Shown piece after piece: positions 1 to 64,000 of a stretch of 64,000 bases of DNA (within the stretch, counting starts at the first letter, position 1; every line of letters begins with the position of its first letter). Under the pieces are notes generated by a model, which did not search any database, had not been told where the DNA came from, and was given only the letters and a program-made list of their open reading frames with translations. Location of the stretch: positions 7,383 to 71,382 of the forward strand of contig JAPOWQ010000032.1 in assembly GCA_026707585.1 (NCBI GenBank), given 5' to 3'. A program made the translations under genes and the position numbers. The stretch comes from Chloroflexota bacterium (lineage in GTDB: Bacteria; Chloroflexota; UBA11872).

Positions 1-1
1 A

Positions 2-2074
2 GTCAACAACTCGCTGTGGGACTTGCACAACCTCTTCCTGCTCTTCGGCCGCCACGACAGCGCGTTTTCCAGTGAGCCGCTGCGGATCCCAAGCTTGCGT
101 CGATTCTTCGGCGAGGCCGGCGCATCCAGCACCGAGCGACTGTCGGAGGCCAAGCTTTTTCCGCTGATCGACGCCCTGACCGTGCGACGCGATCGCGCCT
201 TTATCGAAGAGCGCTACCCGAACGAACGCTTCGAAGATGGCACCCGTGTGAGCTTTCCAACGCCCGAGTTGCACGAGCGCCGCTACGACCTGGACGGCGC
301 CCACCCCGGCATCGTCCAGGCGGTCTACAACGCTATCGACGGTCTCACGATGGCCCGCTACCGCCCGTCCGCCTATCGCCTGGACAGCCCCGCGGGTTCG
401 AGGTCGGAAGACGCGCTGGCTGGCCTGATGCAATCGCAACTGCTCAAGCGTTTCGAGTCGTCCTGGTACGCCGCGCTACAGACAGTCAGGCGAATGAGAG
501 ACGGCAATGACGCCCTGCTGCAAGTCATCGCGGAACGCAAGGCTGTGCCACCGCCTGACGTCGTAAGGGATCTGGTTGGCTTGTCTGGCGACGACGACTC
601 GTTTCTCAGCGCCGACCTGATTGACGAAGCGCTGGCCGACTCGGATGGAACAGTTCGCGCAGACGAATTCAACGACCGATTTGTGGTCGACCTCCGCAAG
701 GACCGCGATGCCCTGGCTGGTCTCGCGCTGCGCCTGCAGGGCCTGCACGACGCTTCCGATCCCAAGCTGGATGCGCTAAGGGCAGTGATGGCGGAAACGC
801 CGTCCGACAAGGTCGCAATCTTCACGGCCTTTCAGGACACCGCCACATACCTCAGGGAACAGATCGAACGTCAACCCGACCTCTTGGCTGACCGCAAGTG
901 GACCGTTGTCATCGGATCCCAGGTCGACGCCGACGCTCGCACCCGCGAGCTTGAACGCTTCTGTCCCCTCTCGGTCACGGACAATCCCGACTTTCGACCG
1001 GATGACGGCGAGGTCGACGTGCTGCTCAGCACCGACATCCTCTCCGAGGGCCAGAATCTCCAGCAGGCCCAGGCGGTCCTCTCCTTCGATATGCCCTGGA
1101 ACCCGCAGCGCGTCGTCCAGCGCAACGGCCGCGTCATCCGTCTCCGCAGCCCCCACGACACGGCCTACCTCTACACCCTGCTGCCCAGGCGCGGCGATCT
1201 GAACCGGCTCCTCAGGCTCGAAGCAAAGCTCCAGGCCAAGATCATGGCGGCCAATGCCTCAGTCGGCATGGAGACTCCAGTCTTGGCAGACGTCGAGTCG
1301 GAGTCCCTGGTCTTTGCTGACCTGAACGCCTACGTGGAACGCCTCGAGGCTGGCGACGTCACCCTGTTGAACGAGCGTGAAACCGGCGGCGAGACCGGCT
1401 CGGCCTTCGCCGGCGAACTCTTCCGAGCCCACCTCCGCCGCGCCGCCGAGGAAGGCGAAGTGGCCCGGCTCCAGGGCCTCCCTTGGGGAATCGGCGCCGC
1501 TTTCGTCCGACAGTCGCCAGCTCTCGAAGAGCCTGCCGTCTTCTTTGCCTGCCGCACTCGCCGTGATGAGCGCTACTGGCGCATGATTTCCGAATCTGGG
1601 GACATCATTCACCGCGAAGATCTCCCCATGCTCCGGCTCATCGATCCGGGCGATCAATTCGGCTGCCCAATCCCCGAGCGACTCGACCTCGAGCGTCTCT
1701 TCTCGCTAGCCGCCGCCGACATCTGTGAGACCCACAACGCACTTCTCGATCCAGAAAAGCGCGCCGCCGCCCTTCCCGCCAGTCAACGCTGGGCCCTGGA
1801 CGTTCTCCGCTCGCCCGATGCCCCCGCCGGCCGCGAATTCGATGAAGCCGACGAGGCCCTTTCCGTGGGACGCAACAACCTGGTTCGCCGCCAGCTCTCC
1901 GCCCTCCGTCGCGACTACGAAGCCGGCGGTATCAGCGTGCCCGACTGTGCCCGCCGCATAACCGACATCGTCAACCAATTCGGCCTCCGCCCCGTCCCCA
2001 TCCCTCAAGCCCCCGACCCCATAACCGAAGACGACCTCGGCGTCGTCTGCTACCAGGTCGTCCTCCCCGCCTGA
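2..2074 (+). CDS. C-terminal part (>=683 aa) of a superfamily-2 helicase (SNF2/DEAD-like); 5' end lies outside the window
   Basis: The reading frame is open to the window edge. Helicase C-terminal motifs V-VI (VLLSTDILSEGQN...QRNGRVIRLRS) sit mid-fragment, followed by a ~300 aa extension of unknown function. Confidence 0.7.
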   Translation, partial: VNNSLWDLHNLFLLFGRHDSAFSSEPLRIPSLRRFFGEAGASSTERLSEAKLFPLIDALTVRRDRAFIEERYPNERFEDGTRVSFPTPELHERRYDLDGAHPGIVQAVYNAIDGLTMARYRPSAYRLDSPAGSRSEDALAGLMQSQLLKRFESSWYAALQTVRRMRDGNDALLQVIAERKAVPPPDVVRDLVGLSGDDDSFLSADLIDEALADSDGTVRADEFNDRFVVDLRKDRDALAGLALRLQGLHDASDPKLDALRAVMAETPSDKVAIFTAFQDTATYLREQIERQPDLLADRKWTVVIGSQVDADARTRELERFCPLSVTDNPDFRPDDGEVDVLLSTDILSEGQNLQQAQAVLSFDMPWNPQRVVQRNGRVIRLRSPHDTAYLYTLLPRRGDLNRLLRLEAKLQAKIMAANASVGMETPVLADVESESLVFADLNAYVERLEAGDVTLLNERETGGETGSAFAGELFRAHLRRAAEEGEVARLQGLPWGIGAAFVRQSPALEEPAVFFACRTRRDERYWRMISESGDIIHREDLPMLRLIDPGDQFGCPIPERLDLERLFSLAAADICETHNALLDPEKRAAALPASQRWALDVLRSPDAPAGREFDEADEALSVGRNNLVRRQLSALRRDYEAGGISVPDCARRITDIVNQFGLRPVPIPQAPDPITEDDLGVVCYQVVLPA

Positions 2075-2112
2075 CATCCCATCCGGATAGCTTCAGTTTG
2101 CGGCCCGCAGGT

Positions 2113-2219
2113 CAAACCGCCCCATTCCCCACCGTCTGCCGCCTTCACACCAACGCCAAATTTCTCGAAATCACCTGACGCTGCTGCGGATTCGTCGCCG
2201 GCGTATACACCGCCAGCGC
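2113..2219. repeat. Degenerate direct copy (~105 bp) of the 3' end of the TPR gene (partner 2375-2484)
   Basis: Direct alignment by eye: caa(a/t)cgccccattccc...caacgccaaat(t/g)(t/c)ctcgaaatcacctg..gctgctgcggattcgtcg.cggcgtatacaccgccagcgc. It encodes a remnant peptide AVYTPATNPQQRQVISRNLALV, matching the TPR C-terminus AVYTPSTNPQQHQVISSNLALL. Confidence 0.6.
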
Positions 2220-2370
2220 GCCTGGCATCCAAGCCTCGGAACTACCGCGCACCTCGCGGCCGCTGCTCTTCACCCTTTCCTGGGGGAGAGGCAGACTCCG
2301 GCGTCTTCGCCGGAATTCGGTGAGGGGTCTTCCGGTCGAAGCGCCCGATAGTGAGTCTCGGCCGCTTGGA

Positions 2371-4092
2371 TCAAATCGCCCCATTCCCTGAACCGATTCC
2401 CTGCCTCCGCCTCAGCAACGCCAAATTGCTCGAAATCACCTGGTGCTGCTGCGGATTCGTCGACGGCGTATACACCGCCAGCGCCTGCTCGTAGTGATAC
2501 GCCGCTTCGCGCAGCAAATCCGGCTCGTTCTGCTTCGCCATCCCGAACAACATGCTCCCCAGGTTCGCGTGCGCCACCGCCGCCTGCGGCGGAGCGTTCG
2601 GACCCGTCCACACCTGCAACGCCGCTCGGAACGCCGCCACGCTCGCCGCCAGGTCCGTCTCGTTTCGGCCCTGCGCCCGAAACGCCAGCGCCATCCCCAG
2701 GTTGAACTGCGCCACCGCATGCGGCGCCGGGTGCGTCGCCAGCGGACGCGCCTCGCTCGCTGCCTGCAGCCGCTCGATCGCCTTGTCCAGGTGCGACGCG
2801 TCCCCTTCCGTCGAGTGCAGCGTCATGTACACCAGCCCCGCGTTCAGCTGGCTCGCCCCCGCGTCCTCCGGCCGGCCCAGCGACGTCCACAGCTCCGCCG
2901 CCCGGTCCAGCGCCTCCGCCGCCTCCGCCAGCGAGGCCTCCAGCCCCTGGCCGGCCGCCGACATGATCGCCGACCCCAGGTTGTTCGCCAGTTGAGCCGC
3001 CAGCGCCGTCGCCTCGTTGTTGCTGGCTGCCTTCAGACCTTCCCGGAACGCCTCCACCGCGGCGCTCGTGGCCCCCGGAATTCCGCGTTGCGACAGCTCC
3101 GCCTGCGCCAGTCCCCGCTCACTCCACATCGACGCCCGCTCGCTGTGCGGCGAATCGTCGGGGAGCAGTTCCAGCGCCGTCGCCAGCGCGCTGTCCGCCT
3201 GCCGCAGGTTCTGCGCCCGGTCCCCGCCCGGCCGCTGACCCCACGCCGCGCCCAGCGCCCGGTACAGCTGCGCCGCCTCCCCCGCATGCTCCGCGATGCC
3301 CGGCAGGTGAACCGCCTTGTTGTAGCTCGCGATCGCCTCCTGCAGATTCGCGTCCCGATCGCCCGCCTGGCGCAACCCGTAGGCCGCCGCCCGGTTCGCG
3401 TGCACCGCCATCGCCACGCCCACGTCCACGTTCGCGTCGTTCACCGCTTCCGCGGCCTGGTCGAATCGCGACAACGCCTCGTCCGCCGACGCCGGATTGC
3501 TCGCCAGCAATCGGCCCGACCCGTTCAGCAGCGACACCAGCAGCCCCCGCGCATCCGCCTTCCGCGCCGCCGCGATCGCCTCGTCGAACACCCCCACCGC
3601 CTGCCGAACGCTGAACGGATCGTTCGGCTTCGCGTCCTGGCCCGCCGCCCGCGCGTAACCCGCCAGCAACCGCGCCTGCAGACCGTGCTGCCCGACCGCG
3701 CCCAGCGCCCCCGCCGTCTGCGCGTACGTCCGCTGCGCCGCTTCGCGCCGTCCCGCCCGCCACTGCGCCTGGCCCAGCCGCTCGCTCGCCCCCGCAAACA
3801 GGTCCGGAAGCTCCTGCGGCGTAAACACCAGCAACGCCCGCGCCGCCGCCTGCGCCGCCTCGTTCAGGATCGCGTTGGACGCCTCGCCCTCCAGCAGAAC
3901 CCCGGCCAGGTCGTAATTCGCCAGCCCAAACTCCACCGGCTGCGACTCCACGCTCAGCCCCGCCACCGCCGCCCGCAGCTGCCCGGCGGCCGCAACCGGA
4001 TCCTCGTCCCGCAAAGCCGCGGCCCGCCGCCGCTCCTCCAGCGCCCGCTCAACCGCCTCGCCTACCAGCGCCAACCTCCCCAACCGCCCCAA
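2371..4092 (-). CDS. Tetratricopeptide-repeat (TPR) protein, 573 aa
   Basis: Ala/Leu-rich repeated helical hairpin motifs throughout, with no other recognisable domain. Divergent from the PhyH gene. Confidence 0.6.
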   Translation of the reverse strand: MGRLGRLALVGEAVERALEERRRAAALRDEDPVAAAGQLRAAVAGLSVESQPVEFGLANYDLAGVLLEGEASNAILNEAAQAAARALLVFTPQELPDLFAGASERLGQAQWRAGRREAAQRTYAQTAGALGAVGQHGLQARLLAGYARAAGQDAKPNDPFSVRQAVGVFDEAIAAARKADARGLLVSLLNGSGRLLASNPASADEALSRFDQAAEAVNDANVDVGVAMAVHANRAAAYGLRQAGDRDANLQEAIASYNKAVHLPGIAEHAGEAAQLYRALGAAWGQRPGGDRAQNLRQADSALATALELLPDDSPHSERASMWSERGLAQAELSQRGIPGATSAAVEAFREGLKAASNNEATALAAQLANNLGSAIMSAAGQGLEASLAEAAEALDRAAELWTSLGRPEDAGASQLNAGLVYMTLHSTEGDASHLDKAIERLQAASEARPLATHPAPHAVAQFNLGMALAFRAQGRNETDLAASVAAFRAALQVWTGPNAPPQAAVAHANLGSMLFGMAKQNEPDLLREAAYHYEQALAVYTPSTNPQQHQVISSNLALLRRRQGIGSGNGAI

Positions 4093-4380
4093 AACCCGCC
4101 CAGTCTACGAACCACCCCCAACCTCGCCGCTCCACCTCCTGACTCGATGTTTCGCTTGCTTTCATCCTCAAACAGTGTACACTGGAGCCGGTGGCCTCGC
4201 AACCCACCCGCGCCGAAAATCCACCGACCCCAAAACCCGCCAAATCTCGGGACCGCCGGCCGCCGAACCCCCCGGAGGGGTTCGGCCGCCGGCGGTCACC
4301 AGTACCCCAATAGAGGCCCCACCGTGTAGCATCGCCACGTACGGTTTCGGCAGTCCGCTGACGGCGGCAGGAGAACTCAG

Positions 4381-5181
4381 ATGGCAGTCGCGGAACCACA
4401 GCTGCGCACACTCACTCCCGAACAGGTCGACCAGTTCCACATCGACGGCTATCTCGCGGTCCACGATCTGCTGGACGCTGATGAGGTCGCCGACCTCGCC
4501 GAACGCGCCGACCTCATCGCCGCCGGCAAAGCCGGCCACGTCCCCGACACCAGCATCCAGCTCGAACGAGTCTTCCGTGAAGGCGAACGCGAAGTAGAAA
4601 ACCAGGTCCTCTCCGTCCGCAAACTCTTCAACCTGGCCGTCTACGACGATCTCCTCTGGGGCCACGTCACCAACCCCAAGATCGTCGACGTCATCGCCGA
4701 CCTCATGGGCACCGACGACATCAAGCTCTACGGCGACCAGCTCTTCATGAAACCCCCCGAAATCGGCGCCGCCCAGGACTGGCACCAGGACTCCGCTTCG
4801 TGGCGCGACATCCTGCCGATGGACCTGGTCACCGCCTGGACCTCCATCGACCACGCCACCACCGAAAACGGCTGCCTCAACTTCGCCCCCGGCACCCACC
4901 GCTGGGGCATGCTCACCCGGCCCCGCCTCGAACCGCTGCTGCCCGACCTGGGCACTGACGAATGGCCAGTTCGGGCAGCGCCGCTTGGGCCGGGAAGCGT
5001 CAGCTTCCACCACAGCCTGGTCCTGCATCAGAGCAACGCCAATACCTCCGGCATGCGCCGCCGCGGATACGCCACCCACTTCATGCGCGCCAGCTCCTAC
5101 AGGGACGAGGAAATCACCGACGCCCCCAAGATGCCCCCCTTCAAACAGGTTCGCGGCCGCTCGTTCCCGGGCCGCGTCTAA
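4381..5181 (+). CDS. Phytanoyl-CoA dioxygenase (PhyH) family Fe(II)/2-oxoglutarate oxygenase
   Basis: PhyH-type motifs (DQLFMKPPEIGAAQDWHQDSASW ... HHSL.LH.S.AN.S...RR) and length ~265 aa. Confidence 0.75.
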   Translation: MAVAEPQLRTLTPEQVDQFHIDGYLAVHDLLDADEVADLAERADLIAAGKAGHVPDTSIQLERVFREGEREVENQVLSVRKLFNLAVYDDLLWGHVTNPKIVDVIADLMGTDDIKLYGDQLFMKPPEIGAAQDWHQDSASWRDILPMDLVTAWTSIDHATTENGCLNFAPGTHRWGMLTRPRLEPLLPDLGTDEWPVRAAPLGPGSVSFHHSLVLHQSNANTSGMRRRGYATHFMRASSYRDEEITDAPKMPPFKQVRGRSFPGRV

Positions 5182-5209
5182 CGGCGCGTTGCGCTAGAGG
5201 AGGTCGGCG

Positions 5210-5998
5210 ATGAGTTCAGAGAGTCGCACGCTCACCCAGGACCAGGTCGACTCGTTCTGGCGCAACGGCTGGCTGGTCGCCGAAGACCTGCTGTCAGCAG
5301 ACGATGTCGCCCGTCTTGGCCAACGCGCCGACCAGATCGCCCGCGGCGAAACCGATGCGAATCCAGAGCGAGTTCAGGCCGAACGAGTCGTTCGCGAAGG
5401 CGAAGCCACGGCCGCCGCTCGCGAACTCGAAATTCGCAAGCTCTACTGGCTGGCCGGCGAGGACCACGTGCTGCAAGACCACGCCCGCAATCCCGCCATC
5501 GTCGACGTCATCGCTGATCTGCTCGACACCGACGACATCAAGCTCTACGCCGACCAACTCTTCATGAAGCCCCCGGCTATCGGAGCCGCCCAACCCTGGC
5601 ACCAGGACTCCAAGTCCTTTATCGACATTTACCCAATGGACCTGGTCACCGCCTGGGCCGCCATTGACGACTCTACCCTTGAGAACGGCTGCCTCGAGTT
5701 CGTCTCGGGCAGTCATCAGTGGGGACTCCTGAGCAACGATCAAATGGACGAGCACCGCTCGCTGATCGGCAACGCCCCCGCGTACATGCCGGATCCGGCG
5801 CCGCTACGCTCGGGAAGCGTCAGCTTTCACCACAGCCTCACCTGGCATGCCAGCCGAGCCAACACCAGCACCGCCCGCCGCCGCGGCTACGCCGTCCACT
5901 ACATGCGAGCCGAGTCGCGCCGCACTGAAGTCTTCGAGGCACCGAGAGTTCCGCCCCCGCTCCAGATCCGCGGCCGCTCCTTCGAGGGCTGCGTCTAG
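5210..5998 (+). CDS. PhyH-family dioxygenase, tandem paralog of the 4381-5181 gene
   Basis: Collinear with the upstream gene at about 55-60% identity by eye (DQLFMKPPAIGAAQPWHQDS, LVTAWAAID). Confidence 0.75.
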   Translation: MSSESRTLTQDQVDSFWRNGWLVAEDLLSADDVARLGQRADQIARGETDANPERVQAERVVREGEATAAARELEIRKLYWLAGEDHVLQDHARNPAIVDVIADLLDTDDIKLYADQLFMKPPAIGAAQPWHQDSKSFIDIYPMDLVTAWAAIDDSTLENGCLEFVSGSHQWGLLSNDQMDEHRSLIGNAPAYMPDPAPLRSGSVSFHHSLTWHASRANTSTARRRGYAVHYMRAESRRTEVFEAPRVPPPLQIRGRSFEGCV

Positions 5999-6003
5999 CT
6001 GGG

Positions 6004-7092
6004 CTAGGACGCTTCGGGAATCGAGACGTCCTGACGCATCCCCGTCTCAGAGGATCGGTACGCCGCCTGGACCGCCTCGTTCACCCACATCCCCGCTTCG
6101 TTCTCCAGCGGCGGCGGCTCGCCGGTCATACACGACTTGAAGAATGCGCTGGTCATCAGGCTGTACTCGTCATTCCGCGCGTCCTCGTCGCTAAACGTCC
6201 AGGATTTGTGCGGCGAGCCGGCGTGAGCTCCTCGATGTGACATCCACTCCAGCGGTTCGCCGCGGCGGGTCCCGCCCGGATTGAAGCGTAGCCAGCCGTC
6301 ACGGCCCCAAAGGATGAAGCCGGAATGCCGTCCCGAGCCGTACTCATGCCGAGTCACGTAGTAGCCGGCGCTCAGATTCCCCACCATCCCGCCCTTGAAC
6401 TGGACAGTCACGGAAGCTGCATCCTCGACCGGCAGCGGCTGGCCACCCACGACGCCAATCGCCGCGCTGACCGTAGCAAAGTCATCACCCGTGATGTACC
6501 GCATCAGGTCGAGGTAGTGGCAGCCCAAAAAAGTCAGGTACCCGCCGCCGGAGCGTGACTTGTCGAAGATCCAGCCACCCTGCAGAGTTTCCCACTGGTG
6601 CGTCCGGTCGTGATCGGCAATAAACCACGCCTGGCAGGCAAACAGGTCGCCCAGCAGCCCCTCGGCCACGATGCGCCGAGCCTCCTGCACGATGGCCCGC
6701 TGGCGGCTCACGTACGCGATTGAGAAGTTCAGATTGCGCGACTGGGCCTTGCGGTAAATCCGTCGGTAGTCATCCAGCTCTGCGAACCCCGGCTTTTCGT
6801 GCCACACGTGGCAACCGGCATCCAGCGACGCCTCGATCATTGCGGGCATCCGCCAGGCCTCCATCGTCACAAGCGTGGCAGCCGGCTTGAAGTCGCTGAA
6901 CAGCGCGTCGGGGTCGGTAAAGGTAGCCGTGACCCGGTCGCCCACGGCCTCCTTGGCGGCGTCGAACATCTCACCGGTGGCGTCAAGCACCGCGACTTCG
7001 CCAACTTCGGGATTTCTGGCCGCGGCGTACAGGGATCCCAGATGATTGCCAGTGGGCTCAATGATTAGCGCGACGCGCAGCGAATCGCTCAC
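6004..7092 (-). CDS. Gfo/Idh/MocA family NAD(P)-dependent oxidoreductase
   Basis: N-terminal Rossmann motif (LRVALIIEPTGNHLGSLYAAA) and a C-terminal Gfo/Idh/MocA alpha/beta domain. GTG start at 7092 with GGGAG 8 nt upstream. The long ORF upstream of this start is an artefact. Confidence 0.75.
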   Translation of the reverse strand: MSDSLRVALIIEPTGNHLGSLYAAARNPEVGEVAVLDATGEMFDAAKEAVGDRVTATFTDPDALFSDFKPAATLVTMEAWRMPAMIEASLDAGCHVWHEKPGFAELDDYRRIYRKAQSRNLNFSIAYVSRQRAIVQEARRIVAEGLLGDLFACQAWFIADHDRTHQWETLQGGWIFDKSRSGGGYLTFLGCHYLDLMRYITGDDFATVSAAIGVVGGQPLPVEDAASVTVQFKGGMVGNLSAGYYVTRHEYGSGRHSGFILWGRDGWLRFNPGGTRRGEPLEWMSHRGAHAGSPHKSWTFSDEDARNDEYSLMTSAFFKSCMTGEPPPLENEAGMWVNEAVQAAYRSSETGMRQDVSIPEAS

Positions 7093-7157
7093 AGGACGGC
7101 TCCCGACAGACGCGCCGCGAACCGCGACGCCGTGATTGGAGAGTGTGCCCCGCCTAG

Positions 7158-8045
7158 CTATCCCTCGCCAGACACGCGCGCGACTGTGATCTCGGCGTCG
7201 CGTGTCCAGACCTCGCTGAAGACCAGCGGCTTCGGTCGGCCGCGCTGGACGCCCGGTGGCTCGACCGCCCCGTCGCGAAGTTCGTTTCTGTCGCGCCCGC
7301 GAACCTCGTGATACCAGGACAGCTCGCTGGTCGCTGGCTCGATTGCGCGCTGCAGGATGAACTCCACGCGATCGAAGCTGCTGAACGCCACACCGGCCAG
7401 GAACACACGATCGAGCCCCTGCCCGTCCCACGTGGCCAGATCCGGAAGAATGACGGGCTCGGTGCAAACCTGGAATTTCTCGTTCCGCTCGTCGAAGTTG
7501 ATGAGTTCGACCGGGAACTCGATGGTCACCGTCAGTTGACGAGCTTGATCGCGATACGAGCAGACCGCATTCAACAGCGCACTGTCCCGCGTGGCCCGGA
7601 TGACTGCGGGAACTGAATCCAGCGGTTCCGCGCGGGCAAATCGCCGAATGTCGACGTCAAACTTTGCGTAGTGCTCGGCCAACGAGTGCCGTCCGGCAGA
7701 CTCGGTGTCCGTTGATGGACGCCTACCAATAGGGATTCCCAGCGTCTCGGAAAAGACTGCCCGGTATTCGCCGCTCGGAATCTGGAACAGATTCTCTTCG
7801 ACGATGGTGTACTCGGCCCGGCAGGGGGCAATGACGTAACAAGTAAACGACTCCCCGGCATCAGGGCTGATCGTCAGTCGCGCATCCGCCTTGAGTCGCA
7901 CGCAGATCACGTCGCCCGGATCGGCCAGCAGCCCGCCCGTGTACTTGTAGACCGGATCGGGTTCGTGCGGATGGTGGGTCCAGGTCAGGAACGACCGCGA
8001 GAAGTCAATCATGTCGATCTCCAGCGTCAGCATCGAGGTGAGCAT
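7158..8045 (-). CDS. Hypothetical protein (295 aa) between the dehydrogenase and the dehydratase; possibly a cupin-like fold
   Basis: ATG at 8045. The remaining upstream part of ORF 7158..9323 is antisense to the enolase-superfamily gene and is rejected. No motif recognised. Confidence 0.45.
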   Translation of the reverse strand: MLTSMLTLEIDMIDFSRSFLTWTHHPHEPDPVYKYTGGLLADPGDVICVRLKADARLTISPDAGESFTCYVIAPCRAEYTIVEENLFQIPSGEYRAVFSETLGIPIGRRPSTDTESAGRHSLAEHYAKFDVDIRRFARAEPLDSVPAVIRATRDSALLNAVCSYRDQARQLTVTIEFPVELINFDERNEKFQVCTEPVILPDLATWDGQGLDRVFLAGVAFSSFDRVEFILQRAIEPATSELSWYHEVRGRDRNELRDGAVEPPGVQRGRPKPLVFSEVWTRDAEITVARVSGEG

Positions 8046-8132
8046 AGCCGCGTTTACGTGGCCTAGCTGGCGAGCAGGGCTAATCGATGCGTGTCGTTCC
8101 GATGGGTGGGATTCTCCTGCGCGCGTTAGAGT

Positions 8133-9305
8133 TTGGAGCAGCCTGGCTGGGGGATCGGAACGTTGAATATCACAGGGCTGGCCTGCGACTTCATCAACGA
8201 TGGGTCGCGGAACTGGCCGATCGTGAGGGTCATGACCGATGCCGGTATCACGGGTATCGGCGAGGCCTATCCGGTCGGTCCTGACAAGGCGGTCGCCGAG
8301 ACCGTTCGATATTTCGAGGACTGGGTGCTCGGCTTCGACCCGCTGGACGGCGAACGCATCTGGCACGAGTTGTATGCCGGCAGCCGGTTTCCCACCGGCT
8401 CGGTGATCACGGCCGCGATCAGCGGCATCGACCAGGCGCTCTGGGACATCAAGGGCAAGGCCCTTGGAACCCCGGTGTATCAGCTGCTGGGCGGCAAGGT
8501 GCGCGACCGGGTACGCGTGTACCAATCGGCGCACGGCGCTACGCCCGAGGCCATGGGCGAGCACGCCAAGCGGCTGATCGAGACGAATGGCTACACGGCG
8601 CTGAAGATCGGTCCCTCCGCGCCAGACGACGATGCAGATCCCTGGGCCGTTCAGCTCGACACCGCCGAGCGGCGCATGGCGGCGGTGCGCGAAGCCGCCG
8701 GTGATGCCATTGACATCGGCGTCGACCCACACGCCAAGATCCTCGAACCGGCTCGGGCCCTGGAAATGGCCGAACGAATTCGCCCGTACCGTCCCTTTTT
8801 CTTCGAGGAGCCGGTCCGGCCGGAGCAGTTCGAACCGCTGGCCAAGCTGGCACGCAAGTGCCCAATCCCGATCGCCACCGGGGAGTGCCTCTACACGAAG
8901 TACGAGTTCCAGCGACTGCTGGCTACCGGCGCGGCGGACATCATCCAGCCCGACGTCTGCGTGACAGGCGGCCTGACCGAGATGAAGAAGATCGCGGCCA
9001 TGGCCGAGGCGCATTATGTGAGCGTTGCACCGCACAACCCACTGGGGCCGCTTGCCACGGCCGTGAACGTCCACTTTGCGGCAACGGCGCCCAACTTCCT
9101 GATCCTCGAATACCACGCCGACGACGCGGGAGTTCGGGCTGAGGTGCTGGTTGAGCCGATTCAGCTGGACGATGGCTACGTGGCCATTCCCGAAGGGCCA
9201 GGCCTGGGCGTGGAACTGAGCGATGGGATCTTGGAGAAGTATCCCTACCGGCCGTGGCGCCGAGGTCGTCCCACGAAAGCGGACGGCATGCTCGCGTACA
9301 TCTAG
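8133..9305 (+). CDS. Enolase-superfamily enzyme (mandelate racemase/muconate lactonizing enzyme family; probable sugar-acid dehydratase)
   Basis: MR/MLE N-terminal and TIM-barrel motifs (ITGIGEAYP, ALWDIKGKALGTPVYQLLGG, metal-binding D/E/D region). Confidence 0.85.
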   Translation: MEQPGWGIGTLNITGLACDFINDGSRNWPIVRVMTDAGITGIGEAYPVGPDKAVAETVRYFEDWVLGFDPLDGERIWHELYAGSRFPTGSVITAAISGIDQALWDIKGKALGTPVYQLLGGKVRDRVRVYQSAHGATPEAMGEHAKRLIETNGYTALKIGPSAPDDDADPWAVQLDTAERRMAAVREAAGDAIDIGVDPHAKILEPARALEMAERIRPYRPFFFEEPVRPEQFEPLAKLARKCPIPIATGECLYTKYEFQRLLATGAADIIQPDVCVTGGLTEMKKIAAMAEAHYVSVAPHNPLGPLATAVNVHFAATAPNFLILEYHADDAGVRAEVLVEPIQLDDGYVAIPEGPGLGVELSDGILEKYPYRPWRRGRPTKADGMLAYI

Positions 9306-9307
9306 CG

Positions 9308-10060
9308 ATGACCCCACACGCACGGCGGTGGCGATGCTTCGGATTGTGGACCTGGCTCCTGGGATCGACCCTCGCTGTCGCGCTGCTGGCCGCCTGCGGT
9401 GAAACCCAGCCAGCGCCTGAGGGCTCCGCCGAGTTCGACCGCTCCGCGTACGAAGACGCGATCGCCGGCGGTGAACTTTCCGTATCGGCTCGCCTTGAAT
9501 CGCCGACGAATGATGGCGACGGTGACGTACGGGTCGAAGTGGATCGGCGTCCGTCCGACCTCACAACTCGCCTGGCCGTGTCGATTGCTCGCGAGTCAGG
9601 GCAGGTCGCTTTCGAAGTTATAGAAGTCGGCGACAGGACCTACTTCCGACAGGGACCAGCCGACGCCGATGGCGAGTGGATTGCCACTGATCGCAGCGCG
9701 CCTGGCGCCGACACTCCGCGTGTCGAGGCACTGGCGAGAGCCTTTCCGGTGGTCGGAGACATTGCCGGCTCGGTCCGTGCCGACGGGTGGACCGAGCGCG
9801 GGGCCGAGCCGTGCCCTTCCACCGGAAGCTGCTTTGTGCTCACCAACCCGGCCTTCGAATTCGCCAGCCTGTACGTCGACGCCGATAGCTACCGCCCTGT
9901 GCATATCCGGCTGGCGCGGCCCGGCATGCGGGCGGCGGGCGAGATCGAAATCGACTGGATGGCGACCGATTCCGTTGAGCCGCCAGCAAATGCCCGGGCT
10001 GTAGACGCAGGGGAATTCGCGGCGACTCTCGGGCCGGTCATGCAGGCTATCGGCCTTTAG
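9308..10060 (+). CDS. Putative lipoprotein (signal peptide plus lipobox LLAACG)
   Basis: N-terminal basic region, hydrophobic core and Cys. ATG at 9308 lies 3 nt after the stop of the upstream gene. Confidence 0.5.
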   Translation: MTPHARRWRCFGLWTWLLGSTLAVALLAACGETQPAPEGSAEFDRSAYEDAIAGGELSVSARLESPTNDGDGDVRVEVDRRPSDLTTRLAVSIARESGQVAFEVIEVGDRTYFRQGPADADGEWIATDRSAPGADTPRVEALARAFPVVGDIAGSVRADGWTERGAEPCPSTGSCFVLTNPAFEFASLYVDADSYRPVHIRLARPGMRAAGEIEIDWMATDSVEPPANARAVDAGEFAATLGPVMQAIGL

Positions 10061-10088
10061 CTGCTGTCGGACCCCTTGGATTCAGCCG

Positions 10089-10448
10089 CTAGGGCGATTC
10101 GGAAATAAGCGTGAAGCCGTTGACCACGCCGTGGTCGATCGGTCCGGCGTGCGCGGTTCGCCAGAACCGGATGAAGGCACGGAGGGCGTCGGGGATGTCA
10201 TCCTGCGCGGCCATGTCGCCCGCCATATCCACGGTCTTCACGGCATCGTCGAGATCTGAGTAGATGTGAATGCTGCCGTAGTCGTATTCGCTTGGCGCCA
10301 GCGCGTGAGTGTCCGCCTTAAACCCACGCAGCAGCAGGATTCGCTCGATGCCCCAGGTTGGCGGTGCTTCTCGAAACGCCTCTTCGAAAGCTGCCGGATC
10401 GGCGTCGTCGCGCAGCTTGTAGAAGCGGATCGACACGTATTGCGGCAT
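10089..10448 (-). CDS. Small hypothetical protein, possibly a Dabb/ABM-like alpha+beta barrel
   Basis: 119 aa. Weak resemblance of its N-terminus (YVSIRFYKLRDDAD..FEEAF) to stress-responsive dimeric alpha/beta barrel proteins. Confidence 0.35.
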   Translation of the reverse strand: MPQYVSIRFYKLRDDADPAAFEEAFREAPPTWGIERILLLRGFKADTHALAPSEYDYGSIHIYSDLDDAVKTVDMAGDMAAQDDIPDALRAFIRFWRTAHAGPIDHGVVNGFTLISESP

Positions 10449-10483
10449 TGCTGAGTCCTTCCCTGAAGGTCTGGATGGGCTAG

Positions 10484-11671
10484 TTACCCCAGGTGCTCGC
10501 GCAGAACCTCGCCGGCGTGCGCGAGGGTTGCCGGGGCCAGAAGGCCGAAGTTGTACACCATCACACGGTCAGGCTCGATCTCGCGCAGCCGACGAGCGCG
10601 CGCAAGCAGGCCTGGGCCATGCGGATCGACCTCGTGGTGCGCGGTCTGATTGACAGTGATTTCAATGTCGGCGCCGGAATCACGCACCATTCGGACCTGT
10701 GCGTCGGCGACCTCAGGGCTATTGGTGGGATCCGAAATCATGAGCGCGCCGATCGTGTTCAGCAAGTCGGCGAGGCGCAGCCCATGGTTGGCCCAGCCCA
10801 GCGAGGCTTCGCTGACACCCACACGTACGCGGCTACGTCGCAGCGCGTGGCGGACGGCCTTCACCAGTCCAACCGCCGACTGCTCACGCGCTTCCAGGTA
10901 GCCGCGAAACTCTTCGTCGGCCTCGCAGCGTTCCGCTACTAGCGTGGGAAGATCCTCATCGGACGCGGTCGAATCCGGCACAGCGTCAAGGCGCTCGCGA
11001 AGTTCGCGGGCCACCGACGAGCGCACGTCCTCGGGATCGACGCCGTGGGCGCGAGCCGCCGACATGGAGTGCTCATTGAAGCAGAGGCCCGCCAGAAACT
11101 GCGTCCATGCATCCATGTACACCAGGATGCGCGGCCGTACCCACCCATAGGCGAAGTCTGGATGGCCCACGTTTTCGAGCGTCAGACCGCTAATTCGGTA
11201 TTGATCGCAAACGTCGGCCAGGAGTGCTGAAATGTACACGTGAATGTCCGGATGGGCCGGGCAGGTCGCCGCGAAACTGCGGTGACCAAAGGCGTTCTCT
11301 ATCGCCGTGTCCGGATAGGCGCGTGCGAGCCACGGCTGAAACATCCCGATGACCCATGCATTCAATTGCATGCCGCGCGCTTCCGCGCCTCGAGAAGTTT
11401 GCTCGTAGACGGCCAGGACATCAGGATCGGAGTGGAGCGCCGGCTTGATCCGGCCAAAGCGCTCGGCTCGGGCGGGAAAGTAGACGGCGCCCTGCTCGGA
11501 ATAAAACTGCGAGCGCCGTCGATTCCGCGGTGAGAAGGTCGATATTGCGTGGTAGTTCGGGCAGAGCTCGATCGCGTCGAAGCCGTGCGCCGCCAGCCAG
11601 TCCAGTGCCGAATCCACGCCTTCGTCGGCCAGGTCCCAGGGATACGCCCAAACGGATAGTCGAGGGGGCAC
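10484..11671 (-). CDS. Hypothetical protein (395 aa), possibly a TIM-barrel glycosidase-like enzyme
   Basis: Coding-like composition; co-oriented with and 35 nt from the 10089 gene. No firm motif. Confidence 0.45.
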   Translation of the reverse strand: MPPRLSVWAYPWDLADEGVDSALDWLAAHGFDAIELCPNYHAISTFSPRNRRRSQFYSEQGAVYFPARAERFGRIKPALHSDPDVLAVYEQTSRGAEARGMQLNAWVIGMFQPWLARAYPDTAIENAFGHRSFAATCPAHPDIHVYISALLADVCDQYRISGLTLENVGHPDFAYGWVRPRILVYMDAWTQFLAGLCFNEHSMSAARAHGVDPEDVRSSVARELRERLDAVPDSTASDEDLPTLVAERCEADEEFRGYLEAREQSAVGLVKAVRHALRRSRVRVGVSEASLGWANHGLRLADLLNTIGALMISDPTNSPEVADAQVRMVRDSGADIEITVNQTAHHEVDPHGPGLLARARRLREIEPDRVMVYNFGLLAPATLAHAGEVLREHLG

Positions 11672-11748
11672 GGTACGCTAACGCTGCTGCGAACGGCTCA
11701 TCCTAGGCTACGGGTTGAGTTGCCATCGCTCTGAAGGAAGACGCCGTA

Positions 11749-12708
11749 GTGAATGTATTGATGGTGGGGTCCGGCAGCATTGCGGGATTCCACTCGCGCG
11801 CCATTCGCGAGTTGGGGCACACCCTGTACCACGTGGTTGGCCGCCGCGAATCGCAGGTTTCGGAGTTTGCCGCCGAGACGGGCTTCGCTCGGCATGGCAT
11901 CGACCTGGAACGCGGGCTGGACGATCCGGAAGTGGACGCCGTCGTCATCACGTCGCCCAGCGACTTCCACCGGGCACACGCCGAGGCGGCGCTGGAACGC
12001 AAGCTGCCGACGCTGCTGGAGATTCCCGTGGCCACGTCGCTGGCCGACGCCGTTGCCGTGCAGGAGGCCGCCCACGCGGCAGACACGCCGGTCATGGCCG
12101 CTCACACACGTCGCTTTCAGCCGGCCATGCTTCACATGCGAGCCCTGGTCGCCGACGGTGAATTGACAGTCCACCATGCGATTCAGCGCTACGGCTTCAT
12201 TCGTCGCCTCAACGTTAACTGGGTCGGCTACCAGCGCAGTTGGACCGACAACCTCATCTGGCACCACGGCGGGCACGCCATGGATGCCTGGATGTGGGTG
12301 CTCGGCGTCACTGAAGCTGAAGTCTCGGCGAAGCTGGGTCCGCCGCATCATCACCTCGGGATCCCCATGGACATTTCCATCGCGCTCAAAACGGCCGGCG
12401 GCCTTGTCGGCAGCATTTCGCTGTCCTACAACACCCACCAGGCCCTTGACGACGCCTTTTTCATCGGCGAGGAAGACACGGTTGCGGCCAACTACGCAAC
12501 GGGGACGCTTGTCGGCAAGGACGGAGTGATCTTCGACGCCGGCATGACCGAGGTGGTGCCGCATGACGTCATCACCGCCCAGGACCGCGAGTTCTTTTCG
12601 GCACTCGACGAGCAGCGAGATCCGAAGCCCGCAATCGCCGACGTCCTGCCCAGCCTGCGCGCCTTGCAAGTCGTTCAGGACATCTACACCGCGGAGTACG
12701 GCGCATGA
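11749..12708 (+). CDS. Gfo/Idh/MocA family oxidoreductase
   Basis: [19 protein letters not shown] Rossmann N-terminus, EKP-like motif region and a C-terminal domain. Confidence 0.8.
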
Positions 12709-13646
12709 GTGAAGACAGCCGACCGGGCCGGGTCGTGTATCTCAATGGCGATTGGGTACCCGAGCGCGACGCCGCGATATCCATCTTTGACTCGTCCCTC
12801 GTCTGGGGCGATGCCGTGTTCGAAACGACACGCACCTTTCTGCACGATCCGTTCCGGTTGGACGCGCACCTGGAGCGGCTGGACGCGTCGCTGGGAGCCG
12901 CGGGTGTGCCCTGCGATGTTTCCATGGATGAACTCGCGAGCCTTACCGGCGAACTCATCGACCGAAACCGGGAGGCCTACGACCCCGAAATCGACTTTTC
13001 GATCGTGCACCAGGTTTCTCCGGGAGTCCTGGGGCGCTACCGAGGTTCGGTTGCCCACACCGGCCCCTCGGTATTGATCTACACGTATCCCCTCGACGGC
13101 ATGTTGGGCGAGGTGGCTCACCTCTACGACGAGGGCTTGAATGCCGTCGTTCCGCGACAGCGCGCGATTCCGTCCCGGCTACTGGATCCCAAGATCAAGA
13201 GCCGATCGCGCCTTCACTACCAGGTCGCCAATCATGAAATCGCCGCCCAGGCAGCCGATACCTTCGTGGTGCTGCAAGGCGAGGACGGTTTCATCACCGA
13301 GGGCACTGGCTCTAACTTCTTCATCGTTCGCGGCGGCGAACTGCTGACCTCGCGTGGCCATAGCGTGCTGCGCGGCGTCACCCGCGACACGACCCTGGCG
13401 CTCGCCGGCGAGCTTGGCATTCCCGCGCGCGAGGCTGACTTTGAGCCCTACGACGTGGCCACCGCGGACGAGGCGTTCTTCACCACAACGCCGTACTGCC
13501 TGATCCCTGCCACGCGCTTCAACGGGGAACCAATTGGGGATGGCAACGTCGGAGCGGTCTATCGCCGCTTGGCGGATGCGTTCAGCGAGGACGTGGGCGT
13601 GGACTTTATCGCTCAGGCCAAGCGGTACGCCGAATTGATTGCCTGA
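12705..13646 (+). CDS. Class IV aminotransferase (BCAT/D-amino-acid aminotransferase fold, PLP-dependent)
   Basis: Class IV motifs ([43 protein letters not shown]). ATGA overlap with the upstream dehydrogenase. Confidence 0.75.
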
Positions 13647-13711
13647 GCGCTACTTTCTGGACTAACCGAGCGCCGGGCCTTCGGACATGAAGGTCCGGCG
13701 CTCGATTGCCT

Positions 13712-14401
13712 TTAGCCCGCTTCGCTTTCCTGGCCGAGGTTGTGCAGGTAGAAACCAACGCCGGCAGCGAGTAGCCCGCCCACGAGTGGCCCAACCCAGT
13801 AGATCCAGATCGAATCGAAGTTCAGGGCCACAATCGCGGGGCCGAAGGACCGCGCGGGATTCAGCGCGGCCCCGGTCAGGGCTCCACCCACGAGCCAGCT
13901 GGCGGCCAGCGTGAGACCGATGGCAAGCCCGTGAAGACCCTTCGTGGCTCTTCCACTCACCGCGGCGCCAATGATGACCGACACGAGGAAGAACGTGAGC
14001 ACGGCTTCGAGCACCAGCGCCTGTCCCGCGCCGACGTCGGCTCCCGGCAGGGGAAGTCCATAGTGCGTCGCACCCTTGGCGCGAACCGCGGCATGCAGCA
14101 AAGCGCCTACGACCGCGCCGGCAAGTTGCGCCACGATGTAGCCGGGAACTGAGCGCCAGTCGAACTTGCCAATGGCAGCCAGCGCGATGCTGACGGCGGG
14201 ATTAATGTGGCAGCCGGAGGCGGCGCCGATTCCGTAGATCAGGGCGACCAGGATGAGACCGTGAGCTAGGCCGGCGAGCACAACACCGCCGGTACCGCCG
14301 TCAAGCGCTTCAAATGCGACCGCCGCGCTCAGGGAGCCGATAAAGATGAGCGTCAGCGTGCCGACAAACTCGGCCAGCCAGGCGCGTGGTTCATAGTTCA
14401 T
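13712..14401 (-). CDS. MIP-family channel (aquaporin/glycerol facilitator)
   Basis: Two NPA boxes (HINPAVS, LNPARS) and six predicted TM segments. AGGAGG lies 8 nt before the ATG. Confidence 0.9.
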   Translation of the reverse strand: MNYEPRAWLAEFVGTLTLIFIGSLSAAVAFEALDGGTGGVVLAGLAHGLILVALIYGIGAASGCHINPAVSIALAAIGKFDWRSVPGYIVAQLAGAVVGALLHAAVRAKGATHYGLPLPGADVGAGQALVLEAVLTFFLVSVIIGAAVSGRATKGLHGLAIGLTLAASWLVGGALTGAALNPARSFGPAIVALNFDSIWIYWVGPLVGGLLAAGVGFYLHNLGQESEAG

Positions 14402-14560
14402 ACAGTGCCTCCTAGTGTCTATTGACGCATACAGATTCTGCGGATCGGAAACCAGGACGCCCTGTTTTACCAGATTTGCTTCGACCCCGTTATAAATGAT
14501 CTAGCCACGTCTGAAGCTCTCAGAGGTCAGTTAGTGTTGAAAAATCCATGTCCTTCGAGG
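14402..14560 (-). promoter_or_regulatory. AT-rich (~48% GC) intergenic region holding the aquaporin RBS and a putative promoter
   Basis: Local GC drops from ~68% to <50%. It contains a TTGACG/TATAAAT-like hexamer and AGGAGG. The exact -35/-10 assignment is uncertain. Confidence 0.3.
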
Positions 14561-14602
14561 AATGGCGCTAGGCGCGCAAGACTCGCGTGCCCTGCAGAGC
14601 CC

Positions 14603-15802
14603 TCAGATCAACCCTCGCGCTCTTGGCGCCGCCGCGTGATCCCAGGGCGTGATCCACTGCTCATCAATTTCCATGCCCCAGCCCGGCGCGTCATTCGGTC
14701 GGATGTAGCCGTCCTTGGGAACGGCCAGACCTGGGATGGGCCACACCTCTTCCAGCGGTATGCCTGGATCGCTGCCCATCCAGAACTCGGCCATCGGCGA
14801 CTCCGGCATTGAGATCGCAAAGTGCTGTCCCCAGGGCGTGGCGACTGCTGCATGGGGAATCGTGACAGTCCCCGCCGCCTCGCCGATGGTGTAGATCTTC
14901 AGCCCCTCCGAGAGTCCACCGCACCACATCAAATCCGGCTGCAGCACGTCCACGGCCCGGTGCTCCACGAGTTGCCTGAAGGTCCATCGACCGTGGTGAT
15001 CTTCGCCCGTCGCCAGCGGCACCCAATTGATCGCCTTGCGCAGCTCGATGTGCCCCTCGAGGTCTGTCGGTATCAGCGGCTCTTCCAGCCAGCGCAGGTG
15101 GTACGGACGCAATCGCTCGGCCAGCCTGATCGTGAACTCCACGTTGAAGCTCATGACCGGGTTGAACATCAGCTCGGCATCCGGCCCAACGGCATCGCGA
15201 GCCTTGGCAATGTGCTCCTCAACGAGGTTGATTCCGTCAATACCCTCGTCGTAGTGCGCGGGATTCGAGACCTTGAAGCACTTGAAGCCAAGCTCCTGCG
15301 ACCAGTCCAGATCGTCGGAGGTGCAATACACCAGCGCCTTCTCGCGGCAGGGACCCCCAATCAGCGAATAGACGGGCTGTCCGAGCAGCTTGCCCTTGAG
15401 GTCCCACAATGCGAGGTCGATACCTGACTGCGCGACCGTCGCGATGCCGCCCGCGCCAAAACGCTGCGTTGATCGCCACATCAGATCGTTCAGGAACTCC
15501 AGCGCCAGGCAATCCCGCCCCTCCAGCAGGGGCCCAAAGTGGTAGTCGACGAGGGCAGCCACCGGCTCCCCAAAGCTGCACTCGCCCAAGCCCCACGTTC
15601 CATCCTCGGCCGTCACCTGCACCCAGACTCGCTCCCAGGTATTGGCGCCGGGCATCCGGCCGTGCATTCGTGAAAACTCCGGATACTTGTTGATCGGCAG
15701 CGCACGTCGTGCGTGCGAGTTCCAACCCGGCCTTCGAGCCTTCGAGGTCGCGGGTGTTCGCGGAATGTCCAGGTTGACGGCTCGAACCTGCGTGATACGC
15801 AC
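14603..15802 (-). CDS. Enolase-superfamily (MR/MLE) dehydratase, second copy
   Basis: MRITQVRAVNL N-terminus, LWDLKGKLLGQPVYSLIGG, and barrel-domain acidic ligands. Confidence 0.8.
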   Translation of the reverse strand: MRITQVRAVNLDIPRTPATSKARRPGWNSHARRALPINKYPEFSRMHGRMPGANTWERVWVQVTAEDGTWGLGECSFGEPVAALVDYHFGPLLEGRDCLALEFLNDLMWRSTQRFGAGGIATVAQSGIDLALWDLKGKLLGQPVYSLIGGPCREKALVYCTSDDLDWSQELGFKCFKVSNPAHYDEGIDGINLVEEHIAKARDAVGPDAELMFNPVMSFNVEFTIRLAERLRPYHLRWLEEPLIPTDLEGHIELRKAINWVPLATGEDHHGRWTFRQLVEHRAVDVLQPDLMWCGGLSEGLKIYTIGEAAGTVTIPHAAVATPWGQHFAISMPESPMAEFWMGSDPGIPLEEVWPIPGLAVPKDGYIRPNDAPGWGMEIDEQWITPWDHAAAPRARGLI

Positions 15803-15828
15803 GGTGTGGCTTCCTCCGAGGCTGTGGG

Positions 15829-16821
15829 TCAGGCGGCGGCTTTGGACGCGCTAGGTGGACCCTCCGCCTTGATCGCCTCAAGGAGCCCCATCATCTGGCC
15901 GGTCGCCAGGGCTCGGCCGCGGTGTCCCCAGGGCGTGTCGTCCACCATCTTCGGCACGTGGTCGTCGATTAGGAATCCCGTGAAGCCTGCGTGATACAGC
16001 GTGCGCATGGCGGCGGCAATGTCCACGTTGCCTTCTCCAAGAAAACACTCGTTGAAGACCGGAACCGTTCCCTGCACGTCGCGGAAGTGCACGTAGAAGA
16101 GCCGGTTCTCGGCGACAAAGTGCCGCATGGCCGCCAGCACGTCCTCGCCCATCTCCGACCAGCAGCCCATGCAGAAGTCCAGCCCATTGTTGGGGCTGTC
16201 GCCGATCTGCATGGCGCGCTTGAAGCCCTCGAATGAGCGCATCAGGCGAGCCACGCCCCCCAGCGACGGAACGGGCGGGTCGTCGGGATGCAGCGCCAGC
16301 CGCACGCCGCTGGCCTCGGCCACCGGCAGTACGGCATCGGTGAAGCGCACGTAGTTGCGCCACATCTCGTCGGCGGCGAAGGTCCGGCCGTGCGTTGGCG
16401 CCTTGCACGTGACTGTCGACGCGTCGAAGGCTGTGGCCACGGCGCCGCCACGAATCACTTTGGGCTCGGTGCGCCACACGCCGTTGGGCATCCAGTGGTA
16501 GCCCAGGATTGGAATGCCCGCCTCGCCAATATGGCGGACAGTCGCCTGGTAGTTGGCGATCTGACGGTCGGTCCCCTCGAGTCCCAGCATGGCCAGGTCG
16601 TAGAAGTGGTGCGGCACGTTTTCGATGGACTCGATCTTCAGGCCATGGGCCTCGACTCGTTGGCGCAGCCGCACCAGGTCCTCGACTTCCCAGCGCTCCG
16701 CGCCAGGCAGGCGCGGGCTATTGAGCACGATGCCGCTGACCCCCATTTGGGCGGCGAACTGCAGGATGTCCGGTGTGGGCTCGCTGAACTGGCCAGTCGC
16801 GATTCGCATTTCCTCTGCCAT
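15829..16821 (-). CDS. Mannonate dehydratase (UxuA)-like xylose-isomerase-fold TIM-barrel enzyme
   Basis: UxuA-like N-terminus (MRIATGQFSEPTPDILQFAAQMGVSGIVLN) and HWMPNGVWRT motif. Confidence 0.7.
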   Translation of the reverse strand: MAEEMRIATGQFSEPTPDILQFAAQMGVSGIVLNSPRLPGAERWEVEDLVRLRQRVEAHGLKIESIENVPHHFYDLAMLGLEGTDRQIANYQATVRHIGEAGIPILGYHWMPNGVWRTEPKVIRGGAVATAFDASTVTCKAPTHGRTFAADEMWRNYVRFTDAVLPVAEASGVRLALHPDDPPVPSLGGVARLMRSFEGFKRAMQIGDSPNNGLDFCMGCWSEMGEDVLAAMRHFVAENRLFYVHFRDVQGTVPVFNECFLGEGNVDIAAAMRTLYHAGFTGFLIDDHVPKMVDDTPWGHRGRALATGQMMGLLEAIKAEGPPSASKAAA

Positions 16822-16925
16822 GCCGTGCCTCCGACCATCAGCGAGCGTTGCAGGACGACGCGCGTCGAGTGGCTCAGCATGCCACGGAGCCGAGGGCCTA
16901 AGCCCGGACGCGGACGGGGCAGGTT

Positions 16926-18242
16926 TTGTGCGCTGCGCGCCGAAGTTCGGTGGCAGTTATTTCTGGCGGACTGCGTGGCAGAATCGAGCGTCCGCAGCAC
17001 TTGCCTATTCGTCTGATTCTGTGCCACGCGATTGACCAGATAGCCCGCGCGCTCGTCCTGAGCCGTCTGCGCGGCTGGCAATATGGACGACTCGAGCTGC
17101 GCCTGCCCGACGGCACCACGCTGGCTGTCGGCGACCCGGCACGCGGTGGGGTTGCGCGGGCCGAAATTCACGACGACCGTGCCTTTACGCGGATGCTCGT
17201 CGGCGGATCGACCGGCGCGGGCGAGGCCTACATGGACGGACAATGGTCCAGCCCCGATCTCCGTGGTGTGCTGAGCGGGGCGTTGGCCAATGCTCAGCGA
17301 GTCCGGTTGGATGCCGCAATGTCGCTTCCGCGCCGGCTATGTGATTTGTGGCGCCACACCCGCCGACGCAACACCCGCTCGGGCAGCGAACAGAACATCC
17401 AGGCCCATTACGACCTGGGGAACGAGTTCTTTCGGCTGTTTCTCGACGAGTCGCTGGCGTATTCCTGCGCGATCTGGGACGGCTGCGACGATTTGGGCGA
17501 AGCCCAGCAGGCCAAGTTTGACCTCGTCTGCCGCAAGTTGGACCTCCGGCCCGGTGACCGCGTGCTTGAGATCGGCTGCGGCTGGGGCGGGTTCGCCATG
17601 CACGCCGCGCGAACCACCGGATGCCAAATCGTGGGCATCACGGTGTCGCGCGAGCAGTACGAGCTTGCCAGCCAACGCGTGGCTGCCGAGGGGCTGGACG
17701 ACCAGGTGCGCATCGTCTACTCGGACTACCGCGACATCGAAGGCATGTTCGACAAAGTGGTCTCGATTGAGATGTTCGAAGCCGTTGGCCGCGAGTATTG
17801 GGACGAGTACTTCGCAACCTGCGCACGTGTCCTGCGGCCCGGCGGAACCATGCTGTTGCAGACGATCGGTATCCAGGATCGAGATGCCGGCTCGGGAATG
17901 CGCGCCTCGGGCTGGATCAGCAAGTACATCTTTCCGGGAGGCGTCCTGCCCGCGGTGGTAGAGATTCGGCGGTCCGCGCGGCGCGGCGGAAGGGCGCTCG
18001 CGGTTCGAGCCATTGAAGAGATTGGCCCGCACTACGTTCGGACGCTCGACGAATGGCGACATCGCTTCTGGCAGGCTGAAAGGCGCGTGCGGGCGCTGGG
18101 ATTCGACGACCGCTTCATTCGGATGTGGGATTTCTACCTTGCTTCCTGTGCGGCGAGCTTTGAAACCAAGACGATTCGCGACGTTCAGATGTTGATCGAG
18201 CGCGCAGACTCACCCGGGGCAGCCGCGCAGGCTGGTACCTAG
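16926..18242 (+). CDS. Cyclopropane-fatty-acyl-phospholipid synthase family SAM-dependent methyltransferase
   Basis: CFA-synthase motifs (YDLGNEFFRLFLDESLAYSCAIW, VLEIGCGWGGFAMHAA). Exact start uncertain. Confidence 0.8.
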   Translation: MCAARRSSVAVISGGLRGRIERPQHLPIRLILCHAIDQIARALVLSRLRGWQYGRLELRLPDGTTLAVGDPARGGVARAEIHDDRAFTRMLVGGSTGAGEAYMDGQWSSPDLRGVLSGALANAQRVRLDAAMSLPRRLCDLWRHTRRRNTRSGSEQNIQAHYDLGNEFFRLFLDESLAYSCAIWDGCDDLGEAQQAKFDLVCRKLDLRPGDRVLEIGCGWGGFAMHAARTTGCQIVGITVSREQYELASQRVAAEGLDDQVRIVYSDYRDIEGMFDKVVSIEMFEAVGREYWDEYFATCARVLRPGGTMLLQTIGIQDRDAGSGMRASGWISKYIFPGGVLPAVVEIRRSARRGGRALAVRAIEEIGPHYVRTLDEWRHRFWQAERRVRALGFDDRFIRMWDFYLASCAASFETKTIRDVQMLIERADSPGAAAQAGT

Positions 18243-18423
18243 GCTTCAGACCACCGCACCCGAACACCGCATCCGGTCAGTGTCAGCCGCTCATGCGCGC
18301 TGGGGCGCCCCCACTCAGTTGAGAACCCCGGGGTTGCGGCCCGCCCGCGCATCTCGCATCCTCGCCATAGACGTATCCTGGCCGCCGCGCATTCGGCGCG
18401 ACACGTAGGGAGAAGACTGGCTG

Positions 18424-19362
18424 GTGAGGGAAACACGCCTTGAGGCTTCGCCCAAGGGCCTGAAGCTAAGGAAGATCAAGCTGCCGAAGCGTATCGAGCA
18501 GCGCTACACGACTTGGCAGGCGATTCGGAACAACTGGGGCTTCATTGCCCTGCACCTGGGCGTGCTCGCGGCGTTCATCGTGGGCGTCAGTTGGCCGGCC
18601 GTTGTGGCCTGTCTCGGCTTTTACTGGATGCGCGTCTTCTTCATTACGGGCTTCTACCACCGCTATTTTTCTCACCGGACCTTTCAGACGACCAGGGTGT
18701 TTCAAGCGGTCATGGCCCTGCTCGGCACGTTGGGGATCCAGAAAGGACCGTTGTGGTGGGCCGGGCATCATCGCTTCCATCACCGGCACTCCGATGAGGA
18801 GGAGGATGTGCACTCGCCGCTCAAGGGCGGGTTCTGGTGGGCGCACATCGGCTGGCTGCTTGCTTACAACCGCGACGACACGCGCTGGGAAGAAGTCAAG
18901 GACCTGGTCCGGTTTCCGGAGCTTCGCTGGCTCGACCGGTGGTACTTCGGCAGCACCTTGCTCTACGCCGGCGGGACCATAGCGCTGGGTTTCTGGCTGG
19001 AGCGAGCGTTCCCGGCCACCGGCGTCACCTGGCCGCAGGTTTTCGTGTGGTGCTTCCTGGCCAGTACCGTCATGTTGTTGCACACCACCTACCTCATCAA
19101 CTCCGGCGCGCATATGTGGGGCAGCCGGCGCTTTCCCACGAGGGACACCAGCCGCAACAACCTCTTGCTGGCCCTGATCACCCTCGGCGAAGGCTGGCAC
19201 AACAACCACCACCGCTATCCCGGCTCCGAGCGCAACGGCTTCTTCTGGTGGGAAATCGACGTCACCCACTACCTGCTGACTATGCTGAGTTGGACCGGGC
19301 TGATCTGGGACCTGCGGCGGCCTCCGGCGCACGTGTACCGCGAGGGCGCCCGTACGGCTTGA
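18424..19362 (+). CDS. Membrane acyl-CoA/acyl-lipid delta-9 desaturase
   Basis: Three His boxes (HRYFSHR, HHRFHHRH, HNNHHRYP) and TM segments. Confidence 0.85.
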   Translation: MRETRLEASPKGLKLRKIKLPKRIEQRYTTWQAIRNNWGFIALHLGVLAAFIVGVSWPAVVACLGFYWMRVFFITGFYHRYFSHRTFQTTRVFQAVMALLGTLGIQKGPLWWAGHHRFHHRHSDEEEDVHSPLKGGFWWAHIGWLLAYNRDDTRWEEVKDLVRFPELRWLDRWYFGSTLLYAGGTIALGFWLERAFPATGVTWPQVFVWCFLASTVMLLHTTYLINSGAHMWGSRRFPTRDTSRNNLLLALITLGEGWHNNHHRYPGSERNGFFWWEIDVTHYLLTMLSWTGLIWDLRRPPAHVYREGARTA

Positions 19363-19378
19363 GTGTGAGTTGACATAA

Positions 19379-20284
19379 ATGCGCGTCGCCGTCAGCGGCT
19401 CGACTGGGCTGGTTGGTGCGGCGCTGGTTGACGAATTGCGCGCCGGCGGCCACGAGGTCGTGCGACTGGTGCGCCCGGCGACCCGTCTTCGAGATGCAGG
19501 CGATGTCGCCTGGGATCCGAACGCGGGGGACATCGACAAGGCTGCCCTGGAAGGCACGGATGCCGTCGTGCATCTGGCCGGCGAGACGATCAGCGCCCTT
19601 CGCTGGACCGCCGACAAGCGCCGGCGAATCCGCGAGAGCCGCGTGCGCGGAACCGACCTGCTGGCGCGCGCCGTTGCGGGCTTGTCGCGCAAGCCCCGGG
19701 TTTTCGTGTGCGCCGGCGCGACTGGCTACTACGGTGACCGCGGCGACGAGATTCTGGATGAAACAAGCGACCCGGGACAGGGATTTCTACCCCGTGTGTC
19801 CGTCGAATGGGAAGCCGCAACACGGCCCGCCGCTGAAGCCGGTGTTCGAGTTGCGATTGCCCGCTTGGCGCCCGTCATCGATGCCCGATCGCCCGTCGTA
19901 GCCCGAATGCGGCTGCCCGTGATGCTGGGGCTGGGCGGTTGGTTTGGACTCGGCCGGCACTTTTGGCCCTGGGTCGCGTTGGACGATGTCGTGGGCGTCT
20001 TCCGCCTGGCGCTTGAACGGGAGACGCTCAGCGGTCCGATCGTCGTGGCGGCGCCCGAGACGGTGACCAACCGCGAATTCGTCAAGACCATGGGCCGGGT
20101 GTTGCGCCGGCCGGTGCTGCTGCCGGTACCTTCGCCGATCCTGCGAGCGGCGCTCGGCGACTTCGCGCGTGAGGCATTGCTCTCCAGCCAGCGCGCGGTC
20201 CCGCAAAAGCTGCTCGATGCTGGCTACGAGTTTCGCCAGCCACGCCTGGAACCGGCGTTGCGCGCGGCAGTCCGATCAGGCTAG
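19379..20284 (+). CDS. TIGR01777-family NAD-dependent epimerase/dehydratase-like protein (YfcH-like, C-terminal DUF1731)
   Basis: MRVAVSGSTGLVGAALVDEL N-terminus and conserved C-terminal region. Confidence 0.7.
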   Translation: MRVAVSGSTGLVGAALVDELRAGGHEVVRLVRPATRLRDAGDVAWDPNAGDIDKAALEGTDAVVHLAGETISALRWTADKRRRIRESRVRGTDLLARAVAGLSRKPRVFVCAGATGYYGDRGDEILDETSDPGQGFLPRVSVEWEAATRPAAEAGVRVAIARLAPVIDARSPVVARMRLPVMLGLGGWFGLGRHFWPWVALDDVVGVFRLALERETLSGPIVVAAPETVTNREFVKTMGRVLRRPVLLPVPSPILRAALGDFAREALLSSQRAVPQKLLDAGYEFRQPRLEPALRAAVRSG

Positions 20285-20329
20285 GTCCTGGGTGCTGCCG
20301 GTGAGTTTCCGCCCTCGGCCAGCGGTGCC

Positions 20330-22774
20330 GTGACCGTCCGGCTGGTGGCGCGAGTTTTGGTCACGGTCCGCAAGTGCCGGGTTGCCGCTGCGAGCTTCGT
20401 GGTAGCCGCGCTCGTCACTCTCTCAGCGACAGGTGCTGCGGCGGGGCCCGCCGATTTCCCGCTCCATCAAGGTTTCTTCTACATGCAGACCGGCGGCGAA
20501 GGTCTGGGCTATGCGGTTCGGGACGAGCCGGGAGCCGCCATCTGGACCGCTTATCAAGACCTTGGCGGTTACGAAGTTCTGGGCTATCCCGTGTCGCAGT
20601 CCTGGCGCGATGGGCCCTTCACGTTCCAGGCGTTTCAGCGAGCGTTGCTGCAGGCTGCTCCCGACGGCAACGTCCGACCCGCCAACATCTACGACGTGCT
20701 TTCCGCGGCCGGGCACGACCCCTGGCTGCAGACGGTAAAAGGTGTGCCGGCGGCCGCCCTTCTGCCACCCGAATCCGGTCCGCTGGCTCGCTTGGACGCT
20801 CTAATGGTCGCGCCGGAAATCGAGGATTTCTGGCGCCAGGCCCCGGATGCCTTGGATCGCTTTGGATTGCCGCTGGGTTACGCATCCGCTGCGGACGGCG
20901 GCGTGCTCCGGGCTCAGCGCGCCGTCCTGCGCCTTAGCGGCGGCAAAGTTCGCCTGGCCCCGGCCGGCGATCACTTCAAGCAGGCCGGGATGATCCCGGC
21001 TCCAAATATGCTGCCAATGGCCCCGCCGCGCATTCCGCGAGCGCTCGTGGAAGCCCACAGTCCCTTAGTAACCAGCGTGGCCTTCGAGCCATCGGGTGGC
21101 GCGTTCGCCACCGGCGGCTATGACCGCCGCGTTGTCATCTGGGACCGGGCGACCTTGACGCCCATCCATGAACTTGAGGGTCACTTCGACGGCATCTACG
21201 AAGTCGCCTATTCCCCTGACGGCTCCCTACTTGCCAGCGCCTCCGAGGATGACACCGTGCGGCTCTGGGATACGCGCTCGGGCGAGCAGATCCATGTGCT
21301 TCAGGCTGACGAGCGTTGGTTTACAAGCGTGGCCTTTAGTCCAGACGGAACGATGGTGGCTGCGACTACCTACGCCGCGGCCCACGTGTGGGATGTGGTG
21401 ACGGGTGAGCATCTCGCCAAGTTCGACGACATCGACGCGTGGTCAAACGGTATCGCCTTTTCGCCCGACGGCAGCCGCCTGGTCACGAGCGGCTGGGCCG
21501 GAGCGGACATCTGGGACATGGCCACGGGCGAGCGCCAACTCTCGTTGACCGAATATCATTCGCGCGCCGTGCTGTCCCTCGCCATCAGTCCCGACGGCAC
21601 GCGCATCGCGACCGGTGCCGATGACAACCTGGCCGTGTTGTGGGACGCCAACAATGGGTCGGCGCTCGCCACCCTCGCAGGCCACAGTGATTCGGTCTGG
21701 CAGGTGGCCTTCAGCCCCGACGGACGCCGGTTGGCCACGGCGTCCAGCGACGCTACGGTGGCTGTCTGGGATGTCGCCACCGCCACCCGCCTCTACAGCC
21801 TGACGGGCCACACCTCGGATGTTCAAGGCCTCAGCTTTAGCCCGGATGGCGAACTCCTGCTATCCGGGAGCTGGGACGGAGACGTTGGCGTGTGGCAAAC
21901 GGCCCTGTCGGAGTTGGCGGCCCAGGCCACTATGCCGGCGCCGGTCAATGCGGTGGATTTCAGTCCCCTCGGAACGTCCGTGGCGACGGCCTTGAATGAC
22001 GGCTCGCTCGTGATCGCTGGAACCGACGGCGCAATCCACGCATCCATCGCCGCCCACGACCGGCCGGCTCGCGCGGTGGCCTACTCGCCGGATGGAGAAG
22101 TCGTGGCCACCGGCGGCGACGACGGCGGGGTGCGGCTGTGGGACGCCGCGCATGGAACGCAGTTGGCCGAAGCGCCGACCGTTCCGGATAGCGTCACCGC
22201 CCTGACGTTCGCGGCGGACGGTCACCTCCTGGCAGGTGACGCCCGCGGCGTCGTCCGACGACTGGACCCGAGCAACGGCGCCCAAGGCTGGACTGTCACG
22301 GTATCCGGCCCCGTCGTGTCGCTGGCAACCGACGGAATCGGCCTTGCGGCCGTAGGCACGTATCGCGAGATCCTGCTTTTCGATGCGGCGACGGGTGTTG
22401 AGCGGTTGCGACTCACAGGGTTCGATGACTGGATTCGCGCTATCCGATTCAACCGACATGTCGCAGAGATGGCGCTGGCGGACGGTGAGACGATCAAGAT
22501 CCTGGCAAGTGGCTCAAACAGCTTGCTGCGGGAGATTGAGCCGGAGGCGGGGCTTATCACGTCGCTGGCCTACCGGCCACACGGCAACGAACTGGCCATC
22601 GGCGCCTATCAACGAACGCTCCTGCGCGATCCCACCGGCGGCCTGAAGCTCGGACGCGCCATCGATGCCCACATCGACTGGATCCGAGCGCTCGCCTACA
22701 GCCCCGACGGCGCGCTGCTGGCCACGGTCGGGGACGACCGCGCCTTGCGCTTCTGGATCACCCGCGCGGACTGA
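20330..22774 (+). CDS. Secreted WD40-repeat beta-propeller protein with an N-terminal LGFP-like repeat module
   Basis: Signal-peptide-like N-terminus and at least 10 WD40 units (GH.D.V..VAFSPDG.LLAS.S.D.TVRLWD). The N-terminal 150 aa are homologous to the N-terminus of the 51943-53520 protein. Confidence 0.8.
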   Translation: MTVRLVARVLVTVRKCRVAAASFVVAALVTLSATGAAAGPADFPLHQGFFYMQTGGEGLGYAVRDEPGAAIWTAYQDLGGYEVLGYPVSQSWRDGPFTFQAFQRALLQAAPDGNVRPANIYDVLSAAGHDPWLQTVKGVPAAALLPPESGPLARLDALMVAPEIEDFWRQAPDALDRFGLPLGYASAADGGVLRAQRAVLRLSGGKVRLAPAGDHFKQAGMIPAPNMLPMAPPRIPRALVEAHSPLVTSVAFEPSGGAFATGGYDRRVVIWDRATLTPIHELEGHFDGIYEVAYSPDGSLLASASEDDTVRLWDTRSGEQIHVLQADERWFTSVAFSPDGTMVAATTYAAAHVWDVVTGEHLAKFDDIDAWSNGIAFSPDGSRLVTSGWAGADIWDMATGERQLSLTEYHSRAVLSLAISPDGTRIATGADDNLAVLWDANNGSALATLAGHSDSVWQVAFSPDGRRLATASSDATVAVWDVATATRLYSLTGHTSDVQGLSFSPDGELLLSGSWDGDVGVWQTALSELAAQATMPAPVNAVDFSPLGTSVATALNDGSLVIAGTDGAIHASIAAHDRPARAVAYSPDGEVVATGGDDGGVRLWDAAHGTQLAEAPTVPDSVTALTFAADGHLLAGDARGVVRRLDPSNGAQGWTVTVSGPVVSLATDGIGLAAVGTYREILLFDAATGVERLRLTGFDDWIRAIRFNRHVAEMALADGETIKILASGSNSLLREIEPEAGLITSLAYRPHGNELAIGAYQRTLLRDPTGGLKLGRAIDAHIDWIRALAYSPDGALLATVGDDRALRFWITRAD

Positions 22775-22814
22775 TCCCGCCGGGTCACCGGACGAACGCA
22801 CAATCGACATCTGG

Positions 22815-23996
22815 TTGACAGTCCTCGCGGGGCTGGCCGCTACCGCTGCCGGCGCCTGGGTCTGGCTGCTCGTCGGTCGCGGGTGGTACTGGCGCACCGA
22901 CGTGCAACTGCCGCCTTTGCCGCCCGACGCGTCGCCAGCCCGGTGGCCATCGGTGACCGTCATCGTGCCGGCGCGCAACGAGGCGCAAGTGCTCCCGTCA
23001 ACGCTCCCGGCGTTACTCGCGCAGGACTACCCGGGCTGCTTGCGGATAGTCGTCGTGGATGACTCAAGCACCGACCACACATCGGAGGTTGCGCGTAGTC
23101 TCGGCGCTCGCTCAGACGCTCGCGACGTCAACGTAGTCACGGCGCCCCCGCTTCCGCACGGCTGGGCCGGCAAAGTCTGGGCCATGCACACCGGTGCGGT
23201 TTCCGAATTGGCTCAGGAAGGTGAGTTCATCCTCCTGACGGACGCCGACATCGCTCACCCGCCTGACCTCCTCCGGCGGCTGGTAGGCATGGCCGAAAGC
23301 CAGGACCTGGACCTCGCCTCCGTAATGGCGCACCTGCGGGCGATCACGCCGTTCGAGCGGCTGCTGGTCCCAGCCTTCGTGTACTTCTTTGGCCTGCTCT
23401 ACCCCTTCCGCTGGTCGAACGACCCCAACCGCGAAACGGCGGCGGCGGCCGGTGGCTGCGTGCTGGTAAAGCGGCGCGAGCTCCAGCGGATCGGCGGTCT
23501 CGAATCACTCCGTGGCGAAATCATCGACGATTGCGCCCTGGCCGCCCGCATCAAGCAGGCCGGAGGCCGGATATGGCTGGGCTTGGGTGCCGACGTGCGC
23601 AGCGAGCGCGGCTACGCCGGGCTGTCCGGCGTCTGGCACGTCGTGGCGCGCACGGCCTACACCCAGCTTGCCTACTCGCCCATTCGACTCCTGGGCACAG
23701 TCGTCGCGCTACTGCTGGCCTTCGCCGCGCCCCCGGTTGCGGCGGTAGTGGGTGGCGCGAGCCTCGTGATTGGAATCGATACTGGATCAGCGGCGACGGC
23801 CCTGGCATCCGGAATCCTTGGATGGGCGCTCATGACCTACAGCTACCTACCCATGACACGCTGGTACGGCGGCTCGGCGCTGCGGGCTGTCACGCTGCCG
23901 CTGTCAGCCGCCATCTACGTGGCCATGACATTGGATTCGGCCCGCCGGCACTACGGTGGGGTCGGCGGCGCCTGGAAGGGCCGAACCTACACTTGA
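22815..23996 (+). CDS. Membrane-bound family-2 glycosyltransferase (HpnB-like architecture)
   Basis: N-terminal TM segment, then GT2 motifs (VTVIVPARNEA, VVVDDSSTD, GWAGKVWA, DAD) and C-terminal TM helices. The start is uncertain: the ATG at 22665 would overlap the WD40 gene by 110 nt, so I list the in-frame TTG at 22815. Confidence 0.6.
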   Translation: MTVLAGLAATAAGAWVWLLVGRGWYWRTDVQLPPLPPDASPARWPSVTVIVPARNEAQVLPSTLPALLAQDYPGCLRIVVVDDSSTDHTSEVARSLGARSDARDVNVVTAPPLPHGWAGKVWAMHTGAVSELAQEGEFILLTDADIAHPPDLLRRLVGMAESQDLDLASVMAHLRAITPFERLLVPAFVYFFGLLYPFRWSNDPNRETAAAAGGCVLVKRRELQRIGGLESLRGEIIDDCALAARIKQAGGRIWLGLGADVRSERGYAGLSGVWHVVARTAYTQLAYSPIRLLGTVVALLLAFAAPPVAAVVGGASLVIGIDTGSAATALASGILGWALMTYSYLPMTRWYGGSALRAVTLPLSAAIYVAMTLDSARRHYGGVGGAWKGRTYT

Positions 23997-24184
23997 CGGC
24001 TCATTGCAGGATGGTCCCTCAGCGTCGAGCGACACCCTGGCCCAGACACTCGATGTTGAAGCGCCGGCAGGCGTGGCAATAGAGCCATCGCGACGGCGCG
24101 AAGCCTGGGCTGCTTGCGCATTGACCCGGTCGGGGGTGCGTGACAGTATCGAGGTGAGGCCGCGCTAGGTGGGGAGCTAGCGGT

Positions 24185-24435
24185 GCCCTTGAGCCGCAAT
24201 CCGCTATAGCGGGCTGAATCCCCGCCTGAGGGCCGTCCGTAACGTGTCTGCCGCCGACGCTCGGTATTGAACGCCGGGCCTCGTGCGACGAAGGCCTTCC
24301 AACCCCGTCAGGTCCGAGAGGAAGCAGCGGTACGAAGCCCCCTTCGGGCGCCGCGAGTCCACCTGGCCGGAGCCGCGGCCCGACGGTAAGGCGTTGTTGG
24401 ACGGGTCGACGGCGGGTGCGCGGCCTCTATCTCTA
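24185..24435 (+). ncRNA. ffs: Signal recognition particle RNA (ffs), possibly the long form with an Alu-like 5' domain
   Basis: Domain IV consensus GUCAGGUCCGAGAGGAAGCAGC at 24307-24328, with terminal pairing GCCGGGCC/GGCCCGAC. An upstream GGGCUGAAUCCCC...CGUAAC resembles the Alu-domain loops. It sits in the conserved ffs-dnaX-ybaB-recR synteny. Boundaries are approximate; the core alone spans ~24270-24390. Confidence 0.65.
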
Positions 24436-24437
24436 TC

Positions 24438-26120
24438 ATGACGCTGCCGTCAGGCTTGGAGGCTTCCGTGGCTGCGTCGCGTCCGCCGTCGTTTCAGGCG
24501 CTGTATAACCGCTATCGGCCGCAGCGGTTTGATGAGCTGATCGGCCAGGAGCACGTGGTGCGGACGCTGCAGAACGCGCTGGTGCATAACCGGCTGAGCC
24601 ACGCATACCTGTTTTCGGGCGAGCGAGGCACCGGCAAAACCACGGCGGCGCGGCTGTTGGCGAAGGCGGTGAATTGCCTGGAAGGGATCCAGGCGGAGGC
24701 GTGCGGCAGCTGCGAGCACTGCCAGGCCATCACCAACGGGGCGTTCCTGGACCTGATCGAGATGGATGCGGCCTCGCATCGCGGGATTGACGATATCCGC
24801 GAGATCCGGGAGCTGACGCAGTTCGCGCCGGGGGCGGGGCGCTTCCGCGTGTACATCATCGACGAGGTTCATCAGCTGTCGGCGCCGGCGAAGGACGCGT
24901 TGCTGAAGACGCTGGAGGAGCCGCCGCCGCAAACGCTGTTTGTGCTGGCGACGACGGAGCCGCACCGGGTGCCGGCCACGATTCGGTCGCGGACGCAGCA
25001 CCTGACGTTTCGTCGTATTGGCGTGCTGGAGTTGACCGCGCAACTGCGCAGCATTGCCGAGACGGAGGAGGCCCAAATCCAGGAGGCCGCGCTGCACACG
25101 CTGGCTCGGAACGCCGGCGGCAGCGCGCGGGACGCGGTGAGCCTGCTGGACCAGGCGCTGGCGTATAGCGATAACGACGCCACCTCAGAGGCCGTGAACT
25201 CGATGTTGGGGCTGACGGCGCGCGACGCGGTGATTCAACTGCTAGGCCACTTGATGGACGGGGACGCCGCGGCCGGTCTGCAGGCGATTGGACAAGCCAT
25301 CGAGGACGGGACCAGCCCGAACACGCTGCGTCAGCAGATCATCGACATCCTGCGGGACATCCTGATCCTGAAGACCAGTCCCGAGACGAGCGCGGTCGGT
25401 CACCTGACGGAGGACGAGGCGTTTGAGCTGTCGCGGCGCACGGAGAGCTCGAGCCTGCGCGACATCGTGCGCACGCTGGAGGTGTTCGCGGAACCGGACC
25501 CGCCATCACGGACGGGCGTGGACGCGACACTGGAGCTGGAGCTGGCGTTCGCGCGCGCGGTGCTCTCGATTACCGAACCCGTGGAGGCCCCGGCGCCGGT
25601 GCCGGCGGCCAGCGAGACTCGACCTGCGGCTCGTCCCTCGCCCGCACCCGCGCCCGCGCGGCCGGTGGAGTCGCCGACCGCTCCAACGACGCCTCCACCG
25701 CAACCGGCGCAGGCAGCGGCGGGACGCCCGGCCGCCCCCGATGGCGACCTTTCCGCGGCGATGATCGCGGCCCGCAAGGACGATTGGGTCTCGGTGATCC
25801 GCGAGGAGGCTCGCGAAATCGCCCCGTACGCCGGGGAAGCCGAAGTCCTGGACTACGCTGACGGCACGGTGACGCTGGGCTATCGCAGTCGCTTCCTGTT
25901 CGAGCGGGTGCAGCGGCCCGACGCCCTGCGCCAGGTGGCGCGGGCGCTGTCGCAGGTGCTAGACCGCCCGATCCAGGTTCGCAACGAACAACGCAGCGCC
26001 TCGACACCAGCCCGTCGCACGTCGGCCAGGACACCGGTTGACGACGATCCGGTGGTGCGGGTGGCAATGCGCGAGTATGGGGCGACATCCATTCCAGACA
26101 CGTCCGCAACGGGAGGTTGA
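24438..26120 (+). CDS. dnaX: DNA polymerase III subunit gamma/tau
   Basis: YRPQRFDELIGQEHVV, Walker A GERGTGKTT, zinc module CGSCEHCQ, and a Pro/Ala-rich linker. The start may be the GTG at ~24468. Confidence 0.9.
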   Translation: MTLPSGLEASVAASRPPSFQALYNRYRPQRFDELIGQEHVVRTLQNALVHNRLSHAYLFSGERGTGKTTAARLLAKAVNCLEGIQAEACGSCEHCQAITNGAFLDLIEMDAASHRGIDDIREIRELTQFAPGAGRFRVYIIDEVHQLSAPAKDALLKTLEEPPPQTLFVLATTEPHRVPATIRSRTQHLTFRRIGVLELTAQLRSIAETEEAQIQEAALHTLARNAGGSARDAVSLLDQALAYSDNDATSEAVNSMLGLTARDAVIQLLGHLMDGDAAAGLQAIGQAIEDGTSPNTLRQQIIDILRDILILKTSPETSAVGHLTEDEAFELSRRTESSSLRDIVRTLEVFAEPDPPSRTGVDATLELELAFARAVLSITEPVEAPAPVPAASETRPAARPSPAPAPARPVESPTAPTTPPPQPAQAAAGRPAAPDGDLSAAMIAARKDDWVSVIREEAREIAPYAGEAEVLDYADGTVTLGYRSRFLFERVQRPDALRQVARALSQVLDRPIQVRNEQRSASTPARRTSARTPVDDDPVVRVAMREYGATSIPDTSATGG

Positions 26121-26123
26121 CGC

Positions 26124-26420
26124 ATGTCGATGAAGATGTTCCGGCAGTTTCAGAAGCAGATGGAGAAGGTCCAGGAAGAACTGAAGCAGATGACCGTGGA
26201 AGCCACGGCGGGCGGCGGCGCGGTCAAGGTCGTGGCCAGCGGGGACCAGCGGGTTGTCTCAATTGACATCGATCCGTCCGTGATCGATCCCGAGGACGCG
26301 GAGTTTCTGGCCGAAATGATCCTGGTAGCAGTGAACGAGGCGATGGAGCAGTCGCAGGAATTGGCGAAAAGCAAGCTGGGCGGGTTGACCGGCGGGCTGA
26401 AGATTCCGGGCCTGGGCTAG
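26124..26420 (+). CDS. ybaB: YbaB/EbfC nucleoid-associated protein
   Basis: 98 aa; MFRQFQKQMEKVQEEL...GGLKIPGL. Canonical position after dnaX. Confidence 0.9.
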   Translation: MSMKMFRQFQKQMEKVQEELKQMTVEATAGGGAVKVVASGDQRVVSIDIDPSVIDPEDAEFLAEMILVAVNEAMEQSQELAKSKLGGLTGGLKIPGLG

Positions 26421-26423
26421 CGC

Positions 26424-27026
26424 GTGGCGGACGCGCTGCCCCGCGCGGTTACGCGGTTGATCGAGGAGTTGTCGCGGCTGCCGACCGTGGGGCCAAAAAC
26501 CGCGCAGCGTCTGGCCTTCTTTCTCTTGCGCGGGACATCAGGCCAGGCGCGCACGCTGGGGACGGCCATCGCGTCGCTGCACGAGGGCATCCAGACCTGC
26601 GGGCGGTGCCGTAACTTCGCGGACTCCGACCCGTGCGCAATCTGCCAGGACCCCACGCGCAACACCGCGCTGCTCTGCGTGGTGGAGGACCCGCTGGACC
26701 TGGTGGCGGTCGAGAACTCGGGCGGGTTCAACGGCCTGTATCACGTGCTGCACGGCGCCATTTCGCCGCTTGAGGGGATCGGGCCCGACGATCTGACGAT
26801 CGACCTGCTGGTGCGGCGGGCCGGGCGCGAGCGCATCGGCGAGGTGGTGATTGCGACCAACGCGACAATTGAGGGCGACGCCACGGCGATGGAGATTCGC
26901 CAGCGGCTGAGCGACCTGGGGGTGCGCGTCACACGGCTGGCGCGCGGGCTCGCGACCGGCGGTGACATCGAGTACGTTGACGCGGCAACCATCGCGCAGG
27001 CGCTGGAGGGTCGGCGTGAACTCTGA
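26424..27026 (+). CDS. recR: Recombination protein RecR
   Basis: HhH (LPTVGPKTAQRLAFFLL), C4 zinc finger (CGRCRNF...CAIC) and Toprim domain. GTG start. Confidence 0.9.
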   Translation: MADALPRAVTRLIEELSRLPTVGPKTAQRLAFFLLRGTSGQARTLGTAIASLHEGIQTCGRCRNFADSDPCAICQDPTRNTALLCVVEDPLDLVAVENSGGFNGLYHVLHGAISPLEGIGPDDLTIDLLVRRAGRERIGEVVIATNATIEGDATAMEIRQRLSDLGVRVTRLARGLATGGDIEYVDAATIAQALEGRREL

Positions 27027-27738
27027 ACCTTCGTCCCAGCCCGACACGCGGGCCCGCGGCCAACCGACGCGGCTGCGCTGGCTGGGCCACGCGACCTTCC
27101 TGCTGAGCAGTCCCGGCGAGGCGCAGGTGCTGCTGGACCCGTTCAACGTGGAACTCGGCTATCCCGTGCCGGAGTTGCCGCCGATTGACCTGGTCGCGGT
27201 CAGCCACGAGCATGCGGATCACAACAACGTGGGGCTGGCGCCGGGGACGCCGAAGGTTGTGCGGGGCATCTCGGACAGCGGCTGGCATCCGGGAACGGTA
27301 TCGGTGGGCGACGTGACGCTGCACATGATCGGCGGGGCCTATCACGACGAAGCTGAAGGCCGGGAGCGGGGACGGACGGCGTTCATGTCGGTGGAGGTGG
27401 GCGGGCTGCGCCTGCTGCACCTGGGCGATCTGGGGCACCGGCTGGGCACAAACCTGCTGGCTCAGTGCCGGGGCCACCAGGTGTTGCTGATTCCGGTTGG
27501 CGGATTCTTCACGATCGACGGCGAGACGGCGGCCGCGACGATGGATGAGATTGCACCGTCAATCGCGATTCCGATGCACTACCGGACCTCGCGTCTGCCC
27601 GGACACCCCACGGCGCCGCTGGATGAAACCGGGTTCCTGGTAGGCCGCGAGGTCCGGCGCTTGGCGGAGTCCGAGATTGCGTTGCGTGCGGAGGAGCTAC
27701 CGGCCCGGCCGCAGGTGGTGGTGCCGGCCGTCCCGTGA
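27016..27738 (+). CDS. MBL-fold metallo-hydrolase
   Basis: HxHxDH motif (VSHEHADHNN) and the MBL beta-sandwich pattern. GTG start overlaps the recR 3' end. Confidence 0.65.
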   Translation: MNSEPSSQPDTRARGQPTRLRWLGHATFLLSSPGEAQVLLDPFNVELGYPVPELPPIDLVAVSHEHADHNNVGLAPGTPKVVRGISDSGWHPGTVSVGDVTLHMIGGAYHDEAEGRERGRTAFMSVEVGGLRLLHLGDLGHRLGTNLLAQCRGHQVLLIPVGGFFTIDGETAAATMDEIAPSIAIPMHYRTSRLPGHPTAPLDETGFLVGREVRRLAESEIALRAEELPARPQVVVPAVP

Positions 27739-27740
27739 GG

Positions 27741-28295
27741 CTAGCTTCCGGGTCGGCGTGGGGGCAGGCAGGTTACTTCGGCTTCCTTGGTCAGGTCGTC
27801 GAAGTGGGCTTCACGGACGTTGCCGACTTCCACGGACGTGATCCTGGCTGACACCCGCACGGGTTCGTGGACGAGGCAACGCAGGGCCGACTCCCAACGC
27901 AGGGTGACTCCGGCGCGCAGGCGTTCGGGAACCCAGGTCAGAGTCTTGGATTCGCGAGCGCTGGCGCCGATCTCGCGTCCGTCCTCGTTCGTAATCTTGG
28001 CCCGCGTGGTGGGACTGTAGTCACGGTCTGAGCCCGCATTCTCGGGCAGCGTGAGGGTTGTCTCGATCAGGACGTCCGCTTGACCGATGTTGGTCACCTG
28101 CAGGATGACGTTGGTGCGGCTGGGTCCGGCCACCTCGGTCTGAATCTCGAATCTGAGTTCGGGCGCGGGGGTGGGCGTCGCGAGTGGCTCTACGGTCTCG
28201 CGGCAATCAGCGGCGGCCAGCCCCATCAGCAGCATGGCCAGCGACGCCACGGCTGACGCCAGGCGCCGACCGTGGACAGTGAATCCAGCGTTCAT
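27741..28295 (-). CDS. Secreted/lipoprotein-like hypothetical protein
   Basis: Signal peptide with Cys (LMGLAAADC); no recognised domain. Confidence 0.45.
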   Translation of the reverse strand: MNAGFTVHGRRLASAVASLAMLLMGLAAADCRETVEPLATPTPAPELRFEIQTEVAGPSRTNVILQVTNIGQADVLIETTLTLPENAGSDRDYSPTTRAKITNEDGREIGASARESKTLTWVPERLRAGVTLRWESALRCLVHEPVRVSARITSVEVGNVREAHFDDLTKEAEVTCLPPRRPGS

Positions 28296-29507
28296 GACCT
28301 AGAGCTTAGTGCAGAATGCGCCGTTGTCGGAGGTTTGCGCTGCGACGCGCCAAATCCAGGGGTCCGGAACATCGAACGTCCGCTGACGATCACGCTGCTT
28401 TTTCTGCGGCTGGGGCTGACGGCCTTCGGTGGCCCTGCGGCACACATCGCCATGATGCGGCACGAGTTCGTGACGCGCCGCGAATGGCTGACGGACCGCC
28501 GTTTTCTCGATCTCCTGGGGGTCACAAACCTGATCCCTGGTCCGAATTCCACCGAGATGGCGATTCACCTTGGCCGCGAACGGGCCGGCTGGCGTGGGCT
28601 GGTGGGCGCCGGGGTGGCGTTCATTGCTCCGGCTGCGGTGATGGTTTCGGTCCTGGCCTGGGTCTATGTCGAGTTCGGATCGACGCCGGCGGTGACCTGG
28701 GTGTTGTACGGCGTCAAGCCCGTCGTAATCGCTATCGTGGCCCAGGCCATTTGGGGCCTGGGACGCGTGGTGGTGCGCCGCTGGCAGACGGCGCTGCTGG
28801 CCGCGGGTGTAATTGCCCTTGGTCTACTGGGCGTCAATGAGCTGGTGCTCCTATTTGGCGGCGGCGCTGTGGGCGCGGTGCTGCAGCGTCCGCGGTGGCT
28901 GACGGGACGGCTCTCGGGAGTGCTTGTCGCGCCGCTGGCCAGCGTCGGCGTGGTCGGCGCGGTACCGACGACGTTCAGCCTGCTGGGCATGGCGTTGCTG
29001 TTTCTCAAGATCGGCGCGGTGCTATACGGCAGCGGTTATGTGTTGCTGGCCTTCTTGCGGGCCGATTTTGTGGAGCGCATGGGCTGGCTGACGGAAACAC
29101 AATTGCTGGACGCCGTGGCGATCGGGCAGGTCACGCCGGGGCCCGTATTCACCACGGCCACGTTTATCGGGTTTCTGCTGGCGGGGGTACCGGGCGCCGT
29201 AGTGGCCACGGTGGCGATTTTCCTGCCGTCATTCGTGTTCGTGGCAGCCGTTCACCCGCTGGTCGAGCGGCTGCGCGCGTCCAGCATTACGGCTCCCATA
29301 CTCGACGCGGTCAACGCGGCCGCGGTGGGGCTGATGACCGTGGTGATGGTGCTCCTTGGTCGCTCGGCGCTGGTGGACCTGCCGACAATCCTGGTGGCGC
29401 TGGTGGCGCTGGGCGTACTGATCTTCGCCAAGGTCAACTCGCTCTGGCTGATCCTCGCGGGTGCGGCTGTGGGCGCCGTGGTGCAGGGCGTGGGACTGGC
29501 GCCGTAG
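28272..29507 (+). CDS. chrA: Chromate transporter (CHR family, ChrA-like two-domain)
   Basis: GLTAFGGPAAHIAMM...NLIPGPNSTEM motif and a duplicated CHR domain. Start uncertain: the listed ATG overlaps the divergent gene start by 24 nt, and TTG 28335 is an alternative. Confidence 0.75.
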   Translation: MDSESSVHDLELSAECAVVGGLRCDAPNPGVRNIERPLTITLLFLRLGLTAFGGPAAHIAMMRHEFVTRREWLTDRRFLDLLGVTNLIPGPNSTEMAIHLGRERAGWRGLVGAGVAFIAPAAVMVSVLAWVYVEFGSTPAVTWVLYGVKPVVIAIVAQAIWGLGRVVVRRWQTALLAAGVIALGLLGVNELVLLFGGGAVGAVLQRPRWLTGRLSGVLVAPLASVGVVGAVPTTFSLLGMALLFLKIGAVLYGSGYVLLAFLRADFVERMGWLTETQLLDAVAIGQVTPGPVFTTATFIGFLLAGVPGAVVATVAIFLPSFVFVAAVHPLVERLRASSITAPILDAVNAAAVGLMTVVMVLLGRSALVDLPTILVALVALGVLIFAKVNSLWLILAGAAVGAVVQGVGLAP

Positions 29508-29632
29508 CCGAAGCGCCCAGCAGGAGGGCGGCGCAGGCTGGCGAATGCGCGGTTTGGCGTCCGCCGCAGATCCGATTCAGGCTGGTTTCCCACGACCGGC
29601 TAGGCGAGCGTCCCGGATTCCGCGCATACTGA

Positions 29633-30976
29633 TTGAGTGTGGCAGGAGCGCCGGGGAGCGATCCCGGCGCTGACATGGGCGGTGGAGGCCCTGTGGCAAG
29701 CGCGCCGTCCGAAGCTGGTCCCTCGGTAACCCTGCAGCGGCCCTCGATCGTCATCCTGTTGGGCGTGCTGCTGGTGGCCGCGATGGTCACAACATCGCCG
29801 ATCGCGTACTGGCTGCTCTACGCGCTGGGCGGACTGGTCATCCTCTCCTACACCTGGACGCGCAACGCGGCCCGCGCGTTGCAGCTCCGCCGCCGGCTGC
29901 GGGGCCACCAGATCACGGTCGGCGACGAGGTCCAGGAGGACTTCGAACTCATCAATACCGGCCGCCTGCCGATTCTGCTGGTGGAAGTGGACGACCATTC
30001 GGAGCTGCCGGGCTACCAGGCCTCTGTAGCCGAGAGCCTGGGTCCGCGCCAGCGCAAGCGCTGGATTTCGCGGGGCGTCGCCAGTAGGCGCGGCCTCTAC
30101 GGCCTGGGGCCGACCGATCTGCGTATTGGCGACCCGTTTGGAATCTTCGCCTCGGAACGGCGGATCGATACCCGCAATACGATCGTGGTCTATCCGCCGA
30201 TCTCCATCATGGCTGACGTGGAAATCCCGGCCGGGTCGATGGTCGGCACCTCGCGATCGTCGATTCGAACTCACCAGGTCACGTCGGACGCCGGCGGAAT
30301 CCGGGAGTTTCAGCCGGGCGATCCGCTCAAGCGCATTCACTGGCTGTCCAGCGCGCGGCGCTCGCAGCTTCTGGTCAAGGAATTCGATCTCGAGCCGACG
30401 GCCAACCTCTGGATTGCGCTGGACCTGGATCGGGCGGTGCAGGCTGGGCACGGCGACGAGTCCACGGAGGAATACGGCGTCAAGATCGTGTCCTCGCTGG
30501 CGCACCAGTTCGTGCGCGACAACAAGGCGGTGGGGTTCGTAGCCCTGAGCCGGCACGGGCGCTACCTGATCGAGCCGCAAAAGGGTCTCAAGCAGCTTTG
30601 GCGAATCCTGGAAACCCTGGCGGTGGTGCAGGCCACCGGCACCGCGCCGTTTCACGAGTTTTTGACCGCCAGCGCGGCCGGGCTGGGGCGCGGAACCAGC
30701 TTGGTGGCGATCACACCCTCGGCCGACGCGCGCTGGTTGACCAGCCTGACGCAACTGGGACATCGCGCGATCTACCCAATGGCGGTGGCGCTGGACGCCT
30801 CCACGTTCGGGCCGGCGGATTCGAACGCCGGACTCAGCCAGGCCGCAGCCGCTTCGGGCATCGGCTTCGTGAGCGTGGACCGGGGTATGCGCTTTGAGAT
30901 GATCCGGGCCGACGGCCGCAACCTGGCAGAGTTCGAACGCACCCAGCGACGGCCGGTCACGTTGGCCCCGGCATGA
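29633..30976 (+). CDS. DUF58-domain protein (vWA-like) with N-terminal TM segments
   Basis: DUF58 hallmark IREFQPGDPLKRIHWLSSARRSQLLVKEFDLE. Confidence 0.8.
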   Translation: MSVAGAPGSDPGADMGGGGPVASAPSEAGPSVTLQRPSIVILLGVLLVAAMVTTSPIAYWLLYALGGLVILSYTWTRNAARALQLRRRLRGHQITVGDEVQEDFELINTGRLPILLVEVDDHSELPGYQASVAESLGPRQRKRWISRGVASRRGLYGLGPTDLRIGDPFGIFASERRIDTRNTIVVYPPISIMADVEIPAGSMVGTSRSSIRTHQVTSDAGGIREFQPGDPLKRIHWLSSARRSQLLVKEFDLEPTANLWIALDLDRAVQAGHGDESTEEYGVKIVSSLAHQFVRDNKAVGFVALSRHGRYLIEPQKGLKQLWRILETLAVVQATGTAPFHEFLTASAAGLGRGTSLVAITPSADARWLTSLTQLGHRAIYPMAVALDASTFGPADSNAGLSQAAAASGIGFVSVDRGMRFEMIRADGRNLAEFERTQRRPVTLAPA

Positions 30977-30983
30977 GCGCTCC

Positions 30984-33401
30984 ATGACCGCAGCCGTGGC
31001 CAGCCGTCCGCGTCCGCTGGCGCGCGCCCTGCAACTGCCGCGCACCGCCTGGTTGCCTCTGACCCTGATCGCCACCACCACGCTGGCGCCACTGCTCAGC
31101 GTTCACACGGTTGGTTGGGCGCCCGGCACGGAGGTGCTGCTGTCGGTCGCCTTGGTGGCCATCCTCTTTGGGTTCGCGCTGTCGCGCACCCGGCTGTCGT
31201 CGATCTGGATCGTGGCCATCGGCATGGTCAGCGACCTTGTCGTCGCCTACATCGTGGCTTCGGAAGCGTTTCCGGGTCCGCTGGACGCGATCCGGAACTT
31301 CGTGCTGCTCTTTGGCGACACGGTGGAGTGGGTCCAGCTGCGGCAAGCTGGAAACCTGGTGCGTGAACAGCCCCTGGCAGCGGCGGTTGGCGAGAGCACC
31401 GGACTGTTGCAGGACCTGTTCTTCCGCCTGGAGTCGTGGTTCCAGGCCGCGTTTGCTTTCCAGGTCAGCCGCGACAACATTGTGTTTCTCTTCTGGATGA
31501 CCATGGCCGCGTGGGGCATGGGGTTCACCGCGGCCTGGGCGGCGTTTCGTCTTCGCAACGCCTACCTGGCCATCGCCCCCGGCACGCTGGCGATCGCCGT
31601 CAACATCACCTACGTGGGTCCGGACTGGCCACCGTTCGCGGTGTTTCTGATTGCGGCGCTGGCGCTTACGGTGCATACGCGGCTGGCCTGGCTGGAGGCT
31701 CGGTGGGACGACACGCGGACGGACTATTCCGAGGAGCTTGGGCCCACCGTCCTGATCGTGAGCGCCCTGCTGATCACCGCCGTCGTATTCCTGGCGCTGA
31801 TCTTGCCGCGGGCGGCCGGGAACCCCCTGGCCGAGGCCTTCTGGACCTATATGGGGGACGGCTGGGGCAACGTGGAAGCCGGCATCCAGCGCGTGTTCGG
31901 GGGCGTATCGAATCCCTCAGGTTCCACGCTGGCCGGTCGGGAGACGCTAGCGCTAACGGGACCCGAACCGTTTGCGCGCAAGGAGACGCTGATTATCGAA
32001 AGCACGGTGCCCTCGTACTGGCGGGGTCAGACTTTCGACACCTATACCGGCCAGGGATGGCGCAGCACGATGCGGCTGCTGGAAGGACGCCGAGCCAACC
32101 AGCCGATAACCGAGACCCTGAACCTGAAGTCGCGCCTGGCGTCGCGCTCCAACATCGAAATCCTGGATTCGAACTCGGCCATTCTCTTCGCGCCGGGCGA
32201 CGCCCTGCGTCTCAACCGCCCGTACCAGGTACAAGTGGAGGAGCGTGAGGTCGCCATTGAGGACTACGCCTCGATTCGCGCCACGCGCCGGGTGGGTCAG
32301 CGGCTCGTGTATTCCGTGGACTCGACCCTGGCGGCGGCGACGACGCAACAGCTGCGGACGGCGCCCACCGTTTACCCGGCATGGGCGGAGCGTTACATCG
32401 CGCTTCCCGAACTGCCCCCACGGGTTCTTGAATTTGCCGCCCGCCTGGCGGAAACCGGCGAAACAGCGGTGGACCGGGCGCGTGCCGCCGAGTTCTTCAT
32501 GCGGCGTTTTCCCTATGCCCAGGACACGGAGCCCCTGCCGCCTGATCGCGACGCCACCGACTACTTTCTCTTCGACCTTCGCCGAGGACACGCCACGCAG
32601 ATCGCCTCGACCATGGCCGTGCTGGTTCGGGCCATGGGCATCCCGGCTCGGGTGGCCGCCGGCTACGCGCAGGGTGTCTTCGATCCGGTGACCCAGCGCT
32701 TCATCGTGAATCCCGCCGACGCGCACACCTGGGTGGAGGTCTTCTTCCCGACCTACGGATGGGTGCTCTTTGAACCCTCCGGCTTTCGAGCTCCCGAGGT
32801 GCGCGGCGGGGCTACCGAGGGCTTCGAAGGCGAGGGGCTGAATCCGGACGCCGCGGACTTGTCGATGGTCGATGACTTCCTGGACGAACTCGAGGACATG
32901 GACGTGGGCAACTTCCAACCGCTGGATCCATCCCAAGGCACGAACCAGGTTCAAGAGTTCCTGGCCAACCTCGGCGGGGCGGTTCTGGCGCTGATCATGA
33001 TTGGCGTCGCGCTCGCCGGGTTGGGGGCGCTCTATCTGCTGGGGACCCTGGTCCGCGACCTGATCCAGAGTCCGCAGGCCGCGGTGGGGCGCCGTTACGA
33101 GCGAATGGTCCGCTGGGCGGGACGCGCTGGGTACAATACGCGCCGCGGGTTCACGCCGGTCGAACTTGGCCGCCAGCTCGCCGCCGAGCTTTTTCCGGCG
33201 CCCGCCACTGAAGCGCCCACCAATCCTTCCGCCCCGCCCGAAGTAGTTGCGGAAACCTATGTTCGCGCCACCTATGGCCGGCGGCAGATCACACGCTCGG
33301 AGCGACGCATGGTTGACAAGGCTTGGCGGCGGGTGCGCCTGCGGCTGGCCGTACGGATCATCGGGCGGCCCTTGCGTCGCCTCACGCCGTCTCGAGCCTG
33401 A
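30984..33401 (+). CDS. Polytopic membrane transglutaminase-like (TgpA-like) protein; predicted catalytic Cys to Ala and Asp to Glu
   Basis: Six or more N-terminal TM helices. Transglutaminase-core region FLFDLRRGHATQIAS...GIPARVAAGY...DAHTWVEVFFPTYGWVLFEPS, compared with the canonical RRG.C..[FY]AS...H.W.EV...W...DPT. C-terminal TM and charged tail. Confidence 0.8.
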   Translation: MTAAVASRPRPLARALQLPRTAWLPLTLIATTTLAPLLSVHTVGWAPGTEVLLSVALVAILFGFALSRTRLSSIWIVAIGMVSDLVVAYIVASEAFPGPLDAIRNFVLLFGDTVEWVQLRQAGNLVREQPLAAAVGESTGLLQDLFFRLESWFQAAFAFQVSRDNIVFLFWMTMAAWGMGFTAAWAAFRLRNAYLAIAPGTLAIAVNITYVGPDWPPFAVFLIAALALTVHTRLAWLEARWDDTRTDYSEELGPTVLIVSALLITAVVFLALILPRAAGNPLAEAFWTYMGDGWGNVEAGIQRVFGGVSNPSGSTLAGRETLALTGPEPFARKETLIIESTVPSYWRGQTFDTYTGQGWRSTMRLLEGRRANQPITETLNLKSRLASRSNIEILDSNSAILFAPGDALRLNRPYQVQVEEREVAIEDYASIRATRRVGQRLVYSVDSTLAAATTQQLRTAPTVYPAWAERYIALPELPPRVLEFAARLAETGETAVDRARAAEFFMRRFPYAQDTEPLPPDRDATDYFLFDLRRGHATQIASTMAVLVRAMGIPARVAAGYAQGVFDPVTQRFIVNPADAHTWVEVFFPTYGWVLFEPSGFRAPEVRGGATEGFEGEGLNPDAADLSMVDDFLDELEDMDVGNFQPLDPSQGTNQVQEFLANLGGAVLALIMIGVALAGLGALYLLGTLVRDLIQSPQAAVGRRYERMVRWAGRAGYNTRRGFTPVELGRQLAAELFPAPATEAPTNPSAPPEVVAETYVRATYGRRQITRSERRMVDKAWRRVRLRLAVRIIGRPLRRLTPSRA

Positions 33402-33404
33402 GCC

Positions 33405-33689
33405 GTGGACCTGGCAGGCGTTCGCGATATTGCGGTGGTGGTACTCGCGGCGGTGGCGCTCGTGACAACCATCATCATCCTCATTACCGGGATGTTGGTA
33501 TGGCGTCTGCTGGCCGCGATCCGGGCTGATGTCGCGCCGATCGTTCAGTCGGCCCGGGAGACGGTAGATACCGTCCGAGACACCACGGAATTGGTTAGTG
33601 ACGCGGTGAAGGACGGCACGAGTTCAACCTCGGGCGCTCTCCGGAAGTTTCGTCGAGTTCTGCAGATGGCGCTGCGCTGGTGGAACTGA
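33405..33689 (+). CDS. DUF948-like small membrane protein
   Basis: N-terminal TM helix followed by a coiled/charged region. Start 3 nt after the transglutaminase-like gene stop. Confidence 0.45.
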   Translation: MDLAGVRDIAVVVLAAVALVTTIIILITGMLVWRLLAAIRADVAPIVQSARETVDTVRDTTELVSDAVKDGTSSTSGALRKFRRVLQMALRWWN

Positions 33690-33938
33690 GTGGAATCGCA
33701 TATGGCCTGGATCGTCATTGGCGCAGCCGTCGGGTTTTTTGTGGGCGGAGCGATCGGTACGATCGCCGCGCCCCAGCGGGCGCAGAAAATCATGGATACG
33801 TTGCCAGAACGGTTGAGCGCCATCCGCAGCGCGGCGGAGCAGGCGGCCAGGGAGGCTGAAGCGACGGTGCGACGTCGCTCCCAGCGCTCGCGCGGGCGCC
33901 GACGCCGCCGTAGCCGGGGACGCCGCGGTCGGGGCTGA
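33690..33938 (+). CDS. YtxH-like small membrane protein with Arg-rich tail
   Basis: MAWIVIGAAVGFFVGGAIGTIAAP is YtxH-like. Zero-nt gap from the upstream gene. Confidence 0.4.
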   Translation: MESHMAWIVIGAAVGFFVGGAIGTIAAPQRAQKIMDTLPERLSAIRSAAEQAAREAEATVRRRSQRSRGRRRRRSRGRRGRG

Positions 33939-34252
33939 TGGAAGCCGCGCGCGACATTGCGATCATCCTCCTGGTGATCCAGGGACTGATCGTTGGGCTG
34001 GCGGCGTTCGTCGCCGGAGTCCTTGGGTCCATCGCCATCGTGGAAGCCACCGTGAACGTACGGCGAGGTCTGCGGCGAACCGCCGCAAAGCTGGAGCGGA
34101 CAAACAAGCGTGTGGACTCGATTGTCGAGACGCGCGTTCTACCGCCAATCATCCAGTACCACCGCGGACGGGCGGCGGCACGTTCCACGCTGGAGCAGGC
34201 GCGGCGAGCGCTGGACGACCTTAAACGGACGGCTGGCGTCGGCAGACGCTAA
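33938..34252 (+). CDS. DUF948-like small membrane protein (paralogous architecture to the 33405 gene)
   Basis: TGATG stop/start overlap with the upstream gene; N-terminal TM plus a helical region. Confidence 0.45.
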   Translation: MEAARDIAIILLVIQGLIVGLAAFVAGVLGSIAIVEATVNVRRGLRRTAAKLERTNKRVDSIVETRVLPPIIQYHRGRAAARSTLEQARRALDDLKRTAGVGRR

Positions 34253-34826
34253 ACGGCAGGCTGGCCGAGGGCTTCCGCTTCAGGCTCTGGAGTTCGTCGC
34301 GCAATGCCCGGAGCCGACGGTAGCAGCCGACGAGGTCGTCGAACGAGTAGCGCGTGTTCAAACCGCTCGGGCTCGGAACCACGAATACCACTGACGATTC
34401 CAGCGCGCGGGCCTGACGGCCCGGCCCTGGGCGCGCCGGTGCGGGGAGCCCCTCGCCATGTCGGAGGTAGCTGCGATAGCCATCGATGCCCTGAAAGCAG
34501 ACGACACGGGGCTGAAAGCGCCTGATCTTTGCCGTGAGGATCGGCGACCATCGGCGGTAGTCGGCGGCGCGAAGGTCCTTTGCCGCAGAGGTTGGGCGCT
34601 TCACGACGTCGGTAAGGCCGATGCCAAACTCCAGAACCCGGGCGTCGGTCTCGGGCCCTAGGGGCTCGCCGAACAGGCCGGCCTGGTTAGCGGCGTTCCA
34701 GAAGCGGTTGCCGGGCCGGGCGTAGTAGTGGCCAATTCGCGCGGAATACGCCCCGGGGTTGATACCGACAAGCACAATATCGAGTCCGGGCCCAAGGTAA
34801 TCAGGCAGCGTCTTCATGGGCTTCAC
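34221..34826 (-). CDS. mug: G/U mismatch-specific DNA glycosylase (Mug/TDG family)
   Basis: GINPGAYSARIGHYYARPGNRFW motif. Confidence 0.75.
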   Translation of the reverse strand: MKPMKTLPDYLGPGLDIVLVGINPGAYSARIGHYYARPGNRFWNAANQAGLFGEPLGPETDARVLEFGIGLTDVVKRPTSAAKDLRAADYRRWSPILTAKIRRFQPRVVCFQGIDGYRSYLRHGEGLPAPARPGPGRQARALESSVVFVVPSPSGLNTRYSFDDLVGCYRRLRALRDELQSLKRKPSASLPFSVCRRQPSV

Positions 34827-35044
34827 GGTGCTGGCTCATGGCTCGTCGTTCTTTCTGAAGTCGCACGGCGGCTTGGTGACTTGGGTCTGCCGAGGCAGGC
34901 GTAGTCCCCTCGCGCCGGGATTGGTCGGTGAGGGCGGATTCGCACGTGCGCCGGACACGCGGAGATCAAGCATGGCCTCCGCTCATGTTGCAGCCCTGCG
35001 GCACGACGTGAGGCGGCTGGCTAGAATACGGCGGAGCGCCCTCG

Positions 35045-35683
35045 TTGAATCCTGAACACATCCCAACGTACGCCCTCGTGGGCGTGATTGCCTACATGAT
35101 TGGCAGCGTGCCGGCGGCGTTGCTGGCGACGGCGATCCTCAAGCGGTCGGACCTGCGCAACACCGGCTCCGGCAACCTGGGCATCCAGAACACGTTCTTC
35201 CGAGCCGGCAAGCTTCCCGCCGTCATCGCCCTGCTGTGGAACGTGGCCGCGGCCGCCTCGTCGGTGATGCTGGCGCGGGCGCTGGCGCCAGACGAACCCG
35301 CGGTGGAGTTGATCGCGATCACAGCCGTCACCACGGGCAGCATGTGGCAGATTTTTGTGCGGTTCCGCGGCAGCCGCGGCACCACTACCATGGGCTTCGC
35401 GCTGCTGGTGGCCCAGCCCGCGATCTGGGCCGTGTGCCTGGGGGTCTGGCTCCTGGCTCTGCTGCCGCGCCGCCGGACCACCGACGCTACCCCCACGGTT
35501 CACGCGCTGCTGCCCGCCATATTTGCCATGTACGCCCTGTTCGGCAATCCCGACCCGTGGTGGATCTACGCAATCTGGGGCGGCGTGCTTGGCGCGCTCC
35601 TCGAATTGAAGCGCCGAACCAGTCCCGACGACGCCCTGGCGCTCGGCTTGTACCGGCGCTTCGGCGTCAACGTGCACGAGTAG
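35045..35683 (+). CDS. plsY: Glycerol-3-phosphate acyltransferase PlsY (acyl-phosphate dependent)
   Basis: GSGNLG motif and 5 TM segments, ~210 aa. Confidence 0.85.
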   Translation: MNPEHIPTYALVGVIAYMIGSVPAALLATAILKRSDLRNTGSGNLGIQNTFFRAGKLPAVIALLWNVAAAASSVMLARALAPDEPAVELIAITAVTTGSMWQIFVRFRGSRGTTTMGFALLVAQPAIWAVCLGVWLLALLPRRRTTDATPTVHALLPAIFAMYALFGNPDPWWIYAIWGGVLGALLELKRRTSPDDALALGLYRRFGVNVHE

Positions 35684-35701
35684 CCGCACGAGGCCCGCGC
35701 G

Positions 35702-36760
35702 CTGCGCGTCGCGTTCAACGCCTACTTTCGGCGCCTACCGGACACGGGTTCTGGCCAGTACCTGGGTTCACTCGTGCAGGCCCTGAGGGCGGGCTACCCC
35801 GACATCGTGATCAACGAGCACACACCGCCTCGGATTCTGAGTGGCCATGCCGGCAAGGTCGCGTGGGAGCAGGCGCTGTGGCCATGGCGGGCGCGCGGCG
35901 CCCTTGGCCATGCTCCCTACCTTGCACCGCCGCTGCTCGCGCCAGGGACGGTCGTAACCGTCCACGACCTGATCCCGCTGGCGATGCCGGCGTATCGGGC
36001 AGGTCGCGGCCAGGCTCTCTACTTCTGGTTGGTTCGAGCGGGTTTGCGGCGGGCGCGAACCCTGATAGCCGACTCTGAATCGACCCGAAACGATCTCGCG
36101 AGGCTGGCGGGCGTCTCGTCTGGTCGAGTCCACGTCGTGCCGCTGGGTGTCGATGAGCGCTTTCGTCCCGCAGACGCGGCAACCCGTTCCCACGCCCGCC
36201 AGCGGTTGGGGTTGCCGGAACGATTCGGCCTGTTTCTCAGCACGCGTGACCTGCGCAAGAACCTGGGCGTGGTGCTGGCGGCCTGGCCGGAGGTCTGGCG
36301 GACCTGTCGCTTGCCCCTGGTCGTCGCCGGGCGCTCGCCGCGCCAGGCCAGCCGCGTCTACGTCGACTGGTTCGCCGACCTCGATCCCAGCGCCGACGAC
36401 TGGCTGCACGTATACGGTCCCGTGGACGAACGCGACAAGCCTGATCTCTATCGCGCGGCCGATGTTTTCGTCTTCCCCTCCCGCTACGAAGGCTTCGGTC
36501 TGGATCCGCTGGAAGCCATGGCCAGTGGCGTGCCGGTGATCGCCGCCAGGGCGACATCGCTTCCCGAGGTGGTCGGCGATGCCGGTCCGCTCCTGCCTCC
36601 CGACGAGCCGGCCGCTTGGTCCGACGCTATTGCGGCGATGGCCTGCGATTCCGCAGCGGCCACCGAGATGCGCGAGCGCGGCCTCGCGCGCGCGGCGACG
36701 TTTACCTGGGCCCGGACCGCCGAACGCACGCATGCCGTCTACCGCCAGGCGTCGATATGA
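35702..36760 (+). CDS. Family-4 (GT-B) glycosyltransferase; start unresolved
   Basis: C-terminal GT4 motif (FVFPSRYEGFGLDPLEAMASGVPVI). The conserved N-terminal GT4 region (LRVAFNAYFRRLPDTGSGQYLGSL) lies upstream of the first GTG (35774), in frame with plsY and right after its TAG. The only candidate start is CTG 35702. Confidence 0.65.
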   Translation: MRVAFNAYFRRLPDTGSGQYLGSLVQALRAGYPDIVINEHTPPRILSGHAGKVAWEQALWPWRARGALGHAPYLAPPLLAPGTVVTVHDLIPLAMPAYRAGRGQALYFWLVRAGLRRARTLIADSESTRNDLARLAGVSSGRVHVVPLGVDERFRPADAATRSHARQRLGLPERFGLFLSTRDLRKNLGVVLAAWPEVWRTCRLPLVVAGRSPRQASRVYVDWFADLDPSADDWLHVYGPVDERDKPDLYRAADVFVFPSRYEGFGLDPLEAMASGVPVIAARATSLPEVVGDAGPLLPPDEPAAWSDAIAAMACDSAAATEMRERGLARAATFTWARTAERTHAVYRQASI

Positions 36761-37854
36761 GAGTGCTGCTGGCGTCCAAGGCGCTGGTCGTGGGCGCGCA
36801 CCACGACAAGCTGCGGGCGCTTGGCGCCAATCCCGATCTTGACCTGCTGGCCGTGGCGCCCGATCGCTGGATCGAGCAGGGGCGGGCCCAAATGGCCGAA
36901 CGCCCACCCCCGCGCGGATACGAGATTGCCTACACCCCGCTGGCTCTCAATGGGCGCTACCACCTGTTCTGGTTCCGCCGACTGCGCCAGCTCATGCGCC
37001 GCTTCCGCCCCGACGTGCTCCACATCGACGAGGAGCCCTACAACCTGGCCACGGCCATCGCCTGCCGCGATGCCGTGCGCTACGGCGTGCGTCCGGTGTT
37101 CTTTGCCTGGCAGAACCTCTACCGCCGTTATCCGCCGCCGTTTCGTTGGCTTGAGCGCTACGTATTGGAGCGCGCGGAGGGCATTGTTGGCAGCGAAGCT
37201 GCGAGCGACGTGCTCCGCCGGAAGGGGCATGCGCGGCGCATCGCGGTTATCCCGCAGTTCGGCGTGGATCCCCTGGTCTTTGCGCCGCGCCCGCAGCTGC
37301 GTGAGCCCGGGCGATTCGTCGTGGGCTACGCCGGACGTCTGATTGCGGCCAAGGGCGTGGACATCCTGATCCGTGCGGCCGGATCGATCGGTGATGACGT
37401 GACGCTGCGCCTGGCCGGAATCGGCCCTGCCGAGCCCGACCTGCGGCGCATGTCCGCCGCCATGCCGGGCGTCATGTTTGAGGGGGCGATCCCCAGCGCT
37501 GACATGCCGACCTTCTTCAACGGGTTGGACGCGTTTGTATTGCCCACGGTCGGGCGGCGTGGATGGACCGAGCAGTTTGGCCGCGCCGCCGTGGAAGCCA
37601 TGGCCTGCGGCGTGCCGACGGTTGTGGCAAACACCGGCGAGCTTCCCCAGGTCGTGGACAAAGCCGGTGTTGTCGTACCGACGGGTGACACGCACGCCCT
37701 GGCCGAGGCGTTGAAGCAGCTACGCGACGACCCGGAGCGCTGTGAGCGTTTGGCCCTGGCGGGCCGGGCACACGTACTGGAGCGTTACACGACCGAGGCC
37801 GTGGCCGACGCTACAGCCGCCTTCTACCGGTTGATCGCCAACGACCAGGGCTAG
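36757..37854 (+). CDS. Family-4 glycosyltransferase (second copy)
   Basis: MRVLLAS N-terminus and GT4 C-terminal motifs. ATGA overlap with the upstream GT4. Confidence 0.8.
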   Translation: MRVLLASKALVVGAHHDKLRALGANPDLDLLAVAPDRWIEQGRAQMAERPPPRGYEIAYTPLALNGRYHLFWFRRLRQLMRRFRPDVLHIDEEPYNLATAIACRDAVRYGVRPVFFAWQNLYRRYPPPFRWLERYVLERAEGIVGSEAASDVLRRKGHARRIAVIPQFGVDPLVFAPRPQLREPGRFVVGYAGRLIAAKGVDILIRAAGSIGDDVTLRLAGIGPAEPDLRRMSAAMPGVMFEGAIPSADMPTFFNGLDAFVLPTVGRRGWTEQFGRAAVEAMACGVPTVVANTGELPQVVDKAGVVVPTGDTHALAEALKQLRDDPERCERLALAGRAHVLERYTTEAVADATAAFYRLIANDQG

Positions 37855-37859
37855 CTGGC

Positions 37860-47302: not shown

Positions 47303-48607
47303 ATGCGCCGTAGCTCAGACTCCGAGCGCCCTTGGCTAGACTGCCCCATGCCTGCATCCGCGCCCCCAATGCACCTGGTTCGGCAGGCCTTCGCCACCGC
47401 CGAACTGGACGACCTTCAAGGTCACCTGACCACTGGCCTGCGCCGGCAACTCGACCGAGCCGCCTTACCGCCGCGCTCCACTGTGGCCATTGCCGTCGGC
47501 TCCCGTGGCGTCTCGCCGGTCGTTGAGGTCGTGAAGACCCTCGCCCGCGGGCTGCACGACGCGGGACTGCAGCCCTTCGTCGTCCCTGCCATGGGCAGCC
47601 ACGGCGGCGGCACAGCCGAGGGCCAGGCGTCCGTTCTGGCCGACTACGGAGTCCACGAGCAGAGTGTCGGCGCGCCGGTTCGCGCCACCATGGACACGGT
47701 CGAACTGGGCAGAACTGCTTCAGGAATTACCGTCCACCTGGACGCCGAGGCCGCAGGGGCCGATGGCGTGATCGTGATTGGCCGGGTCAAGCCCCACACC
47801 GGCTTTCGCGGTCCGATCGAGAGCGGCCTTTGCAAGATGAGCGTCATCGGCCTCGGCAATCGTCGCGGCGCCGAATCGCTGCACGCCCACCCCCTGGCCA
47901 CCGGCATACCGGAAGCCGCTGCCCTCATCGTCGCGTCCGGCCACCTTCTCTGCGGCGTCGCCCTGGTCGAGAACGCCTTCGACCGGCCCGCCCGCGCCGA
48001 AGTTGTACCCCCTGAGGCCTTCCACGCCACCGACGAGAACCTCCTCAAGCTCGCCCGCCAACTCATGCCCCGCCTTCCCCTCGACAAGCTCGACGGCCTG
48101 CTCATCGACCGCATGGGAAAGAACATCTCAGGTTCGGGCATGGATCCCAACGTGGTCGGCATGTGGCGCCGGTTAAGCGAGCTTGACCGCACGCCCGACT
48201 ACGGCTGGCTCGCCGTGCTGGGCCTTACGCCCGAATCCCACGGCAATGCCGTAGGCATCGGCCTGGCCGATCTCTGCAGCCGCAAGCTTGCCGACGCCAT
48301 CGACCACGAAGCCCTGGCCATGAACACGCTGACCGCCATGGCCCTGCACGCGGCCAAGGTGCCGCTGACGCTGCCCACCGACCGCGCCTGCTACGAAACG
48401 GTCCTGCATTTGGCTGAGCGTTCGACCGACCGACCGCTTCGCGTTGGGCGGATCCGCAACACGCTCGATCTGGAGACCTTCTGGGTCAGCGAAAGCGTGC
48501 TCCACGACCTGCCCGGAAGCTGCGAGGTCATCGACTCGGCCAGCCCGTTTGGCTTTGATGCGGACGACGCCATCCTCGAGACCGGCGCGTTTGAACCGTC
48601 CGCCTGA
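47303..48607 (+). CDS. Conserved hypothetical protein with a LarA/DUF2088-like architecture but divergent motifs
   Basis: Segments VAIAVGSRGVS...PAMGSHGGGT parallel the LarA DxTRP...GTHR layout without conserving the residues. Start may be at internal Met 47348 or 47369. Confidence 0.4.
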   Translation: MRRSSDSERPWLDCPMPASAPPMHLVRQAFATAELDDLQGHLTTGLRRQLDRAALPPRSTVAIAVGSRGVSPVVEVVKTLARGLHDAGLQPFVVPAMGSHGGGTAEGQASVLADYGVHEQSVGAPVRATMDTVELGRTASGITVHLDAEAAGADGVIVIGRVKPHTGFRGPIESGLCKMSVIGLGNRRGAESLHAHPLATGIPEAAALIVASGHLLCGVALVENAFDRPARAEVVPPEAFHATDENLLKLARQLMPRLPLDKLDGLLIDRMGKNISGSGMDPNVVGMWRRLSELDRTPDYGWLAVLGLTPESHGNAVGIGLADLCSRKLADAIDHEALAMNTLTAMALHAAKVPLTLPTDRACYETVLHLAERSTDRPLRVGRIRNTLDLETFWVSESVLHDLPGSCEVIDSASPFGFDADDAILETGAFEPSA

Positions 48608-48640
48608 CAGCCCGCGAAAAGACTGGCGCCTGGCTCGCGC

Positions 48641-49807
48641 ATGACCATCGGCGGGCGGCGCTCGGTCGTCCCACGCTCCATGCCGTTCTACTTCACCGTC
48701 GGCCTCCTGCTGGCGATGCCGGGTCCATCGCTCGAGGCGGTGCGCGCCGACTTCAACCTCACCTACCTGCTGGTGGTCTTGACCTTGATCGTTCCCTCAA
48801 TCTCATACGCCAGCGGAACCATCATGGGCGGGCTGGTGGCGGATCGGCTTGGACGTCGCGCCACGCTTACCACGGGGGTGACCCTACTGGTGATCGGGTT
48901 GCTGACGTCCGGCGTTTCGCCGGCGCTGGGGATCCTGCTGATCGGAACCTGCCTGAACGGATTCGGCTTCGGGCTTACGGAGGCCCCGCTTACCGCAACC
49001 ATTTCGGATGTTGCCGGCGACGCAACCGGCCGAGCCATGACGATCTCGCAGATGCCGTTTGGCTTCGGCGCGCTCACCGCGCCGCCGTTGGTCGGCGTGC
49101 TGCTGCAGACGCCGATCGGCTGGCGCGGCGGCTATCTGGCCGCGGCCTTGCTGGTCATGCTGGCGGCGGTCGTGCTGCTGTCCGCGCGCATTCCGGCCGC
49201 GACCGCGCGTCGCGCCGTTGGTGAGTCTCTCGTCTCCGCCGTCATGCGTCCCGTACCAATCCTCCTCGGCGCGGTCATCATTGGCTACTTCAGCATGCAG
49301 CTCGGACTCGGCGGGTTCCTGGCCGCGTACCTGGAGGCCGACTATGGATTCTCGCGTCCGGCCGCGGCCACGCTGGTCGCGGCCTTCTGGTTGGGGATTT
49401 CGCTCGGGCGGATCATCGGTGCGTGGCTGGCGCTCCGTGTCCAGGCCTACGATCTGGCCCTTGGCAGTGCCGGCCTTTCGCTGATCTGCGCGATCGTCGT
49501 GGCCGCTGTTCCGCAGCCCGCGGCAATCCTGGCCGCCGCGGTGCTGGCCGGTCTGGTGGCCGGACCGGCCTTTACCACCGTGGTAGGGCTTGGGGTGCGC
49601 TATCGACCGTCGGCAGCCGGCATGATCGCCGGATTCATGCTCGCCATGGGCGGCACGGGATTCGCGGGGCTCTCGCTGCTCGCGGGCGCCATTGCTGACG
49701 CGCTGTCCGTCCGTGCGGCGGTGGCCGTCATGCCGGTCACGCTTGGCGTTGCCTTTCTCCTGCTGCTGCTTGCGCGCCGGCTGCACACGGCCGAGTTACG
49801 AAGTTGA
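48641..49807 (+). CDS. MFS transporter
   Basis: 12 TM segments and an MFS loop motif (GGLVADRLGRR). Confidence 0.75.
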   Translation: MTIGGRRSVVPRSMPFYFTVGLLLAMPGPSLEAVRADFNLTYLLVVLTLIVPSISYASGTIMGGLVADRLGRRATLTTGVTLLVIGLLTSGVSPALGILLIGTCLNGFGFGLTEAPLTATISDVAGDATGRAMTISQMPFGFGALTAPPLVGVLLQTPIGWRGGYLAAALLVMLAAVVLLSARIPAATARRAVGESLVSAVMRPVPILLGAVIIGYFSMQLGLGGFLAAYLEADYGFSRPAAATLVAAFWLGISLGRIIGAWLALRVQAYDLALGSAGLSLICAIVVAAVPQPAAILAAAVLAGLVAGPAFTTVVGLGVRYRPSAAGMIAGFMLAMGGTGFAGLSLLAGAIADALSVRAAVAVMPVTLGVAFLLLLLARRLHTAELRS

Positions 49808-49841
49808 CGGCCGGAAGATCGTCGGACGTTAGGCAGGCACC

Positions 49842-51032
49842 ATGATCCTGGCGGCCAGCATGTGGTTCTACGCCGCCGGTGGCGCCGCCATCAGCGTGTT
49901 TGGGCCGTCGGTCGAGGCGATAGTCGAAGACTTCGGCCTTACCTACAGCCAGATCAGCCTGATCATCACCATTATTTCCTTCGGGTTCATCGCCGGATCG
50001 CTGGGCGGCGGCGCGGCGAGCGACCGGTGGGGACGTCGCGCGGTGCTGGTCCCGTCGGCGGGCGGGGCCTCGCTGTCCATGTTCTGGTTCGCCGCCAGCC
50101 CCACCTTCGGCTCGCTGCTGGCGGCCGGCTTTCTCATCGGGGCTACTTTCGGACCCGGCCTGGCGGCGGCCACGGCGCTGATCGCAGACCTGGCGCGGGA
50201 ACGCAGCACCCGCGCCCTCAACCTCTTCAACACCGCGTTCGCGCTCGGCGCTATCGTGGCCCCCGCGCTCGTGGCTGTCTGCCTGGCTGCATTCACGAAC
50301 TGGCGCGTCGCCTATTTGGTTGTGGCCGCCTGGTTCGCGTCCAGTGCCCTTTTCTTTATTCGCTTGCCCTACCCGCCCCGCGGCAACGCGGTCCCACCCT
50401 TTCGCAGCATGGTCCGCGGGCTTACCTCGCCGCTGTCCGTCCTTCTTGGACTGGTGCTGCTGCTGTACGTGGGTGTCGAAATCGCGTTCGGGGACTTTGG
50501 CGCGGCCTACATGGAACGCACCCAAGGACTGCCGCGAGTGGCCGCGGCGGCATCGGTCACCGCCTTCTGGATCGGCGTCCTGCTCGGGCGCCTCGTCGTC
50601 TACCGCCTGGCGGGCACCTGGCGTGCCTCCAGCATCGTTCGCTGGTCGCTCGTGCTCGCCCTGGTTATGTCGACGCTGGCGGCGCTGGCGGTCTCGCCGG
50701 CCCTGGCCATCCTCGGCTTCGTCCTGACGGGAGCCACAATTGGCGGGGTCTTCCCTACGGCCCTGGGAATCGGCCTGCGCCTACGGCCTGAAATGGCCGG
50801 CGCCCTTGCCGGGGGCCTTGCGGCCATGGCCAGCGTTGGCGGCGCGCTGCTCGCACCCATGATTGGCGCCGCGTCGGACGCCGCCGGCCCGCGAGGTGGC
50901 ATGCTGCTGGCGCCGGCCTTCATCCTCATGGCCATGGTGCTGTTCGAACTCGTCCAGGCGCTGCAGCGTCGAAGGGCAGGCGATCCAGCCGGACGCGCGG
51001 CGCCGCCGGTCAAGGGATCCATTGATGCCTGA
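49842..51032 (+). CDS. MFS transporter (tandem paralog)
   Basis: 12 TM segments; GAASDRWGRR motif. Confidence 0.75.
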   Translation: MILAASMWFYAAGGAAISVFGPSVEAIVEDFGLTYSQISLIITIISFGFIAGSLGGGAASDRWGRRAVLVPSAGGASLSMFWFAASPTFGSLLAAGFLIGATFGPGLAAATALIADLARERSTRALNLFNTAFALGAIVAPALVAVCLAAFTNWRVAYLVVAAWFASSALFFIRLPYPPRGNAVPPFRSMVRGLTSPLSVLLGLVLLLYVGVEIAFGDFGAAYMERTQGLPRVAAAASVTAFWIGVLLGRLVVYRLAGTWRASSIVRWSLVLALVMSTLAALAVSPALAILGFVLTGATIGGVFPTALGIGLRLRPEMAGALAGGLAAMASVGGALLAPMIGAASDAAGPRGGMLLAPAFILMAMVLFELVQALQRRRAGDPAGRAAPPVKGSIDA

Positions 51033-51993
51033 CCCGTCCAGGCCGGTCGGCGCAATCGACCTTGGCGGGACCAGCGTGCGCGCGGCCGTCGTTGACGTGA
51101 ACGGCGGCATTGCGGGCTTCGTGGCCGGCGCCACGGAAGCGTCGCAGGGGCCGGACGCGGTGATCGATCGCATTGTTGCCCTGCTGCATGAATCGCTGGC
51201 CCGCGCGTCGGTCAGAACCTCGGACCTCGCAGCTGTCGGGATTGGCGCGCCCGGGCCGCTCGACTGGGCCACCGGCGTCATTCACGAGGCGCCCAATCTG
51301 CCGGGTTGGAAGGAAGTCGCGCTGGCGGCGCGAATCGGCGATGCCGTTGGCCTTCCGGCGTTCCTCGAGAACGACGCCAACGCCGCGGCGCTGGCCGAAT
51401 GGCAGTACGGAGTCGGACGCGGCGCCATGAACGTGCTCTACATCACGGTCAGCACGGGGGTGGGCGGCGGCCTGATCCTGGACGGGGAGCTCTGGCACGG
51501 GGCGTACGGCAGCGCCGGCGAGTTCGGCCACATGACCGTCGACTTCGACGGCCCGCCGTGCGACTGCGGCAACCGCGGCTGCATCGAGGCCATCGCCGCC
51601 GGTCCCGACATCGCGGCCTGGGTCGTGGACCAGATCGCCGCGGGCCGCTCCAGCAGTCTCGGCGGCCAGACCGACCCTTCCGGCCGCGACGTGGTGGAAG
51701 CCGCGCAGCAAGGCGACGCGCTCGCCGTGAGCGCCCTGGAACGGGCGGGACGCGCCGTCGGCTTTGGCGTCATCAACGTCGCCCACCTCGTCAACCTGGA
51801 CACGGTGGTCATCGGCGGCGGCATTGCCAACGCGGGCGACCTCCTGTTCGATCCGCTGCGGGCGACCGTGCGCGAGCATCTCCTGGAGAGCACCGCACCG
51901 AGCCTGCGGCTCGAGCCCTGGTCGCTCGGCGAAGACGTGGGTCTACTTGGGGCGGCTGCCGCTGCCCGCTCGCGTCTCGTCGGTGGCTCGTAG
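51025..51993 (+). CDS. ROK-family sugar kinase (glucokinase/N-acetylhexosamine kinase-like)
   Basis: IDLGGTSVRAAVVD and a zinc motif CDCGNRGC. 8-nt overlap with the MFS gene. Confidence 0.8.
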   Translation: MPDPSRPVGAIDLGGTSVRAAVVDVNGGIAGFVAGATEASQGPDAVIDRIVALLHESLARASVRTSDLAAVGIGAPGPLDWATGVIHEAPNLPGWKEVALAARIGDAVGLPAFLENDANAAALAEWQYGVGRGAMNVLYITVSTGVGGGLILDGELWHGAYGSAGEFGHMTVDFDGPPCDCGNRGCIEAIAAGPDIAAWVVDQIAAGRSSSLGGQTDPSGRDVVEAAQQGDALAVSALERAGRAVGFGVINVAHLVNLDTVVIGGGIANAGDLLFDPLRATVREHLLESTAPSLRLEPWSLGEDVGLLGAAAAARSRLVGGS

Positions 51994-53520
51994 GGGGCTG
52001 CCCCAGGCCGGCAGATAGTCCGACGCCGGGTTGTCCGTGATGCGCTGCAAGTCCGTCCCGTCCACGCGGACGGTGTAGATCTCCCAGTTGGCGTCGCGGT
52101 AGCTGGCAAAGGCGATCTTTGCGCCGTCGGGCGAGAACACGGGATTCCAGTCCGGCGCCGGATGCGTGGTGAGCCGCACCTCGTTCGATCCGTCCGCGTC
52201 CGCCACGAACACGTCAAACGCGTCGCCAATCCATCTCGCGAACGTGATGAGCGTGCCATCCGGCGAAAACGAAGGATCGCGCCCGCTGCTGATCACCGTG
52301 CGAGACCCGACAGGATCGTCAAGGTCCAGCGTCACGATGTCCGACCCGCTGGTGAAGATGAGCTGCGAGCCGTCGGGTGACCACGCGGGATAGCAAAGGA
52401 ATCCGGCCTGATCGCCGATCCTTCGCTGTTCGGAGCCATCGGCCAGCATGGTGTAAATCTCGCTTTCGCCGGTACGCGTACTCGCGAACGCCAGCCGCTC
52501 GCCGTCGGGCGACCACCAGGCCTCCCAGTCCGTGCTCGCGGTGTTCGTGAGCTGTTGCGGATTGCCCCCGTCGCTGTCGGCCACGAAGACCTGGTAGCTG
52601 CCGCCGGCGAACGCGGAGAACGCAATCCGCTGCCCGCCCGGCGACCAGTTCGGGCGGCTGGTGAGACCGCCCGTCTGCGTGAGCTGCGTCAGATCGCTCC
52701 CGGTTGGCGTCATGGTCCAGAGATTCCACGCCCCGCTGCGGTTGCTCAGGAACGCCAGCAGTCCGGTCGTCCCGGCCAGGTTCGGATCGGGAATGGCAGC
52801 GGTCGCCTCGACCGGAATCATGCCGCCGTCCCGGTAGTCCAAGCCGCTGTGGGAGATGACGACGTTGGGCGCGCTCACCGCCGGTTCGGAGTCAGGGCGC
52901 CACAGCCAGAACACCGCGCGCTGCGCCCGCAGCACCGCAACGTCATCGCGATCTTCGACGACCACCGGTAGGCCGTAGGCATCCAGCCAGCGGTCGTTAC
53001 CGAACCAGCGGCGCTCAATGTCAGGAAAACGCTTCAGAATCTCCAGCCGCTCCGCCAAGACTTCTTCAAACGAACGCGCATCCGCCTCCTCTGGGTTCGG
53101 AGGAAGTGGAACGCCGCGCGCAGTCTGAAGCCAGGGGTCGCGCCCGGCCTGGCTGAGCGCGTCGTAGACGTTCAGGAACGTCACGCCATCGGCCACCGTC
53201 CATTGCAGAACCGCCTTCTGAAATGCCTGAAGGGTCAAGGGACCAGCCGACCAGCGGTTGGAAATCGGGTATCCCAGCCGTGCCACGCCGCCAGCGGACT
53301 GGAAAAACGTCCAGAATGGGATGTCCTCCGCATCGGTCACTTCGAAACCGAGACCGTCGCCCGGTCCGGCCTGCGAATAGAACCACCCGTGGGCGGTAGC
53401 CCAATCCGGCGGCGATTCCGCCTGCGCGAAGCGGGCCGGCGCAAGAAACATCCCGCCCAGGAGGGCCAGCGCCAGCACCGTGCCGCGCACGATGCGCTGG
53501 CGACGGGCGCTAGAGGGCAT
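51943..53520 (-). CDS. Secreted PD40/TolB-like beta-propeller protein with an N-terminal LGFP-like repeat module
   Basis: Signal peptide (RRQRIVRGTVLALALLGGMFLAPARFAQA). The N-terminal ~170 aa are homologous to the N-terminus of the WD40 protein. C-terminal PD40 repeats (SPDG.R.AF.S.R.G..EIY). Confidence 0.75.
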   Translation of the reverse strand: MPSSARRQRIVRGTVLALALLGGMFLAPARFAQAESPPDWATAHGWFYSQAGPGDGLGFEVTDAEDIPFWTFFQSAGGVARLGYPISNRWSAGPLTLQAFQKAVLQWTVADGVTFLNVYDALSQAGRDPWLQTARGVPLPPNPEEADARSFEEVLAERLEILKRFPDIERRWFGNDRWLDAYGLPVVVEDRDDVAVLRAQRAVFWLWRPDSEPAVSAPNVVISHSGLDYRDGGMIPVEATAAIPDPNLAGTTGLLAFLSNRSGAWNLWTMTPTGSDLTQLTQTGGLTSRPNWSPGGQRIAFSAFAGGSYQVFVADSDGGNPQQLTNTASTDWEAWWSPDGERLAFASTRTGESEIYTMLADGSEQRRIGDQAGFLCYPAWSPDGSQLIFTSGSDIVTLDLDDPVGSRTVISSGRDPSFSPDGTLITFARWIGDAFDVFVADADGSNEVRLTTHPAPDWNPVFSPDGAKIAFASYRDANWEIYTVRVDGTDLQRITDNPASDYLPAWGSPLRATDETRAGSGSRPK

Positions 53521-53659
53521 GGGGCGACATAGACCGTGAAGCTGGCGGCGGGCACTGTAGCCCACCCCTGCGGTTTCGAATGTAGTGAACCTTGTTTTCA
53601 TGCAAGAATTGGCCCGGCGCCCACGCGGGCGAATCATCATTCGCAGGTAGGACGATTCA

Positions 53660-54502
53660 ATGGCCGAATACGTGAAATCTGATGTGCTGGTCGACACTGA
53701 CTGGGTTGCAACCTATGGCGGCGACGACGGTGTGCGGCTGGTCGAAGTGGACGTCGACACGTCCTCCTACGACTCGGGTCATATCCCCGGCGCCGTGGGT
53801 TGGAACTGGGAAACCCAGCTTTCGGACGGCATCCGGCGCGACATCGCCTCGCCGGAACAGTGGAAGGATCTGCTCGAAAGCTCCGGCATCGCCGCCGACA
53901 CGCACGTCATCCTCTACGGCGACAACAACAACTGGTTCGCCGCTTTTGCGTACTGGCAGTTCAAGATGGGCGGCCACGAGCGGGTGAGTCTCATGAACGG
54001 CGGACGGCTCAAGTGGGAGCAGGAAGGCCGCGAGTTGACCACCGACGAGACCGTCGTCGAGTCCGCCACCTACGAAGCCGGTGAGGCCGATCCGTCTTTG
54101 CGTGTCCTGCAGCCTGACGTCCGCGCTGCGCTTGGCGACGGCTCCACCGTGCTGGTGGACGTGCGTTCGCCCGCCGAGTTCACCGGCGAGATCCTGGCTC
54201 CGCCGGGCCTTCAGGAATTGTCACAGCGCGGCGGCCACATACCCGGCGCTGACAACGTGCCCTGGCTGACCGCCGTCAACGAAGCCGACGGCACCTTCAA
54301 GTCGGCCGACGAACTGCTGGAAATCTACGGTCCCCTCGGCGCGACCGGCGACGCACCCGTCATCACCTACTGCCGAATTGGGGAGCGCTCGGCCCACACC
54401 TGGTTCGCGCTGCACGAACTGCTCGGCGTTGGGGACGTCCGCAACTACGACGGCTCCTGGACCGAATGGGGCTCGATGATCGGACAGCCAATCGAGCGCT
54501 GA
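53660..54502 (+). CDS. sseA: Thiosulfate/3-mercaptopyruvate sulfurtransferase (tandem rhodanese domains)
   Basis: Two rhodanese domains; active-site CRIGERS. Confidence 0.85.
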   Translation: MAEYVKSDVLVDTDWVATYGGDDGVRLVEVDVDTSSYDSGHIPGAVGWNWETQLSDGIRRDIASPEQWKDLLESSGIAADTHVILYGDNNNWFAAFAYWQFKMGGHERVSLMNGGRLKWEQEGRELTTDETVVESATYEAGEADPSLRVLQPDVRAALGDGSTVLVDVRSPAEFTGEILAPPGLQELSQRGGHIPGADNVPWLTAVNEADGTFKSADELLEIYGPLGATGDAPVITYCRIGERSAHTWFALHELLGVGDVRNYDGSWTEWGSMIGQPIER

Positions 54503-54526
54503 GGCGCGTGCGACGGCTGGCTTGAC

Positions 54527-56128
54527 CTAGCCGCCCAGTTCGACTCTCGCCAGGTCAATCGCGCCGCTTACCGGTTCGATTCCGAAGCCGGTCACGTCAG
54601 GCTTGAGCAGAAAGGCCGAGGCGTGGCGGCCAATCGCGATAGCCGGTGTCTCGGCTTCGAGGACGGCGTCGGCGGACAGGTAGGCCGCCCGCTGGGCTTC
54701 CTGGTCCGTTGTCGCCGCCGCCGTGGTCAGGTGTTGGTCAAACGCGGTGTTGCCCCAGCCCGTGCGGAAAAAGTCCACGTCCGAACGCCATAGCTCGTCG
54801 AGCCAGTTTGACGGATGGCGGAATTCGGAGGTCCAACCGGCTCGGTAGGCATCGAAATCGCCGGGCGCGTTCGAGAAGTCCAGGAAGTCGCGCCACTCGC
54901 GCACGTCCGGCTGGACCACCACGCCAAGGGTGTCGTCCCATACCCTGGCCAGTTCGGCGGCCAACCGATCCCACTGGTCGGTGCGGTGGTACGTGAAGCG
55001 CAGGGGTGGGAGTCCCGCACCGTTGCGGAACCCCGCGCTCGCCAGCAGGGCCCGCGCCTCGTCGACGTTTGGCGCGCCGCCGGGCTCGGCGGCCAGGACG
55101 CTTTCGGGCGTCAGCCGCTGCGCCGGCAGTGTGGGCCGGTCGAACACCGCCGCGGTCAACGCCTCGCGGTCGAGCGCCAGCGACAACGCCCGCCGAACGG
55201 CCACCATGTCCCACGGCGCCTTGCGCGTGTTGAACACGATGAACCAGGTGCCCGCACGCTCGAAGAGCCGCACCTGCGGTCGCAGGTCTGGATTGCCCAG
55301 CGCAGACCTGTAGTCTGCCCCGCTCACGCTGGCGGCGTGCGCCGGACTGGCATGAAAGTCCTGGAGCCGCGAGTCGGCGGATCGCGGGAATCGAATGACC
55401 ACGTCGCTAAAGACCGGCGGCGTGGGACCGCCGTAGTGCGGGTTGCGATGCAGCGTCATGCCCAGGCCGCGATCCCACTGCGCCAGCTTGTACGGCCCAT
55501 TGCTGCGAATACGGATCGGGTCGGTCCACGATGCCCCGGTTCCTTCAATCTCCGCCCGAGGCAGCGGTACGAACGTCGTCGTCCCCACCCGCGCCAGGAG
55601 TCCAGGCGTAGGACGCTCAAGATGCACCCGCAAGGTCGACGTGTCCGGCGCGCGAATCTCCGGCTCGTTACGATTGCGGCCGCCGCCGGCATAGCTCTCC
55701 GCTCCCCTGATGGGGAACAGGAGATAGTTGAACGTAGCGCCCAGTTCCGGCGCCAGGTTGCGCCGCCACGACCAGACAAAGTCGTCGGAAGAGACGGCCT
55801 CGCCCGAAGTCCATCGACCGCTGGCCGAGAGCTTGAACTGGTAGGCGTGCCCGGCGTCCGTGATCTGCCACGACTCGGCGGCGGCCGGGTGCGACACGCC
55901 GCCTTCGCCGACGCGTACGAGCGGCTCGAACAGAGCCTCCGCGACGGTTGCTTCGTGCGGCTGCGCGACCAGCGCCGGATCGATGGTGGCCGGCTCGTCC
56001 AATAGCAACTCAAGCCGCCGGCCGGTGGCGGCGCTTTCTGGCGCCAGCGGTCCCTCGCATGCCGCCAGGGCCGCGAGAGCAGCGCCGCCACCGGCTAGTT
56101 CCACGAACCGTCGACGGTTCAGCGGCAT
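54527..56128 (-). CDS. ABC transporter substrate-binding protein, family 5 (peptide/nickel/oligosaccharide type)
   Basis: Tat-like/lipoprotein signal (RRRFVELAGGGAALAALAAC) and SBP_bac_5 fold motifs. Confidence 0.75.
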   Translation of the reverse strand: MPLNRRRFVELAGGGAALAALAACEGPLAPESAATGRRLELLLDEPATIDPALVAQPHEATVAEALFEPLVRVGEGGVSHPAAAESWQITDAGHAYQFKLSASGRWTSGEAVSSDDFVWSWRRNLAPELGATFNYLLFPIRGAESYAGGGRNRNEPEIRAPDTSTLRVHLERPTPGLLARVGTTTFVPLPRAEIEGTGASWTDPIRIRSNGPYKLAQWDRGLGMTLHRNPHYGGPTPPVFSDVVIRFPRSADSRLQDFHASPAHAASVSGADYRSALGNPDLRPQVRLFERAGTWFIVFNTRKAPWDMVAVRRALSLALDREALTAAVFDRPTLPAQRLTPESVLAAEPGGAPNVDEARALLASAGFRNGAGLPPLRFTYHRTDQWDRLAAELARVWDDTLGVVVQPDVREWRDFLDFSNAPGDFDAYRAGWTSEFRHPSNWLDELWRSDVDFFRTGWGNTAFDQHLTTAAATTDQEAQRAAYLSADAVLEAETPAIAIGRHASAFLLKPDVTGFGIEPVSGAIDLARVELGG

Positions 56129-56132
56129 GGCT

Positions 56133-57746
56133 TCAGTTAGCGATCGTCAGCTCGGTGAGCCACTCTCGCGTCATCGGGCGGCCTCCGTAGCCTTCCACCC
56201 AGGGCTGCACGAGCTCGTGCGACACAGAGAACAGCAGCGGAATGAGCACCCCCTGCTCGATGACTCGATCCTCGATCTCTCCGTAGTACGCCAAACGCTC
56301 GTCGTCCGTGTCGGCCGTGCGGGCTTGCTGAATGAGGGCGTCGACGACAGGATCCGAGAAGCGCCACGCGTTGTCCGGTCGATCGGAGCCGAACAGCTCG
56401 TCGGTGAAGTTGAAGGCGTCGGGGAAGTCGGCCGACCACCCAAGGAAAAACGCCGGGATGTCGTGGTCATGTTCGTCCAGCGCGGTGAGGAGATCGTCGA
56501 AGGAGCGCACCTCGATCAGCACATCCACACCAAGCTCGGTCCGCCACGGATCGACGATGAGCTCCACGAAGGGATTTCCGGACAGGCCGTCGCCCGGCGC
56601 CACCACGGTGATGGGCGGCACGGCGTCGGCACCGCCGTACCTCGACTTCTCGAGTTCGGCCCGCGCCGCCTCGAGGTCAAATGCAAGGCCTTCGAAGTCC
56701 GCTCGGTGACCCGGCAAGCCCGGCGGGATGACGCCCCTGGCTTCTCGGTGCGCTCCGGCCAGCACGACGTCGGCAATGAACAGCCGGTCGGTGGCCAGGG
56801 CCAGAGCCCGCCGCACGTGCACGTCGTCGAGAGGCGCCAGCGTCGTGTTAAAGCCGATGTATTGGAACGATAGATCGGGCGTGCTGACCAAGTGGCTGCT
56901 GCGCGGTTCGTTCGGGTCGCGAAACCGGTTCAAATCGGCCGCTCCGATGGAGATCAGGTCAAGCTCGTCGTTCTCGTACAGCAGTAGATCCTCTCCTACG
57001 TCGAGCTGCTGGAACTCAACGGTCGCCGGTCCGCCTGGCAGCCAGGGGGCTGTATCCGCCCGGCCCAGCGTGATCAGCGATTCCGGACGCCAGTCGAGGA
57101 GCTGGTATGGCCCCGATCCATTTGGCGCGCGCCACCACTCGGCGCCCGCCGCGACATTCCGCCAGTCCACGACAAGCGTCGGGCCGGCACTGAGCTTGCT
57201 CGGGAAGAAAGCCAGCGGGGCGGTCAGCGTGACCTCAAGCATTCGCATTCCGCGGACGCGCAGCCCCGAGACCGAGTCGGCCTCGCCAGCCGCAAACGCC
57301 GCTGCACCCTGTATGTCTTCCAGGAACACCGGTCCCGAGAGGGAACCGGTGCCGGGATCCAGGGCGCGGCGCCATGACCACGCGACGTCCGTTGCGGTCA
57401 ATGGCGTCCCGTCGTGAAACCTGGCGTCTCGGCGAATCGTGAAGATATACGTCTGGCCGTCGCTGCTGACGGTCCAACCCGAAGCCAGGTCTGGTTCGAC
57501 CGACAAGTCAGGCGCGATGCGCGTGAGGCCGGCGAAGATCTCCTTTGCGTACTCGGCCGAGTTCGTATCGCGCACGTGAACCGGATCAAGGGTCAGTGGC
57601 TCGTGGGCCGCAAGCCGAAGCGTGCCCGACGCGGCAGGTGCCGTTGGTCCCGCATCGCCGCCGCCAAATACGGTGAACCCCAGGGCAAGCGCCGCGGCAA
57701 GCAATAGCCGACGGACCGCGCGTCTCCACTCGAAGGCCTTAGGCAC
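56133..57746 (-). CDS. ABC transporter substrate-binding protein, family 5 (tandem paralog)
   Basis: Signal peptide; collinear similarity to the 54527 gene. Confidence 0.75.
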   Translation of the reverse strand: MPKAFEWRRAVRRLLLAAALALGFTVFGGGDAGPTAPAASGTLRLAAHEPLTLDPVHVRDTNSAEYAKEIFAGLTRIAPDLSVEPDLASGWTVSSDGQTYIFTIRRDARFHDGTPLTATDVAWSWRRALDPGTGSLSGPVFLEDIQGAAAFAAGEADSVSGLRVRGMRMLEVTLTAPLAFFPSKLSAGPTLVVDWRNVAAGAEWWRAPNGSGPYQLLDWRPESLITLGRADTAPWLPGGPATVEFQQLDVGEDLLLYENDELDLISIGAADLNRFRDPNEPRSSHLVSTPDLSFQYIGFNTTLAPLDDVHVRRALALATDRLFIADVVLAGAHREARGVIPPGLPGHRADFEGLAFDLEAARAELEKSRYGGADAVPPITVVAPGDGLSGNPFVELIVDPWRTELGVDVLIEVRSFDDLLTALDEHDHDIPAFFLGWSADFPDAFNFTDELFGSDRPDNAWRFSDPVVDALIQQARTADTDDERLAYYGEIEDRVIEQGVLIPLLFSVSHELVQPWVEGYGGRPMTREWLTELTIAN

Positions 57747-58224
57747 CCACGTTCTCTGGGTTCTGGCGGCTCAGCAGGTCTTCCGCCCGAAGCATGATCG
57801 TGCGCTCATTCACATGATGCAGCATGCGCACCGCATCCTGCATTGCCACCCAGCGCGCTTCCACGTGCTCCGACGGGTCGGGACGGATACTGCCGCCGGT
57901 GGACCGCAGCAGATACTGATGCACGACCTTCGGCACAAAGCCCGTCCACAGGTCGGGGCGGACTTCGTAGCGGATCTCGCCCAGGTCGTCCACCACTTCG
58001 CCGACGATGCCGGTTTCCTCAAGGACTTCGCGGACTGCCGCGTCCTTGGGAGCTTCACCCGGCTCGACGGCGCCCTTCGGCAGAACCCAGGCCCCGCGCT
58101 GCGTCTGGACGACGGCCACCTGAACCTGGCCATTCTTCTGGCGAAATATCACACCGCCAGACGACTCGAGGAAGGGCTCTTCGCTGCCGGCGGCTGCTGC
58201 GGGCTGATCGGCGGCTTCTGCCAT
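57739..58224 (-). CDS. NUDIX hydrolase
   Basis: Nudix box GAVEPGEAPKDAAVREVLEETGI. Confidence 0.8.
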   Translation of the reverse strand: MAEAADQPAAAAGSEEPFLESSGGVIFRQKNGQVQVAVVQTQRGAWVLPKGAVEPGEAPKDAAVREVLEETGIVGEVVDDLGEIRYEVRPDLWTGFVPKVVHQYLLRSTGGSIRPDPSEHVEARWVAMQDAVRMLHHVNERTIMLRAEDLLSRQNPENVGA

Positions 58225-58233
58225 TGGTTGCTC

Positions 58234-58818
58234 CTATACCGTGGGGGCGTCGCGGTAGGCGAAGCCAAGGTGCGACCGGCTAGGGGTGGATCCCTGCTGG
58301 TCCTGATACTTGCTGTCCAAACCCGGCGAGCCGTACGGACGTTCCGCCGGGCTCGTGAGTTGCATCACCGAAAGCTGGCTGACCCGCATGCCGGGCCACA
58401 GCAGGATGGGCAGGTTGGCGTGATTCGACAACTCAAGCGTCAAACTGCCGCGAAAGCCCGGGTCCACGTAGCCTGCGGTGCTGTGCACCATCAATCCTAG
58501 CCGCCCCAGCGAACTCTTGCCCTCGATGCGGCCCACGAGGTCGTCTGACATCTGGATGGTCTCCACCGTGCCGCCCAGCACGAATTCGCCCGGGTGGAGA
58601 ACGAAACTGGTACCGTCCTTGACCTCGACGGTCTTGGTCAGGTCCGGCTGATTCAACCTGGGATCGATATGCGTTTCGGTCTGATTTACAAAGACCTGGA
58701 ACAGCGAGCCCAGTCGCAGGTCGATGCTCGATGGCTGAATAGCGGTTTCATCGAGCGGGGTGACCTTGAGACGCCCTGACGCGACCGCCTCGCGCAGAGC
58801 CCGATCGCTCAGGACCAC
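58234..58818 (-). CDS. dcd: dCTP deaminase
   Basis: MVLSDRALREAV...SSIDLRLG motif, 194 aa. Confidence 0.85.
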   Translation of the reverse strand: MVLSDRALREAVASGRLKVTPLDETAIQPSSIDLRLGSLFQVFVNQTETHIDPRLNQPDLTKTVEVKDGTSFVLHPGEFVLGGTVETIQMSDDLVGRIEGKSSLGRLGLMVHSTAGYVDPGFRGSLTLELSNHANLPILLWPGMRVSQLSVMQLTSPAERPYGSPGLDSKYQDQQGSTPSRSHLGFAYRDAPTV

Positions 58819-58857
58819 TCGCCCCCCTTTTCGCGGCCCCTTGGGCGCGCGGCGCCG

Positions 58858-60375
58858 ATGCTACCGTACGCTTGCCCCGCCAGCCTGCCGGTTGCTGCTG
58901 CGTTGATTCTCGCCATCGATCAGGGCACAACGGGCACCACGACGCTGGTCATTGACGAGGACGCCCGCATCGTCGGCCGCGCCTACGCACCGGTCGATCA
59001 GAGCTACCCGCGCCCGGGCTGGGTGGAACACGACCCCAACCAGATCTGGGACGGTGTGCAACGCGCCGCACGGGAGGCCCTTGACGCCGCGCCGGCTGGA
59101 GCGGTTGCCGCGATTGGCATTACCAACCAGCGCGAGACCGCCGTGGCCTGGGATTCGGCCACTCTCGAACCCCTCACATCTGCCATCGTCTGGCAGGACG
59201 TTCGCACGGCGTCCCGGATGGCCGACCTGGAAGCCGGCGGCCATGGCGACAGAATCCGCACATCCACCGGTCTGCGCCCCAGTCCCTACTTCAGCGCCGG
59301 CAAATTCGCCTGGATGCTGGACCGTGTGCCCGAGGTCGTCGCGGCTCGCGATACCGGCCGCCTGCGCCTGGGAACCGTCGATGCCTGGCTGATTGCCCGC
59401 CTGTCCGGTGGCGCGCACGTCTCGGATGCCACCAACGTGTCCCGAACCCTCCTGATGGACATACACGCCGGCCGCTGGTCCGCCAAACTCACGGAGCTGT
59501 TCGGCATTCCCCAGGAAGCACTGCCCGAAATTGTGCCCTCGGCCGGCCAATGCGCGGTCGCCGGCGCCGATGCCCCGGTCGCTCGCGGCACACCGATCAG
59601 CGGCGTCGCCGGCGATCAGCAGGCCGCCCTCTTCGGCCATCTCGCCGTCTCGCCCGGCGAGGCTAAGGTCACCTATGGCACCGGCTGCTTCCTGCTCCAA
59701 CACGCCGGGAATGAGCGCCCGCCGGACATTGACCATCTGCTCACCACCGTGGCGCTCGGCCTACCTGACGGTCTCACTTATGCCTACGAAGGCAGCGTGT
59801 TCACCGGCGGCGCCCTAGTGCAGTGGCTGCGCGACGAATTGGGGCTGATCGAGTCCGCTCCCGAGATCGAGAGGCTGGCGCGATCGGTGCCCGATACCGG
59901 CGGCGCGGTGGTCGTGCCCGCGTTCACGGGCCTAGGGGCGCCCTATTGGGATCCCGATGCCCGCGGGGCGATTCTCGGTCTCACGCGCGGCGTCACGGCG
60001 ACCCACCTGGCCCGTGCCGCCCTGGAAGCCATCGCGCACCAGGTCCAGGACGTCCTGGATCTCATGCCCGCGCTGAGCGGCCAGCTACTCGTCGACGGCG
60101 GCGCCGCCGCCAATGACCTGCTCCTGCAGCTCCAGGCCGCCAGCGCTGCCCGTACCGTTGCCCGACCCGCGGACATTGAAACCACAGCCCTTGGCGCGGC
60201 CTACCTGGCCGGCTTGGCTCAGGGCGTCTGGTCGAGCGTGGACGAGCTGCGCTCGCTCCGCCCCGCACCGACGCTATTCGAGCCGGGCCCGGCAGCTCTG
60301 TCGATTGACCGTTCCACCTGGCGCCGCGCCGTCCAGCGCACCCGAGGCTGGGCGGCAGCCCCGGGTACCGCGTGA
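58858..60375 (+). CDS. glpK: Glycerol kinase (FGGY family)
   Basis: ILAIDQGTTGTT, GWVEHDP and FGGY C-terminal motifs. An alternative TTG start at 58903 is possible. Confidence 0.85.
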   Translation: MLPYACPASLPVAAALILAIDQGTTGTTTLVIDEDARIVGRAYAPVDQSYPRPGWVEHDPNQIWDGVQRAAREALDAAPAGAVAAIGITNQRETAVAWDSATLEPLTSAIVWQDVRTASRMADLEAGGHGDRIRTSTGLRPSPYFSAGKFAWMLDRVPEVVAARDTGRLRLGTVDAWLIARLSGGAHVSDATNVSRTLLMDIHAGRWSAKLTELFGIPQEALPEIVPSAGQCAVAGADAPVARGTPISGVAGDQQAALFGHLAVSPGEAKVTYGTGCFLLQHAGNERPPDIDHLLTTVALGLPDGLTYAYEGSVFTGGALVQWLRDELGLIESAPEIERLARSVPDTGGAVVVPAFTGLGAPYWDPDARGAILGLTRGVTATHLARAALEAIAHQVQDVLDLMPALSGQLLVDGGAAANDLLLQLQAASAARTVARPADIETTALGAAYLAGLAQGVWSSVDELRSLRPAPTLFEPGPAALSIDRSTWRRAVQRTRGWAAAPGTA

Positions 60376-60388
60376 GAGACTCCTGCCC

Positions 60389-61159
60389 ATGAGCCTGCAC
60401 GTCGCCTTTTGCCTGTGGGGCCTGCCTGAAGACCCGGCGGTCGCCACGGCTTTTGCCGCCGAAGCGGGCTTCCAGTCTGTGGACGTACGCCCCGGCTACA
60501 GCAAGCTCCCGGATTCCGAACGCACCCTTCCCGTCACGTGCATGGCCGTGGCTCACCTCATGCCGGACGGCGCGTTGTTGGACGCCATCCCAAAGTCGGC
60601 CCGGAAAGCGGCTGTGGATCATGTCCGCGCCGGGATCCTCGAGGCCCAAAGCCTGGACATTCCCGACGTATACCTCGCGCCTCCCGCCACGCCTGACGCG
60701 GAGGCCCTTGCCGCCTACCGCGAATCGGCGCTCACCCTGGCGGACGAAGCCAAGCGTGCCGGCATCCGCCTCGGGATCGAACACTTCCCCGGCCGCGGCC
60801 TCCCCACCGTCCGGGAAACGCTCGACTTCATCACGGCCTGCGGCCACGACAATCTCTACATGGTCCTGGATATCGGCCACAACCAGATCGCCGGCGAGTC
60901 TGTCGCCGGGTCGATCCAGGCTGCCGGCGACCGCCTCCAATACGTCCACGTCAATGACAACGACGCCCAGAGCGACCTGCACCTCGGGCTGCTGGAGGGC
61001 GTCCAGGACGAGGCCTGGGTCAGCGACGCCCTCCGCGCGGTCGTCGAGTCCGACTACGACGGACCGGTCAGCGTCGAAGTCAACATGGCGCTGGACGACC
61101 CGCGGACCTCCGCCGTCAGTAGCCTGTCCATCATCCGCCGGCTCGAGCCGACGGGCTAA
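60389..61159 (+). CDS. Sugar phosphate isomerase/epimerase (xylose-isomerase-like TIM barrel)
   Basis: AP-endonuclease-2/TIM-barrel pattern with metal ligands (E..D..H..E). Confidence 0.65.
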   Translation: MSLHVAFCLWGLPEDPAVATAFAAEAGFQSVDVRPGYSKLPDSERTLPVTCMAVAHLMPDGALLDAIPKSARKAAVDHVRAGILEAQSLDIPDVYLAPPATPDAEALAAYRESALTLADEAKRAGIRLGIEHFPGRGLPTVRETLDFITACGHDNLYMVLDIGHNQIAGESVAGSIQAAGDRLQYVHVNDNDAQSDLHLGLLEGVQDEAWVSDALRAVVESDYDGPVSVEVNMALDDPRTSAVSSLSIIRRLEPTG

Positions 61160-61165
61160 GCCGGA

Positions 61166-62170
61166 CTAGACCCGGCCGGCCGCCCGGTAGGCGTCATCGA
61201 TCAGCTGCACGGCATTCGCGCAGTCCCGCGGCGTGATGGCCGGCGGGTCCCCGCGACCCACCCGTTCCAGGCAATCCCGCACGAATCCCGGATAGGCCGA
61301 TAGCACGGTCACCGGCGTGTCCAGGTGCTCGTTCCGACCCGGCGCGAGGATCTGCAGGCCGTCGGGAACCGCTTGCAGCATGGCGTTCGCGCCCGCCACC
61401 TTCATCTCGGAGTCCGACTCGTTCGCGGGCCACGTGGGCATCGTGTAGCCCACTTCCACGTGCACCAGCGTCCCGCTCGAGCTGCGCAGCGTCGCCAGCG
61501 CGTAGTCCTCGACTTCCGATGCGTGCACGATGTTGCTGATCACCGCCGACACCACCTGCACGTCCTCGCCCAGCAAAAACCGGGACATGTCCATGCCGTG
61601 ACCGCCCAAGTTCGTCAGTGCGCCGCCGCCAGCCTGCGAGCGGTCCAGCATCCACGGCGAGTCCCACTCGACATAACGCTGCATGGTCGGCCGGATGATC
61701 CGAAACACGATGTGCGAAATCGGTCCGAACTCGTCCGCCGCAATCATCTCCCGCGCCTTCGCCGCCCACGGCGACTGCCGGTTGGGAAACGGCACCGAAA
61801 CCCAGGCGCCCCGTGCCTCCGCCAGGTCCGCCAGGCCGCTCACGACCCCCGCGCTGGTCCCCATCGGCTTTTCCATCATGAACGGGATATCCGCCTCGAT
61901 CAGGTACCCCGCGATCTCCGGCATCTCCACGTGCCGTCCAAGGGCGATCACGAACTCCGGCTTCGTCGCGTGGATCATTTCGCGGTAATCGGTAAACGCC
62001 GTCGTCTCGTAGCGGCGCGCCCGGTCCTCGGCAATCGCGGCGTCGCTGTCAGATACCCCGGCCAGCTCGATGTCCAGGTCCAGGTTCTGCAGCACCGTCA
62101 GGTAGGCGGCGTCGTAGGTGGAGTGCCAGTGGTTGACTTCGATAACGGCAATTCGGCGCGGCGTGCTCAT
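61166..62170 (-). CDS. Gfo/Idh/MocA family oxidoreductase (fourth paralog in the window)
   Basis: RIAVIEVNHWHS N-terminus, EKP motif (MMEKPMG) and a C-terminal domain. Confidence 0.75.
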   Translation of the reverse strand: MSTPRRIAVIEVNHWHSTYDAAYLTVLQNLDLDIELAGVSDSDAAIAEDRARRYETTAFTDYREMIHATKPEFVIALGRHVEMPEIAGYLIEADIPFMMEKPMGTSAGVVSGLADLAEARGAWVSVPFPNRQSPWAAKAREMIAADEFGPISHIVFRIIRPTMQRYVEWDSPWMLDRSQAGGGALTNLGGHGMDMSRFLLGEDVQVVSAVISNIVHASEVEDYALATLRSSSGTLVHVEVGYTMPTWPANESDSEMKVAGANAMLQAVPDGLQILAPGRNEHLDTPVTVLSAYPGFVRDCLERVGRGDPPAITPRDCANAVQLIDDAYRAAGRV

Positions 62171-62260
62171 GGGCGACGACTCCAGGGTCCGGCGGCGCGA
62201 CGGTAACACGAGCCGCCGCAGTAAGCTCTAAGCGACCAAGCCGTTGTACCGGGTGGCACC

Positions 62261-62752
62261 ATGAGCGCGGATGACAAGGACAAGAAAGGCTGGGGGAGTC
62301 GCCTCGACGGCCTGATCAAGCGGGTGGGCGACGAAGTCGGCGGCGAACGCGGCGAAAGAGTCCGCTCACGACTGACCGAAGCCAAATCGCGCGTCGCGGC
62401 CGGCCTTGAGAGCGACGAGGCTCGCCGGATTCGCGGTGAAATGGCGACGCTTGGCGACAAAGCAATGCACCGCGTGGACGACGCCCTCAGGCACGAGCGC
62501 ACCCAGGCCGTCGTCAAGCGCGTCGACTCCGCCCTCACCGAAATCGGCGACCGTCTCCGCGGCGAAGACACCCAGCCCCCAGCCAGCGCACCGTCTCCCA
62601 AGGCGCGCGCGGACGCCGCTGGATCTCAAGAGGCAGCCACGCAGACCGAAACGACCTCGGCCCGACCCGAAGCAGCGGCCGCGGAAGCTAAGGACGTGTC
62701 ACCGACCATCTCCCCGAACAGCGACGACGAAACACCGACGAAGCACGCCTAA
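62261..62752 (+). CDS. Hypothetical charged/low-complexity protein
   Basis: ORF with a coding-like third-position GC skew. Rich in Arg, Asp, Glu and Ala; no domain recognised. Confidence 0.35.
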   Translation: MSADDKDKKGWGSRLDGLIKRVGDEVGGERGERVRSRLTEAKSRVAAGLESDEARRIRGEMATLGDKAMHRVDDALRHERTQAVVKRVDSALTEIGDRLRGEDTQPPASAPSPKARADAAGSQEAATQTETTSARPEAAAAEAKDVSPTISPNSDDETPTKHA

Positions 62753-62813
62753 CCTACGCCCGCTGCTCCGCCTCGGCAATCTCAGGCCACCGGCAACTGG
62801 CCGCCGGCGGACC

Positions 62814-63983
62814 CTAAGCCCTCCCATGCACCAGCAGCCGCGCCAGGCTGCCCCACGACAGCGCCGTGCCCTCCCCCACCAGCAACTCAATGCCCTCCCG
62901 TACGAACTCCGGCCTGCGCCGCGCCGCCCGCACCCCAAAATCTGCAATCCAGGCCTGCTGCGCCAGCCGCTTGGCTCGCGCCGACGCGCGAAAGTGCTCG
63001 CCGAAGCGCTGACGAAACCAGGCGTCGTAGCCCTGGAACGGTTGCTTGCCCGTTCCCGACCGCAGGGCCTGCGCCGCGCGGGTCGCCGCTTCCATGCCGG
63101 CCGCCATTCCGTACGCGATCCCCTCGCCCGAGAACGGATTGATCATCGACCCTGCGTCCCCCACCAGCGCGACCCGCCCATGCACCAGCGGCGGCACTTT
63201 GCTGGCGAACGGCAGCATGTAGGCGCGTGACCGCGTCGGCTCCAGGACCTCGTGTCCGCTAGACCTCAGGAAACCTCGCAACAGCTCCGGCAGGCTCCGG
63301 TTCTGCCGTCGATAGCGCGCGGCGTCGATCATCACCCCCACGTTCGCGCCCTGCTCGTCGATCGGAAATATCCAGCCGTACGCCGGGAGCAGTTCGCGCT
63401 TGAAATAGAACGCCATGTGCTCGAACCCGCTGGGCCGCTCCACGTAGGCCCGCATAGCTACGCCGGTGTGCGCCGCGTCGTTGTAGGCCACGCCCAGCAG
63501 TCGCCGCACGTCCGACCGCGCCCCGTCGGCTGCAATCACCGCCTTGGCCTCAATTGAGACGGGCCCGTTCGGACCGCCTGCTGTGACCTTGACCGGTACG
63601 TCGCCGGGCGACTCCAGCCCCTCCAGCCGAATCTCGGTGCATACCACGGCTCCCGCGTCCCGGGCACGCCCCAGTAGCGCGCCATCGAACTCCGCGCGCG
63701 GCACCACGTAACCCCGCGCGGCCTCACCAATTGCCGGCAGATCGCCCACGACCTCGGCGCCCGATGGCGCCACGATCTTCAGTCGCTCGATTGGACGACG
63801 ACCCCGCACAATGTCGCCGGCATCCAGGTCCGCCAGCCGCGCCACGACGCCTGGTCCCAGTCCGTCGCCGCAGGCCTTGTCCCTCGGGAACCCTTGACGG
63901 TCCAGTACCAGCGTCTCAAGCTCCGGCGCCGCCCGCCGTGCGGCGATCGCCGCCGCCGCACCCGCCGGTCCTCCTCCGACCAC
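62814..63983 (-). CDS. Geranylgeranyl reductase family FAD-dependent oxidoreductase (MenJ-like)
   Basis: VVGGGPAGAAAAIAA FAD-binding GxGxxG motif and GDAAG-like region. The GTG at 63983 is preceded in frame by a typical CDLLV, so the true start may lie at or beyond the window edge. Confidence 0.7.
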   Translation of the reverse strand: MVGGGPAGAAAAIAARRAAPELETLVLDRQGFPRDKACGDGLGPGVVARLADLDAGDIVRGRRPIERLKIVAPSGAEVVGDLPAIGEAARGYVVPRAEFDGALLGRARDAGAVVCTEIRLEGLESPGDVPVKVTAGGPNGPVSIEAKAVIAADGARSDVRRLLGVAYNDAAHTGVAMRAYVERPSGFEHMAFYFKRELLPAYGWIFPIDEQGANVGVMIDAARYRRQNRSLPELLRGFLRSSGHEVLEPTRSRAYMLPFASKVPPLVHGRVALVGDAGSMINPFSGEGIAYGMAAGMEAATRAAQALRSGTGKQPFQGYDAWFRQRFGEHFRASARAKRLAQQAWIADFGVRAARRRPEFVREGIELLVGEGTALSWGSLARLLVHGRA

Positions 63984-64000
63984 CAGCAGGTCGCACGCTC

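Follow-up and report, generated by a model that had tools for sequence, protein, structure and literature searches.

Two predicted secreted beta-propeller proteins encoded in a 64-kb stretch of Chloroflexota DNA (the whole of which we call the window) open, directly behind a signal-like peptide, with homologous modules of about 200 residues; these modules are internally duplicated and are diverged relatives, in sequence and apparently in fold, of the LGFP repeats of actinobacteria. Judged by sequence, the module serves as a general-purpose component and belongs to a very large family without a name, whose named sources are so far all Chloroflexota; the WD40 and PD40 proteins of the window are two ordinary members of it. 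Chloroflexota are abundant in soils, sediments, oceans and sponges, and the organisation of their surface is poorly known; a module that Pfam and NCBIfam miss would be a useful annotation handle for surface exposure and a candidate wall-binding tag.

Two propeller proteins and their N-terminal modules

The two genes lie on opposite strands of the window, with the following features:

20330..22774, + strand: gene for the WD40 protein, 814 residues, predicted to be secreted (open reading frame; Pfam WD40, E 9.7e-85)
20330..20443, + strand: signal-peptide-like N-terminus of the WD40 protein, MTVRLVARVLVTVRKCRVAAASFVVAALVTLSATGAAA (sequence reading)
20438..21028 (about), + strand: module copy A, LGFP-like, residues 37-233 (profile HMM envelope)
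20579..20749, + strand: LGFP-like unit 1 of copy A, LGYPVSQSWRDGPFTFQAFQRALLQ...NIYDVLSAAGHDPWLQTVKGVP (hhalign against the LGFP repeats of Barnyard gp39)
20750..20860, + strand: helical insert between units 1 and 2 of copy A, ~37 residues (predicted models)
20861..20998, + strand: LGFP-like unit 2 of copy A, FGLPLGYASAADGGVLRAQRAVLRL...GDHFKQAGMIP (hhalign with unit 1; predicted models)
21056..22771, + strand: WD40 repeat region, about 570 residues (Pfam WD40; several beta-propeller models)
51943..53520, - strand: gene for the PD40 (TolB-like repeat) protein, 525 residues, predicted to be secreted (open reading frame; Pfam PD40, E 1.4e-35)
53419..53520, - strand: signal-peptide-like N-terminus of the PD40 protein, MPSSARRQRIVRGTVLALALLGGMFLAPARFAQA (sequence and conservation in orthologues L010-L025)
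52786..53418 (about), - strand: module copy B, residues 35-245 (profile HMM envelope)
51946..52785, - strand: PD40 beta-propeller region, about 280 residues (Pfam PD40, DPPIV_N)

The first-pass annotation had assigned the two proteins to the WD40 and PD40 propeller types, and Pfam agrees on both. The 814-residue product, which matches MCY3958083.1 ('WD40 repeat domain-containing protein [Chloroflexota bacterium]') exactly in the protein collection, exceeds the cut-off of Pfam WD40 (PF00400) with 275.9 bits in 9 stretches spanning residues about 243-814, a region that, going by its length, would accommodate two seven-bladed propellers. The PD40 protein exceeds the cut-off of Pfam PD40 (PF07676) with 120.9 bits in 5 stretches and also matches DPPIV_N, and its propeller region is 85-95% identical among orthologues. 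An exact look-up of the 525-residue product came back empty, which probably reflects a different start in the deposited gene call; support for the ATG at 53520 comes from the conserved pattern 'MP(S/T)SARRQRI...AQA|ESPPD' in 16 orthologues (L010-L025).

Both proteins are predicted from their sequences to be exported by an N-terminal signal peptide. That of the WD40 protein has a basic n-region, a hydrophobic core and a c-region of small residues, and its signal-like character is kept in 7 orthologues, while that of the PD40 protein contains an AQA|ES cleavage-type motif. A Tat signal in the PD40 protein ('SARRQRI') was rejected because the motif is not canonical and its RR varies among orthologues. 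We also rejected the identification of this protein as TolB, on score and architecture: the TolB equivalog TIGR02800 scores 179.9 bits against a cut-off of 343 and aligns over profile positions 205-384 only, such that the likeness is partial and confined to the PD40 repeats, and the N-terminal domain of TolB is absent, with the LGFP-like module in its place. No tol-pal genes occur among the neighbours of the PD40 gene. Both genes sit among unrelated housekeeping genes (an epimerase, a GT2 and dnaX-ybaB-recR at one locus, a ROK kinase and a rhodanese at the other), on which ground operon links were rejected for either.

Comparison of the two N-termini by BLASTP with compositional adjustment gave 78 identities over 177 residues (44%) with an E-value of 3e-40, in agreement with the earlier claim of a shared module on two propeller proteins. 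Every motif quoted in support of that claim is present, among them the matched pairs HQGFFYMQTG/HGWFYSQAG, LGYPVSQSW/LGYPISNRW and QAFQRALLQ/QAFQKAVLQ and the shared DPWLQT and VLRAQRAV, and the interval originally assigned to the WD40 copy (20462-20980) falls inside the domain as delimited by the profile HMM. In each protein a Pro-rich linker joins the module to the next domain. The window holds two copies: when either module is used as a tblastn query against its 64 kb, only the other is recovered, and all remaining matches have E > 0.3.

Because the window has a G+C content of 66.8%, with frequent Ala, Gly and Pro, the resemblance between the copies might have arisen from composition or low complexity and not from homology, an explanation that we regard as vanishingly improbable. 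The adjusted E-value, the motifs and the whole-window tblastn together indicate that the similarity stems neither from low complexity nor from chance; moreover, 32 columns are invariant in an alignment of 7 sequences, 650 clusters of related proteins are recovered at E<=1e-30, and the predicted models of the two copies are confident and concordant. Homology does not, by these sequence comparisons, amount to a special link between the two loci, since copies A and B are not each other's nearest relatives. On match columns, identity is 41% between A and B but 45-49% between either copy and the modules of M23, LTD, NAGPA, BNR and other PD40 proteins. A and B are also represented by separate orthologue series within the same genomes, and the split between them is therefore old.

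The module as a diverged relative of LGFP repeats

The module had been described as carrying two LG(Y/F)P-type repeats resembling LGFP, and it does hold two units, of LG(Y/L)P type. The relationship to LGFP was borne out through distant family members, profile-profile alignment and matches of the predicted fold, but failed in the most direct comparison: Pfam scans of the window proteins and of the isolated modules gave no match to LGFP (PF08310) at E<=1, and no Pfam or NCBIfam model reached threshold on the module in the window proteins. (NCBIfam YbgE matched copy B weakly, at E 0.032, far under its cut-off.) Among distant members of the family, P0004 (24.2 bits) and P0005 (29.6 bits) surpass the LGFP gathering cut-off of 22 bits, with both matches located on the unit 1 stretch, and P0006 (19.7 bits) falls just under it. 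LGFP is also the sole Pfam family to recur on module-only sequences, on 6 of 32, with every match below threshold and a best E-value of 0.0084.

With the three Pfam-verified LGFP repeats of Mycobacterium phage Barnyard gp39 as reference, hhalign aligned the family profile of unit 1 to the genuine repeats of ~54 residues, in register over 36 columns, at a probability of 93% (E 3.4e-7). Units 1 and 2 of the family align with each other at a probability of 89% (E 2.2e-6), which establishes the internal duplication. Unit 2 gave no hhalign signal with genuine LGFP repeats and is linked to them through unit 1 only; the N-terminal sheet of the module (unit 0) gave none with units 1 and 2 and has no direct sequence link to LGFP. 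Nor did the family profile match MytA among PDB sequences, where phmmer and the profile returned nothing relevant (the best matches, ATP synthase subunit d and SRC1, are spurious, with E > 0.2), and a tblastn search of 50,697 phage records with module B produced only a chance match (E 7). The invariant residues of the module (GYP.S.R, QAFQ, GLP, R.QR and Trp) are of repeat type and form no catalytic set.

Structure prediction, for which we used an alignment of word-index hits, returned confident AlphaFold models of copy A (pLDDT 88.8, pTM 0.83) and copy B (pLDDT 93.9, pTM 0.89), and the two models share one fold, with their secondary-structure elements in the same order. In the models, unit 2 has the helix plus four-strand layout of unit 1, and the insert that separates them in copy A consists of three helices and has no counterpart in the hhalign alignment to LGFP repeats. 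The only high-probability PDB match for both models is the LGFP domain of MytA (6swz / 6sx4; probability 1.0; E 8.2e-4 and 1.4e-3, with 1.4e-3 for copy B), the next PDB hits having E-values of about 0.2. Globally, the models superimpose poorly on 6swz (TM about 0.3, rmsd 8-12 A), and it is therefore the repeat units that correspond and not their arrangement. Among viral structures, which were searched with the copy B model only, the best-scoring folds belong to LysA amidases from phages of Rhodococcus and Gordonia (E-values of 1.3e-3 to 3.7e-3). From these models, the module would be composed of three beta-sheet-plus-helix units, two of which, with LG(Y/L)P followed by a Q-x-F/Q-x-x-V/L hairpin, appear to be diverged LGFP repeats, these two being separated by a helical insertion of some 40 residues.

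Among the closest characterised systems is mycoloyltransferase A (MytA, PS1) of Corynebacterium glutamicum (6SWZ/6SX4), in which, as in the module, LG(F/Y/W)P is followed by a G...Q-x-F-x-x-G/A-x-(I/L/V) hairpin, each unit consists of a helix and a 3-4-stranded sheet, and the domain, a plausible wall anchor, resides in an exported envelope protein. However, MytA carries 3-5 contiguous repeats of 54 residues at its C-terminus and belongs to Actinomycetota, whereas the module has a fixed length of ~200 residues, with two units split by the ~40-residue insert and preceded by a degenerate N-terminal sheet, is mostly N-terminal (101 of the top 150 representatives), occurs in Chloroflexota, and goes undetected by the Pfam LGFP HMM in most family members, the window proteins included. 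The endolysins of actinophages (Barnyard gp39, and the Gordonia/Rhodococcus LysA 'CW1') resemble it in the register of unit 1 with gp39, in providing the best viral fold matches, and in joining a binding module to a peptidoglycan amidase, as the family of the module does with Amidase_3, M23 and RlpA; yet their domains are phage-borne and C-terminal, with no similarity to the module detectable by tblastn, whereas the module is chromosomal and has a far wider range of partners.

Family breadth and a proposed role in envelope anchoring

The family profile, used to search for further carriers, recovered no fewer than 2,483 clusters when proteins are grouped at 50% identity. All 25 genome loci found and every named NCBI match come from Chloroflexota, a distribution that derives from one narrow search pattern and a few named proteins. 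Of the 150 top-ranking representatives, 101 carry the module at the N-terminus and 33 at the C-terminus, 15 consist of nothing else after a signal or membrane anchor, and 3 have it in duplicate. Its partners include trypsin/PDZ proteases, GH5 (cellulases, in 6 of 99 sampled representatives), GH42, Glyco_hydro_cc, NAGPA, LRR, BNR, LTD, nuclease and cupredoxin domains, among others, as well as four kinds of peptidoglycan-remodelling enzyme (Amidase_3, Peptidase_S11, Peptidase_M23 and RlpA/DPBB). Propellers (recurrently PD40, WD40, BNR/Sortilin and NHL) account for only a few percent of the partners sampled from these 99, and the 'modular family of envelope-tethered propeller proteins' proposed in the first-pass annotation is accordingly too narrow a description. 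As an aside, the GH5 and GH42 partners would suit substrate targeting equally well.

We consider it reasonably probable that the module, with its LGFP-like units, anchors proteins by binding to the cell envelope. After export by the signal peptide, this compact module of ~200 residues would lead the mature protein and most likely bind a polymer of the cell's own envelope (peptidoglycan or a wall-linked glycan), which would hold the C-terminal propeller at the cell surface; elsewhere in the family, the module appears to have been joined, mostly N-terminally, to many unrelated extracytoplasmic domains, and such promiscuous fusion is, by analogy, best read as the pattern of a wall-binding anchor. 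The general wall anchors of monoderm bacteria (LysM, SH3b, SLH, PG_binding_1 and SPOR) are used in the same way, as small non-catalytic domains that follow a signal peptide, are sometimes duplicated or alone, and have as fusion partners a wide variety of proteins (proteases, glycosidases, peptidoglycan hydrolases, adhesin-like repeats), although they are unrelated to the module in sequence and fold and none of these Pfam families matches it. To our knowledge, Chloroflexota lack arabinogalactan, the polymer encountered by LGFP domains in Corynebacteriales, such that the ligand must differ from that in Corynebacteriales, and arabinogalactan-linked peptidoglycan, the ligand of MytA, cannot be that of the module. 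If the anchoring role is correct, LGFP-type wall binding would reach beyond Actinomycetota and their phages and would imply a different ligand. In those groups, the LGFP domains of MytA have been reported to bind peptidoglycan-arabinogalactan wall material (as summarised in PMC11299179), and the C-terminal halves of Gordonia phage LysA of this type have been described as LGFP-like putative wall-binding domains (PMC9671378; PMC3314691).

A different target for the same binding activity, namely external polysaccharides of the host or environment toward which the module would direct its partner as a carbohydrate-binding module, is rather unlikely in our estimation. It would account for the GH5 cellulase, Glyco_hydro_42, Glyco_hydro_cc and NAGPA partners and fits the LGFP fold, which is a sugar- or wall-binding repeat, and the closest relatives of the window proteins occur in MAGs with names that point to sponge hosts, in which matrix glycans are abundant. 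But many partners have no polysaccharide substrate (trypsin/PDZ, WD40, LRR, LTD, cupredoxin and nuclease), Amidase_3, S11, M23 and RlpA act on the cell's own peptidoglycan, the module stands alone in 15 of the top 150 proteins, and characterised LGFP examples bind the wall of the producer or of the phage host (PMC11299179, PMC9671378, PMC3314691).

Two further readings dispense with a general anchor. That the module is a dedicated tether for beta-propellers, with the two loci forming one propeller family through recent domain exchange, would agree with the occurrence of propellers in both window proteins and with their recurrence among partners, but the partner census, in which propellers are a small minority, largely refutes it, and the greater similarity of each copy to modules on non-propeller proteins, the old split between their orthologue series and the unrelated housekeeping neighbourhoods of the two genes make it very improbable. 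Hardly to be expected, too, is a pro-domain, intramolecular chaperone or oligomerisation domain that does not bind the envelope and is removed or acts on its partner: the position directly behind the signal peptide in two thirds of proteins and the Pro-rich linker would both suit such a function, but the C-terminal, stand-alone and duplicated modules do not, the repeat units resemble a known wall-binding repeat, and a role in folding is disfavoured because the partners are structurally unrelated.

Possible display of eukaryote-like repeats in sponge symbionts

If the envelope-anchoring role holds, the module would provide a concrete route by which the WD40/LRR 'eukaryote-like' proteins (ELR proteins) of sponge symbionts could be presented to the host. 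The route by which ELR proteins reach the host has been called unclear (PMC8163846), and the same study saw no enrichment of WD40 repeats in MAGs from sponges. The MAGs that bear orthologues of the WD40 and PD40 proteins have the names RHO1/2/3, SB0662, CO36386 and Langseth, and it is from these names only that we consider the bacterium of the window to be probably sponge-associated. More speculatively, and on present evidence doubtfully, the module might display eukaryote-like repeats (WD40, and the LRRs of locus L009) to host cells or matrix in sponge-associated Chloroflexota; such display, if true, would explain how these repeats come into contact with the host where a lineage has no dedicated secretion system. 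More broadly, the module might be the main wall-anchoring domain of the phylum. We know of no description of an N-terminal LGFP-like module on ELR proteins, which, unlike the module-bearing WD40 protein of the window, are defined by their repeats alone (WD40, LRR, ankyrin and TPR). The repeats themselves are nonetheless of the same kind, both in the window WD40 protein and in the family member encoded at locus L009, whose LRRs are of plant type.

A module shared by two propeller proteins

Two predicted genes in the window encode an LGFP-like module of about 200 residues placed directly after a putative signal peptide:

20330-22774, + strand: ORF of the WD40 protein, 814 aa (Pfam WD40, 9.7e-85), with module copy A
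51943-53697, - strand: ORF of the PD40 protein, 525 aa from a conserved start ATG at 53520 (Pfam PD40, 1.4e-35), with module copy B

The N-terminal regions of these proteins are identical at 78 of 177 positions (44%; E 3e-40, BLASTP), confirming the shared module reported in the first-pass annotation, whose motifs and coordinates for it were also correct. This similarity lies far above chance despite a G+C content of 66.8%, which rules out low complexity as its source, and a tblastn search of the window in all six frames with either module matched the other copy alone. The WD40 protein corresponds to NCBI entry MCY3958083.1 ('WD40 repeat domain-containing protein [Chloroflexota bacterium]'). 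We rejected TolB as an identity for the PD40 protein, which scores 179.9 bits against a cut-off of 343 and is without the TolB N-domain.

The N-termini (MTVRLVARVLVTVRKCRVAAASFVVAALVTLSATGAAA followed by GP in the WD40 protein, MPSSARRQRIVRGTVLALALLGGMFLAPARFAQA followed by ES in the PD40 protein) read as Sec-type signal peptides and, along with the PD40 start codon, are kept in orthologues from other genomes. The n-region of the PD40 signal peptide includes a twin-arginine-like ARRQRIV (residues 5-11; window 53488-53508, - strand). Judged from sequence, a Tat signal is unlikely because this arginine pair is kept in most, not all, orthologues; the residues after it also misfit the Tat consensus.

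Both genes appear to stand alone amid unrelated neighbours. The WD40 gene is flanked by an epimerase/DUF1731 gene and a GT2 gene, then dnaX, ybaB and recR, and the PD40 gene by two ORFs, one convergent and, as judged by eye, of the ROK kinase type, the other divergent and rhodanese-like. The kinase ORF (50863-51993, +) and the PD40 gene (51943-53520, -) share 51 bases at their 3' ends (51943-51993).

Relation to LGFP repeats

The label 'LGFP-like' survives in part: five independent results support a distant relationship, but the Pfam LGFP HMM matched neither window protein at E<=1, both fall below the cut-off of PF08310 itself, and NCBIfam returned nothing relevant for them. Two stand-alone family members, P0004 and P0005, exceed the LGFP gathering score (24.2 and 29.6 bits; cut-off 22), the match falling on LGYPVSQR...YQAFQRAVL, and across 32 module-only sequences LGFP was the only recurring Pfam family (6 of 32, best E 0.0084), every other family giving a single match. 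Pfam verifies three LGFP repeats in gp39 of Mycobacterium phage Barnyard (110 bits), among them LGYPIAPHAVIPDGGDVQAFQNGVLY, visibly similar to the module's LGYPVSQ...QAFQRAVLQ. The profile of unit 1, the first LGFP-like sub-unit, aligned in register with these repeats (hhalign probability 93%, E 3.4e-7), and the whole-module profile gave the same register against the single gp39 sequence. Unit 2 connects to LGFP only by way of unit 1, with which it is homologous (probability 89%, E 2.2e-6); the N-terminal sheet resembled neither unit in sequence.

AlphaFold models of copy A (7-sequence alignment, pLDDT 88.8, pTM 0.83) and copy B (40-sequence alignment, pLDDT 93.9, pTM 0.89) have an identical order of elements: a three-stranded sheet, two short helices, a four-stranded sheet (unit 1, beginning LGYP), two helices, a helical insert of ~40 residues, a second four-stranded sheet (unit 2, beginning GLP) and two helices, with a Pro-rich linker joining module to propeller. 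For both models, the only high-probability PDB match was the LGFP domain of Corynebacterium glutamicum mycoloyltransferase A, MytA (6swz, 6sx4; E 8.2e-4 and 1.4e-3, probability 1.0), the next match standing at E ~0.2; the family profile searched against PDB sequences did not reach MytA. TM-scores to this domain are only ~0.3, which in the models suggests that the units correspond but their packing differs. Among predicted viral structures, the copy B model came closest to LysA amidases from phages of Rhodococcus (Trina) and Gordonia (Gsput1, Matteo), at E 1.3e-3 to 3.7e-3; LysA proteins of ~350 aa from other Gordonia phages are described as joining an amidase to a C-terminal LGFP-like putative wall-binding region (PMC9671378; PMC3314691). 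The invariant or near-invariant family residues (G-Y-P-x-S-x-R, Q..Q as QAFQ, N..D.L..G.D, G-L-P, R.QR and two Trp) are mirrored between units 1 and 2, and appear to serve the repeat or contact a ligand, not to form a catalytic set.

Family, fusion partners and probable function

A profile built from seven modules recovered 2,483 proteins at E<=1e-3 (650 at E<=1e-30) from 1.84 billion cluster representatives. Of the best 150 among these 2,483, 101 have the module at the N-terminus, 33 at the C-terminus and one internally, 15 consist of little else, and three carry it twice. A Pfam census of 99 of the best 150 found no family covering the module itself, and 116 different partner families.

Partners of the module (counts from the 99-protein census)
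Trypsin-like proteases: 9; PDZ domains in 5 proteins
GH5 cellulases: 6
PD40, WD40 and Sortilin/BNR propellers: 3 each
Amidase_3, LTD, Peptidase_M1, fn3, PsbP and NHL: 2 each
Peptidase_S11: present
From further scans: Peptidase_M23, GmrSD_C nuclease, NAGPA, RlpA-type DPBB (NCBI name: septal ring lytic transglycosylase RlpA family protein, Chloroflexota), CarboxypepD_reg, cupredoxin

Copies A and B are 41% identical over match columns and 45-49% identical to modules on M23, LTD, NAGPA, BNR and other PD40 proteins, and are not mutual nearest relatives. With the breadth of partners, this makes the module a general, mobile building block, not a propeller-specific tether; the 'family of envelope-tethered propeller proteins' proposed earlier thus gives way to a large family whose general-purpose module has many unrelated partners. 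The module amounts to a domain discovery, current domain libraries having no name for this large LGFP-like family. Two members look like large adhesin-like surface proteins: P0007 (778 aa), with two module copies alternating with SdrD B-like domains, and P0050 (1611 aa), with two copies followed by ~14 repeats of an fn3-like unit of ~80 residues.

The family shows a classic wall-anchor signature, in that a signal peptide precedes the module, the extracytoplasmic fusions are many and unrelated, the module is sometimes duplicated or alone, and it is repeatedly attached to enzymes acting on the cell's own peptidoglycan (Amidase_3, S11, M23, RlpA). LGFP provides the precedent: the MytA domains are reported, as summarised in PMC11299179, to interact with peptidoglycan-arabinogalactan wall material, and LGFP is treated as the wall-binding part of actinophage endolysins (PMC9671378; PMC3314691). 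On these grounds, the module probably binds an envelope polymer non-covalently and would thereby retain the attached domain at the cell surface. Wall anchoring is a plausible candidate mechanism. Its ligand must be something other than the Corynebacteriales arabinogalactan complex. The chief competing reading, that the module targets external glycans, is consistent with the glycosidase partners and strikes us as rather improbable, and the existence of C-terminal and stand-alone forms makes a pro-domain or oligomerisation role unlikely. The window also holds a GT87-family glycosyltransferase gene (41763-43586, -; PF09594, 7.8e-36). GT87 enzymes are best known for making the mannan and arabinomannan of actinobacterial envelopes, hinting at wall-associated glycans of possible relevance to the ligand.

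Orthologues, further architectures and other window genes

Scanning one genome per species with one narrow peptide pattern yielded 25 loci, all in Chloroflexota MAGs, a restriction that is provisional because of the narrow pattern. Many of these MAGs bear names (RHO1/2/3, SB0662, CO36386, Langseth) that suggest sponge metagenomes. WD40 orthologues at seven loci are 72-81% identical in the module and 78-89% in the propeller (20438-21028 vs 21056-22771), and PD40 orthologues at 16 loci 62-86% and 85-95% (52786-53418 vs 51946-52785). The propeller is the more conserved in both series, consistent with a module that tracks a lineage-variable ligand. Several genomes contain both genes, and the two proteins are therefore old paralogous architectures.

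A third architecture places another eukaryote-like repeat on the same putative anchor:

L009:5899-8280, + strand: leucine-rich-repeat protein of Chloroflexota MAG OZ244806.1, same protein family as P0002

Its signal peptide and module (49% identical to copy B) are followed by an LRR N-cap-like segment (NPGLVEDCAALL...NWSW) and ~20 plant-type leucine-rich repeats (LRR_1 3.6e-58) of 24 residues, 'LSGSIPPELGNL...'. Eukaryote-like repeat proteins are common in sponge symbionts, although secretion systems able to deliver them occur in few lineages; the data set of PMC8163846, the source of these statements, showed no enrichment of WD40. Surface display of such repeats by signal peptide and wall anchor, without secretion systems, is a speculative reading to which we give little weight.

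The more distant PD40 paralogue at L026:5980-7269 (MAG CAXXFA010000002.1) has an open frame beginning only at module residue ~55; the first quarter of its module is absent or out of frame, possibly through a frameshift or as a pseudogene. Two truncated WD40 orthologues on different contigs of ENA assemblies, P0001 (314 aa) and P0003 (172 aa), both depart from the WD40 frame at an identical point (VVIWDR...) and finish with a common, unusual Arg-rich tail (DLDARLR.GRPLRR.LRSRLLARRF.ACQCFRG), which could reflect a frameshift common to the two, a pseudogene or an assembly error that recurs.

Elsewhere in the window, long ORFs of 628-721 aa at 2443-4329 (+), 7158-9323 (-) and 43990-46002 (+) have no Pfam match at 1e-5 and may not be real genes, since in each case the opposite strand carries an overlapping long ORF. 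Two paralogous genes for family-5 extracellular solute-binding proteins lie in tandem at 54527-56128 (-) and 56133-57746 (-) (SBP_bac_5, 1.6e-58 and 5.4e-62), and a further envelope-associated protein, a TgpA-like membrane transglutaminase (TgpA_N and Transglut_core), is encoded at 30984-33401 (+).

Follow-up and report, generated by a model that had tools for sequence, protein, structure and literature searches.

The window, as we call the whole 64-kb stretch of DNA analyzed here, carries an operon of five genes that is a real, conserved and lineage-specific variant of known modules, and whose function we infer from comparative evidence. The MoxR-DUF58-TgpA set is a widespread envelope module. 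The operon encodes a DUF58 protein and a TgpA-type transglutaminase-like protein, followed by three small membrane proteins termed sA, sB and sC (Table 1). The five genes are kept together and under purifying selection in related loci, no MoxR gene lies beside them, the TgpA-type protein has lost its catalytic cysteine, and pairs of sA-like and YtxH genes recur independently elsewhere. On balance, we lean toward the explanation that uncultured Chloroflexota have brought together two pre-existing membrane modules in an operon specific to their lineage, whose five products would form one complex.

Table 1 Features of the five-gene operon, in window coordinates.
Feature	Position	Strand	Basis or description
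DUF58 gene (gene 1)	29633-30976	+	PF01882 match
TgpA-type gene (gene 2), 805 aa	30984-33401	+	TgpA_N + Transglut_core + DUF4129
Catalytic-Cys position of the TgpA-type protein, Ala codon 537	32592-32594	+	alignment with outgroups and 6g49
sA (gene 3), 94 aa	33405-33689	+	FacZ/YtxG-like, remotely DUF948-like
sB (gene 4), 82 aa	33690-33938	+	YtxH-like
sC (gene 5), 104 aa	33938-34252	+	probable divergent paralog of sA

The five genes are co-directional and closely spaced, with gaps from gene 1 to gene 5 of 7, 3, 0 and -1 nt, the last being a TGATG overlap. The open reading frames and their spacing, re-derived here, are identical to those of the first-pass annotation, and the genes are presumably co-transcribed. 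The chromate transporter (ChrA) reported as the upstream neighbor of gene 1 was likewise recovered, by a profile match of 275 bits. The small ORFs sA, sB and sC are real genes, with dN/dS values of 0.05-0.24 against close relatives (0.05-0.12 for sA and 0.06-0.15 for sC). A scan of positions 28000-35200 returned no promoter-like sites, and its terminator-like matches all fell within coding regions and are uninformative. No RNA family was found by an Rfam scan of positions 27000-36000, the repeat search gave short chance matches only, PADLOC returned no defence-system matches, and the NCBIfam profiles matched none of the five proteins above threshold. No further paralogs of sA, sB or sC were found in the 64-kb window.

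The same five genes recur in identical order in 45 related loci of metagenome bins assigned to Chloroflexota, among which the identity of the TgpA-type transglutaminase-like (TGase) protein ranges from 96% down to 41%. All junctions are tight or overlapping throughout these loci, and the junction between the DUF58-TgpA pair and the small genes measures 2-15 nt in every one of them. Below about 60% identity the flanking genes (ChrA, DnaX-YbaB-RecR and Mug) are lost while the five genes remain linked, and the order of the five stays fixed in four or more distinct flanking contexts. Since the genes stay together in 45 loci while their flanks turn over, they constitute a conserved unit and not a chance neighborhood, which bears out the original reading of them as one unit; the small genes do recur after the TGase gene in homologous neighborhoods. 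Shared ancestry contributes to this synteny, as all loci come from one phylum; nevertheless, the turnover of the flanks argues against pure inertia. Our literature search found no description of the DUF58/TgpA/sA/sB/sC arrangement, consistent with its having been put forward as undescribed.

The transglutaminase-like domain proposed for the gene 2 product was recovered within a TgpA-type architecture, in which TgpA_N, Transglut_core (E 1.2e-18) and DUF4129 all score above their gathering thresholds. From its N-terminus, the protein is built of a multi-TM domain, a transglutaminase-like core outside the cytoplasm, a single TM helix and a DUF4129 domain in the cytoplasm, a topology read from the distribution of charge, which is acidic over residues 281-655 and basic over residues 692-805. 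A profile of residues 417-612 aligns to the P. aeruginosa TgpA structure 6g49 (E 1e-26). In the alignments, RRGH-A-TQIAS of the window protein corresponds to GY-C-DY and GF-C-EQ of the outgroups and to SGF-C-AHYA of 6g49, and the structure alignment confirms the register that places Ala537 at the position of the catalytic cysteine. This position is occupied by Ala in 29 of the 45 five-gene loci (the window included), by Ser in 15 and by Pro in one, whereas the cysteine is kept in all four outgroup loci (L004/5, L006 and L007). Furthermore, the window protein contains no cysteine at all in its 805 residues, as is also the case for most TGase cluster representatives of the five-gene clade. His581 and Glu597 are invariant, and the Cys-His-Asp/Glu triad of the active PF01841 enzymes is incomplete at Ala537. 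Because the nucleophile position holds Ala and the protein has no cysteine, the gene 2 product cannot serve as a cysteine transglutaminase or protease and, judging from its sequence, would be catalytically dead. Non-cysteine chemistry is formally conceivable in some members, given the invariant His581 and Glu597 and the Ser found in 15 loci; however, a Ser nucleophile is not conserved, and therefore what the clade conserves cannot be a catalytic function. The loss of the nucleophile indicates that the extracytoplasmic domain most likely serves for binding or as a scaffold and not as an enzyme.

The assignment of gene 1 to DUF58 is borne out by Pfam (PF01882, E 6.8e-16, 58.5 bits against a gathering score of 23.4). 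Its product has an N-terminal hydrophobic hairpin (the hydrophobic stretch covers residues 30-63 and beyond) and a vWA-like DUF58 domain that would be cytoplasmic. The motif at the MIDAS position has the degenerate form DLDRA; since the MoxR-linked homolog L007 likewise shows a degenerate motif, it has no discriminating value. The absence of a MoxR gene beside the operon, noted at the outset, was confirmed over a wider range. No MoxR was found in the 64-kb window by tblastn with the L007 MoxR as query up to E=10, which returned only a weak similarity to DnaX, and none was found by tblastn within ±10 kb of the 45 loci. A Walker-A scan of the window, run alongside the relaxed tblastn with a pattern loose enough to accept a 'DVPGVGKT'-type MoxR, retrieved DnaX and an ABC protein only. 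Such MoxR-less adjacency is not unique to the five-gene clade, as a Cys-retaining DUF58-TGase pair of another lineage (L004/L005) has no MoxR nearby either. The operon could belong to a canonical MoxR-dependent system, in which a MoxR encoded elsewhere on the chromosome acts in trans and the three small genes have an accessory role or nothing to do with it. DUF58 proteins typically partner MoxR (PMC12067865), the DUF58 protein is the most conserved of the five (54-97% identity over the 45 loci), and the survey extended over ±10 kb per locus and the 64-kb window, all of which would accommodate a distant MoxR. We nevertheless consider this unlikely, since none of the 45 loci has a nearby MoxR whereas L007 carries one directly upstream in overlapping genes, since P. 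aeruginosa can do without its MoxR gene PA2875 whereas tgpA is essential (PMC3507681), and since both the loss of the cysteine and the conservation of the small genes would be left unexplained.

Comparison with known systems places the DUF58-TgpA pair among familiar arrangements and sets the whole operon apart from them. The P. aeruginosa operon PA2875 (MoxR)-PA2874 (DUF58)-PA2873 (TgpA) also has a DUF58 gene directly before, and tightly linked to, a TgpA-type gene, and PA2873 resembles the window protein in its N-terminal TM helices, extracytoplasmic transglutaminase core and DUF4129 domain. The window operon differs from it by the missing MoxR, the replacement of Cys by Ala in a cysteine-free protein, and the three added small genes. 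The actinobacterial-type triad L007, located near mraZ, shows the same gene order with overlapping genes at 26% (DUF58) and 29% (TgpA) identity, but has MoxR directly upstream, keeps the cysteine (GYCEQ) and has no small genes downstream; the window operon departs from it on all three counts. An adjacent DUF58-transglutaminase pair is also shared with the bifidobacterial PFNA cluster pkb2-fn3-MoxR-DUF58-tgm, in which these two are core genes (PMC8430577, PMC12067865). The Ser/Thr kinase, FN3 protein and MoxR ATPase of that cluster are all absent here, and the cluster itself lacks small FacZ/YtxH-like genes. A vWA-like partner is likewise found in the MoxR-vWA ternary conflict/signalling systems (Kaur et al. 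2020 eLife), which sometimes include a transglutaminase; for EsrD of the Esr pathway, a role as the anchor of a surface sensor has been proposed. In contrast to the ternary systems, the window operon has no MoxR, kinase, FHA, beta-propeller sensor or effector. Profile annotation of the five genes and their flanks found none of the kinase, FN3 and sensor components of the PFNA, Esr and MoxR-vWA systems.

The domain names initially given to the three small proteins fared less well. First, sA, described as a DUF948 protein, failed the Pfam threshold (7.9 bits, E 4.8; PF06103 gathering score 37.2); 14 of its 16 orthologs match DUF948, all below threshold (best E 0.0038), which leaves a remote likeness only. 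It has one TM helix between a short N-terminus predicted to lie outside and a helix predicted to be cytoplasmic, the AF2 model is a single long helix (pLDDT 85), and the invariant residues include R7, D8, A10, W33, R34, P45, I46 and T53. The wider sA family is large and not covered by Pfam (638 clusters at E<=1e-3), with weak DUF948 matches in only 6 of 57 members. Second, the YtxH-like call for sB is clearer in the orthologs, of which 14/16 match YtxH (best E 4e-8) and that of L002 carries a precomputed PF12732 match, than in the window protein itself, which remains below threshold (19.1 bits, E 0.0019; PF12732 gathering score 37.5). sB contains a glycine-zipper TM helix with invariant G11, G15, G19 and G23, an AP-x-x-(G/A) motif, an amphipathic helix and an Arg-rich tail at its end. 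Third, sC, also labeled DUF948, has no credible Pfam match in the window, and only 3 of 16 orthologs match DUF948 (best E 7.6e-4). It would span the membrane once, its N-terminal helix being long and hydrophobic and a basic helix being predicted to lie in the cytoplasm, and its AF2 model is again a single long helix (pLDDT 74). hhalign relates sA to sC with a probability of 84% (E 7.8e-6), and both share an N-terminal RDIA(V/I)xxL motif; sC is probably a divergent, clade-restricted paralog of sA. The sC family comprises 87 clusters, in which the source-named matches are all from Chloroflexi/Chloroflexota save one, a partial contig binned as Hydrogenedentes, while most matches carry no source name.

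The arrangement of these small genes resembles the B. subtilis operon ytxG(FacZ, DUF948)-ytxH-brxC (PMC8113031). In FacZ, an N-terminal TM helix is combined with a coiled coil in the cytoplasm and a basic tail, and the protein influences how the membrane invaginates and where the division site is placed (PMC10914604). Taking the FacZ layout from that description, we found that both sA and sC conform to it in hydropathy, charge and AF2 models, with a short N-terminus predicted to lie outside, a single TM helix, a coiled coil predicted on the cytoplasmic side and a basic tail; since the DUF948 and YtxH scores of the window proteins are below threshold, the analogy is a remote one. A FacZ-layout gene followed by a YtxH-type gene is common to B. 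subtilis ytxG(facZ)-ytxH, with its S. aureus counterpart FacZ (DUF948), to sA/sB, and to L052 and L055. The window operon differs from ytxG-ytxH-brxC in the sub-threshold scores of sA and sC, the absence of BrxC, the extra paralog sC and the joining of the pair to DUF58-TgpA, and GpsB interaction and sigma-B control are features of the known FacZ/ytxGH side. In unrelated contexts (L052 and L055/56), sA-like genes lie directly 5' of bona fide YtxH genes, whose products score 51.5 bits against the gathering score of 37.5. As relatives of sA thus precede YtxH genes elsewhere, in the manner of ytxG(facZ)-ytxH, the operon appears to join two known modules. The existence of such pairs on their own would also agree with a fortuitous adjacency, in which a DUF58-TgpA operon lies beside an independent ytxGH-like operon with no functional coupling, as would the occurrence of DUF58-TGase pairs without small genes and the single phylum of all five-gene loci. 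We regard this as distinctly unlikely in view of the short junction in all loci, the invariant order down to the most divergent TGase and across the different flanking contexts, and the exact coincidence of the cysteine loss with the small genes (45/45 five-gene loci against 0/4 outgroups). Hardly credible is the enzymatic envelope remodeling first suggested, in which, under stress, an active TGase-like domain would cross-link or cleave proteins of the envelope with the help of the small stress proteins: the periplasmic domain of P. aeruginosa TgpA is an active transglutaminase in vitro (PMC3507681), and the invariant His581 and Glu597 and the Ser in 15 loci point the same way, but the loss of the nucleophile, which is Ala in the window and 28 other loci and Pro in one, and the lack of any cysteine in the window protein argue against it.

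In the favored explanation of two joined modules, the first would derive from MoxR-DUF58-TgpA, with no adjacent MoxR gene and with the nucleophile cysteine lost, and the second would be a single-pass pair of YtxG/FacZ-like and YtxH-like proteins joined by a second paralog of FacZ-like type, with the helical, basic tails of these proteins directed into the cytoplasm. The five proteins may assemble as one membrane complex, in which the dead TgpA ectodomain would hold or sense an envelope component outside, and the cytoplasmic DUF4129 and vWA-like DUF58 domains would be organized by oligomeric coiled-coil small proteins in place of the MoxR ATPase. By analogy with FacZ, the complex could act in envelope or membrane homeostasis or in the placement of envelope synthesis; we infer its physical existence, topology and function alike, and the stress module originally imagined would follow from analogy with B. 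subtilis ytxGH only. The clade, which keeps DUF58 and TgpA under purifying selection without the nucleophile cysteine or an adjacent MoxR, represents a natural separation-of-function case, implying a conserved role that is independent of cysteine catalysis and apparently of an adjacent MoxR. Meanwhile, the strict linkage to FacZ/YtxH-like proteins provides a testable guilt-by-association lead between two poorly understood sets of envelope proteins. As the operon is confined to uncultured Chloroflexota and the evidence is comparative genomics, the immediate impact is modest. A bolder version, which we offer as a long shot, is that TgpA and DUF58 are non-catalytic scaffolds physically coupled to FacZ/YtxH-type proteins that replaced MoxR in this clade. 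If it were true, the essential and long-unexplained role of TgpA would be structural, in envelope or division-site organization, and not enzymatic, and YtxH and FacZ-like proteins would gain their first defined partner.

Two sets of neighboring small genes were considered as relatives of sA, sB or sC and rejected: the 99-aa product encoded upstream of DUF58 in L004 is a soluble protein with no relation to any of the three, and the small ORFs that lie upstream of the sA-like genes of L052, L053 and L055, considered as sC, encode multi-TM proteins unrelated to it. Gene 1 may instead start at ATG 29675 or GTG 29693, the latter with a GGAGG 4 nt on its 5' side and at the site equivalent to that where the L001 ortholog call begins. 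For gene 4, a possible start at ATG 33702 would give a protein of 78 aa and a gap of 12 nt instead of 0.

An ORF check returned five co-directional genes exactly where the first-pass annotation had placed them, with distances of 7, 3, 0 and -1 nt between successive genes, and the upstream neighbor is the chromate transporter that it had named; the G+C content of the window is ~67%. Two starts are uncertain: gene 1 has possible alternatives at ATG 29675 and GTG 29693, the second of which has a GGAGG 4 nt upstream and agrees with the start called in the ortholog of the homologous locus L001, and ATG 33702 is a possible start of gene 4. The 3' ends of sC and the convergent glycosylase gene overlap by 32 nt (34221-34252). 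sA and sB share one reading frame, with only the sA TGA stop and then GTG (33687-33692) between them, and stop-codon read-through would give an sA-sB fusion; the sA-sB gap is 3-13 nt in other subclades and is in frame in some cases only.

Coordinates of the five-gene cluster and nearby features in the window
Feature	Position	Strand	Length	Remark
dnaX-ybaB-recR block	24438-27026			conserved, upstream of the cluster
Gene 1 (DUF58)	29633-30976	+	447 aa	
Gene 2 (TgpA-type TGase)	30984-33401	+	805 aa	
Gene 3 (sA)	33405-33689	+	94 aa	
Gene 4 (sB)	33690-33938	+	82 aa	
Arg-rich tail closing sB	33870-33935			RRRSQRSRGRRRRRSRGRRGRG
Gene 5 (sC)	33938-34252	+	104 aa	
Mug/UDG-family glycosylase	34221-34826	-		convergent, downstream neighbor of the cluster

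Looking up gene neighborhoods and scanning a single genome for each species yielded 45 five-gene loci, the titled records among which are all uncultured Chloroflexota bins. The TGase homologs fall in a graded identity series, from 96% down to 41% across these loci, and the small genes recur after the DUF58-TGase pair throughout. The order is invariant in all 45: DUF58, TgpA, sA (92-97 aa), sB (66-82 aa) and sC (94-108 aa), with short or overlapping junctions. L046 departs from these lengths with a 118-aa sB carrying an insertion, and the L012 locus stops inside sB. The flanks vary: Mug adjoins the cluster only at TGase identity of at least 84%, ChrA is gone below ~63%, dnaX-ybaB-recR accompanies the cluster in some loci or subclades only, and the 41-43% identity group adjoins an IS element or acetyltransferase/P-II genes. 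Because the five genes persist while their flanks turn over, they appear to be a selected unit rather than leftover synteny. In several divergent subclades the cluster is followed by a gene of the phosphoribosyltransferase family (L001 13254-13814, where it overlaps sC; L048 8824-9360; L002 14663-14950), and no such gene occupies that position in the window.

Pfam searches upheld the DUF58 call for gene 1 (E 6.8e-16) and the transglutaminase-like call for gene 2, in which TgpA_N, Transglut_core (E 1.2e-18) and DUF4129 make up a complete TgpA architecture. Its transglutaminase core was compared by alignment with outgroup TgpA loci and with the structure determined for the periplasmic domain of P. 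aeruginosa TgpA (PDB 6g49; E 1e-26). Ala537 of the window TGase aligns to the nucleophile cysteine (RRGH-A-TQIAS vs SGF-C-AHYA); across the five-gene loci this position is Ala in 29, Ser in 15 and Pro in 1, whereas it is Cys in 4/4 outgroup loci. The window TGase contains no cysteine in 805 residues, and cysteine is likewise absent from most cluster representatives of the TGase clade. Judged from these alignments, the transglutaminase-like enzyme is dead; a competing account is residual non-cysteine catalysis by the TGase domain. The ectodomain fold, and probably a binding site as well, is maintained, since His581 and Glu597 are invariant, as are many aromatic and glycine residues across the ectodomain. 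By charge distribution, residues 281-655 are assigned to the outside of the cell and the basic DUF4129 tail to the cytoplasm. All five proteins of the cluster are in fact cysteine-free (0 in 1532 residues; the mean of 0.66% in 13 other long window ORFs predicts ~10), and this absence is not universal, as some sC orthologs have Cys.

The annotation had also remarked on the missing MoxR ATPase gene, and its absence beside the pair was confirmed. Searching the 64-kb window with the MoxR of the canonical locus L007 as query gave no MoxR, even at E ≤ 10; scans of the window for Walker-A motifs detected DnaX and one ABC protein only; and no MoxR lies within ±10 kb of any of the 45 loci. Among the outgroups, L007 (29% TgpA identity) is a classic MoxR-DUF58-TgpA triad of overlapping genes adjoining mraZ, L004/5 (31%) has DUF58-TgpA with neither MoxR nor small genes, and L006 (26%) has TgpA alone. 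In the homologous P. aeruginosa operon the MoxR gene is dispensable and tgpA is essential (PMC3507681), a dispensability that fits lineages managing without MoxR; alternatively, MoxR may work in trans. In L004/L005 (1800-12412), a 99-aa ORF for a soluble protein lies ahead of the Cys-retaining DUF58-TgpA pair, and near the pair are an opposite-strand TGase+DUF4129 paralog and three M42 peptidase genes.

sA, sB and sC are all under purifying selection (dN/dS 0.05-0.24 at dS 0.4-1.1), and on this evidence the three small ORFs are real genes. Their annotated family names fared unevenly. The YtxH-like call for gene 4 stood in part: the window protein is sub-threshold (19.1 bits; gathering score 37.5), and 14 of 16 sB orthologs match YtxH (best E 4e-8). 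The DUF948 calls were not confirmed, either for gene 3 (7.9 bits, with sub-threshold matches in 14/16 sA orthologs, best E 0.0038) or for gene 5, which has no credible Pfam match and whose 16 orthologs include weak matches to DUF948 (3/16) and LapA_dom (4/16). AF2 models sA and sC each as a single long helix (pLDDT 85 and 74, respectively), and charge distribution puts the basic tails of all three proteins in the cytoplasm. The Arg-rich sB tail occurs in most subclades and is missing from the 66-aa sB of the 41-43% TGase identity subclade. As sA and sC match in profile-profile comparison (84% probability, E 7.8e-6) and share an N-terminal RDIA(V/I)xxL motif and a TM helix, sC is probably a paralog that has diverged from sA. 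With 87 clusters, the sC family appears restricted to the clade of five-gene loci: its source-named matches, a minority, are all Chloroflexi/Chloroflexota except one partial contig binned as Hydrogenedentes. An exhaustive search with the sA profile retrieved 638 clusters (50% identity) at E ≤ 1e-3 and 184 at E ≤ 1e-10, and no Pfam model covers this family of at least 638 clusters.

Relatives of sA also occur apart from any nearby DUF58 or TGase gene. In L052 (YtxH, 51.5 bits) and L055/56, which are unrelated contexts, an sA-like gene immediately precedes a bona fide YtxH gene, a layout mirroring the B. subtilis ytxG-ytxH-brxC operon (PMC8113031). YtxG is a DUF948 protein now named FacZ; its TM helix is N-terminal, its coiled coil lies in the cytoplasm, and its tail is basic and disordered. 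Cells that lose it form aberrant invaginations of the membrane and misplace their division sites (PMC10914604). In L049, L050 and L053 the sA-like gene is paired with a different small ORF, downstream in the first two and upstream in the third. Outside the five-gene clade (L051-L053, L055-L056) a trio recurs that consists of a multi-TM small ORF of 83-93 aa, an sA-like gene and YtxH; the first two members lie just downstream of mnmA in L051-L053, and the YtxH gene is seen in L052 and L055/56 only, L053 lacking it.

Taken at the sequence level, the cluster is best read as two known modules fused: a DUF58-TgpA pair that is catalytically dead and has no MoxR gene beside it, and FacZ/YtxG-like and YtxH-like small proteins plus an extra paralog. 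Cys loss and the presence of the small genes coincide exactly (45/45 loci vs 0/4 outgroups), which argues against the rival view that two operons simply lie side by side. The five proteins of the fused cluster may form one membrane complex, whose TgpA ectodomain would bind some component of the envelope and whose small coiled-coil proteins would organize DUF58 and DUF4129 on the cytoplasmic side. The systems that literature searches turned up were PFNA, PA2875-tgpA, Esr and MoxR-vWA; the searches gave nothing on a Cys-less TgpA clade or on a link between DUF58-TgpA and genes of the YtxH or DUF948-like type, in line with the initial impression that the arrangement is undescribed. The component modules are known, and their combination, as far as these comparisons indicate, is new and limited to one uncultured lineage.

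What the first reader, a model, noticed from the sequence alone, without database searches (positions are those of the whole stretch)
32580..32790. Transglutaminase-like protein with predicted catalytic Cys replaced by Ala and Asp by Glu
The transglutaminase-core segment reads RRGHATQIAS, where canonical TgpA-like proteins have RRG-x-C-x-x-[FY]-AS. The nucleophile position is Ala (gcc at 32592-32594). The His motif is retained (DAHTWVEV). The Asp of the usual W..DPT is Glu (FEPS). This suggests a catalytically inactive or mechanistically altered pseudo-transglutaminase acting as a scaffold or binding protein within the operon.
Basis: partly seen in the sequence, partly recalled or inferred. 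Interest (0 to 1): 0.6.

Follow-up and report, generated by a model that had tools for sequence, protein, structure and literature searches.

The report
Cysteine-less TgpA-like pseudo-transglutaminase in Chloroflexota
A membrane protein of a Chloroflexota bacterium has the shape of a transglutaminase/cysteine-protease but has no cysteine at all, and this "dead-looking" version is strictly conserved in a whole lineage, so it is a working non-thiol (probably non-catalytic) relative of an enzyme; such losses turn out to be common in this family, so it is a modest rather than a striking find.

Summary
ORF 30984-33401 (+, 805 aa) is a TgpA-like membrane protein with TgpA_N, Transglut_core and DUF4129 domains. 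Alignment to solved P. aeruginosa TgpA puts Ala537 (GCC, 32592-32594) on the catalytic Cys. The protein has no cysteine at all, so a register error is excluded. In 35 orthologous Chloroflexota loci the codon is Ala, Ser or Pro, so a sequencing error is excluded. The gene is under strong purifying selection (dN/dS 0.06-0.10 overall, 0.03-0.05 in the core). His581 and Glu597 are invariant in the clade. The ex-nucleophile column switched among Ala, Ser and Pro at least 8 times, and the whole Y-C-[DE]-Y-[YF] helix start is remodelled.

Cys-His-Glu is the normal triad of its Cys-bearing relatives (121 of 135 here, and 120 of 120 Caldilineaceae-type proteins).

Nucleophile loss recurs in the family, with at least 10 transitions among 202 relatives.

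The gene sits in a conserved, entirely Cys-free five-gene cluster: DUF58, this protein, then three small single-pass membrane proteins (one DUF948/FacZ-like, one YtxH-like). No MoxR lies in the window.

Best reading: a conserved pseudo-transglutaminase acting as an extracytoplasmic binding or scaffold module. Interest is modest.

The parts
29633..30976 (+). DUF58 protein (447 aa, two N-terminal TM helices, vWA-like domain without a classical MIDAS motif). It ends 7 nt before the TgpA-like gene and has zero Cys.
   Evidence: Pfam DUF58 E=6.8e-16. It lies directly upstream of the TgpA-like gene in all 35 Cys-less loci. Alignment with DUF58 partners of Cys-bearing relatives shows no difference at the LDLD motif.
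30984..33401 (+). TgpA-like protein, 805 aa, with no cysteine.
31059..32339 (+). TgpA_N (DUF3488) region, residues 26-452: about 7 TM helices followed by an extracytoplasmic beta domain.
   Evidence: Pfam PF11992 E=1.7e-9, 37.6 bits against a cutoff of 30. The AF2 secondary structure shows helices 20-304 and then strands 321-450.
32433..32777 (+). Transglut_core domain, residues 484-598.
   Evidence: Pfam PF01841 E=1.2e-18. AF2 pLDDT is about 87-97 over this stretch. Foldseek to TgpA 6g4h/6g49 gives E about 1e-14 and TM(target) 0.67-0.68. dN/dS is 0.03-0.05.
32580..32609 (+). Remodelled nucleophile motif RRGHATQIAS. Cys-bearing relatives have [KRQ]xG[YF]C[DE]Y[YF]A[ST] here.
   Evidence: Column profiles of the 39-sequence clade against 135 Cys-bearing relatives.
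32592..32594 (+). Codon GCC = Ala537, at the position of the catalytic Cys.
32724..32726 (+). Codon CAC = His581, the retained triad His.
   Evidence: Invariant in all 68 homologues and has entropy 0 in the clade.
32772..32774 (+). Codon GAA = Glu597, the third triad residue (Glu is the subfamily norm).
   Evidence: Glu in 100% of the clade and 90% of Cys-bearing relatives. 120 of 120 Caldilineaceae-type proteins are C-H-E.
33093..33329 (+). DUF4129 domain, residues 704-782. It follows the last TM helix (about residues 663-694) and is inferred to be cytoplasmic.
   Evidence: Pfam PF13559 E=1e-5, 25.9 bits against a cutoff of 24.8. The topology is an inference from the TM count and Arg-rich tails.
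33405..33689 (+). Small ORF 1 (94 aa): N-terminal TM helix plus a helical tail, DUF948/FacZ(YtxG)-like below threshold.
   Evidence: It starts 3 nt after the TgpA-like stop codon. It is conserved in all Cys-less loci checked. 7 of 10 orthologues give weak DUF948 hits, best E=0.0043.
33690..33938 (+). Small ORF 2 (82 aa): glycine-zipper TM helix plus a helical, Arg-rich tail, YtxH-like.
   Evidence: YtxH E=0.0019, below the Pfam cutoff. The orthologue in L044 carries a Pfam YtxH hit on record. Conservation is shown.
33938..34252 (+). Small ORF 3 (104 aa): N-terminal TM helix plus a helical tail, a distant paralogue of small ORF 1.
   Evidence: hhalign of A3 against A4 gives probability 90%, E=1.8e-6. 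Conservation is shown.

Best explanation
ORF 30984-33401 encodes a TgpA-family membrane protein whose extracytoplasmic transglutaminase/papain-like core has lost the thiol nucleophile. It can no longer carry out Cys-dependent transamidation or proteolysis. The loss is ancient: it is shared by a Chloroflexota clade that has diverged to about 34-40% identity. It most likely ran Cys (TGC) to Ser (TCN) to Ala (GCN) or Pro (CCC), each step a single base change. The start of the helix that carries the nucleophile was remodelled along with it. The rest of the domain, including the His-Glu pair and the surrounding invariant Arg, Trp, Gly and Glu residues, is held by strong purifying selection. The most likely mode of action is therefore non-catalytic. 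The core would keep its cleft as a binding or scaffold module on the outside of the membrane. It would be coupled through its TM helices and cytoplasmic DUF4129 tail to the cytoplasmic DUF58 partner and to three co-transcribed small single-pass membrane proteins (DUF948/FacZ-like and YtxH-like), probably in a cell-envelope role. Shown here: the substitution, the absence of any Cys, the conservation, the selection, the fold and the gene cluster. Inferred: non-catalytic binding, the topology, and the envelope role.
For: - Register: alignment to solved TgpA puts Ala537 on the catalytic Cys, and 68 homologues align without gaps around it.
- No alternative thiol: there are 0 Cys in the 805 aa, and 0 in all five cluster proteins together (1532 aa, about 11 expected from the window average).
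- Clade-wide loss: 39 of 39 clade members and 35 of 35 genomic loci have Ala, Ser or Pro.
- No nucleophile requirement: the column changed at least 8 times among Ala, Ser and Pro inside the clade. Its entropy is 1.22 bits, above the core median of 0.78. His581 and Glu597 have entropy 0.
- Concerted remodelling: the flanking residues Y536, [DE]538, Y539 and [YF]540 of Cys-bearing relatives are replaced by H/S/Y, T/S/A, L/Q/M and I.
- The gene is functional: dN/dS is 0.06-0.10 for the whole gene and 0.03-0.05 for the core against 8 orthologues with dS of 0.45-1.2.
- The fold is retained: AF2 core pLDDT is about 90, and Foldseek to TgpA 6g4h/6g49 gives E about 1e-14 and TM 0.67-0.68.
- Module: the order DUF58, TgpA-like gene, three small ORFs is conserved with 0-7 nt gaps across the clade down to 34% identity. 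The small ORFs are absent downstream of seven Cys-bearing relatives' loci.
- Precedent: non-catalytic transglutaminase-like domains that are nevertheless essential or functional include fission-yeast Cyk3p (PMC3386208) and EPB42, menin and Rad4 (PMC10318531).
Against: - His581 and Glu597 are absolutely conserved. A purely structural scaffold might not need that, and it leaves room for residual or altered chemistry.
- About 40% of clade members have Ser at the site, and Ser could in principle act as a nucleophile.
- No binding partner or ligand is identified.
- The function of even the active TgpA is unknown.
- The association with the small ORFs rests on a limited number of Cys-bearing comparison loci.
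- The NJ tree behind the loss counts is crude.
Confidence: 0.6

Rival explanations
1. Altered-mechanism enzyme. The His-Glu pair still catalyses a reaction, either by activating water directly or by using Ser537 as nucleophile in the Ser-bearing orthologues. On this reading the protein is a thiol-independent hydrolase or amidase rather than a pseudoenzyme.
For: His581 and Glu597 are invariant across a clade diverged to about 39% identity. 15 of 39 clade members have Ser. Other lineages show a conservative C-to-S change with the rest of the motif intact (GYSDY[FY]AS), which looks like a true Ser-His-Glu variant.
Against: Inside this clade the column toggles among Ala, Ser and Pro at least 8 times between close relatives (for example 91%-identical proteins differ). 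Ala and Pro cannot be nucleophiles. The neighbouring motif residues that shape the site are also replaced. No other Ser, Thr or Asp becomes newly invariant next to the site. His and Glu are also invariant for structural reasons in many inactive papain-like domains (general knowledge).
Confidence: 0.12
2. Regulatory partner of an active paralogue. The Cys-less protein works as a decoy, activator or competitor of a Cys-bearing TgpA-like enzyme encoded elsewhere in the same genome, as many pseudoenzymes do.
For: Chloroflexota genomes can carry several TgpA-like paralogues: a second Transglut_core+DUF4129 gene lies about 6 kb from P0044 in L039. The family is large, with 28,290 hits at E<=0.001.
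Against: There is no paralogue in the 64-kb window. None was detected on the same chromosomes by matching contig lengths, though that test is weak. The protein keeps its own DUF58 partner and full architecture, which suggests an autonomous module.
Confidence: 0.2
3. Artefact or decay: a sequencing or assembly error at the codon, a mis-registered alignment, or a gene on its way to becoming a pseudogene.
Against: The same GCC codon is present in 9 independent assemblies, and Ala, Ser or Pro is present in 35 of 35 loci. The protein has zero Cys. The 804-810-aa ORF is intact in all loci and dN/dS is 0.03-0.10.
Confidence: 0.01

Closest known systems
TgpA (PA2873) of Pseudomonas aeruginosa, PDB 6g49/6g4h; Pfam architecture TgpA_N + Transglut_core (+DUF4129)
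   Same: It has the same domain architecture and the same inferred topology: a polytopic N-terminal membrane domain, an extracytoplasmic beta domain plus transglutaminase core, a further TM helix and a cytoplasmic tail. Sequence match to 6g49 is E=2.6e-19. The fold match has TM 0.67-0.68. A DUF58 gene lies immediately upstream, as in the Acidimicrobiales relative's MoxR-DUF58-TgpA operon. From memory, not checked here, the same holds for the PA2875-2872 operon described in PMC3507681.
   Different: TgpA has a Cys-His-Asp triad and measurable Ca-independent transglutaminase activity (PMC3507681). Here the Cys is Ala, the helix start is remodelled and the protein has no Cys. No MoxR ATPase lies in the 64 kb. 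Three small membrane-protein genes follow the gene.
Cys-bearing TgpA-like proteins of Chloroflexota (Caldilineaceae type, e.g. L036 7896-10346, P0044, P0070)
   Same: They share 27-37% identity, the same architecture, the same Glu as third triad residue (EFEPT against FEPS), and a DUF58 partner without adjacent MoxR in P0044 and P0070.
   Different: They keep G[YF]C[DE]Y[YF]A[ST] (120 of 120). They are not followed by the three small ORFs.
Eukaryotic pseudo-transglutaminases: erythrocyte band 4.2 (EPB42) and yeast Cyk3
   Same: They have a transglutaminase-core fold that lacks the catalytic Cys yet is functionally important. [quoted passage not shown] PMC10318531 lists EPB42 as catalytically inactive. 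They act as membrane- or envelope-associated scaffolds.
   Different: They are unrelated lineages with different architectures (soluble and cytoplasmic). This protein is a bacterial polytopic membrane protein with an extracytoplasmic core. The analogy concerns how it works, not family membership.
FacZ/YtxG (DUF948) and YtxH small membrane proteins of Firmicutes
   Same: Small ORFs 1 and 2 share the layout: an N-terminal TM helix plus a helical tail, encoded side by side. They give weak DUF948 and YtxH profile hits. FacZ/YtxG acts in envelope and division-site control (PMC10914604, PMC12716459).
   Different: The window copies score below Pfam thresholds. There is no evidence of GpsB-type partners. 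Linkage to DUF58 and a TgpA-like gene is not described for the Firmicutes proteins.

Membership tests
TgpA family (TgpA_N + Transglut_core membrane proteins) | N-terminal polytopic membrane domain TgpA_N/DUF3488 | tested here: met
   PF11992 E=1.7e-9, 37.6 bits against a cutoff of 30, residues 26-452.
TgpA family (TgpA_N + Transglut_core membrane proteins) | Transglut_core domain with a TgpA-like fold | tested here: met
   PF01841 E=1.2e-18. phmmer to 6g49 gives E=2.6e-19. Foldseek to 6g4h/6g49 gives E about 1e-14 and TMt 0.67-0.68.
TgpA family (TgpA_N + Transglut_core membrane proteins) | Catalytic Cys at the N-terminus of the core helix | tested here: not met
   Ala537 aligns with the TgpA Cys. 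The protein has 0 Cys. The clade has Ala, Ser or Pro.
TgpA family (TgpA_N + Transglut_core membrane proteins) | Catalytic His and acidic third residue | tested here: met
   His581 is invariant and Glu597 is 100% in the clade. Glu is also the norm in Cys-bearing relatives.
TgpA family (TgpA_N + Transglut_core membrane proteins) | Operon partner DUF58 upstream | tested here: met
   DUF58 at 29633-30976 ends 7 nt upstream. The arrangement is conserved in 35 loci.
TgpA family (TgpA_N + Transglut_core membrane proteins) | MoxR-type AAA+ ATPase in the same operon (as in Acidimicrobiales L041) | tested here: not met
   The only P-loop proteins in the 64 kb are DnaX and an ABC ATPase. Upstream genes in the window, L018 and L027 are unrelated. 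MoxR is also absent next to the Cys-bearing Chloroflexota relatives P0044 and P0070.
TgpA family (TgpA_N + Transglut_core membrane proteins) | Transglutaminase activity in vitro | not testable with these tools
   This needs purified protein. Thiol-based activity is impossible without a Cys.
Pseudo-transglutaminases (inactive transglutaminase-like domains, e.g. EPB42, Cyk3) | Transglutaminase-core fold lacking the nucleophile Cys | tested here: met
Pseudo-transglutaminases (inactive transglutaminase-like domains, e.g. EPB42, Cyk3) | Maintained by selection, hence functional despite the loss | tested here: met
   Core dN/dS is 0.03-0.05, and the ORF is intact in 35 genomes.
Pseudo-transglutaminases (inactive transglutaminase-like domains, e.g. 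EPB42, Cyk3) | Demonstrated absence of catalysis and a non-catalytic role | not testable with these tools
   This requires biochemistry and genetics.
DUF948 (FacZ/YtxG) and YtxH families, for small ORFs 33405-33938 | Profile match above the Pfam gathering threshold | tested here: inconclusive
   Window copies: DUF948 E=4.8 and YtxH E=0.0019, both below cutoff. 7 of 10 orthologues hit DUF948 weakly. The L044 orthologue of ORF 2 has a YtxH hit on record.

The most novel reading that the evidence does not exclude
The Cys-less TgpA-like protein is the core of a previously undescribed five-gene envelope module of (largely sponge-associated) Chloroflexota: DUF58, pseudo-TgpA, a DUF948/FacZ-like protein, a YtxH-like protein and a second DUF948-like paralogue. 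In this module, loss of catalysis converted an extracytoplasmic transglutaminase or protease into a receptor or scaffold that organises small membrane proteins acting in cell-envelope or division control. This would be a bacterial parallel to the inactive transglutaminase domain of yeast Cyk3 in cytokinesis.
Probability: 0.25. Interest if true: 0.5.

Novelty: new variant of a known kind. Interest (0 to 1): 0.3.

Why it matters
TgpA-like proteins with DUF58, and often MoxR, are very widespread: 28,290 relatives were found at E<=0.001 in the representative library. TgpA is critical for viability in P. aeruginosa (PMC3507681). Their cellular role is nevertheless unknown.

A lineage that has discarded the nucleophile but keeps the rest of the protein, its DUF58 partner and the His-Glu pair under strong selection shows that at least part of the family's function does not need thiol catalysis. 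It offers a natural separation-of-function variant for study.

The recurrent loss (at least 10 events) is also a warning for annotation pipelines that label all of these proteins "transglutaminase-like putative cysteine protease".

The linkage to DUF948/FacZ-like and YtxH-like small proteins gives a testable hint of an envelope or division role.

It is not a new kind of system. Inactive transglutaminase-like domains are well known in eukaryotes.

Tried and rejected
1. Register error or hidden Cys: rejected, because the protein has no Cys.
2. Sequencing error or pseudogene: rejected on orthologue codons and dN/dS.
3. Asp-to-Glu as a degenerate feature: rejected, because Glu is the subfamily norm.
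4. MoxR partner in the window: not found. A P-loop scan finds only DnaX and an ABC ATPase, and Pfam scans of neighbours agree.
5. Co-degeneration of the DUF58 partner (loss of MIDAS): rejected. DUF58 partners of Cys-bearing and Cys-less proteins look alike.
6. A second TgpA-like gene in the window: none.
7. A same-genome Cys-bearing paralogue: tested by matching contig lengths in a second homologue search. Nothing was found, but the test is weak, because only the best 120 hits are listed and all are Caldilineaceae-type.
8. NCBIfam naming: no model matches the TgpA-like or DUF58 protein.
9. Promoter and terminator scan of 29300-34500: nothing informative.
10. Literature on bacterial Cys-less TgpA-like proteins: none found.
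11. Triad geometry: could not be measured, because model coordinates are not exposed to scripts.
12. The Cys-free state of the whole cluster looked striking (P about 1e-5 under a uniform rate). However, three other proteins over 500 aa in the window are also Cys-free, so it is not given weight beyond excluding a thiol supplied in trans from the operon.
Full report
**1. What is at the coordinates**

The window is 66.8% G+C. ORF 30984-33401 on the + strand encodes 805 aa. Pfam finds three domains:
- TgpA_N at residues 26-452: E=1.7e-9, 37.6 bits against a cutoff of 30.
- Transglut_core at residues 484-598: E=1.2e-18, 67.7 bits against a cutoff of 23.
- DUF4129 at residues 704-782: E=1e-5.

- RRGHATQIAS is residues 533-542 (nt 32580-32609).
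- Ala537 is GCC at 32592-32594.
- His581 is CAC at 32724-32726, within DAHTWVEV.
- Glu597 is GAA at 32772-32774, within FEPS.

**2. Is the register right?**

phmmer against all PDB chains finds P. aeruginosa TgpA (6g49/6g4h) at E=2.6e-19. It aligns 'fdlrrghatqiastma' to 'fdtrsgfcahyagama' with top posterior marks. Ala537 therefore lies on the catalytic Cys, His581 on the His of 'dahawve', and Glu597 on the Asp of 'vDPT'.

An alignment of 68 homologues is ungapped around the motif and gives the same columns.

An AlphaFold2 model built on that alignment has mean pLDDT 74.7, with about 87-97 over the core. Its best PDB matches are the two TgpA periplasmic-domain structures (Foldseek E about 1e-14, TM normalised to target 0.67-0.68).

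That is excluded outright, because the 805-aa protein contains no cysteine.

**3. Is it an error or a dying gene?**

A scan of one genome per species returned 38 loci, all from Chloroflexota MAGs. Several isolate names (RHO, COS, SB0662 bins, Langseth) look to me like sponge-microbiome studies; this was not checked.

In 35 of these loci (41-95% identity) the orthologous codon is one of the following:
- GCC or GCG (Ala).
- TCC, TCG, TCA or TCT (Ser).
- CCC (Pro).

Only the three distant loci L036-L038 (27-28% identity) have TGC or TGT. The window's GCC is found in 9 independent assemblies.

Nei-Gojobori dN/dS against eight orthologues (dS 0.45-1.2) gives these values:

| Region | dN/dS |
|---|---|
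| Whole gene | 0.06-0.10 |
| Transglut_core | 0.03-0.05 |
| Acidic linker and C-terminal tail | up to about 0.27 |

The core is among the most constrained parts of the protein. This is a functional gene whose core is under strong constraint.

**4. How special is the substitution?**

- **Glu is not a substitution of note.** Of 202 full-length relatives, 121 are C/H/E and 13 are C/H/D. All 120 Caldilineaceae-type TgpA proteins from a second search are C/H/E. Cys-His-Glu is the normal triad of this subfamily.
- **The loss covers a whole clade.** On a neighbour-joining tree, the window protein sits in a monophyletic group of 39 sequences that all lack Cys: 22 Ala, 15 Ser and 2 Pro. His and Glu are retained in all of them.
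- **The column is variable within the clade.** It changed at least 8 times and has entropy 1.22 bits, which ranks 82nd of 117 core positions. His581 and Glu597 have entropy 0.
- **The neighbours changed too.** Cys-bearing relatives read G-[YF]-C-[DE]-Y-[YF]-A-[ST]. The clade reads G-[HSY]-[ASP]-[TSA]-[LQM]-I-A-S.
- **Nucleophile loss is recurrent in the family.** There are at least 10 Cys/non-Cys transitions on the tree. At least three styles occur:
  - A conservative C-to-S change with an intact motif (GYSDY[FY]AS).
  - The remodelled type seen here.
  - Lineages that lost all three triad residues (F-[YF]-N).

The codons fit a single-step path from TGC to TCC to GCC or CCC. This path is an inference.

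**5. Surroundings**

*Upstream gene.* Seven nucleotides upstream ends a DUF58 gene (29633-30976; Pfam E=6.8e-16). Upstream of that lie a chromate transporter and the dnaX-ybaB-recR block.

*No MoxR.* There is no MoxR in the window. The only P-loops in all six frames belong to DnaX and an ABC ATPase.

*Downstream genes.* Three small ORFs are packed against the TgpA-like gene at 33405-33689, 33690-33938 and 33938-34252. Each has one N-terminal TM helix and a helical tail.
- ORF 1 orthologues hit DUF948 weakly (7 of 10, best E=0.0043).
- ORF 2 hits YtxH (E=0.0019 in the window; a Pfam hit on record in L044).
- ORF 3 is a distant paralogue of ORF 1 (hhalign probability 90%).

*Conservation of the cluster.* The five-gene order is conserved across the Cys-less clade, including the 41-43%-identity branch and a 34%-identity relative, P0071/L044.

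*Comparison loci:*

| Relative | Nucleophile | Context |
|---|---|---|
| L036 (816-aa TgpA-like gene) | Cys | No DUF58 match upstream and no comparable small TM ORF called downstream; L037 and L038 were compared only by tblastn with the window's proteins, which found no DUF58 or small-ORF match |
| P0044 | Cys | DUF58 partner, no MoxR, none of the three small ORFs downstream; second paralogue nearby |
| P0070 | Cys | DUF58 partner, no small ORFs |
| P0043 | Cys | No small ORFs |
| P0050 (Acidimicrobiales) | Cys | Classical MoxR-DUF58-TgpA, no small ORFs |
| P0074 | Ala (independent lineage) | Neither DUF58 nor small ORFs |

*DUF58 comparison.* DUF58 partners of Cys-less and Cys-bearing proteins do not differ at the LDLD (non-MIDAS) motif.

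*Cysteine content.* All five cluster proteins (1532 aa) are Cys-free, against about 11 Cys expected from the window average of 0.74%. Several other large window proteins are also Cys-free. I use this only to exclude a thiol supplied by an operon partner.

**6. Mechanism**

Shown:
- No thiol chemistry is possible.
- The fold, the His-Glu pair and the other invariant residues (R549, R556, G560, G564, W583, E585) are kept under strong selection.
- The ex-nucleophile position tolerates Ala, Ser and Pro.

Inferred: the core now works as a non-catalytic binding or scaffold module.

Topology is also inferred, from the AF2 helices and the Arg-rich termini:
- The N-terminus is inside, followed by about 7 TM helices.
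- The beta domain and core are outside.
- One more TM helix follows, and the DUF4129 tail is inside.
- DUF58 has a TM hairpin and a cytoplasmic globular domain.
- The assembly would therefore span the membrane.

The DUF948 relative FacZ/YtxG controls division-site placement and membrane integrity in Firmicutes (PMC10914604, PMC12716459). This makes an envelope role a reasonable but unproven guess.

**7. Comparison with what is known**

By architecture and fold this is a TgpA-family protein. It fails the family's catalytic-Cys feature and lacks an adjacent MoxR.

TgpA itself has a conserved Cys-His-Asp triad, Ca-independent transglutaminase activity and a critical role in viability in P. aeruginosa (PMC3507681).

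Functionally the closest analogues are eukaryotic inactive transglutaminase-like domains:
- EPB42, menin and Rad4, listed as inactive papain-like or transglutaminase-like proteins (PMC10318531).

I found no paper describing Cys-less bacterial TgpA-like proteins or this five-gene cluster. The library is limited, however; the TgpA structure paper itself is not in it.

**8. Verdict**

- Novelty: a new variant of a known kind.
- Interest is modest (0.3). Loss of the nucleophile is frequent in this family, inactive transglutaminase-like domains are well known, and no function is established. The conserved clade with its small-ORF partners is a useful natural separation-of-function case for a widespread family that remains unexplained.

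Noticed in passing
window 33405-34252 (three ORFs: 33405-33689, 33690-33938, 33938-34252): Three tightly packed small single-pass membrane-protein genes follow the TgpA-like gene. ORF 1 is DUF948/FacZ-like, ORF 2 is YtxH-like, and ORF 3 is a distant paralogue of ORF 1. All three are conserved with the Cys-less TgpA-like gene down to 34% identity. They are absent after the Cys-bearing relatives examined.
   Followed up: partly
window 29633-34252: All five proteins of the cluster (1532 aa) contain no cysteine, against about 11 expected from the window average of 0.74%. Three other window proteins of more than 500 aa (2371-4092, 43510-45270, 56133-57746) are also Cys-free, so Cys usage is very uneven in this genome.
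   Followed up: partly
related proteins P0091, P0099, P0117, P0138, P0147 and others; P0137, P0143, P0145, P0202, P0206, P0214: Other TgpA-like lineages lost the Cys in different ways. One group has a conservative Cys-to-Ser change with the rest of the motif intact (GYSDY[FY]AS), giving a possible Ser-His-Glu triad. Another group lost all three triad residues (F-[YF]-N). At least 10 independent Cys/non-Cys transitions occur among 202 relatives.
   Followed up: partly
window 1-64000; L039, L041, L042: No MoxR AAA+ gene lies anywhere in the window, nor next to the DUF58-TgpA pairs of the other Chloroflexota examined. An Acidimicrobiales relative has the classical MoxR-DUF58-TgpA operon. The DUF58-TgpA pair seems uncoupled from MoxR in this phylum, at least in gene order.
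   Followed up: partly
window 20330-22774 (+): An 814-aa protein with a large WD40 beta-propeller array (7 WD40 repeats by Pfam, with strong matches to many eukaryote-type propeller models). Eukaryote-like repeat proteins of this kind are, from my own knowledge, typical of sponge symbionts. That would fit the sponge-MAG origin I infer, unverified, from the names of the closest loci.
   Followed up: no
L039 1-166 (-) and 6001-8412 (+): A Cys-bearing Chloroflexota relative (P0044) has a second Transglut_core+DUF4129 paralogue (788 aa) about 6 kb away on the opposite strand, next to three M42 peptidase genes. TgpA-like paralogues can therefore coexist in one genome.
   Followed up: no
window 24438-27026: The conserved dnaX - ybaB/ebfC - recR block lies upstream. 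It is followed by an MBL-fold hydrolase, a 184-aa ORF of unknown function on the minus strand (27741-28295, no Pfam hit, conserved in orthologous loci) and a chromate transporter. In L004 and L022 the gap between chrA and DUF58 is about 4-6 kb longer, which suggests an insertion there.
   Followed up: no

Follow-up and report, generated by a model that had tools for sequence, protein, structure and literature searches.

The weak start codon of infC underlies the autoregulation of IF3. Codons of this kind are rare among annotated starts: in well-annotated genomes, ATG, GTG and TTG account for 99.95% and non-canonical codons for at most 0.05%, and initiation at CUG in Escherichia coli amounts to 1–2% of that at AUG (Hecht et al., 10.1101/063800). 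In the Deinococcus-Thermus group, rpsL (ribosomal protein S12) has a conserved CTG start that was confirmed by proteomics and mass spectrometry, and a CTG start of Deide_03051 was argued from elements of the fold, a β strand and a helix, that would otherwise be missing (Baudet et al. 2010, PMC2830850). Coupled gene pairs in which a start codon lies at or near the preceding stop codon have been described by Huber et al. 2019 (PMC6728339), a text in which neither CTG nor CUG occurs. A search of the literature gave no relevant report of CTG starts in Chloroflexi.

We analysed a window of 64,000 nucleotides (the whole stretch of DNA studied) from a bacterium of an uncultured Chloroflexota lineage, for which the isolate names of MAGs hint at sponges as a possible source. 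Comparison with orthologous loci indicates that a GT4 glycosyltransferase gene in this window most likely starts at a conserved CTG, at position 35702. In the account that we favour, the gene is intact and CTG-started, the codon replaced an ancestral GTG, a Shine–Dalgarno (SD) motif and coupling to the preceding gene help initiation, and an ABC transporter ATPase gene nearby would behave alike. We assign this whole account a probability of roughly 0.8.

The GT4 gene, its neighbours and its product

The GT4 gene (35702–36760, + strand; 352 aa and a stop codon) lies between a plsY-like gene (35045–35683, + strand) and a further GT4 gene (36757–37854, + strand), the next in the operon, whose ATG overlaps the stop codon of the first (ATGA). 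The plsY-like gene has a TTG start and encodes 212 aa, a product that NCBI also calls at L001 and L024. It matches Pfam G3P_acyltransf (PF02660; 2.2e-23, over the cutoff) and falls under the NCBIfam PlsY cutoff (71 versus 137 bits). Its stop codon, TAG (35681–35683, + strand), is in the frame of the GT4 gene and precedes the GT4 start by 18 nt. Past this stop, the plsY frame continues as CCG CAC GAG GCC CGC GCG CTG CGC GTC..., which translates to PHEARALRVAFNAYFRRLPDTGSGQYLGSLVQAL. Upstream of plsY, the species of the window has TgpA...UDG in place of Wzy_C-LPG_synthase-GT4. As the CTG is also present in relatives that retain the older gene order, this rearrangement was rejected as its cause.

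The preliminary description of the locus had noted 30 in-frame codons after the plsY stop that lack ATG, GTG and TTG and yet encode a GT4 N-terminus, and the sequence does read so. The first canonical codon in frame is GTG (35774–35776, + strand), codon 25 counted from CTG 35702 and an internal Val25 of the full-length protein. By a rough estimate, 30 codons without a canonical start occur by chance in about 20% of cases, and the run itself is unremarkable. Chance does not account for the family-invariant residues that its codons hold, nor for the conservation of the stretch in every ortholog. In every locus of the clade, the sequence from the plsY stop to the conserved N-terminus lacks a canonical start.

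Codons 1–24 (35702–35773, + strand), all of them ahead of the first canonical start, encode β1, the glycine loop TGSGQY and the first part of α1. The AF2 model of the 352-aa form (pLDDT 95.8, pTM 0.93) has a GT-B fold, with β1 formed by residues 2–6 and α1 by residues 16–31. As modelled, β1 and the glycine loop would exist only if translation begins at CTG 35702. In an alignment of 40 family sequences, G16, G18 and L24 are invariant and N6, F9 and Q19 nearly so; E263 and E271 of the E-x7-E motif (EGFGLDPLE) are also invariant. Three Pfam domains (Glycos_transf_1, Glyco_trans_1_4 and Glyco_transf_4) are matched over their cutoffs, with PF13692 at 94 bits, PF00534 at 85 bits and PF13439 at 55 bits. 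A sequence search of the PDB left the N-terminus unaligned, with matches from residue 69 onward, and AF2 and Foldseek were used instead. Foldseek with the AF2 model retrieved GlgM (6tvp, TM-score 0.83), MshA, PimB', BshA and WaaG, all with a probability of 1.00. The model thus matches solved GT4 enzymes, and within it the extended N-terminus supplies β1 and the beginning of α1. From sequence and model, the product is predicted to be a GT4-family cell-envelope glycosyltransferase.

An N-terminally truncated protein, translated from the first canonical codon (GTG 35774 here), is very unlikely. Gene finders restricted to ATG, GTG and TTG do give such proteins, of 328 aa in the window (P0241) and of 268–332 aa in relatives. 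Against this, GTG 35774 has no conserved role as a start; the aligned codon in relatives is GTT, GCT, GTC, ATT, CTG or CGT, no ortholog genuinely starts at this position, and the first canonical codon of the clade members varies in position between codons 21 and 62. Orthologs beginning there, which the preliminary description had named as a refutation, were thus not seen. Purifying selection is equally strong on the skipped codons (pN/pS 0.23 for codons 2–24) and on the remainder of the gene (0.24 for codons 25–352), and a start at GTG 35774 would deprive the N-terminal Rossmann domain of its central β1 and its invariant glycine loop.

The expectation that automated annotation truncates the gene held in part. 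It is correct for ENA/Logan-type calls, which give the 328-aa P0241 here and drop the first 20–84 GT4 residues across the clade. It is incorrect for NCBI, whose pipeline recovers the GT4 start: proteins MCY3749710.1 and MCY3958097.1, from two MAGs, begin at the CTG and have the full 352 aa. Family alignments, structure predictions and pangenome clusters built on the truncated ENA/Logan calls are consequently wrong.

Conservation of CTG 35702

The CTG (35702–35704, + strand) is identical in all 15 distinct clade sequences, which share 61–99% protein identity. In the same orthologs, a single codon is kept in none of the 23 columns that are Leu throughout and in 2 of the 160 amino-acid-invariant columns, so that conservation of the CTG at the nucleotide level exceeds synonymous drift (15/15 against 0/23 Leu columns). 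Five outgroup orthologs (L018–L022; 53–58% identity) have a GTG aligned with CTG 35702 and the same arrangement relative to the plsY stop. A pattern scan of metagenomes, with N at the first base of the start codon, yielded one further locus (L023), which has CTG as well. A CTG start was one of four options that the preliminary description listed with no preference among them, and it is the one that the comparison favours, given the invariant codon in 15 relatives, the aligned GTG of the outgroup and the SD-like motif 8 nt upstream. Translation from CTG 35702, decoded as initiator methionine, would yield the 352-aa protein MRVAFNAYFRRLPDTGSGQYL.... The start codon would have changed from GTG to CTG in the ancestor of this Chloroflexota clade, with CTG retained since.

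Because the sequences are metagenome-assembled and CTG is one base away from GTG, ATG or TTG, a start codon altered by faulty assembly or sequencing was considered, together with a decaying pseudogene; the probability of either is close to negligible. More than 15 assemblies, produced independently in different studies and some of them long-read chromosomes of 3–4 Mb, share the identical CTG, and all have the 352-codon ORF intact, with a pN/pS of about 0.24. The stop codon and the spacer recur in these assemblies as well, which leaves little of the earlier suggestion of an error at the TAG or at the start.

The plsY stop codon, the spacer and probable translational coupling

The 18-nt spacer (35684–35701, + strand) contains an SD-like GAGG (35690–35693), 8 nt before the CTG. 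Stop and start codon are 18 nt apart in every locus of the CTG clade; for the outgroup loci the distance is 18 or 15 nt. At the SD position, GAGG, AAGG or GGGG is conserved in the clade. With an assumed anti-SD sequence (the 16S gene is absent from the window), the duplex of the window's GAGG is about −5.9 kcal/mol and that of most CTG-clade loci −5 to −6 kcal/mol; on the same assumption, duplexes are weaker in L005 (−2.8) and L006 (−3.2), and those of the GTG outgroup range from −2.4 to −3.2. Judged by this assumed anti-SD, the motif exceeds both the GTG outgroup and the local median in strength. The fixed distance to the stop codon and the conserved SD-like GAGG fit translational coupling, and translation of the GT4 gene is probably coupled to the plsY-like gene, as judged from these sequence features. 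Ribosomes that finish plsY would either reinitiate at the CTG themselves or make it accessible to newly arriving ones, and the GAGG probably aids initiation at the weak codon. As CUG reaches just 1–2% of AUG in E. coli, expression of the GT4 gene could be very low; the likely outcome is a low glycosyltransferase level tied to plsY. Between plsY and the GT4 gene, no terminator-like or promoter-like site was found. RNAalifold on ten sequences around the spacer gave −10.5 kcal/mol with no compensatory change in any pair. No hairpin or occluding structure around the spacer is claimed, as the pairing predicted between the start region and the 3′ end of plsY has no covariation support.

Readthrough of the plsY TAG, giving a membrane-placed PlsY–glycosyltransferase fusion, would suit the locus in two respects. 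The plsY and GT4 ORFs are in frame at every locus examined, with a spacer of 18 or 15 nt, and a membrane anchor would make functional sense for a glycosyltransferase that acts on glycolipids. We nevertheless consider the fusion highly unlikely. The plsY stop is maintained while alternating between TAG, as in the window, and TAA, as in L007 and L008; TAG serves as a normal stop in this genome, ending 7 of 22 NCBI-called genes; and no suppressor tRNA (nor any other tRNA) was found in the window. The spacer shows no conservation at the protein level: its first codons change at first positions and non-synonymously within the clade, and the outgroup spacer is unrelated in sequence, the GT4 gene there having its own GTG. 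Among the best 120 of 7263 homologs there is no fusion and no protein longer than 420 aa. Readthrough also cannot explain the parallel case of the ABC transporter ATPase (below), where the CTG and the upstream ORF are in different frames. A fusion or programmed event, as proposed in the preliminary description, is thus disfavoured and unneeded. A minor readthrough product may accompany the CTG-started GT4 protein.

A start at another non-canonical codon of the spacer, or a different programmed event, for instance a frameshift from plsY, is extremely unlikely. AAG, a near-cognate of AUG, does occur in the spacers of L005 and L007. Apart from the CGC GCG pair just before the CTG, however, no spacer codon is conserved, and the sole conserved NTG is the CTG itself, exactly at the outgroup start. 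A frameshift is of no help where plsY and the GT4 gene already share a frame. Initiation at CTG 35702 is the reading that we retain.

The ABC transporter ATPase and comparison with known systems

About 5 kb from the GT4 gene, an ABC transporter ATPase gene (40010–40921, − strand; 303 aa) has its Walker A motif upstream of its first canonical ATG (40771). The proposed start, CTG (40919–40921, − strand), overlaps the TGA (40918–40920) of the upstream gene, which encodes 282 aa, in the sequence CTGA (overlap of 4 nt). Read from CTG 40921, the N-terminus would be (M)NDHPAITLAGVSK. This CTG is kept in the window and in L024, L025, L026 and L027, with an AAGGA or GAGGA motif 7 nt upstream. NCBIfam profiles align from residue 5–7 of the 303-aa form, and a codon-score scan extends the coding signal by 56 codons upstream of the ATG. 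IMG protein P0256 begins with L at the position of the CTG, and 303-aa forms are found in relatives. From these comparisons, the ATPase appears to initiate in the same way as the GT4 protein, at a CTG that overlaps the upstream TGA. NCBI assigns the ATPase an unconserved CTG, at 40897; it was rejected as the start, being CTT in L025, whereas the conserved CTG is that at 40921. Some ENA/Logan-type calls lose the Walker A motif altogether.

At the ATPase start site, CTG, TTG and ATG interchange among relatives; L031 has TTG (TTGA) and the outgroup loci L029 and L030 have ATG.

Other genes of the window were surveyed for similar starts. The chromate transporter, to which NCBI gives an ATC start, was rejected as a third case of a conserved non-canonical start. 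In relatives the protein starts with MQNAP, and 21 codons separate this start from the conserved body; in the window the corresponding GTG (28309) is in another frame than the body, and in L024 translation from it meets a TGA. The codon-score scan, which covered all 52 genes of the window, raised two more weak flags, at 20330–22774 and 40918–41943, and the latter was discarded since relatives have a conserved canonical start. Conserved CTG starts thus number at least 2 among the approximately 52 genes of the 64-kb window, or 2 of 17 syntenic gene families. That the lineage uses CUG routinely as an initiation codon at coupled start sites is conceivable, and we hold it as a doubtful, tentative idea. 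If true, it would imply that start-codon proofreading is relaxed (through IF3, the initiator tRNA or 16S rRNA), or is relaxed during reinitiation specifically, and that standard gene finders truncate a noticeable share of the proteome of the lineage. Such a genome-wide habit would be a property of translation initiation at the level of the lineage. For the GT4 gene itself, a weak start codon has persisted over a divergence large enough to saturate synonymous sites. The CTG with its fixed distance from the stop offers a natural test case for how far coupling relaxes the choice of start codon, and for whether there is selection for a low expression of an envelope glycosyltransferase that is linked to the upstream gene.

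The predicted protein shares the Pfam domains, the GT-B fold, the E-x7-E motif and the glycine loop with solved retaining GT4 enzymes (MshA 3c48/3c4q, GlgM 6tvp, PimB' 3oka and WaaG). It differs from them in sequence, with identities of just 15–26%, and has a compact N-terminal domain within a total of 352 aa. With regard to initiation, the pairs studied for termination–reinitiation (ATGA, TGATG; Huber et al. 2019, PMC6728339) resemble the present ones in that the genes are co-directional, the start lies a few nucleotides from the stop, and the SD sequence is inside or just past the upstream ORF; the CTGA of the ATPase is equivalent to an ATGA in which CTG replaces ATG. In that study canonical starts were considered; for the GT4 and ATPase genes the coupling is inferred. 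The near-cognate starts of E. coli (infC ATT, pcnB ATT and plasmid repA CTG) are likewise weak codons retained by selection (10.1101/063800). Close parallels are rpsL and Deide_03051, where a conserved N-terminus also lacks ATG, GTG and TTG and the CTG is kept across related genomes; the argument from missing fold elements made for Deide_03051 applies equally to the GT4 protein (PMC2830850). The start of rpsL was established by mass spectrometry (PMC2830850), whereas that of the GT4 gene is proposed from comparison. The present case further differs from both in being a GT4 gene of Chloroflexota, with an upstream stop codon at constant spacing from its CTG. The conserved CTG start proposed for the GT4 gene is a real oddity of an already known kind, and one that gene finders mishandle.

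The junction of plsY and GT4 and the encoded N-terminus

The plsY-like gene (35045–35683, + strand; 212 aa from a TTG start; Pfam G3P_acyltransf, 2e-23) ends at TAG 35681–35683, after which the same frame reads CCG CAC GAG GCC CGC GCG CTG CGC GTC GCG TTC AAC... and is translated as PHEARA-LRVAFNAYFRRLPDTGSGQYLGSLVQAL. The open reading frame entered from the plsY frame closes at 36760 and carries the domains Glycos_transf_1, Glyco_trans_1_4, and Glyco_transf_4 (GT4). GTG 35774, codon 25 from CTG 35702, is the earliest in-frame ATG, GTG, or TTG past the stop. The preliminary description of this stop, frame, and GTG was exact. By our own estimate, the chance of 30 codons without a canonical start is about 1 in 5, and it is the content encoded by these codons, rather than the length of the run, that is notable. 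The plsY-like gene itself lies within a glycosyltransferase/envelope cluster. It scores above the Pfam threshold but well under the NCBIfam PlsY equivalog cutoff (71 versus 137 bits) and may encode a divergent PlsY-family acyltransferase, not the housekeeping enzyme.

A search of 5.8 billion proteins identified relatives from uncultured Chloroflexota. The NCBI protein of a 99%-identical MAG (P0001, MCY3749710.1) has 352 aa and begins MRVAFNAYFRRLPDTGSGQYL, exactly at the CTG. The ENA and Logan products in relatives of 60–88% identity are shortened to 268–332 aa, with varying cut points; the full N-terminus is encoded in every relative (tblastn, one genome per species). The expectation that automated annotation would truncate the gene thus holds for ENA and Logan but not for NCBI. 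Among nine clade sequences, pN/pS is 0.23 for codons 2–24 versus 0.24 for codons 25–352, and synonymous changes are abundant (pS about 0.5, with saturation in comparisons to the deepest member). An alignment of 40 family sequences has G16, G18, and L24 as invariant positions and N6, F9, and Q19 as nearly invariant ones. The AlphaFold2 model (pLDDT 95.8, pTM 0.93) places residues 2–6 in strand β1 and residues 16–31 in helix α1 of the N-terminal Rossmann domain; it superposes on solved GT4 enzymes (GlgM 6tvp, TM-score 0.83; also MshA, PimB', BshA, and WaaG). On this model, a product beginning at residue 25 would have neither the central strand nor the glycine loop. The missing N-terminus is genuine coding sequence.

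The proposed start codon at 35702

The start-codon DNA alignment comprised the window and the homologous loci L001–L010, with L023, L025, L026, L028, and L031 added later. All 15 distinct sequences (61–99% protein identity) have CTG at 35702. For comparison, among 14 distinct sequences, a single codon is held in none of the 23 always-leucine columns and in only 2 of the 160 amino-acid-invariant columns. CTG 35702 is therefore constrained as a nucleotide triplet and not as a leucine codon. In the more distant outgroup loci (L018–L022; 53–58% identity, same gene order), GTG occupies exactly the aligned position and the proteins begin VRVE[ILF]NAYFR. The simplest history would be a single G-to-C change in the clade ancestor, kept since. 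The earliest downstream canonical in-frame codon varies from codon 21 to codon 62 among clade members, and no conserved alternative start was found among them. A truncated product from such a downstream codon is contradicted by the constrained, fold-bearing N-terminus and by a conserved CTG with no conserved alternative.

An assembly error or a pseudogene at this site, the former raised in the preliminary description, is at odds with the recurrence of the same triplet in more than 15 independent assemblies and with ORFs that are intact and under purifying selection. Readthrough of the plsY TAG, also proposed there, would give a PlsY-GT4 fusion. A trace product of this kind is possible, but nothing requires it: the stop is retained and alternates between TAG and TAA, TAG terminates 7 of the 22 NCBI-called neighbouring genes, and the window contains no tRNA genes. 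The spacer shows non-synonymous changes and is unrelated in the outgroup, and no homolog longer than 420 aa occurs among the best 120 of 7263. Translation from CTG 35702, which had been the first option offered, is the best-supported explanation, with a probability of roughly four in five.

Possible coupling to plsY and genomic setting

All clade members have 18 nt between the plsY stop (TAG in most, TAA in L007 and L008) and the CTG; in the outgroup, the stop comes 18 or 15 nt before the GTG. A conserved GAGG, replaced in a few members by AAGG or GGGG, sits 8 nt before the CTG. If the anti-Shine-Dalgarno sequence is taken to be CCUCC, most CTG sites have duplex energies of about −5 to −6 kcal/mol (L005, −2.8; L006, −3.2), outgroup GTG sites have −2.4 to −3.2 kcal/mol, and 19 neighbouring canonical-start genes have a median of −3.3. 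The stronger Shine-Dalgarno sequence may compensate for the weak CTG. No promoter- or terminator-like site was found between the two genes, and the pairing predicted between the plsY 3' end and the start region is not backed by covariation. From this arrangement, translational coupling of GT4 to plsY is plausible (for background, see PMC6728339); it could proceed by termination–reinitiation, or the upstream ribosome could open the site.

Synteny breaks at about 34990. In relatives and in the outgroup (upstream blocks of L025–L031), plsY follows genes for Wzy_C, LPG_synthase_TM, and another GT4, all in its own orientation; the window's species has a TgpA-like gene, three small ORFs, and a divergent UDG gene in place of this block, which leaves plsY at the head of the operon. 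The CTG start is older than this rearrangement. An oxidoreductase of the GFO_IDH_MocA type carrying a C-terminal NIL domain, an unusual combination (37860–39131, − strand; 423 aa), adjoins the GT4 pair in all relatives. Elsewhere in the window, a bacterial large SRP RNA (24160–24423, + strand; Rfam RF01854, 143 bits) lies directly upstream of a dnaX-like gene (24438–26120), followed by ybaB and recR homologs.

Other candidate non-canonical starts and precedents

Of the 22 genes that NCBI calls in L024, a sister strain with 96.8% identity to window 25693–46760, 3 are given non-canonical starts: GT4, an ABC transporter ATPase, and a chromate transporter. The ATPase gene (40010–40921, − strand; stop at 40010) has a proposed CTG start at 40919–40921, which overlaps the TGA (40918–40920) of the upstream 282-aa gene as CTGA; its first canonical codon, ATG 40771, comes after the Walker A motif GPNGAGKST. 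The CTG is kept in five loci (window and L024–L027), is TTG (TTGA) in L031, and is ATG in the outgroup loci L029 and L030 (MDAPAIHL and MSAPPVIDI). Relatives at 90% identity or more include several whose 303-aa products start with MSD..AIGLAGVSKRY; in IMG, a protein of this length is called with a literal L as its first residue, and NCBIfam ABC-ATPase profiles align from residues 5–7 of the 303-aa form. The ENA product is truncated (253 aa). NCBI gives 295 aa from CTG 40897, which is unconserved (CTT in L025) and probably eight codons too late.

The ATC start called in L024 for the chromate efflux transporter gene (28272–29507, notably 28309–28371, + strand) is not a further instance of conserved non-canonical initiation. 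In relatives, the protein begins with MQNAP, 21 codons ahead of the conserved body. The equivalent codon in the window, GTG 28309, is in a different frame from that body, implying an indel, and in L024 the equivalent start runs into TGA, where NCBI falls back on ATC. In the window's species, the 5' end of the gene seems to have been disrupted or relocated.

Codon usage was scanned in 52 window genes for coding signal that extends 12 codons or more upstream from the first canonical start; the only clear outliers were GT4, with 29 codons, and the ATPase, with 56. The gene at 20330–22774 (+ strand) is weakly flagged (15 coding-like codons before the first canonical GTG; low score, 3.1), with a CTG near the beginning of the extension. 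Start-by-start comparison gave conserved canonical starts in 15 of 17 syntenic gene families, the other two being GT4 and the ATPase. Among bacterial start codons, CTG is listed but rare. ATG, GTG, and TTG make up 99.95% of annotated starts in well-annotated model genomes, and CUG initiation in Escherichia coli is 1–2% of AUG (10.1101/063800). By our Poisson estimate (~3e-4), 2/52 is far above this baseline of annotated starts; the baseline itself is skewed against non-canonical starts, and the number of genes sampled here is small. The position of the CTG, at a fixed distance from the upstream stop (GT4) or overlapping one (ATPase), is noteworthy, as is its exchange with TTG and ATG at the ATPase site; there is a hint that the lineage tolerates CUG at coupled start sites.

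The GT4 CTG is implicitly 'known' to GenBank, since NCBI annotation uses it in two MAGs; no description was found in the literature searched. This non-canonical start is clean and deeply conserved, and it has a practical consequence for annotation. In Deinococcus-Thermus, rpsL has a conserved, proteomics-validated CTG start, and a CTG start of Deide_03051 was inferred from otherwise missing fold elements (PMC2830850). The rpsL start is the closest precedent and of the same kind; the GT4 start differs from both in phylum and in gene.
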